Positions 1-64,000 of a stretch of DNA of 64,000 bases are shown in pieces. A program made the translations under genes and the position numbers. This DNA is from Bacillota bacterium (GTDB lineage: Bacteria > Bacillota > Negativicutes > JBAXTZ01). Each line of letters begins with the position of its first letter. The stretch's first letter is position 1. The stretch spans positions 909 to 64,908 of the forward strand of contig JBAXTZ010000016.1 of assembly GCA_037129925.1 (NCBI GenBank), given 5' to 3'. Below the pieces are notes generated by a model, which was not told the DNA's origin, searched no databases, and worked only from the letters and a program-made list of their open reading frames with translations.

Positions 1-404
1 GACGTTTCGATACGGCATAAATCATTAAATGGATTGTTAACTCCATGAGGCTGAGCAAAAGTTTCTCGTTCAGGAAATTCATGGGGTAGTCCATATGTCT
101 TTACCCAACACAGTATATTGTGATGGCGTTCTTCAACAGATTCAGGTAAAGGAATCTGCGCAAAGCTTTCTGCGGGAATAGTTTCCGCATTGCTTATGTC
201 GTAGACCATCTTTCGGCTCTCTTTATCAACAACGAGTATCTTTGTCTTAGGGCTGCAATCTAACTGCTTAAAGATATATTTTCTTTTTTCCGAATCAGGC
301 TCGAGTTCAAGATATTTTTCTATGGTCAAAATTTGTATAGTCTTGTAAACCGGCCAATCATGGCGCGCGGTAGGTTGAACTATTTTTACGTTCTTCAAAA
401 TCAT
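1..404 (-). CDS. Hypothetical protein, runs off the left edge (partial)
   Basis: Manual translation: stop-free frame from ATG 404 (or TTG 398 behind GGAG), MILKNVKIVQPTARHDWPVYKTIQILTIEKYLELEPDSEKRK..., open to base 1. Not in the ORF track. Confidence 0.6.
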   Translation of the reverse strand, partial: MILKNVKIVQPTARHDWPVYKTIQILTIEKYLELEPDSEKRKYIFKQLDCSPKTKILVVDKESRKMVYDISNAETIPAESFAQIPLPESVEERHHNILCWVKTYGLPHEFPERETFAQPHGVNNPFNDLCRIET

Positions 405-580
405 CTCCAAATAAGGGCGCATTTAAGGGCTGTAAACGCCCTTTGTTTTATTATAACATATGAGAAAGCACCAAACAAAAATAAACTGATTAAGGAAGGT
501 GAAAAAACTTATGGAAGCCTATCACAAAGTCAAATCCGTGGTCAATGGAGCGTCGAGACAAAAAATTATTCGAGGTGAAA

Positions 581-1186
581 ATGTACAATGAACCGCGCTT
601 CAATTACGCTCAAGTTGACCCAGACACTGCAAATCTCTTGCGTTCAACCGCACATGAAATACAAAGCTCGCAGTGCAGAACTCGCGAGGCATTGGGCAAA
701 ACTCTAAAGAACGCAAAGAAAAGGTTGGCACAAACTGGTCACGTCTGTTTTGCACAGTGGGTATATCAGGAATGTTGTATGTCAGCTACAACGGCTAGAA
801 ACATGATTAGCGTTCATGAATTGATTGTGAACAATGTTCCCGATCGAGAACTTATCGAGATGCTCCCCGCGTCTCTTGCCTACGAAATCGCAAAACCTAC
901 AGCAGACCAAATATTAAAGGCTGCCGTCCTCAGCGGGGGCATAACGACGCACAGAGAGTACAAGAAGTTGGAAGCAGCTAAAATTAGAATAGCGCAAGAC
1001 GCTGCTGCCGCTAAAATGATGCTAAAAACTGCTGCGGCGGGTTTAACCAGATCCGAACGAGATCGTAGTGAATTTGAGGCGAAACAAAAGCAGGCGCAGC
1101 ACAACTTGTCCAAGTCCATTAAGGATAACGAACAGCTGCTGTGGAAGTTATTTCTTCTGACACACAAGAATTCCGTGTTAGCGTGA
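581..1186 (+). CDS. DUF3102-like phage protein
   Basis: Pattern EALGKTLKNAKKRL..GHVCFAQWV..ECCMSATTARNMISV. RBS GAGGTG precedes ATG 581 (ORF track starts at 545). Confidence 0.6.
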   Translation: MYNEPRFNYAQVDPDTANLLRSTAHEIQSSQCRTREALGKTLKNAKKRLAQTGHVCFAQWVYQECCMSATTARNMISVHELIVNNVPDRELIEMLPASLAYEIAKPTADQILKAAVLSGGITTHREYKKLEAAKIRIAQDAAAAKMMLKTAAAGLTRSERDRSEFEAKQKQAQHNLSKSIKDNEQLLWKLFLLTHKNSVLA

Positions 1187-1252
1187 CAATCTGCAACACT
1201 GACCAACTACGCATTGACAACAATCCCCCAATTAAAAGAAAGGAGACATACA

Positions 1253-1447
1253 ATGTCACGTTTTCTAAACGTTTCCGAGGCTGCAAAACTCCTCGGCGTA
1301 TCAACCCAGCACCTATACAACCTGTTGGCTCGCAAAAGTCCTGAACTAAAAGCTATCAAGCTTGGGCGCCGCTACCTACTGCCGGCAGACCAGTTCAACC
1401 CGGGAGGAAAGCCTGATGACACAGCCGAAGCAGAACAAATTCACTAG
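1253..1447 (+). CDS. Excisionase-like helix-turn-helix protein (HTH_17)
   Basis: FLNVSEAAKLLGVSTQHLYNLL..LKAIKLGRRYLLP; RBS AAGGAG before ATG 1253. Confidence 0.85.
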   Translation: MSRFLNVSEAAKLLGVSTQHLYNLLARKSPELKAIKLGRRYLLPADQFNPGGKPDDTAEAEQIH

Positions 1448-3587
1448 GGCCGCGCTCGAATACGTGCGAAAGGACATCCCAGTCTTTGCCTGCCACTCAA
1501 TCGAGAAAAGCGGCGAGTGCACATGTGGCAAACGTGAATGTAAGAGTCCCGGTAAGCACCCCGTTAAATGGGGTGGTTTCAGCAACGCCACTACTGATGA
1601 AGGAGAGATCGAAAAGGCATTTCCCTTCGTAGTTCCTCGCAACATCGGAATCGCTACCGGCTCAGCGGCAGGTTTCTTCGTTCTTGATGTTGATGTCAAA
1701 AGCAATGGGCTGGAAACTTTGGCCGCACAGGAAGCGGAACACGGACAACTGCCGATAACACCGACGGCAAAGACCGGTGGCGGTGGTAATCATTATTACT
1801 TCAAACAGATCCCTAGTCTACGCAACAGAACTGGTTTTTTACCCGGTCTCGATATTCGAGCGGAAGGCGGTTACGTTCTTGCCCCACCCAGCCGACATAA
1901 GTCGGGAAATTCGTATGAATGGCTGCCGGGAAAGTCAATACTTGAAATTCCTTTAGCAGAAGCGCCGATTTGGCTAGTCGAACTGATCATTTCAAAGGCC
2001 CGCGCCACTTCATCTCAAACCAATGGCAAAGTACCTGAAGGCGGCAGGCATGATAGCGTTATTCGCTACGCAGTCAAGCTGCATCATTCAGGAAAGTCTC
2101 CTGAGGACTTACTTGAAGAAGTAATCGCATATAACAACGAAAAATGTGAGCCGCCTCTCGAACCGGATGAAGTCGAACGCATCTGCAACGATGTAAGCGA
2201 ATATGAACGATGTTTTGCGCTAACGGACTCCGGCAACGCCGAACGCATTGAAGCATATCTGAGCGATGAACTGCGCTACAACGTTGATATCGATAAATGG
2301 CTTAATTGGACAAGTAGTCACTGGAATCACTGTCTGGATGCTATTGCAAGAGAAATGGTGTTGCCAATAATGCGCAACATTCCAAAGCAAGCTGCAGATG
2401 CCAGCGATAATATTCAGAAAGAGTTTGTCAGTTTTGCAAAAAAATCAGAATCGCTCCAAGCGCTCAAAAACTGCACTGAACTTGCAAAATCCAAGCAGAG
2501 GCTGCGAATAAGGAACAATGAACTAAACAGCGATAACTGGCTGTTCAACGTTAAGAATGGGACTGTTAATCTCAAAACCGGCGTATTCCAGAAGCACTGT
2601 CGCGACGATCTAATAACAAACCTTGCGAACGTTTTCTATGATCCGGACGCAAAAGCACCATTGTGGGAAAGCGTCGTCAATCGGTGTATGAATAACAACT
2701 TCGAACTTCTACGATTCCTTAAACAAGCGTTAGGTTACTCACTAACCAGCGAAACCGGCGAGCAAGCGTGCTTTATTATGGTCGGCAAAGGTGCTAACGG
2801 GAAATCATTAATTGCAGACACCATAATGAAACTGCTTGGCTCCTATGCTGTCTCGTGTCCCAGTCAGACACTAATGTCTCGCAAAGGCGATGCCGGAATT
2901 CCTAATGATATTGCTCGTCTCGATGGCGCGCGCTTTATTTTGGCACAGGAAGGTGATGAAAACGACAATATCTCAGAAGCCATTCTCAAAAGGCTAACTG
3001 GGGAGGACAAAATGACTGCTCGGTACCTCTATAAAGAATTTTTCGAGTTCTACAACCGTGGCAAGATTTTTCTTGCTAGTAATCATCTTCCCAAAATACG
3101 GGGTACTGACGAGGGAATCTGGCGCCGGATAAAGCTCATACCTTTTGAAGTTACAATTCCTGCCGCCGAACGTGATAAGCACCTGTCCAAGAAACTCGAA
3201 GCCGAATACTCCGGCATACTTAACTGGCTTATATCGGGACTCAACGATTGGGTGAAAAACGGATTGGTCGAGGCCGCCATCATGACAACCGAGATTAAAC
3301 AGTATATTTACGAATCCGACCCCGTCCGGCAGTTCATATCAGAAATGTGTTCTGAACACAGCGGAGGAAGAATTTCATTTCAAAATTTGTACTGTTGCTA
3401 CCGTGATTGGTGCAAAGAAAATGGGCACACGCCGTGCGGTTCAAGAAAACTCAACGACCGATTGAGGGATTTAGGGTTTAAAGGTTTGCGTAACGGCGCA
3501 AAAGGCCAACACAACTGGCAAAATCTATCAGTCGACACGATAAATGGTCTGGATTGCGGGATAACTATCTATACAAATACTGGCTAG
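1416..3587 (+). CDS. Bifunctional primase-polymerase / PriCT / D5_N / SF3 helicase (P4-family primase)
   Basis: N-terminal CTCG..C..PGKHP, NIGIATG, VLDVD, TGGGGNHYYF, DIRAEGGYVLAPPS (Prim-Pol); Walker A GKGANGKS; RGTDEGIWRR. RBS GGAGG before ATG 1416. Confidence 0.9.
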   Translation: MTQPKQNKFTRAALEYVRKDIPVFACHSIEKSGECTCGKRECKSPGKHPVKWGGFSNATTDEGEIEKAFPFVVPRNIGIATGSAAGFFVLDVDVKSNGLETLAAQEAEHGQLPITPTAKTGGGGNHYYFKQIPSLRNRTGFLPGLDIRAEGGYVLAPPSRHKSGNSYEWLPGKSILEIPLAEAPIWLVELIISKARATSSQTNGKVPEGGRHDSVIRYAVKLHHSGKSPEDLLEEVIAYNNEKCEPPLEPDEVERICNDVSEYERCFALTDSGNAERIEAYLSDELRYNVDIDKWLNWTSSHWNHCLDAIAREMVLPIMRNIPKQAADASDNIQKEFVSFAKKSESLQALKNCTELAKSKQRLRIRNNELNSDNWLFNVKNGTVNLKTGVFQKHCRDDLITNLANVFYDPDAKAPLWESVVNRCMNNNFELLRFLKQALGYSLTSETGEQACFIMVGKGANGKSLIADTIMKLLGSYAVSCPSQTLMSRKGDAGIPNDIARLDGARFILAQEGDENDNISEAILKRLTGEDKMTARYLYKEFFEFYNRGKIFLASNHLPKIRGTDEGIWRRIKLIPFEVTIPAAERDKHLSKKLEAEYSGILNWLISGLNDWVKNGLVEAAIMTTEIKQYIYESDPVRQFISEMCSEHSGGRISFQNLYCCYRDWCKENGHTPCGSRKLNDRLRDLGFKGLRNGAKGQHNWQNLSVDTINGLDCGITIYTNTG

Positions 3588-3603
3588 GAGCTATCAAAGG
3601 GTA

Positions 3604-3664
3604 ATAGCGCCTCTGTAATTGTTATAAGACTTAAGAGACAAGTTAATAATTATGGAGGCGCTAT
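3604..3664 (+). promoter_or_regulatory. Long hairpin sequestering the integrase Shine-Dalgarno
   Basis: ATAGCGCCTCTGTAATTGT pairs with ATAATTATGGAGGCGCTAT (19 bp with 3 G-U), ending at the base before the ATG. Confidence 0.6.
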
Positions 3665-4864
3665 ATGTCCAAAAAAAGCTTCGGAACAGTGGTTGCTTTG
3701 AAGGGTTACAAATACTTCAAAATAACCTTCATCGACCGAAACACAGAAAAGCTCGAACGGAAATATTTCCGCATTGATCCCAAAACGAAACAGCCGCAAA
3801 AGGCTGCTGAAAAAGAGGCGAGAAAATGGTTTGAAGACTACGAACGAGGAATCAGAACCAACACCGACATCACGCTTGAAGCGTGGCTTACCCAATGGCT
3901 TGAAACCTACTGTCAGCCACAACGAGCAGATGGCAGCGGTGGTTCCGTTACCCAAAAAACTTACGAAGGTTACAAATTTCACGTCCAGTACATCAACAAA
4001 TATTTAGGGAGCCACAAATTGCACACCTTAACCGATCTCACAATCTCCAAATTCTTTAACATGTTAAGCATACAACCGGGGCTTGGAAGAAGCGGAACAG
4101 GTCTGTCGATGAAAAGCATCAAAAATATGCGGCGCACATTGATTACGGCGCTCAACAGGGCTGTTAGGTCAGGCTACATCTTAAAAAACCCAGCGCAAGA
4201 CACTAAAACACCGTCAGGTGAAGCAAATGCTGAAGAAAAAGTCTTTGCGTTTAGCGAGGAACAGCTACTCAAATTACTTGGTTTGGCTGAGCTTAAAGGC
4301 GGCATAACGCACATTGCGGTTTACATTGCAGCAGCAACAGGAATGCGCATTGGTGAAGTTTTCGGGTTACGCTGGCAATGTGTTGATTTTACCGATAAGA
4401 CAATCTTTGTAAACCGCTCGGCCGCTTGCACTAAAGAATACGGGATGATGCTTAAAACCACAAAAACGGGAAACTCCCGAAAGATTGAAGTCGACGACAA
4501 GTTGCTGACTAAGCTGATGCAATGGAAACTCCAGCAGATCGAGCACAAAAACATGCTTGGCGAACTGTACGAAGATAAAGATTTAGTAATCGCAAACGAA
4601 TATGGCCGTCTGATGGATACAAACAACTTCTCTGCCAGAAACTACCGTACTCTTCTAAGCGAGCTAGGCCTTGATGGCTTCAATTTCCATAGTCTGCGCC
4701 ATACTCACGCAAGCATATTAATCAAAAGAGGGATAGCGATCAACACCGTTTCCCGAAGGCTCGGTCATTCTAACCCGTCAACGACGCTGGGAATATATGC
4801 CCATCTATTACCAGACTCACAAAGCAAAGCCGTGGCGGTTATGTCAGATGTCTATGGCAGCTAA
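3665..4864 (+). CDS. int: Tyrosine recombinase/integrase
   Basis: TGMRIGEVFGLRW, FHSLRHTHAS, RLGHSNPSTTLGIYAH catalytic motifs; N-terminal arm-binding/SAM-like region. Confidence 0.95.
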   Translation: MSKKSFGTVVALKGYKYFKITFIDRNTEKLERKYFRIDPKTKQPQKAAEKEARKWFEDYERGIRTNTDITLEAWLTQWLETYCQPQRADGSGGSVTQKTYEGYKFHVQYINKYLGSHKLHTLTDLTISKFFNMLSIQPGLGRSGTGLSMKSIKNMRRTLITALNRAVRSGYILKNPAQDTKTPSGEANAEEKVFAFSEEQLLKLLGLAELKGGITHIAVYIAAATGMRIGEVFGLRWQCVDFTDKTIFVNRSAACTKEYGMMLKTTKTGNSRKIEVDDKLLTKLMQWKLQQIEHKNMLGELYEDKDLVIANEYGRLMDTNNFSARNYRTLLSELGLDGFNFHSLRHTHASILIKRGIAINTVSRRLGHSNPSTTLGIYAHLLPDSQSKAVAVMSDVYGS

Positions 4865-4890
4865 AACATCATATCGTTGCCCAACGGGCA

Positions 4891-5334
4891 ATGGAAAGGA
4901 CTATCAAAGTGAATAACAGCTCAGACAAAGAATTAGGTACATGTCCAATCTGCGGACGTGGCTATAATGGCGGCAAACTCGATCACGATCGCCCGTGCAG
5001 TAATTACCAAGCAGCTTGCAAACACTTCGATGTAACTCCCCTACGATTAGACAGCCTCGAAGCAATTAAGTTACGTGCGTGGTGTACATATAGTGATGAA
5101 TCGTTACCGCTTGACAAACGATCTGAAGCCGTTCTAAATACTCTTAGCACCTACTTTTATCAGAGCTTGTTTGGCTCATTTAGGAGCAAAAGAAAACCTC
5201 GGTATGACGGCCATCCCAACGCTAAAGAGTACATTGCCGAGTTACTGCGCCAGAATAGTATGTTTGGGCGCTTTCCTAAAGAAGTCGTCCAACGGCTTCG
5301 GCAGCAATACGGCATTGAACCCAATACTGTGTAG
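4891..5334 (+). CDS. Hypothetical protein (CxxC, possible Zn ribbon)
   Basis: 147-aa ORF with CPICG..H..C, followed by a terminator. Confidence 0.6.
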   Translation: MERTIKVNNSSDKELGTCPICGRGYNGGKLDHDRPCSNYQAACKHFDVTPLRLDSLEAIKLRAWCTYSDESLPLDKRSEAVLNTLSTYFYQSLFGSFRSKRKPRYDGHPNAKEYIAELLRQNSMFGRFPKEVVQRLRQQYGIEPNTV

Positions 5335-5371
5335 AAAAAGACTACATACCAGACAATGTTGTCGCACCAAT

Positions 5372-5411
5372 AAAAGGGCTCTGCTAATGATCGGCAGAGC
5401 CTTCTTTTTTT
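5372..5411 (+). terminator. Intrinsic terminator
   Basis: GGCTCTGC/GCAGAGCC stem followed by a T-run. Confidence 0.75.
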
Positions 5412-5483
5412 GGTTAAAGTATAACTTTGAGTATAACTATCAAAAAAGGGCTCCCGGCGTAAACCGAAAACCCTTGTAATTAC

Positions 5484-5560
5484 TGGCCTGCCCGGCAGGA
5501 TTCGAACCTGCGACCTACTGGTTCGAAGCCAGCCACTCTATCCAGCTGAGCTACGGGCAG
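5484..5560 (-). tRNA. tRNA-Arg (anticodon TCG)
   Basis: 77-nt cloverleaf: acceptor CTGCCCG/CGGGCAG, anticodon loop CTTCGAA, GGTTCGAATCC T-arm, encoded CCA. Confidence 0.97.
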
Positions 5561-5584
5561 ATTTGGTTGCGTTGTGTCTTGCGT

Positions 5585-5613
5585 ATTATATTACGCTACG
5601 GCGGGCTTGTCAA
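5585..5613 (-). promoter_or_regulatory. Consensus SigA/sigma70 promoter of the tRNA
   Basis: TTGACA-17 bp-TATAAT, exact consensus. Confidence 0.9.
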
Positions 5614-5673
5614 TTCATTTCGCAACATTGCCGATGTTTTTATAAGCGAACTTCTTTTTGGTTGTTTGAGAAA

Positions 5674-5689
5674 TGTTTCACGTGAAGCA
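5674..5689. promoter_or_regulatory. parS-like site
   Basis: TGTTTCACGTGAAGCA, one mismatch to TGTTTCACGTGAAACA; intergenic. Confidence 0.7.
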
Positions 5690-5800
5690 TTTTCTAAACA
5701 ACCTGTTGAAAGTTGTTAGAATATTTTCACAGTTTTTGCAGGAATTTGACCATGGCAGGGCGAAACAATACGGTAACATTCAATATTTTACGGAGGTTTT

Positions 5801-6880
5801 ATGATCTGGAAGAAAAGAATCAAATGGTTAAAGACCCTGACCGAGGCCAGCGGCGTTACCGGCGACGAAGGCGAGATTAAAAAGTTACTGGTCGAGCGGC
5901 TGTCCGGCAAAGCCAGCATCAGCTACGACAAGCTCGGCAGCGTGATTTTTGAAAAGGTTGGCGCTCCAACCGGTCCGCGAATTATGCTGGCGGCACATAT
6001 GGACGAGATCGGTTTTTTCGTCAAACATATCACCAAGGAAGGTTTTATCAAATTCGGGCAGCTGGGCGGCTGGCCGGACCAGGTACTGTTGTCGCAGCGC
6101 GTGGAGATTTTGAGCAATAGTGGCCGCCATCTTGGCGTTATCGGCAGTATGCCGCCGCATCTCATGGATGCCGAACAGCGCAAGAAACTGGTCGAGAAAA
6201 AAGATATGTACATCGACATCGGCGCTATTGACGAGCAGCAGGTCAAGGCGCTGGGCATCCGTCCCGGCGATCCGATTGTGCCGGTTTCCGAATTTAAAGT
6301 CATGGGTAACGAAAAACTGCTGCTGGCTAAAGCCTGGGACGACCGGGTGGGTTGCGCGATCATGGTTGACGTGATCGAGGCATTGCAAACCATTGATCAC
6401 CCCAATACGGTATTCGGGGTTGGCACTGTCCAGGAAGAGGTCGGCTTGCGCGGCGCCCGTACCGCAGTTAACGCTGTCAAGCCCGATTTGGCGATTATCG
6501 TCGATGTCGGCATCAACGGCGACACGCCGGGGGTCACGCCGGAAAAGAGCGCAGTTGGTTTGGGTAAAGGCCCGGCGATAACCGTGTATGATACCAGCAT
6601 GGTTCCGCATCGCCGCTTTAAGGATTTCATCTTTGAACTGGCTGAAAAGCACAACATCCCCTTCCAATATTCAGTAGTAGAAGCCGGCGGCACCGATGCC
6701 GGGGCCATCCACCTGTCGGATACCGGCGTACCCAGCATCGCCATTTCGATGCCGGCACGCTATATCCACAGCCATAATGGTCTGATTCACACCGACGATT
6801 ACGACAACACGCTCAAGCTAATTACCCTGTTGATTCAGGAACTGACCAGCGAGTGCTATCGGGAAATAATCGAAAACTAA
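5801..6880 (+). CDS. M42 family metallo-aminopeptidase
   Basis: AAHMDEIG, AKAWDDRVG, TVQEEVGLRGA, GGTDAG, RYIHS. Confidence 0.95.
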   Translation: MIWKKRIKWLKTLTEASGVTGDEGEIKKLLVERLSGKASISYDKLGSVIFEKVGAPTGPRIMLAAHMDEIGFFVKHITKEGFIKFGQLGGWPDQVLLSQRVEILSNSGRHLGVIGSMPPHLMDAEQRKKLVEKKDMYIDIGAIDEQQVKALGIRPGDPIVPVSEFKVMGNEKLLLAKAWDDRVGCAIMVDVIEALQTIDHPNTVFGVGTVQEEVGLRGARTAVNAVKPDLAIIVDVGINGDTPGVTPEKSAVGLGKGPAITVYDTSMVPHRRFKDFIFELAEKHNIPFQYSVVEAGGTDAGAIHLSDTGVPSIAISMPARYIHSHNGLIHTDDYDNTLKLITLLIQELTSECYREIIEN

Positions 6881-6890
6881 ACTAACCAAC

Positions 6891-6939
6891 AAAAACCGGC
6901 TGCTAAGAAACTTTTAGTTTCCCCGCAGCCGGTTTTTTT
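6891..6939. terminator. Bidirectional terminator
   Basis: AAAAACCGGCTGC...GCAGCCGGTTTTTTT between convergent genes. Confidence 0.75.
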
Positions 6940-7345
6940 ACTCAATATCCAATTTCAACATTTCGCTGATTTTCTTTACAAATTCAGTTGCAGCTAACAC
7001 TTGCGCTTCAGCGGCGGCGATAGACAGTACAAAAAAATCGTTATAATCAGTTTCCATTCGAACATGAAAAGCCGATGTAAGAATCATGTGATATTTTTTC
7101 TCAACTATCCCAGTACCAACAAATTGCTTATGAAAGAAACCAATGATTGTCGAATGCCTTTTTGAATCGAATCGTTCCAAAGCTAACAATGCTCGCACTG
7201 CGTGAAATATCGCATAATACGACCGGTTAACGGCATTAGAATAGCGCTTATTGTCAACCGCGTTTTGAGCATCTAACAGACATTCCTCGGCTTTAGCTAA
7301 ACGATATAACGCCAGCGTTTTTTCAACCTCATGCTGCGATTGCAT
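6938..7345 (-). CDS. HEPN domain protein
   Basis: AEECLLDA, AVNRSYYAIFHAVRALL, R-x3-DY (RMETDY); overlaps the MNT gene. Confidence 0.85.
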   Translation of the reverse strand: MQSQHEVEKTLALYRLAKAEECLLDAQNAVDNKRYSNAVNRSYYAIFHAVRALLALERFDSKRHSTIIGFFHKQFVGTGIVEKKYHMILTSAFHVRMETDYNDFFVLSIAAAEAQVLAATEFVKKISEMLKLDIE

Positions 7346-7673
7346 AATGTTTGCCTTCGGTATTAACGTTCTTGTAAAAGGGGAGATGTTCAGACCACTG
7401 CTCAAAATGCTGTTTGTTTTTGGCAACAATCGCTAAAAACACCTCATAGCGCTCTTGAATATCACAAGATAATTCAACCAACTTAGTGTGCAACTTTTCA
7501 ATTTCGTAGTCATCGTTTTTCACGAGTAGCATGACATCAAAATCCGACTCACTGTTATAGTCGCCACGCGCGTATGAGCCATATATTATGACTTCACAAA
7601 GTGAATCGCCAAATATTTTTTCAGACTGCTCGATAATTTCTTCTACTAAACTGGCGATTTTTTCTTTATTCAT
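7329..7673 (-). CDS. Minimal nucleotidyltransferase (MNT antitoxin-like)
   Basis: IIYGSYARGDYNSESDFDV (GS-x10-DxD). Start uncertain (7673-7691). Confidence 0.88.
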   Translation of the reverse strand: MNKEKIASLVEEIIEQSEKIFGDSLCEVIIYGSYARGDYNSESDFDVMLLVKNDDYEIEKLHTKLVELSCDIQERYEVFLAIVAKNKQHFEQWSEHLPFYKNVNTEGKHYAIAA

Positions 7674-7785
7674 ACACTCCATCGCTTTCAATCATTGCCA
7701 ACATAAACTTCGTCCAACTATATGGTCAGTCGTTTATTTCGACCATATCATCATCATTTTAACACAATTAATTTTCAATTACAGC

Positions 7786-8106
7786 TTAAATACTCGCCGG
7801 AATCGCCACCCAGAATATTTCCAGTTCGCCAACGGCCTCGCGGATTGCCTCTTTGATTCGTTCGCCGGAGTAGTAGGTTTTATAGATGGTCGCGTATCTA
7901 TCGGTGTAAACAAGAATCTCAACCGCGAATTTTTCGTTCTTGAGTTCTATCCAGCGAATCTTATAGGACATAAGATCGTCCTTTTGCCGCTGGAGGATTT
8001 CTTTGATTACTTCTTCAATCGCCTCGTGGCTGCACTTCTTTTTTCGAAAAAACATCTGTTTCCTTTCCATAGTAGCCAGAGTTGCCAAGGTTGCCACAGT
8101 AGCCAT
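7786..8106 (-). CDS. Hypothetical protein
   Basis: 106-aa ORF in the sense of its neighbours; no recognisable motif; start uncertain. Confidence 0.45.
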   Translation of the reverse strand: MATVATLATLATMERKQMFFRKKKCSHEAIEEVIKEILQRQKDDLMSYKIRWIELKNEKFAVEILVYTDRYATIYKTYYSGERIKEAIREAVGELEIFWVAIPASI

Positions 8107-8142
8107 GGTAGCACTATTTCTCTATTAGCTTTTCACCTTTAA

Positions 8143-8235
8143 CCATTCACCACTCTAGCTTGCAACTTTTCACTACTCGCGTTTTCACTACTGCGCCCTT
8201 TCACTACCCGCATTTTCACCATTCACCGCCAACCA
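8143..8235. repeat. Intergenic tandem ~15-16-nt repeats (TTTCACTACNGC family)
   Basis: ttttcactactcgcg/ttttcactactgcgcc/ctttcactacccgca/ttttcaccattcaccgcc; same family at 9292, 31483, 52833, 54011. Confidence 0.7.
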
Positions 8236-9210
8236 CTACACCCAATACGCTTCCGTTAGCATCGGCTCTTCAAAGACCACTTCTTTAAGACACTCAACCG
8301 CTTTTTTTAAGCCCTCGTCAGTGGATGCCAGCGCGTCTTCATGCTCGATACTCAATGCGCCGTCATAACCAGCCAGCCGCAATGAACTGACGATATCGCG
8401 CCATTTTTGCTCACCCATACCATAACCGACCGAGCGGAATATCCAACTGCGTTCACTCATGACGGCATAGGACTTGGTGTCCAGCACCCCGTTACGGGCA
8501 GTATTATGCTGGTCAACAAAAGTGTCTTTGGCATGAAAATGGAACATCGCACCGGCTTTGCCAATATCTTTGATCGCCAGACAGGGGTCGATGCCCTGCC
8601 AAATCAAGTGCGACGGGTCAAAGTTGGCGCCGATTTCCGGACCGACTGCGTCCCTCAACCGCAACAGCGTTTCCGGATTGTACACGCAAAATCCCGGGTG
8701 CATTTCCAGCGCAATTTTTGTAACGCCATGGGCGCGGGCAAAAGCGGCTTCACGTTTCCAGTAAGGAATCAACACCTCGTTCCACTGCCAATCCAAAATC
8801 TGCATATAGTCCGGCGGCCAGGCGCAGGTCACCCAGTTGGGGTTAGTGGATTGCTCGCTGTCGCCCGGGCAACCGGAAAAATTAACCACCGTGTCAATGC
8901 CGAGCTTTTCGGCAAGCAATACCGCGTTACGCCACGCCTCATGGTTGGCTTTGGCAAACTCCTTGTTCGGATGCACCATATTGCCGTGGGCGCTGAGTGC
9001 GCTTATCGTCATGCCGCGCGATTTAAATTCGTCAACAAACGCCTGAATTTTCTGGTCATCAGCCAGCAATTCTACCGGATTGCAATGCGCTGTACCCGGA
9101 TAATTACCGCAACCGATTTCTACCGTGTTTACACCAAAACCCTTAATCTTGTCCAGCGCCTGCCCCAACGGCAGGTTTTGAAATAGCACTGCAAATACAC
9201 CAATCTTCAT
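8236..9210 (-). CDS. Sugar phosphate isomerase/epimerase (xylose isomerase-like TIM barrel)
   Basis: ALEMHPG, NFDPSHL, HFHAKD, SIEHED metal-binding motifs. Confidence 0.88.
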   Translation of the reverse strand: MKIGVFAVLFQNLPLGQALDKIKGFGVNTVEIGCGNYPGTAHCNPVELLADDQKIQAFVDEFKSRGMTISALSAHGNMVHPNKEFAKANHEAWRNAVLLAEKLGIDTVVNFSGCPGDSEQSTNPNWVTCAWPPDYMQILDWQWNEVLIPYWKREAAFARAHGVTKIALEMHPGFCVYNPETLLRLRDAVGPEIGANFDPSHLIWQGIDPCLAIKDIGKAGAMFHFHAKDTFVDQHNTARNGVLDTKSYAVMSERSWIFRSVGYGMGEQKWRDIVSSLRLAGYDGALSIEHEDALASTDEGLKKAVECLKEVVFEEPMLTEAYWV

Positions 9211-9260
9211 AATCTTTTCCCCTTCAAATTCTTACTTTCGCTATTAACCTTTACCTCATC

Positions 9261-9286
9261 GGGCAACCACAGGGGGTTGCCCCTAC
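9261..9286. repeat. GTAG-type REP palindrome
   Basis: GGGCAACCACAGGGGGTTGCCCCTAC. Confidence 0.65.
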
Positions 9287-9291
9287 CTGTC

Positions 9292-9350
9292 TCACTACTG
9301 CGCCCTTTCACTATCACGGTTTTTCACTACCCATAATTTCACAATTCGCC
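9292..9350. repeat. TTTCACTAC repeat block
   Basis: cactactgcgccctttcactatcacggtttttcactacccataatttcacaattcgcc. Confidence 0.65.
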
Positions 9351-9358
9351 TCTTACCT

Positions 9359-10519
9359 CTACCCATTAACCTTAATCCATCGGCCTTCGCGACCACTCTT
9401 TAAAATTGCCGCGACTACTTTCATCACCCGGTCGCCGTCGGCAAAAGTCGCAAAGGTCGGTTTTTCCAAGCGCACATCTTTGCCGTCCCGGATATAACCA
9501 TAGAAGTTTGCCATCATATTTTTTAAACCATCCGGCCAGCCTTCGTTATGCCCGCCCGGATGGGTCAGATAGGGTCGCGCCGCCGGCTCGAACAACGCTG
9601 CATCCGCCAGCATAATTTCGTTGGCTTTTTCCCGATACCCAAACCAGAGTTTTTCCGGCTCCTCCTGATTCCAAGCCAATGCCGCCTTGCTGCCATCAAC
9701 TTCAAAACTAAAGCAGTTTTTCTTACCGGCGGATACTTGCGAAACAGTAAACACCCCGCGGGCGCCGTTGCTCAACTTAAATATTACGGTTGCATAGTCT
9801 TCGGTGCTGATTGGAACGGCTTCATAGTCATCAGCCGACAGTTCTTGGTTAGAAAAGGTCGCTACCGCAACTTTAGCCCGTTTCCGCACCGGAATAATCG
9901 TCGCCACATCCGCCAGCACTTCGACGATTTCCGCGCCGATGACGTGCATAACCGTGTCGCACCAGTGCGAACCAACGTCCGCCAGCGCCCGCGATTCGCC
10001 GCCCAGTTTCGGGTCGAGCCGCCAATTATAATCGGTGTCAAACAACAACCAATCTTGCAGATAGCTGCCATGTACCAACATCACGTCGCCCAACTTGCCG
10101 TTAGCGATGTTCGCCCGGGCATTTTGCACCTGGGCGAATTGGCGATAGTTGAGATTGACGGCATTGACACAGCCGCTATTGGCCGCCAGCCGCGCCAGTT
10201 CCGCCGTTTCGTCGGTCGTCATTGCCAACGGTTTTTCGGACAAAATATGCTTGCCAGCTAATAACGCTGCCCTATTTATTTCATAATGTAGATTGTTACC
10301 GGTGCAGTTATGAATGACCTGAATTTCCGGGTCGTCAATCAACTCGCGCCAGTCCGCCGTCCCCCGCGGGATCGAGAATTGCTCGCATTTTTGATCAGCG
10401 ACTGCCTGGGTTACTTCGGCCAGCGCGACTATTTCGACAAACCCTAACCGTCTGACTGCTTCAATATGTTCTGCGCCGATAAATCCGGTACCAATAATCG
10501 CGGCTGTGATTTTTTTCAT
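9359..10519 (-). CDS. Gfo/Idh/MocA family oxidoreductase
   Basis: IIGTGFIG, EKPLA, DVGSHWCD. Confidence 0.92.
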   Translation of the reverse strand: MKKITAAIIGTGFIGAEHIEAVRRLGFVEIVALAEVTQAVADQKCEQFSIPRGTADWRELIDDPEIQVIHNCTGNNLHYEINRAALLAGKHILSEKPLAMTTDETAELARLAANSGCVNAVNLNYRQFAQVQNARANIANGKLGDVMLVHGSYLQDWLLFDTDYNWRLDPKLGGESRALADVGSHWCDTVMHVIGAEIVEVLADVATIIPVRKRAKVAVATFSNQELSADDYEAVPISTEDYATVIFKLSNGARGVFTVSQVSAGKKNCFSFEVDGSKAALAWNQEEPEKLWFGYREKANEIMLADAALFEPAARPYLTHPGGHNEGWPDGLKNMMANFYGYIRDGKDVRLEKPTFATFADGDRVMKVVAAILKSGREGRWIKVNG

Positions 10520-10599
10520 TACTCCTCCACCAAAATTTCATACAATTATTATACGACTTAACCTTGCCGGACAAAAGAATATTTATCATTAGTCAACCG

Positions 10600-12087
10600 T
10601 TAACTTCCCGAAGCTTTGCGCCATGCATCTATTTGTTTTTGCATTTCGGCAATTACTTTATCTACTCCGGAGTTCTTCATTTTCTTTTGAAATTCAGGCA
10701 GCATTTTTTTCGGGTCGGATTGACCGTAAGCAAGGTAGATTGCATATTCATCAACAGTGTTGGATATAGCCGACACTTCTGCCGATACCGGCTGCGGGTC
10801 AAAGGAAAAGCCCAGTAGCGGCGACATCGTCGCAGTTTTGTTGAAGTCGGCGTATTTCTGCCATTTGTCGGCGGGGTCGCCTTTTTCCAGGTATAGCAAG
10901 AAAAGATTGCCGAGATACCAGTTAGGCATTACAAAATCCTTGGCGCGTTCGGTTTTTTCGATAACATTATCCGACAGCTTATTGTAGTGGATTCCTTCGA
11001 TGCCGAATCCAATCAGATTGCGCAAATATTTATCGCTGTTGAGCAGTTCAAGGAACTTTAACGCCCGCGCCGGATGTTTGCTGTTAACGGAAACTGCATA
11101 AAGCGCGCCGGTACAGGAATCAGTATTAGTAACCGGCCGTTCGGCAACCGGCAGACACATTACGGGAAATTTGTAATCCCGGGTTGCGGCAATATCCGCA
11201 TAGGGCGCATAGTTTGCTATATAGCAAAACAACTTTTTATTCCGAAAATCGGACATCGCATCAGTCTGCGTTCGTTCCTCTTGATAAGTTAATCCCTTTT
11301 GAAATGCCGCCCGGTTGACATCCAGCGCGACCGCTACTGCAGGATCTTCCCATTGATTGAAAACTTTACAGCTCTTGTCATCCAGCCGTACCGCTCCCGG
11401 GAATAAATTACCTTTGATAAAATCAAACGTGTCATTAAAATCAAACCAGGCAAACGGCTTATACATTGTAACACCGGGATGCGCCGACTTAACTTTTTCC
11501 AAAACCGGCAGTATTTCTGCAAAAGTCTTATACTTGCCGAGTGCGTCCGGGTCAATTACACCTTGCAGCATTTCCTTGTCGATATAATAGGCCATTACCG
11601 AAGCTGTTGTCGTATTGTATGGCACACCGTAAGTCTTTCCCTGAACTTTTGTGCCTTTCCAAAAATCGGCCGGACAAGATTCCAACAGCTTGGGCGCACA
11701 TTTTTCGATAATGCCGTCCAGTTGCAAAAAAGTCCCGGATGAGGCATTGCGGTTATAATCAAATGTCCAGTTGCAGGTGAAAGCTAAATCGTAGTTTTCA
11801 TTTGACAGGGCAATCATTTTCATTTTCGTACCATAATCACCGTAATCAATCATATTCAACTTTACGGTACAATTCAATTTTTGCTTGGTGTACTCATTAA
11901 CTTTTTCCATTACCAGCGGCAAATCAACCGGTGGCGGTCCCATACAATACCACACCAGTTCCACCGGCTGACTCATGTCGTCATCCGTTAACGCCGCCTC
12001 CTTGCTGCCGCACCCGGCAAACAGCGCGATAATCGCGGCCAGTAATGACAAAATCAGTACCAGCAGCATAATTCTAGTTTTATTCAT
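10600..12087 (-). CDS. Carbohydrate ABC transporter solute-binding lipoprotein (DUF3502 C-terminus)
   Basis: Lipobox FAGC; C-terminal LGFSFDPQPVSAEVSAISN..KKMKNSGVDKVIAEMQKQIDAW. Confidence 0.85.
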   Translation of the reverse strand: MNKTRIMLLVLILSLLAAIIALFAGCGSKEAALTDDDMSQPVELVWYCMGPPPVDLPLVMEKVNEYTKQKLNCTVKLNMIDYGDYGTKMKMIALSNENYDLAFTCNWTFDYNRNASSGTFLQLDGIIEKCAPKLLESCPADFWKGTKVQGKTYGVPYNTTTASVMAYYIDKEMLQGVIDPDALGKYKTFAEILPVLEKVKSAHPGVTMYKPFAWFDFNDTFDFIKGNLFPGAVRLDDKSCKVFNQWEDPAVAVALDVNRAAFQKGLTYQEERTQTDAMSDFRNKKLFCYIANYAPYADIAATRDYKFPVMCLPVAERPVTNTDSCTGALYAVSVNSKHPARALKFLELLNSDKYLRNLIGFGIEGIHYNKLSDNVIEKTERAKDFVMPNWYLGNLFLLYLEKGDPADKWQKYADFNKTATMSPLLGFSFDPQPVSAEVSAISNTVDEYAIYLAYGQSDPKKMLPEFQKKMKNSGVDKVIAEMQKQIDAWRKASGS

Positions 12088-12103
12088 CAGCCCCTCCACG
12101 TGT

Positions 12104-13849
12104 TTATGGTTTTTCAACAAATTCAACCACTTGTTGCTTTAGTTCATGTAGTTCGAATATTGTCAGAACATTTTTGCCGGTTTTCAAAAGCGGCGCTGGA
12201 ACGTACAAGTTGCGTTCCGGTCCGACATCCCAGTACCTGCCAATATTGAAACCGTTTATCCAGCAACAGCCCTTGGTTCCCTGTACCTTCAACCAGGTAT
12301 CGGCCGGAGCATCCACCTCGAACTCAGCTTTATAAAAAGCCGGTAGCCCATCCAATTGGCTATCGCCATATTCCAGCCCTGCAAGGTCATCCAGCGGCAG
12401 CGGATAAATCTCCCAATCGTGCAAAAACTGCTGCTCAATACGCACCCCGGTGGTTATTCCTTTGAAACTGTCTTCAAGAAAAGCGCCATAATTTACCCGA
12501 CCGAGATTTTCCACAAGAATTTCCAGCATTGCGCCGGTTTCAGGAACGGTGATTTTTACTGAATGTTCCTTGTCGTTTACATGCATAATGGCAATTTGTC
12601 GCCCATCCAAAAATATCTGCGCCCGGTCACGTGGTTCTTGAACGGTAAGCGTAACGTCAAGGTACGGTCCCCGCAAACGGCGGCGGTATAGAATGAAACC
12701 ATAATTTTGTCCTAATCGCTCCATACATAACGGCAACGGCGCCATATGACAGCGAGAGATATTGCCGAGATTGTCAAACAAGCCTGCCCGTTTTCCTAAT
12801 TCGACGACACCATACGCTTTCTTTAGACAGGGCGATGGCAACGGCGCAGCCAAATCGACAGCGGCATTGTATTTTGCCAGAACTTTCCGGTGCGCCAGAT
12901 ACTTAGGCGTTATATCACCGCACTCGTTTAATGGCGCATCTGAATCATAGCTGGTGACCGTCGGCTGATAATCGCGGATTTCCGGACGGTTGGCACCGTT
13001 CATGAACCCAAAGTTCGTGCCACCGTGAAACATATAAATATTTACCTGCCCGTCATTTTGCAAAATTTCATCCAGGCTTTGCGCCGCATCCGCTGCATCG
13101 CGGACGTGATGTTCTTCGCCCCAGTGGTCAAACCAGCCATTCCAGAACTCACCGCACATAAACGGCAAATCCGGCTGATATTCGCGCAGTTTCTCCCGCT
13201 GGCAACTGGTCCCCGAGCCAAAATTAACCGTCTCCCAAACACCCTCAATCATACCGCCCTGCAACATATAGTCCAGCGCGCCATCCGAAGTAAACAACGC
13301 GAGCTTCGGCATTTGTTGTTCCAGGATATTCTTTAACGCAGTCAGATAGGCTTTGTCAGTACCGTAACTGCCATATTCATTTTCAACCTGCAACGCGATT
13401 ATCGGTCCGCCATTGACATGGGAGTACCGTTCAAGCCGCGGCAACAATTCGGCAAAAAACCGCCCGACTGCGTCTAAGAACGCCGCGTTATTACAGCGCA
13501 GCCGCATATCCGGCAAAACCGACAGCCAGCCCGGTAGTCCGCCAAAATCCCATTCCGAACAAATATACGGTCCGGGCCGGACGATGACCTTTAAACCCAT
13601 ACCACCAGCCAGCGCAATAAACTGCTCAATGTCCGCCATCCCTGTAAACTCAAACTTCCCCGGCCGGGGTTCATGCATATTCCAGGCCACATATGTCTCA
13701 ACACAATTCAAGCCCATGAGCTGTAGCTTGCGCAACCGGTCTTCCCACTGCTCGGGAACTGTCCGAAAATAATGTATGGCGCCGGACAAAATTCGAAACG
13801 GCTTGCCATCAATAAGGAAACCCGCTTTGCTGACTTTGGTCCTTTTCAC
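12104..13849 (-). CDS. Beta-galactosidase, glycoside hydrolase family 35
   Basis: SGAIHYFR, RPGPYICSEW, QVENEYGSY, EFWNGWFDHW, YMFHGGTNFG, TSYDSDAP. Confidence 0.95.
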   Translation of the reverse strand: MKRTKVSKAGFLIDGKPFRILSGAIHYFRTVPEQWEDRLRKLQLMGLNCVETYVAWNMHEPRPGKFEFTGMADIEQFIALAGGMGLKVIVRPGPYICSEWDFGGLPGWLSVLPDMRLRCNNAAFLDAVGRFFAELLPRLERYSHVNGGPIIALQVENEYGSYGTDKAYLTALKNILEQQMPKLALFTSDGALDYMLQGGMIEGVWETVNFGSGTSCQREKLREYQPDLPFMCGEFWNGWFDHWGEEHHVRDAADAAQSLDEILQNDGQVNIYMFHGGTNFGFMNGANRPEIRDYQPTVTSYDSDAPLNECGDITPKYLAHRKVLAKYNAAVDLAAPLPSPCLKKAYGVVELGKRAGLFDNLGNISRCHMAPLPLCMERLGQNYGFILYRRRLRGPYLDVTLTVQEPRDRAQIFLDGRQIAIMHVNDKEHSVKITVPETGAMLEILVENLGRVNYGAFLEDSFKGITTGVRIEQQFLHDWEIYPLPLDDLAGLEYGDSQLDGLPAFYKAEFEVDAPADTWLKVQGTKGCCWINGFNIGRYWDVGPERNLYVPAPLLKTGKNVLTIFELHELKQQVVEFVEKP

Positions 13850-13864
13850 TCCTAACCTCCTGAA

Positions 13865-15157
13865 TCAATCCGCGGCAACTGCCTGCCGGTTATCGAGTAT
13901 TTCGTTCGCCCGATAGCAGCGCCGGTAGCACTGTTCGCCAAATTTCTCAGCGTCCTCTGCCAGACAAAACATCAAACCATGGCGCAGCGGCCTGCCGGCT
14001 TGCAATTCATCAAGCATCATCCGCCGCAGTTTTGTGTCGCGCGAATAGTTTTCACCGGGAAGATAATCTTTGCCAAATAGAAAATAGAACCCTTCATCAC
14101 GCTTGCTTGCCGGAAAAGGTATAAGGTAGACATTGCGCATGAACTCGGACATATTAGCCTGTGGCAGCAAGTTTTCATAGCGCGGATTAAATATCCAGGA
14201 CATACACACAAACCCGGCGATTTTAAGTTGCGGAAAATAGGTACTGAAGAACTCCAACGCCCCGGTAAGTGATTGCCGGACGCTTTCCGGGGTCATCTTC
14301 CCGCCTTCGGGGATATGGATGTCCAACAAGGTGTCGGTCGCTGAAAATACTGGCTGCCATTCTTGCAAATCGAGGGTCACGGCGGCTGCCAGACAACTGC
14401 CTTCAGGTCGCACCGGTATGCCGCTCACGGTTTCAGCGCTCTGTTGGTAACTGCCGGTAAATGCTGCCGGAATATGGTCTTCAAACCCGCCCAGACAATG
14501 ACCCGCGGCATCATAGCGATAAGCGCGAGCCTGAAGCGCCAGAACGTTGCCGCTGTTCCGGTTGCGAAAGACGGCAAACGCCTGTTTATCAGTTCCGAAT
14601 TCTTGCGGCCAAAATTCCAGCCGGCCGACGCGGAATATTTTTCCATCAGTATAAAAGCGTGACCAAAACAACTGATAGGGATTTATTCCGTGGCTGCCGT
14701 AGCCGGTATAATAGGTGCAGTAAAAGCCGCCGATGCGCGAACACAAAGCCGCGGCATGATGCGCCGGTATCCCCAGCTCGCGAAACTTCGCCTCAGTCAG
14801 CGGCAATGCCGCCAGCATCACCAACAGGTAAAACACAGTACTGTTAGTCCCCAATTGCGCCTGCAACCACGGCCAATGTTCAAACCACGGATCCGGATAT
14901 ACGTATTGGCTTTGATAGCAATGCCAGATTAGTAATGACAGCTCCGGGTCAGAACGAATCAGTCCGGCAATCTCGTCCAGCACCTGCAACGCAGCAGACG
15001 GTAGCCCGGCTACGACGGCAGCACGCTGATAATTTCTTTGCAGCAAAAATTCCAGTGTACCCGGAAATGTTTCACATGATTTGTCCCACCGTGGTTCCAG
15101 CACCTCGAGGTATTTGTCGTCCAGACCGGTTGTCTGTAACAACTGATGCAATTCCAT
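13865..15157 (-). CDS. Acyltransferase domain protein (N-acyltransferase N-terminus + GNAT-like C-terminus)
   Basis: FRVGRLEF, LDIHIPEGGKMTPE, FVCMSWIFNP. Confidence 0.7.
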   Translation of the reverse strand: MELHQLLQTTGLDDKYLEVLEPRWDKSCETFPGTLEFLLQRNYQRAAVVAGLPSAALQVLDEIAGLIRSDPELSLLIWHCYQSQYVYPDPWFEHWPWLQAQLGTNSTVFYLLVMLAALPLTEAKFRELGIPAHHAAALCSRIGGFYCTYYTGYGSHGINPYQLFWSRFYTDGKIFRVGRLEFWPQEFGTDKQAFAVFRNRNSGNVLALQARAYRYDAAGHCLGGFEDHIPAAFTGSYQQSAETVSGIPVRPEGSCLAAAVTLDLQEWQPVFSATDTLLDIHIPEGGKMTPESVRQSLTGALEFFSTYFPQLKIAGFVCMSWIFNPRYENLLPQANMSEFMRNVYLIPFPASKRDEGFYFLFGKDYLPGENYSRDTKLRRMMLDELQAGRPLRHGLMFCLAEDAEKFGEQCYRRCYRANEILDNRQAVAAD

Positions 15158-15187
15158 ACTTTATTCTCCATAACCGGATACTGCCGT

Positions 15188-16330
15188 CTAACGATTAAGT
15201 TTCTGCCAGATCGGCTCAAGGTCTATTATCGTCTGACTGGTTATCGCCTGATCAATTGACAACGCGACGACCGCGCTTTCAAGTCCCTCGTCACCGCTAC
15301 ATTCCGGTGCGCTATTTGCACACATGCAATGAAATAATTCTTTCATTATCACGCTGTCGCCGCCGCCATGTCCGTCGGCTGCAAAATCCAGTACGGTTTC
15401 GTTGGCATCGCCTAATCGCCGGTACTTTAAGGTGCTGCTATATAACTCGACAATCAGATTACCTTCGCTGCAGGAAAAATACATCCGCCGTTCCGGTATG
15501 GCATTGCTCATTGTTGCCTGAAACATGACCTTTGCGCCGCTCCGATACTGCAAAATTGCCACCTGGGTGTCAAAAATATCTTTTTTCGACGTAAACGGCG
15601 ACTCGCAATCACGGGTGTGATCCGGCCAGGCGGAAAAACTGTCGGCAGCGTTCTCGTCTTGTAAGCGCTGGTTTTCCGGAATAAAAAAATCCAGCCCGCC
15701 AAACGCGGCAATCCGGTTGGGCAACGATTCGGTAAACCAATTGAGCAAATCAATGTCATGCACGCATTTTTCGAGAATATGCGGACCGGACAGCTGGCGG
15801 TGGCGGCGCCAGTTCATCATTATGTATCCGCCATGTCCGGGCGGGATATTTTCGTTGGCATCGATGCTCAAAATTTTTCCCAGCGTTCCCGCTGTCAACA
15901 ACTCTTTGGCTTTTCGGTAAATCGGCGCGTAGCGCAACACAAAACCCGTGGCAAATAACACTGCCGCGCGTTGATGCGCTTCATAAATCGCCTGACAGTC
16001 TTCTATAGAAGTTGCCAGCGGCTTTTCGGTAAAAACATGTTTGCCGGCGGTAAACGCCGCGAGAATATGTTCTTTATGATAGACATTGGGTGAAAATATT
16101 AACACCCAGTCGACACCGGCAGTGTTGATTGCTTCAAGATATGAATCGCAAATTTTAGCTGTCGGTTCGTTCCATTTCTCCACTGCCCGCTCGGCAAATT
16201 CCCGGTTTTGGTCGTAAACCGCCACAACTTTTACATTATGTCCAGAATCCCGCAACAGATTTTCCGTAACATTAGTTCCTCTGGAACCTGTAGCAATAAC
16301 CGCTACACCAATTTTGTTGCTACTGCTCAT
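15188..16330 (-). CDS. Gfo/Idh/MocA family oxidoreductase
   Basis: EKPLATS, LEKCVHDID, GHGGGD. The Rossmann GxGxxG is atypical (IATGSRG). Confidence 0.88.
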   Translation of the reverse strand: MSSSNKIGVAVIATGSRGTNVTENLLRDSGHNVKVVAVYDQNREFAERAVEKWNEPTAKICDSYLEAINTAGVDWVLIFSPNVYHKEHILAAFTAGKHVFTEKPLATSIEDCQAIYEAHQRAAVLFATGFVLRYAPIYRKAKELLTAGTLGKILSIDANENIPPGHGGYIMMNWRRHRQLSGPHILEKCVHDIDLLNWFTESLPNRIAAFGGLDFFIPENQRLQDENAADSFSAWPDHTRDCESPFTSKKDIFDTQVAILQYRSGAKVMFQATMSNAIPERRMYFSCSEGNLIVELYSSTLKYRRLGDANETVLDFAADGHGGGDSVIMKELFHCMCANSAPECSGDEGLESAVVALSIDQAITSQTIIDLEPIWQKLNR

Positions 16331-16360
16331 CTGGTACTCCTTCCAGTCTTGTTGCATAGT

Positions 16361-17545
16361 TTATTTATGATAATCATAGTTCTCAAGCTCTTCCGCCAAC
16401 GGTGGTACATTCATCGGCATTCCGCCGGAGCGGATTGATGCTGCCCCCATACAGCCGGTGGCGACACTATAGCGGGCAGCCTGCGGCGAAGAATTTGGCG
16501 CAGTTCCGTCCCGAAGCATCGCAAAAAAACTGCGAACAATAGCCGGATCTGAACCACCGTGACCGCCCTTGGACGGCGGCGTCCGGAATGTCGCGTCACC
16601 ATGCAGTCTGAACGAATCGATTTTGCGGTCATCCCACAATTCTATCGTCGTATTATCAAAGTGGTCGCCGTAATTCTCAATCCGGCCTTTTGTGCCGATT
16701 ATCGTATAATTCCGACAAGTATCCGGCGTATAATGGCACTGCATATACGTCGCTAACACACCGTTCGCGAGCTGCATATTGATGATATTCAGATCTTCAA
16801 CATCAATAACCGGATTGAAGCCGGTCTGTTCAAGTGGCGGCCAGTTGTCCACGCTGAACTCCGCTCGTCCGGCTTGCCCGCGCCGCGGCAATTTATCATA
16901 AACCGACAGATTACCCATGCCATTGACCCTGACAGTATAAGCGCCGGCCAGCCAGTGAATAACATCTATGTCGTGCGCGCCTTTTTGCAGTAACAGGCTG
17001 TTAGTGTTTTTGCGCTCAGCGTGCCAGTCCCGGAAATAGGCATCCCCGCCATAACCAACAAAATGCCGGCACCAAATCGTCTTGACCTCGCCGATTGCTC
17101 CGGCATCGATGAGTTCCTTCATCTTCAGCACAAAGGTCATATAGCGCATGTTGTGTCCGAGCATCAGCTTGGTCTTGTGCGCATAAGCCGCCCGCAAAAC
17201 CCGGTCAGCACCGTCAACACTAATCCCGACCGGTTTCTCCAGATAAACCCCGACATTTTTCTGCAGGGAAAATATCGCCTGCTCCTCATGGCAAAAATCC
17301 GGCGAGGTAATAAAAACGCCGTCTGGCTCTTCGCGATTAACCATTTCCTGATAATCATAATAACAGCGTGGTTCAAAACCTTGTTTTTCCAAAACACGGC
17401 TTTTAAACGCTGCCAACATTTCCGCAGAAATATCGGCGCCGGCACATATTTCGACGTTATCAGCTCCGGAAAGGTAGCTGTCGGCAATATGGCCTCGACC
17501 ACCCACGCCGATAACTGCGATTTTCAACCTGCGATTTACGGACAT
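16361..17545 (-). CDS. Gfo/Idh/MocA family oxidoreductase
   Basis: IGVGGRG, LEKPVG, QKGAHDID, GHGGSD. Confidence 0.9.
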   Translation of the reverse strand: MSVNRRLKIAVIGVGGRGHIADSYLSGADNVEICAGADISAEMLAAFKSRVLEKQGFEPRCYYDYQEMVNREEPDGVFITSPDFCHEEQAIFSLQKNVGVYLEKPVGISVDGADRVLRAAYAHKTKLMLGHNMRYMTFVLKMKELIDAGAIGEVKTIWCRHFVGYGGDAYFRDWHAERKNTNSLLLQKGAHDIDVIHWLAGAYTVRVNGMGNLSVYDKLPRRGQAGRAEFSVDNWPPLEQTGFNPVIDVEDLNIINMQLANGVLATYMQCHYTPDTCRNYTIIGTKGRIENYGDHFDNTTIELWDDRKIDSFRLHGDATFRTPPSKGGHGGSDPAIVRSFFAMLRDGTAPNSSPQAARYSVATGCMGAASIRSGGMPMNVPPLAEELENYDYHK

Positions 17546-18471
17546 TATTCCCCCGAACCATTTTTATTCGAAAAATATTCAATTGTAGCGGCTAACCCGG
17601 CAGCGAAATCATTTTGTGGCACAAACCCGGCTGCCTGCAACCGGTCGATTGCTGCCAGCGAGTGCTTGACATCGCCGGCCCGTTCCGGCTGATATTCCAC
17701 CGGCGAGGTCGATTTCGTAATGTCTTTAATTTCGGCAATCAGGTCGTTAATGGTCATTTTTTTTCCGTAAGCCACATTATAAACGCCGGTATTGTCACTC
17801 AGCGCCAAAAACACATTGGCGGCAACAACGTCTTTAACATAAATAAAATCCCGGGTCTGCTCGCCATCGCCATAAACAGATATTTTTTCGTTACTCAATG
17901 CTTTTGCGGTAAAAATCGGCACCGCTGCCGCGTATGCGCTGCCCGGATCCTGGCGCGGCCCGAATACGTTGAAATAGCGTAAACAGGCAGTCTGCAACCT
18001 GCCTTCTTGCGTAAACATTCCGCAATAGTATTCGCCATCGAGCTTGGTTATCGCATACGGACTTTTTGGCTCCGGATACATTTCTTCGCGCTTTGGCACA
18101 ACCGGATTGTCACCATAGATTGCCGCGCTGGAACTAAAGCAGAGTTTTTTCACACCGGCAGTTGCCGCCGCTTCAAGCACGTTGAGCAACCCGACAACAT
18201 TTAAGTCAACACATTCCAATGGTTTCTGCACTGACTCCGGCACGCTTATCAACGCCGCCAGATGAAATACATAGTCCACACCGCGCATCGCCTCGGCAAC
18301 CGCGTCCCGATCGAGAATACTTTTCTCGATAAACTCAACTTTCAAACCGTCAAGGTTTTTACGGAATCCGCTGCGCAAATTATCCAAAATCACAACTTCG
18401 GCCTTATCTTGAAAATATTCAGCCAAATGACTGCCGATAAAACCGGCGCCGCCAGTAATCAATATTCGCAT
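17545..18471 (-). CDS. NAD-dependent epimerase/dehydratase (UDP-sugar 4-epimerase-like)
   Basis: TGGAGFIGSHL, YAITK (YxxxK), LRYFNVFGPRQ. Confidence 0.9.
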   Translation of the reverse strand: MRILITGGAGFIGSHLAEYFQDKAEVVILDNLRSGFRKNLDGLKVEFIEKSILDRDAVAEAMRGVDYVFHLAALISVPESVQKPLECVDLNVVGLLNVLEAAATAGVKKLCFSSSAAIYGDNPVVPKREEMYPEPKSPYAITKLDGEYYCGMFTQEGRLQTACLRYFNVFGPRQDPGSAYAAAVPIFTAKALSNEKISVYGDGEQTRDFIYVKDVVAANVFLALSDNTGVYNVAYGKKMTINDLIAEIKDITKSTSPVEYQPERAGDVKHSLAAIDRLQAAGFVPQNDFAAGLAATIEYFSNKNGSGE

Positions 18472-19379
18472 TGCCCCTCCACAAAAAGTTGCTCGGGATA
18501 TTTCCCGGCTATTACAAGTTCGGTCAGACGGTCAGTAACCAGCTGCCTATCCTGCCGGTAAGTGATCCCAAACCATTGTTCGGGTGTCGTCAGCGCTGCA
18601 ACTTCGGCGGTATTGGTGCGAATCAGCGTATCGATTGCTACCGGCAGATAGAATTCTGTCGTTGATGCATTACTATTTGCGACCAGAAATTCCCTGAACA
18701 ATAACTCCAGTTTAGCGAACACCGTCGGGGTAAAGCCCCACATGTTCATCGAAATTATTTCATCGCCGGAAAGCGCGCACTCCGCGCCGGTTTCGATATT
18801 CCGCGCGCCGCTGCTACACGGCTCGATTTTCGTCAATTCGGTCACTGCCGTCAGCTTGCCGGCCGTTATTTCACATATTCCCCGCGCCACTGTGCCATTT
18901 TCCGACAGCGTATTTTTCAGCAAAAACCCGCACATACAATATTTGCACTCATCAACGGCGGTCTTGTTGGTCAAGAACTCCGCCAGTAGCCGGTAACTTT
19001 CCGCTCCGTAAAAATCATCGGCATTAATTACCACAAACGGCTCATGCACAACCGCCGCAGCGCACAATACCGCGTGTCCGGTTCCCCATGGTTTGCTACG
19101 ACTGGTTGGCAGGGAAAAACCGTCCGGAAGCTTGTCCAGTTCCTGAAACGCGTATTCAACAGCGATTTTCCCAACGTACCGACTGCCGACCACCGCCCGG
19201 AACTGTTCTTCGATGTCTTTGCGAATAATGAACACTACCTTGGTAAATCCGGCGCGAATGGCATCAAATATCGAGTAATCCATAACTGTTTCGCCATGCG
19301 GCCCGATGGCGTCGAGCTGCTTCAAACCACCGTAGCGGCTGCCCATACCGGCCGCCATAACAACTAATGTTAGTTTCAT
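18459..19379 (-). CDS. Sugar-phosphate nucleotidyltransferase
   Basis: MAAGMGSRYGGLKQ, KPWGTGHA, INADDFYG. Confidence 0.88.
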   Translation of the reverse strand: MKLTLVVMAAGMGSRYGGLKQLDAIGPHGETVMDYSIFDAIRAGFTKVVFIIRKDIEEQFRAVVGSRYVGKIAVEYAFQELDKLPDGFSLPTSRSKPWGTGHAVLCAAAVVHEPFVVINADDFYGAESYRLLAEFLTNKTAVDECKYCMCGFLLKNTLSENGTVARGICEITAGKLTAVTELTKIEPCSSGARNIETGAECALSGDEIISMNMWGFTPTVFAKLELLFREFLVANSNASTTEFYLPVAIDTLIRTNTAEVAALTTPEQWFGITYRQDRQLVTDRLTELVIAGKYPEQLFVEGQCEY

Positions 19380-19530
19380 CGCGCCTCCAGCTTCCCATAA
19401 GCATTTTTCAATTATATTATTCGCCACAAAACAAGTTTTTCCTGCCATAGCCAACACTAACTTTCAAAAAAACAGTTTTGCTTTTGTAAAATCCTGTTAT
19501 ATGCTACAATTTTCCGGAGAGGTATTGAAA

Positions 19531-20331
19531 ATGAATTTAAGAACATTGATTTTAGTCATATTACTAATTGTCACATTTGTATTTACGAATTACAGCGGAG
19601 TTTCCTGCGCTGCCGAACGGCAAGCTGTACAGTTCGAAATGGAGAACTATTATTACAACTATAGTGAACTCAATCTGCCGATAATAGCCAATCGTCAACT
19701 CAAGAGCGATGAATACGGCTATGTTCCCGGATTTAAAATCAGCTATTTATATCAAAATTTGGAATACGGCAGTGATTACCGATTGAGTTTAAGTATCGCT
19801 AATACCAGCTTAAATTATGACGGCACAGATCAAACAGGAATACCTATGACGGGAACATCAACTGCAACATTCATGGATGCTCAAGTTTTGGCAAACTTGT
19901 ATTATTTTCAATCTATCGAACTTGCAACATACGCCGGTATCGGCTATCACAAGTGGGATCGCGGCGTGTATAATCCGCCTGGCGATAATAAATTTGTCGA
20001 AAATTACAGTTGGGGCTATATTCCCGTCGGAGTCCGCCGTGAATTCATGCTGACTAATGAACTTTCTATCGAGCCCGACGTAAGCTACCGGTTTATGTTT
20101 GCCGGGCAAATATCCATTCCGTATTATAACGCAAATTGGAATCTAGGAAATAAGTTCGGTGTGAATTTCCAGGCGCCGATTCAATATCGCTTTGACGAAT
20201 CATTTTCCGGATTGATTACGCCGTGGATCGACTACTCGGAAATTGGTGCAAGTGGCAACATAGTACCTTACGAACCATCCAGCCGCACTTGGCAGTACGG
20301 CGCCAACATTGGTGTGCGGTTGAATTTCTGA
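19531..20331 (+). CDS. Outer-membrane beta-barrel protein
   Basis: Signal peptide, aromatic-rich alternating strands, C-terminal YGANIGVRLNF (BAM-type terminal Phe). Confidence 0.75.
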   Translation: MNLRTLILVILLIVTFVFTNYSGVSCAAERQAVQFEMENYYYNYSELNLPIIANRQLKSDEYGYVPGFKISYLYQNLEYGSDYRLSLSIANTSLNYDGTDQTGIPMTGTSTATFMDAQVLANLYYFQSIELATYAGIGYHKWDRGVYNPPGDNKFVENYSWGYIPVGVRREFMLTNELSIEPDVSYRFMFAGQISIPYYNANWNLGNKFGVNFQAPIQYRFDESFSGLITPWIDYSEIGASGNIVPYEPSSRTWQYGANIGVRLNF

Positions 20332-20375
20332 GCTGAGACAAATAAATCAATTGGTGGAAGGGTTTTGTTGTAATT

Positions 20376-21536
20376 ATGGAAGACAATAATGTCGGCTACA
20401 TTTACTACAGCTTGATAATCTGCAGTCTGATTACCGCTATGGCGGCAAGTTTCATATTTTTCGGAATTATCCCCGCGGCATTGGTCTGTGTCAGCGGCAT
20501 CGCGGCGTTGGTGTTGTGGTATTTTTGCCGCACGCAATCGGAGCGGATTAACGACCGGATTTTACCTTGGTATCTATTAACGACCATTGCGCTATTGTTA
20601 AAAAACATCGAAGAATTATTGTTTGGCTATCCTGCGGCGTTCGTTCATGCCGTGCCGTCGCTCATTCCCGATGTTGCAATTTTTGACAACCAACATTATT
20701 TCGCAGTTTATTCCTGCCTGCTGACCGCTATTTTCATGCTCGGCGCGGTCGGCATCGTCCGCAAAAATCGTTTGGGCGACTACCTGACTTATTTTGTGTT
20801 TGTTTGGGCGATTTTGGACGGGGCGCTCCATTTTCTGCTGCCGCTATTTTTCGGAACTTTCAGTTATTTCCCCGGTCAGTTATTCGCGCTGATTTCACTG
20901 GTCATTGCAGCTGGCGGTTTACGAACACTGCTATCCGGACACTCAGCGCCAAAACCGCCGGCTGTGCCGGTTTGGCGCGCACCCCGGCGTAAATTCATTC
21001 CCGTAGTATTAATTTTTATCGCCTGTTTTGCGACCGCGATGTATGACCAAGCCGGATTGCGTCCGACGTTGATTGTCTGCGGCTCGATGCTCGGCGGCAT
21101 GGTTATCTGGATCAAGACGACTTTTAAGAAACCGCTGTATAGCCGCGAACTAATGCTGGCCTATCTCTGGACATTGGCGATTTTTTTCTTTCATATTACC
21201 GAAGAATATCTAACCAATTTCCCCGGACGTATCGATGGCATCTTTAATACCCAATGGACGCTCGACCAATTTGCTGTACTCATCGTTTTTGTCGGGCCGG
21301 TTTTCTGGATATTGGGAGCGGTGTTATATTACTACCATCATCCGCTCGGCGATTATCTGGTCTGGTTTATCTTTTTCGGGATGATTGTCGGCGAGCCGAC
21401 CCATTATCTGGTCTTTCCGCTGCTGGAAGGCGGACGCTTTCATTACTTTCCGGCGATGTGGACGGCACTGTTTCCGATGATACCGGCGATATACGGGGCC
21501 GCACTGCTAATTAAAGGTTATCGCAAGCAGCGCTAA
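20376..21536 (+). CDS. Membrane protein with two HXXEE domains
   Basis: Two homologous halves: KNIEELLFGYP...HFLLPL...YFPGQLFA and HITEEYLTNFP...HYLVFPL...YFPAMWTA. Confidence 0.7.
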   Translation: MEDNNVGYIYYSLIICSLITAMAASFIFFGIIPAALVCVSGIAALVLWYFCRTQSERINDRILPWYLLTTIALLLKNIEELLFGYPAAFVHAVPSLIPDVAIFDNQHYFAVYSCLLTAIFMLGAVGIVRKNRLGDYLTYFVFVWAILDGALHFLLPLFFGTFSYFPGQLFALISLVIAAGGLRTLLSGHSAPKPPAVPVWRAPRRKFIPVVLIFIACFATAMYDQAGLRPTLIVCGSMLGGMVIWIKTTFKKPLYSRELMLAYLWTLAIFFFHITEEYLTNFPGRIDGIFNTQWTLDQFAVLIVFVGPVFWILGAVLYYYHHPLGDYLVWFIFFGMIVGEPTHYLVFPLLEGGRFHYFPAMWTALFPMIPAIYGAALLIKGYRKQR

Positions 21537-21540
21537 ATAT

Positions 21541-21580
21541 AAAACACCCGCTGCCTCATAATGAAGTAGCGGGTGTTTTT
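21541..21580. terminator. Bidirectional terminator
   Basis: AAAACACCCGCT...AGCGGGTGTTTTT between convergent genes. Confidence 0.8.
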
Positions 21581-21581
21581 G

Positions 21582-22550
21582 TCATTTGGCGTTATTCCAT
21601 AATTCTTTTTTATTGACATTGGCGCAAAATACGCCATCGCATTTGCCCTCAATCAAACGCGGACATTGGCTGAAGTCTTCACGCTCGTAACAGGGTTCGC
21701 AGTGGATAACCACATCATAAGCGCCCAGTTCATCTTTGATATCTTTTTCTATATGATGGCACAGTTCATGCGCGTCCCGCAAGGTAACGTCGCGGTCAAA
21801 CACCATGTGCATATCAATGTGTTTGCTGCCGCCCGAACGGCGGGTGCGTAGTTTGTGTACCGAAACTATCTGCTGATGGCGGGCGATTAGCGCACGAATT
21901 TTCTCGTCATCTTCGGCGATATTAGCATCAATTAAATCGGAAAGGTTGGCTTTGGTCAATTTCAACCCTTCGCGAAAAATGATTAGCGCCATCGCGATTG
22001 CGATTATCGGGTCGAGAATATCCCAACCGGTAAATTTTATCAGCACTAATCCGACCAGCACCCCGCCGGATGTCCAAATATCGGCCTCATTATGCAACGC
22101 GTCTGCCTTTAGCGCCGGGGACTGGGTTTCCTCGGCAACTTTGTATAAATGTCGGGAAACAAAGATATTCGACGTAACCGATATCGCCATACAAGCCATG
22201 CCATACAGCAAATAGTCCGGTTTGCCGCCCGTCATAAGTTTTTGGACGGACTCATAGACAATCCAGATAGCAACCAGCACAATGAGTACCGACTCCACCG
22301 CCCCCGACAAATTTTCGACTTTACCATGTCCGTAATTATGGGCATCATCCGGCGGCAGCCCGGATTTTCGCACGGCAACATAAGCCATAAACGCTGCCAG
22401 TAAATCTACAAACGAGTGCGCGGCTTCGGCTACAATGCTGATAGCGCCGCTCAAAACCCCCACGACTAATTTAATAATTACCAAAGTCAGGCTGCAACAT
22501 ATCGCCACCAATGCCGCCCGGCTTTTTCTTTTTGTCACTTCAACGTTCAT
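21582..22550 (-). CDS. Cation diffusion facilitator family transporter
   Basis: [35 protein letters not shown]. Confidence 0.92.
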
Positions 22551-23832
22551 TAGCTCTCCTTAGCGCTTGTTCAATATCGTTAATCAAATCTTCGGCATCC
22601 TCAATGCCAATCGACAGTCTTATCAATCCGGGCGTAACACCGGCGGCCAACTGCTGCTCCTGATTCAATTGAGCATGGGTGGTGCTGGCCGGGTGAATGA
22701 CCAGCGACTTGGCATCAGCGACGTTTGCCAGATGGGTAAACAGTTCCAGACTATCGATAAACCGCTTGCCGGCTTCCAAGCCCCCAACTATTTCAAAAGT
22801 GAATATTGAGCCGGCGCCTTTGGGCAGATATTTTTCCGCCAATTGGTAATAGCGGTTTTCCGGCAGCGACGGATAATTTACCGACTGCACTAGCGGATTA
22901 CTTGCCAAATAGCTGGCAATGGTTTTGGCGTTTTCAACGTGCCTAGCAACTCGGAGCGACAGCGTTTCCAAACCTTGCAGCAGCAAAAATGAATTAAACG
23001 GACTGATACAGGCACCGGTATCGCGGAGCAGTTGCACCCGCACTTTGGTGATATAGGCAGCCTTGCCGCAATCATTGGCATAGCTGATGCCGTGGTAACT
23101 CGGGTCGGGATTGACCATATCCGGGAACCGTCCGCTTGCCGCCCAATCAAATCGTCCTGAATCAACGATAATTCCGCCGATTGACGTGCCATGTCCGCCG
23201 ATGAATTTTGTAGCGGAGTGAATAATGATGTCAGCGCCAAACTCAAACGGACGGATGAGATAAGGGGTGCCGAATGTGTTATCGATAATCAGCGGCAAGC
23301 CGTTTTGGTGGGCAATATCCGCCACTGCCGCGATATCAATAAGATTAATCCCCGGGTTACCAATTGTTTCAATATAAATAGCTTTGGTGTGTTCATTGAT
23401 TGACATCGCAAAATTATCCGGGCGGTCCGGATTGACAAAATGCACTTTTATACCCATTTTCGGCAATACGTGCTGAAATAAATTGTAAGTACCGCCATAC
23501 AGAGTGCTTGCCGAAATTATCTCGTCGCCGCAACTGGCGATATTTAGTATCGCATAAGTAACCGCCGCCGAACCGGAAGCAACTGCCAGCGCCCCGACAC
23601 CGCCTTCAAGCGCGGCTACCCGTTTTTCCAGGACATCGGTGGTCGGGTTCATTATCCGGGTATAAATATTGCCGCTTTCCTTCAACGCAAATAGATTGGC
23701 GGCGTGTTCGACGCTGTTGAACGCGTAGGACGTGGTCTGATAGATTGGCACGGCCCTGGCTCCGGTCGTCGGGTCAACTTGCTGCCCGGCATGGACTTGC
23801 AAAGTATCAAATTTATATTGTTTATTACTCAT
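22540..23832 (-). CDS. metY: O-acetylhomoserine aminocarboxypropyltransferase (sulfhydrylase)
   Basis: [49 protein letters not shown]; RBS GAGGTG before ATG 23832. Confidence 0.92.
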
Positions 23833-23882
23833 AATTTTCACCTCTATTTATTTTATATTACCAGCTATTCGTAATGTTCATC

Positions 23883-23912
23883 AAAAAGAGACATAGCTAT
23901 GCTATGTCTCTT
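23883..23912 (-). terminator. Attenuator terminator in the metY leader
   Basis: AAGAGACATAGC-ATA-GCTATGTCTCTT then TTT, about 50 nt upstream of the metY start. Confidence 0.8.
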
Positions 23913-23960
23913 GCCCGGAAACGGTATTGGCGTACACACCAAGATACCCGTTTCCGGGCA
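23912..23960 (-). promoter_or_regulatory. Leader hairpin directly after the leader-peptide stop
   Basis: TGCCCGGAAACGG...CCGTTTCCGGGCA 13-bp perfect stem. Confidence 0.75.
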
Positions 23961-24038
23961 TCACATCATCATATCAATAATAATCAACACTGACCTGAAA
24001 CCATCAAAAGAGCCCATGCAACAATATCGGTCATTCAT
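23961..24038 (-). CDS. Putative metY leader peptide MNDRYCCMGSFDGFRSVLIIIDMMM (25 aa)
   Basis: Strong RBS AAAGGAG, ATG at 24038, Cys-Cys-Met and terminal Met-Met-Met, stop immediately before the hairpin pair. Confidence 0.75.
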   Translation of the reverse strand: MNDRYCCMGSFDGFRSVLIIIDMMM

Positions 24039-24068
24039 GCCAATGCTCCTTTCACAGTTTATAGGCTA

Positions 24069-24097
24069 ATTCTAGCCGATTAACCAGCGGCTGTCAA
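24069..24097 (-). promoter_or_regulatory. SigA promoter of the leader-metY transcript
   Basis: TTGACA-17 bp-TAGAAT. Confidence 0.8.
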
Positions 24098-24103
24098 TTA
24101 TTA

Positions 24104-24583
24104 TCAGTTGACCGGCCCGGCGCGTTCAATTACCGGCGCAAACAACATTCCGCCGATTACCCCAACAATCGCTTGGGCGATATTTCCGTAGAGTGCCGTT
24201 ATGAACCCCGCCCAGCCGTATATCTCCAGTGTGACTGTTTGGTACAATACAATCATAATAATGCCGCCCACCGTCATTGCCAAGATTTTGCGTAAGCGTG
24301 AAGATTGACGATTGGCAATCAAACCGACCAAATAGCCTTGCAACCCATGGATAACAAAGCTAAACGGCGCCCAGATAAAATAGCCGCCTAACACATCAGC
24401 CATCGCTGTTCCAAAAGCGCCGCAAACCATACCGGCACGCCGGCTATGTCCGACAGCAACCGCCATGATTAAGGCATCGCCCAAGTGCGCGTAGCCGTTG
24501 AAAGTAGGAATCTTTAACACTGCCGTTGCCAGCAACACTAGCGCGGTCAGCAAAGCGTACAGGGCAATATCTCTCGTCCGCAT
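24104..24583 (-). CDS. ECF transporter S component
   Basis: GYAHLGDALI, GAFGTAMADVLGGYFIWAPFSFVIHG; about 5-6 TM segments. Confidence 0.88.
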   Translation of the reverse strand: MRTRDIALYALLTALVLLATAVLKIPTFNGYAHLGDALIMAVAVGHSRRAGMVCGAFGTAMADVLGGYFIWAPFSFVIHGLQGYLVGLIANRQSSRLRKILAMTVGGIIMIVLYQTVTLEIYGWAGFITALYGNIAQAIVGVIGGMLFAPVIERAGPVN

Positions 24584-24619
24584 AACGTCCTCCTGGTACT
24601 TACCCGTTTATTGTATCGC

Positions 24620-24659
24620 AAAAAAATAAAAACAGCAAACAGCGCGAGCCGTTTGCTGT
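24620..24659 (-). terminator. Intrinsic terminator
   Basis: ACAGCAAAC/GTTTGCTGT stem plus T-run after the SBP gene. Confidence 0.65.
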
Positions 24660-24665
24660 AATTTT

Positions 24666-26132
24666 TTACTTCTTGGTCTTATTCCATTCATCCAGTTGCT
24701 TTTGCACTTCAGCAAGCAATTTATCAAGGCCAGCGGCCTTTAGCTTGGCGTTCATTTCCGGCAACGCCGTCTGATAATCCACCATACCCATCGCGATGGT
24801 TGGATAATACTGCTCCATCACGTTCTTGAGCGCGGATATTTCGGCGTTTACCGGCTGCGGGTCAAAGACGAATCCTAATGCCGGTGAAGGCACAACCGTG
24901 GTGTTGAATTCGGCAAATTTTTTCCATTTATCTACCGGTTCATTATCCATTACATAATTGATGAACATATTGCCCATCTCCCAATCCGGCATCGAATAGT
25001 TTTCTTCTCCAGCCTGTGTCCGCTTGATTTGATTTTCGCCAATTTTGGTATAGTGTTCACCTTCAATACCAAACACCAGCAAATTATGCAGATAGGAGTC
25101 GGTGTTCATCAGATTGATAAACTTCATCGCCCGCGCCGGATTTTTGCTGTTGACATTTATCGCGGTCATCGAGTCCATCAACATACCGGTGGTACAAGTG
25201 GGCGTTGTCGATACCGCTGAAGCCAGCAGCGGCATCTTGTAAGATTGCTCGCGCCACAGATCGCCGTAAGGCGGGAACGGTTCGACGCAAGTAAGCAATT
25301 TCCCCGTTTGAAAGTCCTTACGGTTGTTTTCTGTCGGAATGGCTTTGTAAGTATAGCCTTTCAAGTATGCCTCACGCAAATCTTTGAAAGCCTCCAAATA
25401 TTCTGCCGATTCAAATTGATTAATAACCTTGCCAGATTTGTCGCTCAACTTAATCGCTCCGGGAATTCCCGATTCAATCAAATAGTCGAAGCACTCGGAC
25501 ATTTCAACGGATGTGCCGTTTCTAAACGCCACTTTCCCGGGATTATCGGCTTTATATTTTTCAAACAACGGGAACCAGTCGCGGAGCTTTTTGCCCGGAC
25601 CATAATCAAACGGATATTTCACCGTGGTGTTTTTGTTAAAGTAATAGGCATTGCGCGCGCCAAAATCCTTGTTGGTCGGTACGGCATAATTTACCCCTTT
25701 AATTTTCGTGCCGTTCCAAGCCATTTCCGGTAGCGCCTTTTTCATTTCGGCGCCATATTGGTTCAACATATCATCTAGTGGCATAAACATGCCATTTTGC
25801 GCGTTGCGAGCGTAGTTGTTTGCCCAAATCGAGGTGAACACCAAATCATAGTCGTCACCGCCATGGGTCATCGCTGTGACTTTCTGATCGTAATCGCCGA
25901 TTGGGATAAACATGATCTCGATTTTACAATTTAGCTTGTCCTTTAGATACTCATTAGCCTTGGCAGTTACTTTGGCTAAGTCTTTCGGTGAACCTTCAAA
26001 AGTTAACATAATCCATTTGAGCGTGACTTCTTTAGAGGTATCATCTTCGAGGTTGGCTTTACTGCCACCGCAACCGCTGAGAACCAGTGTCAGCAAAAAT
26101 ACTGCTAAAACAAGCCAGGTAAATTTTTTCAT
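24666..26132 (-). CDS. Carbohydrate ABC transporter solute-binding lipoprotein (DUF3502), paralogue of 10600-12087
   Basis: Lipobox LSGC; LGFVFDPQPVNAEISALKN..KLKAAGLDKLLAEVQKQLDEW. Confidence 0.85.
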   Translation of the reverse strand: MKKFTWLVLAVFLLTLVLSGCGGSKANLEDDTSKEVTLKWIMLTFEGSPKDLAKVTAKANEYLKDKLNCKIEIMFIPIGDYDQKVTAMTHGGDDYDLVFTSIWANNYARNAQNGMFMPLDDMLNQYGAEMKKALPEMAWNGTKIKGVNYAVPTNKDFGARNAYYFNKNTTVKYPFDYGPGKKLRDWFPLFEKYKADNPGKVAFRNGTSVEMSECFDYLIESGIPGAIKLSDKSGKVINQFESAEYLEAFKDLREAYLKGYTYKAIPTENNRKDFQTGKLLTCVEPFPPYGDLWREQSYKMPLLASAVSTTPTCTTGMLMDSMTAINVNSKNPARAMKFINLMNTDSYLHNLLVFGIEGEHYTKIGENQIKRTQAGEENYSMPDWEMGNMFINYVMDNEPVDKWKKFAEFNTTVVPSPALGFVFDPQPVNAEISALKNVMEQYYPTIAMGMVDYQTALPEMNAKLKAAGLDKLLAEVQKQLDEWNKTKK

Positions 26133-26193
26133 CCGCTCTCCTTTTACAATAAAGAGCGCTAGCTTTGCTGAGCGCTCTTATATTGGTAAACAA

Positions 26194-27915
26194 TTACTTT
26201 ACTTCGCGTTTTTGCCAGTGGAAATGGGTGTGGAGTAACTCATGGGCTTTATGCCCATTTGGCTCACCGAGAAATTCTTCATAAATCTTCTTGATATACG
26301 GATTGTCTTGCGGTTTGCGAATTATTTTTTCACTATCCGCTTGATATATCGCGTCCATCCGCTTTTGGCGCATACTGGCATTTACCGGAATCGGTTGACC
26401 GCCGCCGCCCAGACAGCCGCCCGGGCAAGCCATGATTTCGATGAAGGCATACGGGCTTTCACCGCTCTTAATCTGTTCCATCAAAATCCGCGCCGCGCCC
26501 AAAGTATTGGCCGCCGCTACTTTTAGTTTCAAACCGCCAGCTTCTACTTCGGCTTCTTTAATCCGTTGCATACCACGAACGGCTTTATAGTCTACATTTT
26601 CAACATAGGTGCCGGTAATTTTATCTACCGCGAAACGCAACGCCGCTTCCATAACGCCGCCGCTCGCCGCGAAAATCAATCCGCCGCCGCTAGAGGCTCC
26701 TAACGGATTGTCAAACGTCTCGTCGTCTAACTCGGCAAACTGAATCCCCGCCGCCCGAATCATGCGTGCAGTTTCCCTAGTGGTGATAACTGCGTCAACA
26801 TCTCTAAACCCGCTCGAGTTCATTTCCGGACGAGCTGCCTCAAATTTCTTGGCTGTGCAGCAAGCGGAGAAGACCACATAGATGCTGGCTGGATCAATAC
26901 CGTTTTTCTCAGCATAATAAGTTTTGATGAGTGCGCCCATCATTTGCGCCGGCGATTTCGCGCTCGATAAATGCGGCAACAATTCTGGATAGTGAACTTC
27001 AATGAAATTAACCCAACCCGGGCTGCAAGAAGTTATTTGCGGTAATTTTCCGCCGGTCGTAACCCGATTAATCAACTCCGTGCCTTCTTCGATAATCGTC
27101 AAATCGGCAGTAAAGTTAGCATCAAATACTTGGTCAAAACCCAACCGCCGTAACGCGGCAACCATCTTTCCTTCGCACAGACCGTTTTCCAGCCCAAATT
27201 CTTCGCCGATTGCCGACCGTACTGACGGCGCGGTAAAGATAATCACGTGCTTATCCGGATTTCCCAGTTCTGCCCAAACTGCTTCAGTGTCATCTTTTTC
27301 GGTAATCGCCGCTGTCGGACAAACCGACGAACACTGACCGCAGAAAGTACAAGCAGCTTCGCCTAAACCAACATTAAATGCCGGACTGACGATTGTATCA
27401 AACCCGCGATGGGTAAATGAATAACAATTGACGTTTTGGATCTCGCTGCACATTCTGATGCAACGACCGCAGAGAATACATTTGTTCGGATCACGCACCA
27501 GACTCGGATTTGAATGATCCATCGCCGCGTTGCGCTGTGCGCCTTGGAACGGAACTTCGCGAATGCCATAGTCCGCGGCCAACTGTTGCAGCTCGCAATC
27601 GTGGTTACGGATACACTTTAGGCAATCAGTCGGATGATTAGCCAGTAGCAACTCGATGACTGTTTTACGAGCCTCACGGACATCGCCGGTATTAGTATGA
27701 ACTTCCATGCCTTCGGCAACCGGATACACGCACGAAGCGACCGGACCGCGCGCTCCTTTAACTTCGACCATACAAACCCGGCAAGCGCCTTCCGGACGTA
27801 ATTCCGGATGATAACACAATCGGGGTATTTTGACGCCGATTAAATCAGCCGCTTCCAATATCGTAGTACCAGGTACTACAGAAATGCTATGACCGTCAAT
27901 TTTAAGATTTATCAT
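26194..27915 (-). CDS. hydA: [FeFe]-hydrogenase catalytic subunit, group A, with N-terminal 2Fe-2S, His-ligated 4Fe-4S and 2x4Fe-4S domains
   Basis: CYH..CRVC, H..DC..C....C, CILCGRC / CTFCGQC; H-cluster motifs TSCSPGW, ACCTAKKFE, EIMACPGGCLGGGGQP. Confidence 0.92.
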   Translation of the reverse strand: MINLKIDGHSISVVPGTTILEAADLIGVKIPRLCYHPELRPEGACRVCMVEVKGARGPVASCVYPVAEGMEVHTNTGDVREARKTVIELLLANHPTDCLKCIRNHDCELQQLAADYGIREVPFQGAQRNAAMDHSNPSLVRDPNKCILCGRCIRMCSEIQNVNCYSFTHRGFDTIVSPAFNVGLGEAACTFCGQCSSVCPTAAITEKDDTEAVWAELGNPDKHVIIFTAPSVRSAIGEEFGLENGLCEGKMVAALRRLGFDQVFDANFTADLTIIEEGTELINRVTTGGKLPQITSCSPGWVNFIEVHYPELLPHLSSAKSPAQMMGALIKTYYAEKNGIDPASIYVVFSACCTAKKFEAARPEMNSSGFRDVDAVITTRETARMIRAAGIQFAELDDETFDNPLGASSGGGLIFAASGGVMEAALRFAVDKITGTYVENVDYKAVRGMQRIKEAEVEAGGLKLKVAAANTLGAARILMEQIKSGESPYAFIEIMACPGGCLGGGGQPIPVNASMRQKRMDAIYQADSEKIIRKPQDNPYIKKIYEEFLGEPNGHKAHELLHTHFHWQKREVK

Positions 27916-28012
27916 TCAAGCCTCCAGATTTTTTATCCTCATCATTTTACCACATTGTTAGCATTATCAAAACAAAATTTGACTGAACGCTATATTTTTC
28001 AACACCAGCAAT

Positions 28013-28972
28013 TTAGAAAGCATAAACACAAATATCACCGTTTGCATAAGCTGCCGCAACAAATTTCCCATCCGGTTTCAATGCGATAGCGTTTAATTCC
28101 GAGCCCGGGAATATTGCATCAGTCTGAATACAGCCGACCACATCGAAAATTTTGATGGACCCGTCCATACATTTGCCAATTAACGTACTGGCATCAGCGG
28201 TCAATATTAATGAGTTGAAAGTATCGGTAACGTTAATTTGACCCATTAATTGTAAACTATCCAAACTCCAGATTTTTATTAACGCGTCTTGTCCAAAAGA
28301 AACCAGCAGATTATTGGCAGCATTTACCGTTAAGGCATCGACACCAAAATCGTGGGCGTAAAGTTTTACGATTGCTTTGTTGCGGTCAATGTTTCCTTTG
28401 ATTATATCGCCTCGGGCGCTGACAAATCCTTCAACTATTTCGTTGCTAGTCGCGCCAAAGTCTACCACCCGGGGATGGGCATATTTATAAGAAAAAACTG
28501 AAATGTTATATGAATTAATGTCAATTATCGATACCGCGTTGCTATCGCAGAGCACCATTGCCCGACTGTTATCATCACTAAATATTATCTGCCGGATAAC
28601 GCTATTAAAATTAAATTCTTTAAGCACCGCGCCGGTATTGTCGGTGAATTTCACGTTGCCGTCCAGCGAGCCGATGGCAAGAATTTTTTGGGCGCCATCA
28701 AAAGCCAAGGCGGTAATTAGCGTTTTCTCAACACCCTTAACGTCCAAAATCGGTTTTACATTCCAGTTCTTGGCATTAGCGCCGCTGACATCAAAAATTG
28801 CCAGCCGACCGAGCGATGTGCCAACCACCATCCGGTTTCCCTTCGGACTAAAAGTTGTCGCGGTAACTACTTCGCCGCCAGCAATATTGATTTTCCAAAC
28901 ATTTTCCATAGCATTAACGCCTGTTCCACCAAGGAGTATAAATGCCATAACCAATGCCCACAATCTGCGCAT
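28013..28972 (-). CDS. Secreted WD40-repeat (beta-propeller) protein
   Basis: Signal peptide; repeats such as LAIGSLDGNVKF, LVSFGQDALIKIW, VAAAYANGDICVY. Confidence 0.75.
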   Translation of the reverse strand: MRRLWALVMAFILLGGTGVNAMENVWKINIAGGEVVTATTFSPKGNRMVVGTSLGRLAIFDVSGANAKNWNVKPILDVKGVEKTLITALAFDGAQKILAIGSLDGNVKFTDNTGAVLKEFNFNSVIRQIIFSDDNSRAMVLCDSNAVSIIDINSYNISVFSYKYAHPRVVDFGATSNEIVEGFVSARGDIIKGNIDRNKAIVKLYAHDFGVDALTVNAANNLLVSFGQDALIKIWSLDSLQLMGQINVTDTFNSLILTADASTLIGKCMDGSIKIFDVVGCIQTDAIFPGSELNAIALKPDGKFVAAAYANGDICVYAF

Positions 28973-29050
28973 CTCTGCCTCCGTTTCTCATTCTCCTGAT
29001 CATACCGTGCTACTTGCCAACTAAGCTCTACTTGACAACTCGACTACTTA

Positions 29051-30301
29051 TCAATATCCAATGTCGCTACGATAAAACATTCCCGGCCAGCTGATTTTCT
29101 TGATTTCCCGATAAACGCTCTCCCGGGCAGCGGCGACATCGTTTCCTACCGCGGTTACTACCAACGCCCGACCGCCGTTGTTGGTGACAACACCCGCGAT
29201 TTCCTTGGTTCCGGCATGAAACACCTGCACGCTATTGGCGACTTCGGCAAGGCCGCGAATGGTAAAGCCTTTTTCGAACTTTTCTGGATAACCACCGGAG
29301 GCAAGCACCACACAAACCGCGGTTACTGGCTTCCAATTGATTTCTACATCTTCGAGCCGCCCTTCAATCGTTGCCAGCATTATCGCTGCCAAATCTCCAT
29401 CGAGACGTGGTAACAGCACCTCGGTCTCCGGATCGCCAAACCGGCAATTGTATTCCAGCACTTTCGGGCCGTCATTTGTCAGCATTAGCCCAAAATAAAT
29501 TACGCCGCGATAGTCAATGTTTTCGGCTATCAATCCACCCAGGGTTCGCGCGGCAATCTCGGTTTCGACAAACTTTCGCAGCTCGCCGGTAAAGTCGGCA
29601 ACCGGCGATAGCGCCCCCATTCCGCCGGTGTTCAAACCACAGTCATTGTCAAACGCCCGCTTATAGTCGCGGGCGCTATCCATCAACCGAACACTCTTGC
29701 CATCGCAAAACGCCAGCAACGAAACCTCGCGACCAGTCAAAAATTCCTCGACCACTACCAAGCTTCCGGCTTGCCCAAAAACTTTATCAGTCAAAATATC
29801 TTTCAACGCGATGAGCGCCTGAGCAATATTCTCAGCAATAATCACGCCCTTCCCGGCAGCCAGACCATCGGCTTTGATGACTACCGGAAAGCCAAAGTCG
29901 GTTATCTGAGCGCTTGCAGTTTGATAATCAGAAAACGACTGATACCGCGCTGTCGGTATGCGATATTTGTTCATGAAATTTTTCGAAAAAGTCTTGCTGC
30001 TCTCCAGCTGGGCGCCACTTTTTCTCGGGCCAAATATTTTCATGCCCCGACGAATAAACTCATCACTAATGCCCAAACTAAGCGGAACTTCCGGCCCGAC
30101 AACCGTAAGTGTAATATCATTATCATGCGCCCAGTCCGCGAGCGCTTCGATTTCATCAGCACCAATATTTACCAGTTCGGCAAGCGCGGCAATTCCGACA
30201 TTCCCCGGCGCGCAGAAAATCTTACTAACTATTTCGCTCTCTTTGAGTTTACTAATAATCGCGTGTTCCCGCGCCCCGCCGCCAATGACTAAAATTTTCA
30301 T
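29051..30301 (-). CDS. purD: Phosphoribosylamine--glycine ligase
   Basis: GGGAREHA, VVGPEVPL, KADGLAAGKGV, NTGGMGA, EYNCRFGDPE. Confidence 0.96.
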   Translation of the reverse strand: MKILVIGGGAREHAIISKLKESEIVSKIFCAPGNVGIAALAELVNIGADEIEALADWAHDNDITLTVVGPEVPLSLGISDEFIRRGMKIFGPRKSGAQLESSKTFSKNFMNKYRIPTARYQSFSDYQTASAQITDFGFPVVIKADGLAAGKGVIIAENIAQALIALKDILTDKVFGQAGSLVVVEEFLTGREVSLLAFCDGKSVRLMDSARDYKRAFDNDCGLNTGGMGALSPVADFTGELRKFVETEIAARTLGGLIAENIDYRGVIYFGLMLTNDGPKVLEYNCRFGDPETEVLLPRLDGDLAAIMLATIEGRLEDVEINWKPVTAVCVVLASGGYPEKFEKGFTIRGLAEVANSVQVFHAGTKEIAGVVTNNGGRALVVTAVGNDVAAARESVYREIKKISWPGMFYRSDIGY

Positions 30302-30314
30302 ACTTTCTCCCTAA

Positions 30315-31463
30315 TTACCTGCTGACCGTAACCGGCACTACCGCCAAAATATCCCCTACTGATCGCTCTTGACCGGCAAATGGTTGCTTGGCATTATCCG
30401 ACGGACTGTTGACTACTTTATTTTTTACTACCATCGTGGATGAACCGCCGCCATCAAGATTTAACGCTTGATAACAACCGAGCGACAACATATACCCGGC
30501 CAATTCATCGACATATAGTCCATTGCTATAGCCCTGTTGTCGACCATCAGCCACCACTAAAATAACATGGTTATCTTTCGTCAAGCCAACCGCCGTGCGC
30601 GGCGCGCAACTATAAGCGATGTCACTTGGGAATAACTCAATCAGCCGGTATATCGAAGAAACAGCCACGCCCCGCCGCACCAGTATCGGACCGGCGCCGA
30701 CAACATCTTTGTAGCCGTCAATCGCTTGATTACTAGTTTGTTTGAGAGCAATACTATCGCCGCTTTTTGTTGAAGTAAAATTTTTCCGAGCCAAACCATG
30801 CACTGACAAAACATAACCATTAAACGGAATTGCTGACGGTCCAGGATTTATCGCCGCAACTTTACCGTCGATAATAGTGTAATCCGTCCACCATTTGTTC
30901 GAAGCAGTTTTCGCGCCATAGAGCGAATTAAACAGCACCACGCTATCGTCGCTCGAATATTTTCCATCGGCATCAGTAGCCAAATTAATATAATTGACGC
31001 TGCGAATGGTAACCGCTGCACCGTCAGCCAGCACTACGCTTCCGGCATATTTTGCCAAGGCAATTTCGGCCTGAGTTGGCGAGTTTATCGCCAACGCGCC
31101 CCGCTTCTGTCCTTGAAGTTCAACGGCAGAAGCATACTTGCCATCGATTTTCAACAAGCCGATAATTTCACCGGCGGCGTAATCGCCCATAACAAAATAA
31201 GACGCATTGACCGCTGCCAGTGCATCAATTGCCCTGGCAGTTGCGCTAGTTGATGCAAGGCCAACCGTACCGCCCTTTGCCAGTGCCGGTTTGACAGTGT
31301 AGCCAGAATCCGGCGCGATATCGATAACATAGGTTTTAACGATCCCGTTTTTCCCCTGAATTGAATCGACTCGATAATCAACGCCCGGCACAATCATTTC
31401 CGCCCGGACAGTTGCTGCAAATGCCACAACCAAAACCAGCAAAACAACAACGAATTTTCTCAT
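30315..31463 (-). CDS. Exported phosphodiester glycosidase (NAGPA-like) family protein
   Basis: Signal peptide; AAVNASYF, APRTAVG, VVADGRQ, ALNLDGGGSSTM. Confidence 0.85.
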   Translation of the reverse strand: MRKFVVVLLVLVVAFAATVRAEMIVPGVDYRVDSIQGKNGIVKTYVIDIAPDSGYTVKPALAKGGTVGLASTSATARAIDALAAVNASYFVMGDYAAGEIIGLLKIDGKYASAVELQGQKRGALAINSPTQAEIALAKYAGSVVLADGAAVTIRSVNYINLATDADGKYSSDDSVVLFNSLYGAKTASNKWWTDYTIIDGKVAAINPGPSAIPFNGYVLSVHGLARKNFTSTKSGDSIALKQTSNQAIDGYKDVVGAGPILVRRGVAVSSIYRLIELFPSDIAYSCAPRTAVGLTKDNHVILVVADGRQQGYSNGLYVDELAGYMLSLGCYQALNLDGGGSSTMVVKNKVVNSPSDNAKQPFAGQERSVGDILAVVPVTVSR

Positions 31464-31482
31464 AGTTACCTCCAAATTTTAG

Positions 31483-31562
31483 CACTAACCGCTTTAACTA
31501 CTGCACCCTTGTACTACCCGCAATTTTCACTACTGCGGCATTTCACCATTAACCATTCGCCT
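31483..31562. repeat. TTTCACTAC repeat block
   Basis: ctttaactactgcacccttgtactacccgcaattttcactactgcggcatttcaccattaaccattcgcc. Confidence 0.65.
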
Positions 31563-31574
31563 TTAACCAAAAGC

Positions 31575-32942
31575 CTACTTCCCTAAACAAAACTCGCTAA
31601 ATATTCGCTCCAACAAATCTTCTTTGACCGTCTCGCCGGTAATTTCCCCCAAACACTCCCAAGCATCTCGCAAATCCACGCTCAGTATATCACAGGGCAT
31701 TCCGGCTTGAATAGCTTCGGCAACTCGCTGTAAACAATTTTTCGCCCGGGCTAATATCTCTAGTTGCCGAACGTTGGCAACCATGACCTGTTCTGGTTCG
31801 CGACAATTTGCATATACCGTCTCGGCGACGGCGTTTTCGATGTCAGCCAGCCCCTCGAGATTGGTCATAGAAGCCGCTATAACTAGCTGTCCGGCTAGCT
31901 CCAGTTTTAATTTATTAATAATACTTTGCGCTGTCAAATCGGTTTTGTTAATTACCACGATCAAGCGCCCCTTGTATTCGCGCATATTTGCGAAATCATC
32001 ACTATGTAGTTGTTCCGACCCGTCGACTATATACAAAACCAATTCTGCGGCTTCGGCAATAACAGTTGCTCGTTCAACGCCGATTCGTTCAACGACGTCC
32101 ATAGTCTCGCGTAACCCAGCGGTATCGGTCAACACAATCGGAATACCGCGAATATTGACGCACTCCTCAATCGAATCGCGAGTAGTTCCCGGAATTTCCG
32201 TTACTATCGCTCGCTCCGTTCCTAACAGTGCGTTTAGCAGACTGGATTTTCCGGCGTTGGGGCGACCGATTATCGCCACGCGCAATCCATCGCGAAGAAT
32301 TCTACCGCTTCGCGCCTGCGCTAATACCGTTGCTAACTGCTCCAGCCAAATCTCAATTTGTAACTGCACTTTGTCAATAACAATCGTTTCAATATCGTCT
32401 TCCGGATAATCAACAGTAACCGCGATATGCGCAAGTAGCGCCAATAATTCACCGCGTAGCGCCCGCACCGCCGCCGACAGCTTGCCACTCAGACTGCGAT
32501 TGGCCGCCCGCAAGCTGGCGTCAGTCTTGGCGCGAATAACATCAATAACCGCTTCGGCTTGCGCCAAGTCCAGCCGACCGTTTAGAAACGCCCGTTTGGT
32601 AAACTCCCCCGGTTCGGCCAGCCGGGCGCCATTGCCAAGCGCTGCCAGCAAAATATTTTTCACCGCAATTGCGCCGCCATGTGCCTGAATTTCCACAACA
32701 TCCTCGCCGGTATAACTCTTTGGAGCAACGAACTTGAGCAGCAATGCTTCATCTATTACAACGCCTGCATAAACAACCACTCCAAGCGTCGCCTGACGTG
32801 CGGTTAATTCTACAACCGGTTTGCGGCTGCGAGTTTGGAAAATTCTATCAGCAACAGCAACAGCGTTCGAACCGGAAATTCGCACGATGCCAATTCCGCC
32901 CTCGCCACTCGCTGTAGCCACCGCCGCTATTGTGTCATTCAT
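31575..32942 (-). CDS. mnmE: tRNA modification GTPase MnmE
   Basis: DTIAAVAT, SYTGEDVVEI.HGG, RLDLAQAE, GRPNAGKSSL, PGTTRD, DTAGLR, C-terminal FCLGK. Confidence 0.96.
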   Translation of the reverse strand: MNDTIAAVATASGEGGIGIVRISGSNAVAVADRIFQTRSRKPVVELTARQATLGVVVYAGVVIDEALLLKFVAPKSYTGEDVVEIQAHGGAIAVKNILLAALGNGARLAEPGEFTKRAFLNGRLDLAQAEAVIDVIRAKTDASLRAANRSLSGKLSAAVRALRGELLALLAHIAVTVDYPEDDIETIVIDKVQLQIEIWLEQLATVLAQARSGRILRDGLRVAIIGRPNAGKSSLLNALLGTERAIVTEIPGTTRDSIEECVNIRGIPIVLTDTAGLRETMDVVERIGVERATVIAEAAELVLYIVDGSEQLHSDDFANMREYKGRLIVVINKTDLTAQSIINKLKLELAGQLVIAASMTNLEGLADIENAVAETVYANCREPEQVMVANVRQLEILARAKNCLQRVAEAIQAGMPCDILSVDLRDAWECLGEITGETVKEDLLERIFSEFCLGK

Positions 32943-32973
32943 CTTCACCCCAAAAACTACATTATTTCTCGAA

Positions 32974-33093
32974 AAACTGTTCAAAAATGTGCAGATACGA
33001 GGCGAGACGAGTATTGCGTAGCGCCGCGTACGTGAGGTACGCAAGCAAGCAAACGCAGGAACAACAAAGTAGCTGCGCGTTTTTCAACAGTTT
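32974..33093. repeat. ~120-bp non-autonomous palindromic (MITE-like) element
   Basis: Terminal inverted repeats AAACTGTTCAAAAA / TTTTTCAACAGTTT (1 mismatch), internal GCGTAC..GTACGC core. Confidence 0.6.
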
Positions 33094-33980
33094 CACCCCA
33101 GCTCACTGTAGATCATGCCGCTGATGATACAGCCACACCCCAGCCACTGCATCCAGCCGAGCGGGTCGCCAAATATCCACCACGCTAATATTCCGCCGAT
33201 CGCCGGTTCGATTGAAAAAATTATCGCTGTATGCACGGCGGTGGTATATTTTTGGGTCATACATTGAATAACCAGCATTAATGCTGTACAGATAATACCC
33301 GCACCGGCAATATCGCCCCAAATCCGCAGGCTCAAATCAAAACCGTGAAACGGTTCGAACAAAACCGCTACAACTAGCGAATATAGCGCCGCCCAACCAA
33401 TTTGCAACACCGCTAAAGAAATTGCGTCCCCGCGCGGCGCATAGTGGCTGACCGAGGCATATTGAAATGAAATTATTATTGCGCACAGCAGGCAAAACCA
33501 ATCGCCATAATTAAACTGCCAACCGTCACCATGGTACGCCAGCAACGCCAAACCCAGTGTCGCGAGCGCGATGCCAAACCAAGCGGCACGCTTAGGATTG
33601 GGCAATCCCCAAACCTTGCCGGCAAATGGCGTCAATATCACGCCCAAACCGCTCAAAAACGCCGCATTAGAAGCCGTAGTGTATTTCAAACCATAGGTTA
33701 GCGCAAACAACCCGCCCCACCAGAAAAAACCAACCAACGCCGATATTTTCCAGAGATGAGAAAAATTCCGCTTCAATCGCTTGTGAAAGATCAGCCACAA
33801 CAACGCGACCGCCATGATATGCCGGTCAGCCATCAGCCACAGCGGCCCGATTTCGGTCATCGCATCTTTAATAAAAATAAACCCCATCGCCCAAACAATG
33901 GTGATAGTGGTTAAAACACCGTCAGCAATATTCTGTTTCTTATCAACCGACTGATGCCGAAACCAATGTAGTGGCTTCAT
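33093..33980 (-). CDS. DMT/EamA family transporter
   Basis: Two EamA halves, YTTASNAAFL, FSIEPAIG. Confidence 0.9.
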   Translation of the reverse strand: MKPLHWFRHQSVDKKQNIADGVLTTITIVWAMGFIFIKDAMTEIGPLWLMADRHIMAVALLWLIFHKRLKRNFSHLWKISALVGFFWWGGLFALTYGLKYTTASNAAFLSGLGVILTPFAGKVWGLPNPKRAAWFGIALATLGLALLAYHGDGWQFNYGDWFCLLCAIIISFQYASVSHYAPRGDAISLAVLQIGWAALYSLVVAVLFEPFHGFDLSLRIWGDIAGAGIICTALMLVIQCMTQKYTTAVHTAIIFSIEPAIGGILAWWIFGDPLGWMQWLGCGCIISGMIYSELG

Positions 33981-33994
33981 GGTGCCTCCTCGTA

Positions 33995-34033
33995 AACTAC
34001 CAACTGCTAACCGCCAACCGCTAACTGCCAACT
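33995..34033. repeat. Heptamer tandem repeat (AACYGCY)
   Basis: aactaccaactgctaaccgccaaccgctaactgccaact. Confidence 0.65.
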
Positions 34034-34058
34034 GAAATTATACCACAGCGCTACAAAC

Positions 34059-34086
34059 AAAAACAGGGCGTTGCCGCCCTGTTTTT
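34059..34086. terminator. Terminator after the OPT gene
   Basis: AAAAACAGGGCG/CGCCCTGTTTTT. Confidence 0.75.
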
Positions 34087-34110
34087 AAAGCTGAAAGCTG
34101 AAAGCTGAAA
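34087..34110. repeat. (AAAGCTG)x3 heptamer repeat
   Basis: Three exact copies. Confidence 0.7.
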
Positions 34111-34158
34111 TTTCAAAAGTGTTATGAGAGCCTTTCACCATTCGCATTGTACCATTAA

Positions 34159-36087
34159 CTACTTTACGTCTTGAGCCTTACCCTTCATTGCAATTTTCCA
34201 AACCATGAAACACAATCCAAAATATACTACGATTGCAATATAGGTTGCTTCCGGAGTAGCAGACCATTCATCCATAAACCAATTAATACCCATTATTCGA
34301 ATTACCGCGCTTAGCAATCCGCCTAATGCGCCACCGGCGACCAGACCGGCGCTGACAATTTCACCACGATGCAAGCGTGCCTCGCAAACGCCCTTGTCTT
34401 TGCTGCTACGCGAAACCAGCCAGGAAATCAACGCGCCGATTAATAACGGGGTATTGATTTCCATCGGTAAGTACGCGCCTAACGCGAATGCCAGTACTGG
34501 AACATTCAACATCCACAACAGTATTGCGAATATTGCGCCAGCCATCATCAACGGCGCGTGGGCGCCGCCGCCTTCCATAAAGGTTTGCGCCATCGTTGCA
34601 AACATATTGGCTTGTGGCGCCGACAACACTGTTTTGCCGGTAAATCCATAAGCCGAGTCGAGAAGCATTACCACGCCAACCGAGAGAATTGAAACCATGA
34701 TTGCTGAAACAACTTGCCATTGCTCCATTTTTTTCGGAGTAGCCCCGGTAAGATGCGCAACTTTTAGTTCGGACATAAAGTTGCCCGCCATCCCGAGTGT
34801 GGTCGCCAGGAACGCTGACATAAACAACACCGCGATAACGCCTTGTTGCCCTTGCAATCCCGTTCCCAACATAACTAGTGATGCCACCATCAGCATGAAT
34901 ATCGTCATGCCGGATACCGGCTCCGAACCGGTAAACGCGATCGAGCTGATACCAACAACTGACAGCATAAACGCAAATACGACTACGATAACGACTGACA
35001 TAATTGTTTGCGTAATGGTATTAGCGCACATCAAGTGGAACGAAATACCAAACAACACCACCATGGCGATCATAGTTATCGTGATTGTTTTCATCGAAAT
35101 ATCACGATCGGTGCGCAACATTGTCGAATGATGCGCGACTTTGCCAGAAAAAGTTTCTTTGACAGCGGTTTTGAATACTTGTTTTACCACGCCGCTCATT
35201 TTTAGCAGCCCAATAATACCACCCATCGCCAACATTCCGATGCCGATGTACTTAACATATTTGCTAAACAATACATCGACCGGAACTTCTTTGAGCGCGA
35301 TCATTTTGCTGCCAATCATTATGGCGTGATCGCCGCCCATGTAGTAAATTACCGGCATACAGACAAACCAGGCAAAAAACGAACCGGCACAAATAATTGA
35401 CGCGTAGCGCATCCCGGTATAATAGCCGATACCCAACAGCGCCGCTTCGGTATCCAAAGAAAAGGCAATGCGATAATTGGTTGCTAGTTTTTGACCCCAG
35501 GTAAAGGTCAACGAATTGACAACTTCTTGCCACCAGCCAAAAGTGTTGATAACCAAATCATAGAAAAAACCGGCAAAGCCGCTGATAATCATCAACTTGG
35601 CGCTGGCGCCCTCATTGCTGGTCAGCACGCCGACCGCGGCGCGACCGGCCGGGAACGGATATTCTTTGTGCATATCCACGCAAAAATACTTGCGGAAGAT
35701 GATTGACATCATGATTCCCATAACGCTACCGAGAACAATCGGTATCATCATCGAAACATAAGTCATCTGAATTTTCAAAATAAAGAATGCCGGCAAAATA
35801 AACATCGCGCCGCCGAGCATATTAGTTCCGGCGCTGGCAATTGCCTGAATGTGGACATTCTCCGGGAATGCATCTTTACGCTTCAACAATACGGCCGTCC
35901 CCATGGCGAGAATCGAAACCGGCGCAAAAGCGTCAATCGTCTGACCGATTTTCAAACACAGGTAGCCGATCGCCAACGAAAATAAAGCCGCGTAAAACAG
36001 CCCCCAGAAAACAACATAGGGTTTAATCTCGTTGTAATCTTTTTTCGGATCCATCATCGGTGTGAAATCGTGATTTTTTCCTTCCAT
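34159..36087 (-). CDS. OPT family oligopeptide transporter
   Basis: ENVHIQAIASAG, SEPVSGMTI, GATPKKMEQWQ, APQANMFA, LGAYLP. Confidence 0.92.
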   Translation of the reverse strand: MEGKNHDFTPMMDPKKDYNEIKPYVVFWGLFYAALFSLAIGYLCLKIGQTIDAFAPVSILAMGTAVLLKRKDAFPENVHIQAIASAGTNMLGGAMFILPAFFILKIQMTYVSMMIPIVLGSVMGIMMSIIFRKYFCVDMHKEYPFPAGRAAVGVLTSNEGASAKLMIISGFAGFFYDLVINTFGWWQEVVNSLTFTWGQKLATNYRIAFSLDTEAALLGIGYYTGMRYASIICAGSFFAWFVCMPVIYYMGGDHAIMIGSKMIALKEVPVDVLFSKYVKYIGIGMLAMGGIIGLLKMSGVVKQVFKTAVKETFSGKVAHHSTMLRTDRDISMKTITITMIAMVVLFGISFHLMCANTITQTIMSVVIVVVFAFMLSVVGISSIAFTGSEPVSGMTIFMLMVASLVMLGTGLQGQQGVIAVLFMSAFLATTLGMAGNFMSELKVAHLTGATPKKMEQWQVVSAIMVSILSVGVVMLLDSAYGFTGKTVLSAPQANMFATMAQTFMEGGGAHAPLMMAGAIFAILLWMLNVPVLAFALGAYLPMEINTPLLIGALISWLVSRSSKDKGVCEARLHRGEIVSAGLVAGGALGGLLSAVIRIMGINWFMDEWSATPEATYIAIVVYFGLCFMVWKIAMKGKAQDVK

Positions 36088-36277
36088 ACTCTACTCCTCC
36101 GTAAAATTTTTTGTCCAGAAATTATAATACACCATTTACCAGTAAATTTACAGCTTTTTGAAAGATTTCAATAAAAAATATCCATCGTCAAACCACACGG
36201 CTGCGTCCTCTCGCTTTACTAAAAAAACAGTATTGATATAATTCTCCACATTTGTGCATAATCCTGCACAGTTTCAT

Positions 36278-36307
36278 AAAAAAAAAAGACAACATTTCTG
36301 TTGCCTT
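36278..36307 (-). terminator. Terminator after ychF
   Basis: GGCAAC/GTTGTC stem plus long T-run. Confidence 0.65.
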
Positions 36308-36342
36308 AAATTCTAACATCGTAAAGTTATCTACTATGCCAA

Positions 36343-37449
36343 CTAAACGTTAAAGCGAAAATCAATCACGTCGCCATCTTTTACAATATAATCTTTGCCT
36401 TCCAAGCGAACCTTGCCTTTTTCTTTGGCAGCGGTAAAAGAACCGAACTCAACCAAATCGTTATAAGCAACCGTTTCGGCACGGATAAATCCCCGTTGAA
36501 TATCGCTGTGGATTTTCCCGGCGGCTTGTGGCGCCTTGTAGCCGTTCCTAATGGTCCAGGCGCGGGTTTCTTGCACACCAGCTGTCAAAAACGAAATCAA
36601 GCCCAACTGTTTGTAACTGGCTCTGATTAACTGGTCTAACCCTGATTCAGTTACACCTAGTTCTTCGGCAAACATTGCCGCTTCCTCATCGCTCAACTGT
36701 GAAATCTCCGCCTCAAGTTTGGCAGCAACTACAATGGCTTCCACGCCATTGGCTTTGGCATACTCGATTACTTTTTGCGCCGCCGCGCAGGCTTCCGGTT
36801 GCTTAATGTCATCCTCGCCGATATTAGCGACAAACAACACCGGTTTGAGTGTCAGCATATTAATATCTTTAATGCACTCCGTTTGCTCTTCGTTAAGCCC
36901 GAGTTTACGCGCCGGCTCGGCATTCTCCAGACAACTCAGTATCTGCTCCAACATCGCTAACTCATCTTTTAATTTGGTATCGCCATTCTTGATGAATTTT
37001 TTGGTGCGGGTAATCCTACGCTCAATCGATTCCATATCCGCCAGGCACAGCTCCATATTGAGAATATCTATTTGCTCCAGCGGGTCACTCGATCCGTCTT
37101 CGGCGAGCAGGTTTTCGTCTTCAAAGCAGCGAACTACCTGGACCAAAGCGTCAGCGCTACGAATATGCGATAAAAACCGGTTGCCCAATCCTGAGCCGCC
37201 GGACGCGCCCTTTGCCAAGCCGACGATATCAACAAACTTCATCGAAGTCGGCACACTCCGCCTGGTTTTATACATTGCACCCAAAACATCCAACCGCTTA
37301 TCGGGAACAATCGCCGTGCCGATATTCGGCTCCAGCGAACCGGCGGCATAAGCATCCGTCGTCGCCGTCGATTTGGTCAGTGCATTAAATAACGTCGTCT
37401 TGCCAGTCTTTGGCAACCCCAATATTCCTACTTCTAAACTAGTACTCAA
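36343..37449 (-). CDS. ychF: Redox-regulated ATPase YchF
   Basis: GLPKTGKTTLFNAL, DIVGLAKGA, IHSDIQRGFIRAE, GKDYIVKDGD; TTG start at 37449 behind GGAG. Confidence 0.95.
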   Translation of the reverse strand: MSTSLEVGILGLPKTGKTTLFNALTKSTATTDAYAAGSLEPNIGTAIVPDKRLDVLGAMYKTRRSVPTSMKFVDIVGLAKGASGGSGLGNRFLSHIRSADALVQVVRCFEDENLLAEDGSSDPLEQIDILNMELCLADMESIERRITRTKKFIKNGDTKLKDELAMLEQILSCLENAEPARKLGLNEEQTECIKDINMLTLKPVLFVANIGEDDIKQPEACAAAQKVIEYAKANGVEAIVVAAKLEAEISQLSDEEAAMFAEELGVTESGLDQLIRASYKQLGLISFLTAGVQETRAWTIRNGYKAPQAAGKIHSDIQRGFIRAETVAYNDLVEFGSFTAAKEKGKVRLEGKDYIVKDGDVIDFRFNV

Positions 37450-37450
37450 T

Positions 37451-37687
37451 TTATTCTCCAATCTTTATCTGCGCCATATTCTTCTTCATCTGCTCCCGCG
37501 CCCCTTTGGCACGCTTGTACAGCGTTTCGCGGTCAATTATAACACGTCGGCCGCATTTATTACACTTAATCCATACATCAGCGCCCAATCGCTCAATCGT
37601 CCACTCAAACGACCCGCAAGGATGGACCTTCTTCATTTTAATAACATCACCCGTTGCAAACCCGGAAACATCCCCGTTCTCAACCAT
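37451..37687 (-). CDS. DUF951 family protein
   Basis: GDVIKMKKVHPCGSFEW.I.RLGAD..IKC..CGR. Confidence 0.9.
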   Translation of the reverse strand: MVENGDVSGFATGDVIKMKKVHPCGSFEWTIERLGADVWIKCNKCGRRVIIDRETLYKRAKGAREQMKKNMAQIKIGE

Positions 37688-37760
37688 CCCCTACTCCCCA
37701 TCCCACTAATATCCAATCACTAAATCCCAAATCCTATACCCTATTCCCCAATCCCTAACA
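37683..37760. repeat. Degenerate heptamer repeats (purine-rich on the sense strand)
   Basis: catcccctactccccatcccactaatatccaatcactaaatcccaaatcctataccctattccccaatccctaac. Confidence 0.55.
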
Positions 37761-37761
37761 C

Positions 37762-38610
37762 TTACCCAATCGCCATCCCCGCATCCTTAAACGCCAACTG
37801 AATGGATTCGCGCAAATACACTTCCACGCTAAATTGGGTCATCGGTTTTACTTTAGCCGATATCGTCAGCGTCAAGCCTTCGGGTTTCAAATCCGTGATT
37901 CCCAATACTGTAGGTCCTTCTACGATATTGTCATTAGCTTCTTTGGCTTTTATACAGACGCTGTTTAGCAACGCTGCGGCGGCGATAAGACTGACATCAT
38001 ACTTAAACGGCACAGTTACCTTGGCAACAATCAAGCGGCGCGACATATTGGTCACCTTAACGACACTGCTATTTGGCAAAGTATGCTCCGAGCCATTGTC
38101 GGCAATCAACTTCGTCGCCCGCAAATTTACCGCTTCAACCCGTCCGGACATATCGCCGATAATTACATAATCGCCGACATCGTATTGATTTTCAATCAAA
38201 ATAAAAAATCCGTTCAAAAAGTCGCGAATAAGATTTTGCGAACCAACGCCGACCGCCAGACCAATCATTGAAGCTCCGGCGAGAATTGACGTAGTATTGA
38301 CCCCCAATTCTTGTAATACGGACATTGTCGCGATAAAAATAACGATATACCGCGCCAAGCTTTTCGCCAGTGTACACAGCGTCATCACCCGGTTGTTATC
38401 GTCCGCTGTCATATTATTTATCGGCATCAGCGCTTTTCTTATCGCCAAATTTATCAACAACAGCATCCCATAGGCAAAAGCAATAACGATAACGATATGA
38501 ATCAGCCGGCTAACCCACTCAAAAACAAACTCCGGCGAGATTACTTTCATAAATTCTACCTGAAAAAAATCACTCCAACTGGTAATCTTGGTAGTTACCA
38601 ATTCGTTCAT
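37762..38610 (-). CDS. Small-conductance mechanosensitive channel (MscS family)
   Basis: LAVGVGSQNLIRDFLNGFFILIENQYDVGDYV, GRVEAVNLRAT. Confidence 0.92.
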   Translation of the reverse strand: MNELVTTKITSWSDFFQVEFMKVISPEFVFEWVSRLIHIVIVIAFAYGMLLLINLAIRKALMPINNMTADDNNRVMTLCTLAKSLARYIVIFIATMSVLQELGVNTTSILAGASMIGLAVGVGSQNLIRDFLNGFFILIENQYDVGDYVIIGDMSGRVEAVNLRATKLIADNGSEHTLPNSSVVKVTNMSRRLIVAKVTVPFKYDVSLIAAAALLNSVCIKAKEANDNIVEGPTVLGITDLKPEGLTLTISAKVKPMTQFSVEVYLRESIQLAFKDAGMAIG

Positions 38611-38848
38611 ACTGTTTTGCTCCTTCTTCTCCGGATAATTCAAACAAATTATTCCAGACAACACTGTTCGCTGTGAACTGCTTAATAATTTGCTCCTGGT
38701 CAACAGCTGCAAAAACCATACTTTGACCACAAGACACACTAAGCTCCCTAGGCGTGGGGCGGAATTTCACTTTGACCCCGGCTGCAAGCAATAGTCGTTC
38801 AGCTTTAATAGCTTGATGAACTGACATAAACGTAATCAGCCGAGTCAT
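38570..38848 (-). CDS. DUF3343 family protein
   Basis: TFMSVHQAIKAE, PTPRELSVSCG. Confidence 0.85.
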   Translation of the reverse strand: MTRLITFMSVHQAIKAERLLLAAGVKVKFRPTPRELSVSCGQSMVFAAVDQEQIIKQFTANSVVWNNLFELSGEEGAKQYERIGNYQDYQLE

Positions 38849-39495
38849 ATCTTGATCACTCTGAAAGCTTCCAAAAGCTCCAAAGCGCTGTACATATTAC
38901 CGGGGTCTCCAACTGCTAATTTGTCTTTCAAATCGTAATAATCCAGACAAGTGCCGCAGGAAAGGATTTCTGTGCCGTTGGCGCTGATTTTTTGCAAAGT
39001 TTCAATATGCGCCGAACCTTCGCAAGTCAAAAACACCCCTTTATTCATAAATATCAAAGCTCTAGGCGCCGGGCGTTCGCTAATCGTAAACAACAACGAC
39101 CGCATCAACACCATTCCCAACTCCTCGTCGCCGTTACCAAGAACATTATCGGTAACGAGATAGACCGTATTTAGTTCAGAGTTATGAGTCCTGAGTCCTG
39201 AGTTACTATTTGCGAGTTCTGAGTTTTTAGTCCTGAGTCCTGAGTTTCCATCAGAAAACTCTGAACTCTGAACTCTGGACTCTGAACTGATAATATTAAT
39301 AATCCAATCCGCACCACTTTGCTTGGCTACAGCTTGGCAACCCAGGCTTTTCGCCAATTTGAGCACGTTGATTTTGGCGATTTCATTATCGACTAATACC
39401 GAAATTTCTGCATCGGTTGCCGCTTCCAGTGCTTTTTTTGTGGCAATCACCGGCAACGGGCATTTCATCCCCCGACAATCAAGCTTATTTGACAT
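38845..39495 (-). CDS. yedF: Selenium metabolism-associated sulfurtransferase-like protein (TusA/SirA + DsrE domains)
   Basis: LDCRGMKCPLPVI, LIFMNKGV, ILSCGTCLDYY, GNMY; next to selD. Confidence 0.85.
   Translation of the reverse strand: MSNKLDCRGMKCPLPVIATKKALEAATDAEISVLVDNEIAKINVLKLAKSLGCQAVAKQSGADWIINIISSESRVQSSEFSDGNSGLRTKNSELANSNSGLRTHNSELNTVYLVTDNVLGNGDEELGMVLMRSLLFTISERPAPRALIFMNKGVFLTCEGSAHIETLQKISANGTEILSCGTCLDYYDLKDKLAVGDPGNMYSALELLEAFRVIKI
39173..39288. repeat. In-frame heptamer repeat tract inside yedF
   Basis: (AGAGTTC)n then (GRACTCA)n on the coding strand, encoding SESRVQSSEF..NSGLRTKNSELANSNSGLRTHNSEL. Confidence 0.75.
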
Positions 39496-40510
39496 AAATT
39501 TCTCCATTCCCGATTTCAACTATTTCGCCAATAACCGCGGCGACGATACCAGCAGCCACCATCCGTTCGGTCATCAGCACCGCCTCGGCTTTCGACAGCG
39601 CGATAAGCAACCCCCCCGATGTTTGCGGGTCAAACAGTACATCGCGCAACGCCTCACTTACGCTGTCGGCAAAAGTCACCGCCTTGTAGTGCTGGCGGTT
39701 GCTGTACACCCCCGCCGGAACAAAACCCATTTCCGCAGCAGTTAAGGCATCGGCAAATATGGGCACCGCTGCCGAATCGAGAATCATCTTAACGCCACTG
39801 GCTTGGGTCAGCTCAAAAGTATGCCCTAACAAGCCAAACCCGGTAATATCGGTACAGGCATGTACCGCATAATCCGCCATAATTTCGGCGGCATATTTGT
39901 TGAGCCGCACCATCTCGGCATAAGCAATAGCCACGCTTTCCGAGAACAGCTCCGCCTGTGCAGCAGTTACCAACATACCGCTGCCGACCGGTTTGGTCAG
40001 CACCAGCGCGTCGCCAATCTTCGCGCCGCGGTTCGCCAGCACCTTGTCCGGATGGACAATGCCGGTAACGCTCAAACCGAATTTCGGTTCCTTGTCCTCG
40101 ATACTATGACCACCGGCAATAACCGCGCCGGCCTCGATACATTTTTCGGCGCCGCCCCGGAGAATTTCCGCAAGCGCCACTTTACCGAGCGTGCAGAGCG
40201 GAAAGGCGACAATATTCATCGCCGTAATCGGTCGTCCGCCCATAGCATAGACATCGCTCAGACTGTTCGCCGCGGCAATCTGTCCGAACAAATACGGATC
40301 ATCGACCGGCGGCGGAAAGAAATCCAACGTCTGGATAATCGCAATATCGTCGGTTAATTTATAAACCACAGCATCGTCGGAAGTATCCATCCCGACCAAA
40401 ACATTAGAATTATTCATTCGCGGCAACCCGGCCACGATTTCTGATAGAGCGCCCGGCTCTATCTTGGCCATTCAGCCACCGCCGGTAGTGAAATGAGTAA
40501 GCTTGACCAT
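39485..40510 (-). CDS. selD: Selenide, water dikinase, selenocysteine-containing (Sec13)
   Basis: True start ATG 40510: MVKLTHFTTGGG-U(TGA 40472-40474)-MAKIEPG. In-frame TGA sits at the catalytic Cys/Sec position; QTLDFF, AAANSLSDVYAMGG, TDITGFGLLGH, DPQTSGGLL. Confidence 0.93.
40443..40463 (-). promoter_or_regulatory. Putative bacterial SECIS hairpin
   Basis: GATAGAGC-CGGGC-GCTCTATC, starting 8 nt after the UGA, with G-rich apical loop. Confidence 0.7.
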
Positions 40511-40652
40511 ATATTTCAAATACATACCTTTCCAAAAATTATGCGTTTATTATAGCACAAATGCTTCGTAAAGATATTTCATTTTACTAATTTGCGTTTA
40601 TAGAGATAGTCTGTTTTCCGTATTGTAGAACTTATCGGCCAAAAATGCATAT

Positions 40653-40682
40653 AAAATAAAAACGCCCCCGGTTAAGGGGACG
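40653..40682 (-). terminator. Terminator downstream of the invasin-OMP unit
   Basis: CGTCCCC/GGGGGCG stem plus TTTTTATTTT. Confidence 0.6.
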
Positions 40683-40713
40683 AGCCAAATTTAATTTCGC
40701 GTGTTTTGGTTCG

Positions 40714-40977
40714 GTAGGGGCGCGGTTCGTCGCACCGTACATACTCGGGGAACAACGGAGACGGGCGGGAGAACCCCGCCCCTACAAAAATACAAAACCA
40801 ACGTGCATCGCGGTGTCAAATTCCACCGTCTGCCAATTCGATTTATCTTCCCACCGGTAAGGGCAAGCCCTTGTGGTTGCCCTTCCATATTCTGTGGTTG
40901 GTTACATTTTTGTATTCATTCACAAACGCATCTTTGAGGTGGCGCGGAGTGAGGGCTGGCACAAGGCCAGCCCCTAC
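40714..40977. repeat. Two inverted pairs of GTAG-type REPs (REPIN-like)
   Basis: 40714-40736 GTAGGGGCGCGGTTCGTCGCACC with 40763-40785 GGGCGGGAGAACCCCGCCCCTAC; 40857-40882 GTAAGGGCAAGCCCTTGTGGTTGCCC with 40953-40977 GGGCTGGCACAAGGCCAGCCCCTAC. Confidence 0.7.
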
Positions 40978-41046
40978 ACTGGAACGACCTTAACCTGTGA
41001 CGTTGTTTACTAAATTGTAAATGCGAATTGGCTTTTTTCGAATAAC

Positions 41047-41835
41047 TCAAAAACTCAACTTCACGCCACAGCTCATACCATATTCAGTGAAAGTCGCATC
41101 AGCCAAAACAAACTCCTGACCTGCTTGGACAAACGTCGTACTAGTTCCCAGCCCCCGTTTGTTGTAGGAAAACCACGGCGTGACATTCAAACTGATATTG
41201 TCGTTGAACCCGTAACTTATCGGCAGTGAAAGCCCGAAGCCAAAGCTGGTTTGAAGCTGGTCGAAAAAAACCGTTTCATTGTAGTTGGGCGACAAGTTCT
41301 CGGCCTTACTCAGAAAATTATAGCGGATCATAACATCTGCTTGCACCGACGACTTGCCGCTACGCAGCAAATCGTCGCAATATTCCAAAAATAGATAGTT
41401 GAACATCGATTGTTTCGGATAGACATCGAACACCGTAATAGTTATTCGCTCAAATCCATAGCCGGCGCGAATCTGTCCGTCACCATTAGTATGCAAGAGA
41501 TAACCCGCATACAAACGCGCGTTTTCTTTGGTTGTAGTTGCGGTCAACGGGTAGACATAAGCGCCGGATGTTCGTTCACCGGGAGTCTGCCCGCTGCCGT
41601 ACAGAAAGTCCAAGCCGAACAAAAACGGGGTGTCGGGCTGCCCGATATAAGCGCCCACTCGCGTCGAATTGAGGTTGCCCTGATATTGGGTGCTGGTAGG
41701 CGTTCCGTCTTCCAACTCCCCTTGAGAATAGTAAGTCAGGTTACTATAATCGTAGTCAGCGTAGATGGAGACAGAGGCGGAGGTTGAATTAGCTGAAAAC
41801 AATAATAGCAACAACAGACAGAAAACTTTTTTCAT
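41047..41835 (-). CDS. Outer-membrane beta-barrel protein
   Basis: Signal peptide, aromatic beta-strands, C-terminal YGMSCGVKLSF; resembles 19531-20331. Confidence 0.72.
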   Translation of the reverse strand: MKKVFCLLLLLLFSANSTSASVSIYADYDYSNLTYYSQGELEDGTPTSTQYQGNLNSTRVGAYIGQPDTPFLFGLDFLYGSGQTPGERTSGAYVYPLTATTTKENARLYAGYLLHTNGDGQIRAGYGFERITITVFDVYPKQSMFNYLFLEYCDDLLRSGKSSVQADVMIRYNFLSKAENLSPNYNETVFFDQLQTSFGFGLSLPISYGFNDNISLNVTPWFSYNKRGLGTSTTFVQAGQEFVLADATFTEYGMSCGVKLSF

Positions 41836-41852
41836 AAAGATTCATTGCTCGT

Positions 41853-44800
41853 TTACCAGTCGATAAACACCGTTCCGGTCGGGTCAATATCGTTAAACGA
41901 CATCGCACTTGAAACCACTGTCTTGCCGGCTTTTTCTGCCTTGAAGTAATACTTCGTAGTCTGGTTGCCATTATACCAAACTTTTATCGGAGTGATCAAT
42001 CCACCCGCGCTGGTCGTACCACAGACAACCCAGCCGGAAGATGCGTTCGACGATATTGATATTATGGCGTCGCTGACCATGTTAGAAGGATTTAACGCCT
42101 CGTGTACACCGACGAGAACGCTAGGTTTGTAATAAGCGCTCGGCCGCCACGCCGGATTTGTACCAGTACTGATAGTACGCGTCATTGATACCAAATTGTC
42201 GCCATAAACCGTTGCCGTCGGAACAAAGGCAAAGGTATATTGAGTACCAGCTGTGTTCGGCGGTAAGCAGTCGGTGAAGGTCGCCGCTCCTGATTGGGTT
42301 GCTCGTTCGACAACCGTTGCCCCCCAAGTAGCAGTGACTTTACCGGCTAACGCGGTGTTGACCCCAAAGTCGATAGTCACGTTAATGCTGCCGGGGTTGG
42401 GCTCGACATAGCCGGTAGCATTGCTGATTTCCGGAGTCGCTTCAGATAGCGCCAAAGGCGGACTAGTAATTACATTCTTTAGCGTGCCGCTAATATAAGC
42501 GCCTAAAGTATATGTTACCAATGGAATATTCAGGAAAGCCACTCCGCCTGATTGATAGGTTGTTGTCAGCGGATCGCCAGTAGGCGGAAACAAATTGACC
42601 GTTGAGCCATTAGCGATTTGGGTTGTTTTACTGGCATCCGTGTAAATCAGCAAACTTCGGATTGAACCATCTGACGGTGGTGCGGGCTTCGCAGGCCCAG
42701 TGATGGTCGCAGACTGGGGCACACCGATTTGAATAAGAACAGGGCTCGGGTTGCTTAGATAATCGGCTTCCGGGGTCGGCGGAAATGGATCTGCAACATC
42801 TTTTCTGATATAGACATACCATTCGCCCGAAGTCAGGGTTGAGAATTCGAAGTAACCGTTTACGTCGGTCACGCCAATTCGATAGTTACTAGAATTGGTT
42901 TTTGAAACAGCCTTGACCTCCCAGCCATACATTTTCGTTATACCGTCCGCGTAGCGAGCTGTTATACTGACTTTTCCGCTAGGTAACGGAATAACGAAAT
43001 TAGTATTTATGACAGTACCCGATACAGCGGTAACTTCCATAGTATATGTTTGTCCGGATATTACTGTAGAAACTGTGTAGCTACCGGGATTAACTCCGTA
43101 AAAATAGCCAATCCCGCTAGCATTTGTTGTTACGTTGAATGTCGTCAACCCTTGAGTGATGGTAATAGGCTGATTTGGTATGAGCACACCATTATCATAT
43201 TTCAGAGTAATAGCCAGATCACCTTTCAATGGATTAGTTGGTCCGGTGATTGCCACCGCGGTGCTGGCATTAGCCACTACTGTTATCGGGTTTCCCGTTG
43301 CCGGATAATCCACGCCGCTTATTGTCGCTTTCACTACATAGCTGCCGACATTCATTCCCGTGATCGTCGCTACTCCGGCTACTGTTGTTCCGGTATATGT
43401 CGCACTTCCGGTTGCCGTTACTACCGTTCCGTCCGGTACATTCGTTCCATCGGTGTACTTAACCGTCGCCGTGATTCCCGTCTTCAAAGGATTCGCCGGT
43501 CCGGTTATTGTCGCCGTTGTTACTACCCCGCCGCTTACTGTTACCGGATTCTCTGTTGCATTGTAATCTGTTCCGGCTATTGTTGCTTTTACGGTGTATT
43601 GTCCCAATAACATATTGCTTACTTGGGCTGTTCCGTTACTATTCGTTGTTCCGTTATAGGTCGTACCACTTCCTACAGGCGTTATTGTTACCGACGCTCC
43701 ATTGATCGCCGTTCCATCGGTATATTTAAATGTCGCGCTTACTGTTCCTTTAAGCGGATTGTTCTGTCCGGTTATTGTTGCAGTTGAATTGTGGTTTGCC
43801 GTTACCGCAATCGGATTCTCTGTTGCATTACATACGTTACCGCCTACCACCGCGCTCACGTTATAGGACGCACCCGGCGTAACGTTCATAATCTGCGCCA
43901 CTCCGCTACTATTAGTTGTCCCAGTAAATGCCGTGCCTCCGGCTACTGGCGTCGCGGACACTATTGTTCCGTTTACCGGTGTCTGATCGGTATATTTGAC
44001 CGTCGCCGTAATCCAGCCGTTTGCCGGATTGTTGGCGCTATTGATTGTTGCCGTTGCTATTGCGTTCGCTACAACTGTCACTGGATTCTCATTGGCATTA
44101 TAATCCGCGCTGTTTATGTTGGCTTTTACAACATAGCTGCCCGGATCCATGCTTAATATCGTTACTGTTCCGCTGGTCGTCGTTCCGGTGTAGACCTTCG
44201 TTCCAGTCGCCGTTACTAATGTTCCGTCCGGCACATTCGTTCCGTCGGTGTACTTCACCGTTGCCGTTATCCCAGTCTTTGTCGGATTCGCCGGTCCGGT
44301 TATCGTTGCTGCAGCCGTCTGTCCAACCGTTACTGCAACATTCGCTTGGTTATAGACCACGCTGTTGATTGTCACTGTCGCGGTATATGTTCCCGCAAGC
44401 AGTTGATTGAACGTCGCCACACTGCTGCCGTTGGTTACAGCTGTCGGATGGTTCACACCTGAAGTCATCGTCACTATCTGCCCGGCTCCGACCGGATCGC
44501 CATTGCTGTACGCTACCGTAATATTTGCGTAGCCATAACCCGGATTATTCGGTCCGGTTATCGCCACCGTAGCCGTCTGTCCGACAGCAACTACTGTCGG
44601 CACGCCGCTATACGGAGTTCCATTTATCGTCACGCTCGTTGAATACGTCGCAGCACTCAACCCTACGAAGCTCGCCACTCCGCTTCCATTGGTTGTCGCC
44701 TGTTTACTCGTTGCACCGTTATTCGCGGTTACTACCACTCCGCTCACCGCGGTATTATCTGTGTATGTCACCGTAACATTCAGCTGCCCGGTCTCCGGGT

Positions 44801-47800
44801 TGTTGCCGGTGGCTATTGCCACTGCGGTTATAACATTCGCAGCTACTGTTATCGGATTTCCCGTTGCCGGGTAATCCACGCCGCTTGTTGTCGCTTTCAC
44901 TACATAGCTGCCGACATTCATTCCCGTTATCGTCGCTACTCCGGCTACTGTTGTTCCGGTATATGTCGCACTGCCGGTCGCCGTTACTACCGTTCCTTCC
45001 GGCACGTTCGTTCCGTCGGTGTACTTAACCGTCGCCGTTATTCCAGTCTTCAACGGATTCGCCGGTCCGGTTATCGTTGCTGTCGACACGTTGCCGCCGC
45101 TCACTGTCACCGGATTCTCAGTCGCATTGTAATCTGTTCCGGCTATTGTTGCCTTGACGTTGTACTGTCCTAACAACATGTTGTCTTGTTGCACAACACC
45201 GTTGCTGTTCGTTGTTCCAGTGTAAGTCGTTCCCGCTCCGACCGGCGTCATCGTTACCGTCACGCCGCTCACGGCGTTTCCATCGGAATATTTTACTGTC
45301 GCGCTAACCGTTCCTTTGAGCGGATTGTTAGGCCCGGTTATCGTTGCCACTGCGTTCTGGTTCGCTACTACTAATACCGGATTCTGGCTGGCGTTGCACG
45401 GGCTGCTGCTTATCGTGGCGCTCACGTTGTATGCGCCTGGCACGATATTCAATATCTGCGCCACGCCGTTACTGCCGGTCGTCGCAATAAATGCCGCTCC
45501 TCCGGCTACCGGCGTTGCTGTTACGATGACTCCGTTTACCGGCGTTGTATCGGTATATTTAACTGTCGCCGTTATCCAGCCTTTGGACGGATTGTTCGCG
45601 CTATTGATTGTTGCTGTTGCTATTGCGTTTGCTACTACTGTTACCGGATTTTCATTGGCATTGTAATCCGCGCTGTTTATGTTGGCTTTTACAACATAGC
45701 TGCCCGGATCCATGCTTAATATCGTTACTGTTCCGCTGGTCGTCGTTCCGGTGTAGACCTTCGTTCCAGTCGCCGTTACTAATGTTCCGTCCGGCACATT
45801 CGTTCCGTCGGTGTACTTCACCGTTGCCGTTATCCCAGTCTTTGTCGGATTCGCCGGTCCGGTTATCGTCGCCAACGTTACTACTCCGCCATTAACTGTT
45901 ATCGGATTACCAGTTGCTTGATAATCTGTTCCCGCTAGCATAGCTTTTATGTTGTACTGCCCCAATAGCATATTATTTACTTGCGCCGTTCCGTTGCTAT
46001 CGGTCGTTCCGGTGTAGGTCGTTCCGCTTCCAACCGGCGTTATCGTAACCGCCGCTCCATTTATCGCCGTTCCATCAGTATACTTAAATGTCGCGCTTAC
46101 CGTTCCTTTAAGCGGATTGCTCGAGCCGGTTATTGTTGCAGTTGAATTGTGGTTGGCGGTTACTGCTACCGGATTCTCGCTGGCATAACATACGTTTCCA
46201 CCGACTACCGCGCTCACGATATATGATGCACCAGCGGTAATGTTCAAAATCCGCGCTATTCCGCTACCATTCGTCGTACCAGTAAATGCCGTGCCCCCTA
46301 CTACCGGTGTTGCAGATACTATTGTTCCGTTTACCGGTGTCTGGTCGGTAAATTTTACTGTCGCGGTTATCCAGCCCTTGTCAGGATTGTTAATGCTGTT
46401 AATCGTTGCTGTCGCCATGGCATTGGCTACTACTGCTACCGGATTCTCGTTGGCATTGTAATCCACATAGTCAAATGTTGCTTTCACAACATAGTTGCCA
46501 ACAGTCATACCAGTGAATGTCGCAATTCCGGCAACTGTCCTTTGAGAATATGTCGTGTTGCCGGTCGCAGTCACTAGCGTTCCATCCTGCACGCTTGTTC
46601 CGTCGGAATATTTCACGGTCGCCGTTATTCCGGTCTTTGCCGGATTCGCCGGTCCGGTTATCGTCGCCATCGCAACTACACCGCCGCTCACCGTCACCGG
46701 ATTCTCGGTCGCATTGTAAATTATTCCGGCGATTGTTGCATTTACGTTGTATTGTCCCAATAGCATGTTGCTTACTTGGGCAGTTCCGTTGCTGTTCGTC
46801 GTGCCGGTATAGGTTGTTCCACTGCCTACCGGCGTAATTGTTACCGCCGCGCCATTGACCGCAGTTCCGTCGGTATATTTAACGGTCGTACTCACCGTCC
46901 CCTTATTCGGATTACTGGTGCCGATTATTGTTGCCGTCACATTGTGATTTTCAATTACTTCCAGCGGATTTTCGCTGGCATTTGCGACTATGCCGCCTAC
47001 TACCGCACTAACGTTATACATTCCCGGAGCCATGTTCAATATTTGTGCAACACCGTTACTTCCGGTTGTTCCACTATATATCTTCCCGCTGGTCAACAAA
47101 GTAGCGGATACAGTCGTTCCGGCTACCGGTGTCAGATCGGAATATTTTACTGTCGCCGTTATCCAGCCATACGCCGGGTTGTTGGCGCTGTTTATCGTTG
47201 CTGAAGAAATTGCATTGGCTGCTACCGCTATCGGATTCTCGTTGGCGGCGTAATCCGCGCCGCCGATGTTCGCTTTCACCACATAGTTGCCAACACTCAT
47301 TCCGGTTATTGTCGCTACTCCGGCTACTGTCGTTCCAGTATATACCGTACTTCCGGTTGCTGTCACCACCGTTCCATCCGGCACATTCGTTCCATCGGTG
47401 TACTTAACCGTCGCCGTGATTCCCGTCTTCAACGGATTTGCCGGTCCGGCTATCGTCGCCACTGCCGTATTCCCAACGGTCACTCCAATGTTCAACTGGC
47501 TGTATGTTCCACCGCTTATCGTCACCGACGCTGTGTATGTCCCAGCAAGCAACTGCGTAAACGCCGCAACACTGCTGCCATTGGTTACTGCTGTCGGATG
47601 GTTCGCTCCCGCGGTCATCGTTACAGTCTGTCCGGCTCCGACCGGATCGCCATTGCTGTAGGCTACTGTGATATTCGCATAGCCATAACTCGGGTTGTTC
47701 GGTCCGGTTATCGCCACTTCGGCCGTCTGTCCGACAGCAACTACTGTCGGTGCACCACTATACGGCACACTGTTTATCGTCACGCTCGTCGAATACGTCC

Positions 47801-64000: not shown

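Follow-up and report, generated by a model that had tools for sequence, protein, structure and literature searches.

The window, by which is meant the whole 64-kb stretch of DNA analysed, stems from a freshwater or bog-lake metagenome and represents an uncultured clade of Negativicutes. Its minus strand carries metY, preceded by a leader that contains a promoter, a short upstream open reading frame (uORF), the hairpins termed P1 and P3, and an intrinsic terminator. In the direction of transcription the features are as follows.

24104..24583, minus strand: gene for an ECF-type S-component, ending 7 nt before the -35 hexamer
24092..24097, minus strand: -35 hexamer TTGACA, located by promoter scan, with the same hexamer in the relatives L047, L050 and L054
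24069..24074, minus strand: -10 hexamer TAGAAT after a 17-nt spacer, the relatives having either TAGAAT or TAAAAT there
23999..24059, minus strand: hairpin P1, in which the Shine-Dalgarno (SD) sequence (AAAGGAGC) is paired with codons 9-11 of the uORF (GCUCUUUU) and the start codon is enclosed
24046..24053, minus strand: extended SD sequence GAAAGGAG of the uORF, 7 nt before the ATG at 24038 and invariant in all four leader-bearing lineages
23961..24038, minus strand: uORF MNDRYCCMGSFDGFRSVLIIIDMMM, 25 codons followed by TGA at 23963-23961
24018..24023, minus strand: Cys codons 6-7 (TGT TGC) of the uORF, from the codon reading
23964..23972, minus strand: Met codons 23-25 (ATG ATG ATG) of the uORF, the presumed sensing codons
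23912..23960, minus strand: 49-nt hairpin P3, its first base directly 3' of the uORF stop codon
23881..23912, minus strand: intrinsic terminator abutting P3 with no spacer, with a 3-nt loop and a U5 tail
22540..23832, minus strand: metY, the controlled gene, encoding O-acetylhomoserine sulfhydrylase (homocysteine synthase; NF006096, 728 bits; PF01053, E 9e-140)
21582..22550, minus strand: CDF cation-efflux gene, overlapping the end of metY by 11 nt

The CDF gene is assigned to the metY transcription unit because of the 11-nt overlap, which is kept in all six lineages of the clade. The S-component gene also lies upstream of metY in six of six, in L054 with metA between it and the leader, and no terminator of its own was found before the leader.

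Searches with the MetY and CDF proteins revealed a small, isolated clade of five protein clusters with at least 77% identity, the next relatives being Sporomusaceae with ~53% identity for the CDF protein; the MetY of the window is nearest to that of MAGs labelled Negativicutes. The CDF identity drops from at least 77% to 53%, and no further leader homologues were recruited. A homologous leader, located in an intergenic region of 260-290 nt, was found in four of the six clade lineages, namely the window, L047/48, L050-52 and L054-57, the last three with MetY identities to the window of 95%, 87% and 79%, respectively. The gene immediately upstream of the leader in L054 is metA, encoding homoserine O-acetyltransferase. 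Since the leader in this lineage lies behind metA rather than behind the S-component gene, the results indicate that the leader travels with metY. The promoter, uORF, P3 and terminator are all missing from the other two lineages, L049 (= L001; MetY 89-90%) and L053 (83%), where metY is located 33 nt and 18 nt, respectively, behind the S-component gene. Judged by MetY identity this distribution looks like two losses of the leader, and it may be a single loss if L049 and L053 are sisters, as suggested by S-component identity and synteny. Confinement of the leader to four related lineages means that part of its conservation is shared ancestry. A pattern scan of metagenome contigs (CCCGGAANCGG-N10-40-CCGNTTCCGGG, a palindromic and generic pattern) returned at least 120 unrelated hairpins, with none leader-like among the matches listed. 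Coverage of the leader was zero in three small metatranscriptome runs from one sample, and DNA runs yielded only low-depth fragments of known leader variants.

The leader promoter matches the consensus at 11 of 12 positions, in the window as in the other three leader-bearing lineages, and was the best promoter-like site of the region in the promoter scan. The putative transcription start lies near 24062, placing the SD sequence of the uORF 9 nt into the predicted transcript, and the leader is ~180 nt long. The predicted 238-nt leader RNA had a z score of -6.9 relative to shuffled sequences, with 0/200 shuffles as stable, and folded into four successive hairpins: P1, a weak P2, P3 and the terminator. 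The folding energy of P1 was -13.6 to -22.7 kcal/mol over the four lineages. The arms of P3 (23960-23948 and 23924-23912, 13 nt each) are 100% complementary, and the whole of P3 folded at -31.5 kcal/mol in the window and at -25.7 to -31.5 kcal/mol over the four lineages. Likewise, the arms of the terminator (23912-23901 and 23897-23886, 12 nt each) are 100% complementary and are followed by T5; across lineages the terminator has a stem of 10-12 bp and a tail of U5-6, and the hairpin alone is worth -13.1 to -15.3 kcal/mol. P3 and the terminator have at most one base in common. The terminator scanner called the homologous terminators of L047, L050 and L054, and missed that of the window because the TT of the tail is drawn into the stem. 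A GAGGTG sequence is located ~50 nt past the terminator, followed by the metY ATG at 23832. These results confirm the anatomy described in an earlier note on this DNA: the TTGACA-17-TAGAAT promoter, the strong ribosome binding site and the 25-codon ORF were all found where the note had placed them, on the minus strand, as were the 13-bp hairpin right after the stop, the intrinsic terminator and the metY ribosome binding site. A repeat or mobile element was considered and rejected, as neither the hairpin nor the terminator has a second copy within the 64-kb window.

No other promoter-like site matching at least 9 of 12 positions was found between the terminator and metY in any of the four leader-bearing lineages. 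Since the upstream promoter is the only promoter-like site before metY, expression of metY must pass the terminator.

Analysis of the four lineages with RNAalifold recovered P1, P3 and the terminator, and not P2. Of the four compensatory pairs found, two belong to the terminator, and P1 and the upper stem of P3 have one each. P1 also contains several G-U/G-C switches, and its register shifts keep the SD sequence paired. The lower stem of P3, 12-13 bp in length, is unchanged but for G-U transitions, while the upper stem covaries.

The uORF, the conservation of which the earlier note had made a test of its reading, is kept in the four lineages as the sole open frame, with a length of 25 codons in each; the peptides of the other three lineages are MNNRFCCLGSFDGYRSALIIIDMMM, MYHRFCCCGSIGGFCSRLIFINMMM and MSCFGNGFSLIRVVTGVHHDSYMIM. 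The SD sequence, ATG and frame are retained in all four, and the stop is located at the foot of P3 in each; the uORF is predicted to be translatable. All four end in M-[M/I]-M-UGA, with MMM in three lineages and MIM in L054. The block ATATGATRATGTGA is invariant except for one ATG>ATA change (L054), the last five codons plus stop are 14/15 identical, and the foot of P3 is nearly invariant as well. The rest of the peptide drifts, with 5-10 non-synonymous versus 3-5 synonymous codon changes, and the peptide of L054 is nearly unrelated to the others apart from the tail. Cysteine occurs as CC or CCC in the three close lineages and as a single residue, at codon 3, in L054. Among the 466 ATG-started small ORFs of 10-45 codons in the 64-kb window, none but the uORF contains MMM, and no other has two or more Met in its last three codons (1/466). 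On comparison of the sequences, the uORF is not a chance small ORF, and purifying selection does not act on its peptide. The combination of fixed length, fixed end point and terminal Met codons with a freely varying peptide is the pattern of a leader peptide and not that of a functional small protein. The earlier note had proposed Met, and possibly Cys, codons as the sensing codons. The Cys part of that proposal is weaker than the Met part, since only one Cys codon is present in the most distant of the lineages.

The same elements can be read as an independent small gene, for a 25-aa peptide or an sRNA of ~125-180 nt, with its own promoter and double-hairpin terminator, in which case metY would be expressed by leak-through or from an unrecognised weak promoter. 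The promoter, ribosome binding site, ORF, hairpins and U-tract do form a complete stand-alone unit, and formation of the terminator is predicted whatever the modelled condition. A weak TTGATG-N18-TAATAT site with an upstream TG was also read by eye past the terminator in the window, and action in trans is possible for attenuator RNAs and for leader peptides, as with rnTrpL/peTrpL (PMC6614838, PMC7298713). However, the excess of non-synonymous over synonymous changes, and the L054 peptide unrelated but for its tail, are at odds with a conserved product; the site read by eye is not conserved, and the promoter scan found no site of at least 9/12 between terminator and metY in any of the four lineages. 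Furthermore, the element moves with metY and not with the upstream neighbour, and the two leader-less lineages miss all parts together with metY rewired to the upstream gene, as expected for a cis-element. A small gene independent of metY is consequently considered rather unlikely.

No Rfam family was found by cmscan at the gathering score in the whole window other than a tRNA, and within the leader region (23700-24250) no match was better than E = 8. The models for SAM (SAM-I/S-box, SAM-II to VI and SMK) and T-box elements gave no match even at E up to 10, a threshold at which the best matches were to the unrelated families MIR530, SNORD25, Flavobacterium-1 and MS2. Searches were run on the window, L001/L002 and L054, both with the gathering score and with E up to 10. 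The results are in agreement with the earlier note, which had seen neither S-box nor T-box: no known riboswitch or T-box is detected by cmscan. A T-box-like UGGU bulge in P3 was rejected as it is not conserved in L054. An ORF running through P3 from a UGAUG stop-start overlap was rejected as well, the AUG being absent in L054 and early stops present in L047 and L050.

The hairpin after the stop also raises recoding or read-through of the UGA, with P3 as a SECIS-like element or stimulator, such that the ribosome would translate through P3 into the terminator and block termination. All four lineages use UGA as the stop, and P3, a strong hairpin, begins 0-1 nt after it in each, as is found close after the in-frame UGA of bacterial SECIS elements. 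Past the UGA, the window, L047 and L054 have a frame that stays open across the terminator; in L050 the frame ends at a UAG inside the 5' arm of the terminator. A GC-rich hairpin is, however, expected to be stop-free by chance, and the extension is without the coding constraint that marks a recoded frame: no difference between the window and L047 is synonymous, and the frame of L050 is shifted by an indel of 1 nt in the loop of P3. No selenocysteine genes occur among the annotated parts of the window, nor is there a functional link between selenium and the control of metY. Recoding is therefore regarded as most improbable.

The earlier note had read the region as a leader-peptide attenuator with two candidate antiterminator pairings, both of which failed. 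The GTATCTTG/CAAGAGAC pairing is broken in every relative, where CAAGAG is replaced by CTTGAG or GTGTAG. The ATGGGCTCTT/AAGAGACAT pairing is weak, at -7.7 to -15.4 kcal/mol as a free duplex, its register differs among the three closest lineages, and it has no homologous counterpart in L054; moreover, its 5' strand is the 3' strand of P1, and is locked in the SD-sequestering hairpin. What stood of the attenuator reading is the conserved cis-leader of metY with a translatable uORF ending in Met codons and a terminator.

The search was extended to all column pairs of the four-way alignment, in which only 5-bp A-U/G-U helices were found beyond P1, P3 and the terminator; the conserved helices of at least 5 bp that touch either arm of the terminator were likewise only weak A-U/G-U ones. 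In constrained folding, a ribosome footprint of +/-14 nt was masked with the ribosome on Cys codons 6-7, on one or another of the Met codons or on the stop, for full transcripts and for transcripts cut before the 3' arm of the terminator. The probability of the terminator was 0.94-1.00 under each modelled ribosome position in the four sequences. Pairing of the 5' arm with its best upstream partner gained 0 to -6.6 kcal/mol versus -13 to -15 kcal/mol for the terminator; the pairings were lineage-specific and the gain was smallest when the A site held the first Met codon. Alternative pairing of the 5' arm rose slightly in the models once the ribosome entered P3, and not at an earlier stall. The most stable partner of the 3' arm plus U-tract was the SD region (-8 to -13 kcal/mol by RNAduplex), which is kinetically no antiterminator since the 3' arm emerges last. 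Within the alignment and the folding models, a conserved or energetically credible antiterminator helix is absent. The particular feature of the metY leader is a terminator without an antiterminator, and any regulation must couple the position of the ribosome to termination in another way.

Several of these results bear on a different reading, in which translation of the uORF is needed but sensing does not depend on the Met codons. Regulation would act on access to the SD sequence in P1, or would respond to any ribosome that reaches the foot of P3, and an unknown ligand, protein or RNA would act on the invariant lower P3 stem or on P1; the ribosome would serve as a helicase only, with the position of its stop fixed by the 25-codon length. 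In favour of this reading, an SD-sequestering P1 is kept in all four lineages through pairing-preserving register shifts, and the length and stop position of the uORF are conserved and the peptide is not. The 12-bp lower stem of P3 is invariant in sequence even though its upper stem and the terminator covary, a hint that the sequence itself is constrained, and the modelled rise in alternative pairing of the 5' arm coincides with entry of the ribosome into P3. In addition, the metNIQ operon of the same genome, located in the same window, is under a different 25-nt antiterminator-like motif that occurs twice and is without a uORF. This motif shows that the genome has other Met-linked RNA controls, and suggests that a Met-responsive trans factor probably exists. 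However, no sequence similarity was found between the metY leader and the 25-nt metNIQ motif, the leader has no match to an Rfam aptamer, and there is no antiterminator for a factor to stabilise. The conserved terminal Met codons, unique among the 466 small ORFs, would also be left as a coincidence. On balance, control by a trans factor with the Met codons as bystanders is judged unlikely.

Overall, the results are most consistent with a Met-responsive, ribosome-dependent uORF attenuator of the metY-CDF operon that is of non-classical design, a reading held with middling confidence from comparative sequence analysis. Attenuation is favoured because the only promoter fires into a terminator, the architecture of the uORF is kept while the peptide is free, the terminal Met codons are conserved and unique, and the gene encodes a sulfhydrylase of the Met pathway. 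P1 hides the SD sequence and the start codon, such that only a co-transcriptionally loading ribosome, and probably only one, would translate the uORF. The start of P3 is predicted to meet the leading edge of the ribosome at codons 23-25, and each of the last three translocations would open GC pairs. With ample Met-tRNA(Met), the ribosome would reach the UGA, open the first 7-9 bp of P3 and be released, upon which the leader would refold and transcription would end at the terminator. With scarce Met-tRNA(Met), the ribosome would be held on codons 23-25 against the foot of P3. Since P3 loops out 49 nt with its ends adjacent, the 5' arm of the terminator would emerge at the entrance of the stalled ribosome. 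Compared with release, stalling of the ribosome would presumably lower termination and allow metY to be transcribed. The geometry would equally allow the opposite sign of control, the sole argument against which is that metY is a biosynthetic gene.

Several considerations count against the attenuation mechanism. A ribosome on codons 23-25 is only 3-9 nt behind one at the stop, a difference so small that position alone hardly separates the stalled state from the stop state. Methionine is also conceptually awkward as a signal, because initiation of the leader peptide needs the same amino acid, and a shortage of Met would slow initiation of the uORF itself. Finally, the middle Met codon is replaced by ATA (Ile) in one lineage, in which Cys is single as well.

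A more specific form of the attenuator, tentatively proposed and itself doubtful, is an antiterminator-free Met-sensing ribosomal attenuator in which the post-stop hairpin is both a ruler and a collapsible spacer. P3 would force the unwinding of GC pairs during decoding of the three Met codons and would set the 5' arm of the terminator at the mRNA entrance of the stalled ribosome. Termination would be decided by ribosome occupancy, or by whether or not P3 is invaded, with no alternative RNA fold.

Textbook cases of leader-peptide attenuation concern Trp, His, Phe, Leu, Thr and Ile/Val. The metY leader shares with the classical attenuators (E. coli/Salmonella trpL, hisL, pheL, thrL, leuL and ilvL, and the Rfam leader families) a promoter-proximal short ORF with an SD sequence, clustered codons for the product of the pathway, an intrinsic terminator ahead of the biosynthetic gene and a drifting peptide. 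It differs in having Met as the amino acid, in placing the sensing codons directly ahead of the stop as the final three, and in the 49-nt hairpin inserted between stop and terminator. It also lacks the mutually exclusive antiterminator: neither the alignment scan, nor masked folding, nor the energy gains revealed a stall-dependent structure that excludes the terminator. With the arrest peptides of the tnaC and speFL type, downstream termination is governed by a ribosome halted at the very end of the uORF, and a conserved nascent peptide and Rho are needed. The metY leader resembles these in the presumed position of the ribosome at the uORF end, whereas its peptide is unconserved and its terminator intrinsic. 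The S-box (SAM-I) riboswitch and the Met-specific T-box are the usual leaders of Met genes in Firmicutes. These have the same place and task as the metY leader, that of a transcription-terminating leader before Met genes, although the signal of the metY leader would be read by the ribosome and not by an aptamer or a tRNA-binding RNA.

No Met-sensing leader peptide or attenuator was found described in full-text literature searches, and reviews of Met regulation in Gram-positives, as far as they are cited in PMC1262725, list the S-box for methionine. The nearest likeness is with Cys. Leader ORFs for Cys were predicted in Actinobacteria, with other attenuator elements missing (Seliverstov et al. 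2005, PMC1262725), and Cys leader-peptide attenuation was shown for mycobacterial polycysteine small ORFs (Canestrari et al., bioRxiv 10.1101/834739). These leaders and that of metY have in common sulfur-amino-acid genes, regulatory codons next to the stop and no recognisable antiterminator. The actinobacterial leaders contain runs of Cys, often on leaderless mRNA, and have no intrinsic terminator, a Rho-dependent or translational mechanism having been proposed; the metY leader instead has Met codons, a 5' UTR with a strong SD sequence and a terminator of hairpin plus U-tract. The likeness is one of design only, with no sequence homology. The three-hairpin attenuator of C. glutamicum ilvBNC (PMC11857589) is also similar, being a Gram-positive system in which a leader peptide precedes several successive hairpins, the last of them a terminator, although its terminator and antiterminator overlap whereas P3 and the terminator of the metY leader share one base at most.

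The search for Met/Cys-rich uORFs before metY homologues that the earlier note had suggested gave a mixed outcome. Over 44 metY loci there was no enrichment of Cys/Met uORFs over the reverse strand on average (mean score 2.1 vs 2.3). Two loci, both from phyla other than that of the window, stood out: an Acidobacteriota MAG (L006), with the Cys/Met-rich uORF MKNKISVICLMCCCCCS and a terminator before metY, and a Melioribacteraceae MAG (L027), with the uORF MKVIYKNTAAGNSIMYMRMCCNCICLNT before metY followed by a sequence read by eye as S-box-like.

The metY leader stands in the place of the S-box or T-box that is normal for Met genes of Firmicutes. It is compact and well delimited, and is suited to reconstitution in vitro. 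If true, the reading of P3 as ruler and spacer would add a new kind of coupling to leader-peptide control, as well as its first Met-specific case. Ribosome-based sensing of sulfur amino acids may be a widespread, undescribed theme, of which the metY leader would be an independent instance.

All six lineages of the clade have the ECF-type S-component gene (PF07155; weakly TIGR04002) upstream of metY. This gene is joined directly in one operon with metY in two lineages and with metA in L054, a leader-bearing lineage. This gene context suggests that the substrate of the S-component is linked to methionine metabolism. No ECF A or T genes adjoin the S-component gene. Of the four leader-bearing lineages, three (the window, L047/48 and L050) have a DUF3502 solute-binding-protein gene located between the [FeFe]-hydrogenase and S-component genes; the fourth, L054, lacks it, as do both leader-less lineages (L049 and L053).

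Window 24104-24583, L049 1985-2467, L053 942-1424, L054 212-739: S-component gene
Window 24666-26132: DUF3502 gene between the [FeFe]-hydrogenase and S-component genes
Window 10600-12126: second DUF3502 solute-binding-protein gene
Window 22540-22550, also in L047, L049, L050, L053, L054: metY/CDF gene overlap

In every one of the six lineages, the leader-less ones included, the last 8-11 nt of metY are also the first of the CDF cation-efflux gene. Translational coupling of a homocysteine synthase to a metal exporter, as the overlap would imply, is a puzzling pairing. The CDF protein of L054 has a Cys-rich C-terminus.

Within the metY leader, the 5' arm of P3, the hairpin that follows the uORF, could form its own hairpin with a GNRA-type tetraloop (CCCG-GAAA-CGGG) starting 3 nt past the stop codon, and the 3' arm could pair as CCG-UUUC-CGG. 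Because each arm can fold on itself, P3 can be predicted to adopt a cruciform-like alternative fold. The 3' arm of the terminator contains an ATG opening a tiny ORF in all four leader-bearing lineages (MSLFDEHYE, MSLF, MSLFA and MSFLYY), preceded by an SD-like GAGA/GAGG in the terminator 5' arm; the conserved CTATGTC stem probably creates this ORF as a side effect.

Window 23948-23959, minus strand: P3 5' arm
Window 23913-23923, minus strand: P3 3' arm
Window 23886-23900, minus strand: ATG in the terminator 3' arm

Cys/Met-rich uORFs also precede metY in unrelated phyla, as seen in MAGs of Acidobacteriota (L006) and Melioribacteraceae (L027).

L006 1090-1380: uORF MKNKISVICLMCCCCCS, terminator downstream
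L027 1100-1430: uORF MKVIYKNTAAGNSIMYMRMCCNCICLNT, then a hairpin, an S-box-like sequence (read by eye) and a terminator

Elsewhere in the window, primase-helicase and tyrosine integrase genes adjoin a tRNA gene, an arrangement that suggests a small integrated element at 545-5560.

Window 1362-3587: Prim-Pol/D5-type primase-helicase gene
Window 3665-4864: tyrosine integrase gene
Window 5487-5560: tRNA gene
Window 41853-49496: ORF of 2547 aa

The 25-nt motif TGGTTGATCAGAMATACTGAAGACC occurs once ahead of the metNIQ operon and again after metQ, where it interrupts the operon; an intrinsic terminator takes its 5' arm from the motif's 3' end. The motif can also pair into a small hairpin (GGUU/GACC, UCAG/CUGA), which would preclude terminator formation.

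Window 58.2-63.8 kb: metN-metI-metQ operon, then PALP enzyme, Cys/Met PLP enzyme and methyltransferase
Window 61235-61310 and 63815-63935, minus strand: motif regions

These regions contained no uORF, had no match in Rfam and, on comparison, showed no similarity to the metY leader; thus, one genome seems to employ two different leaders of no known family for its Met genes.
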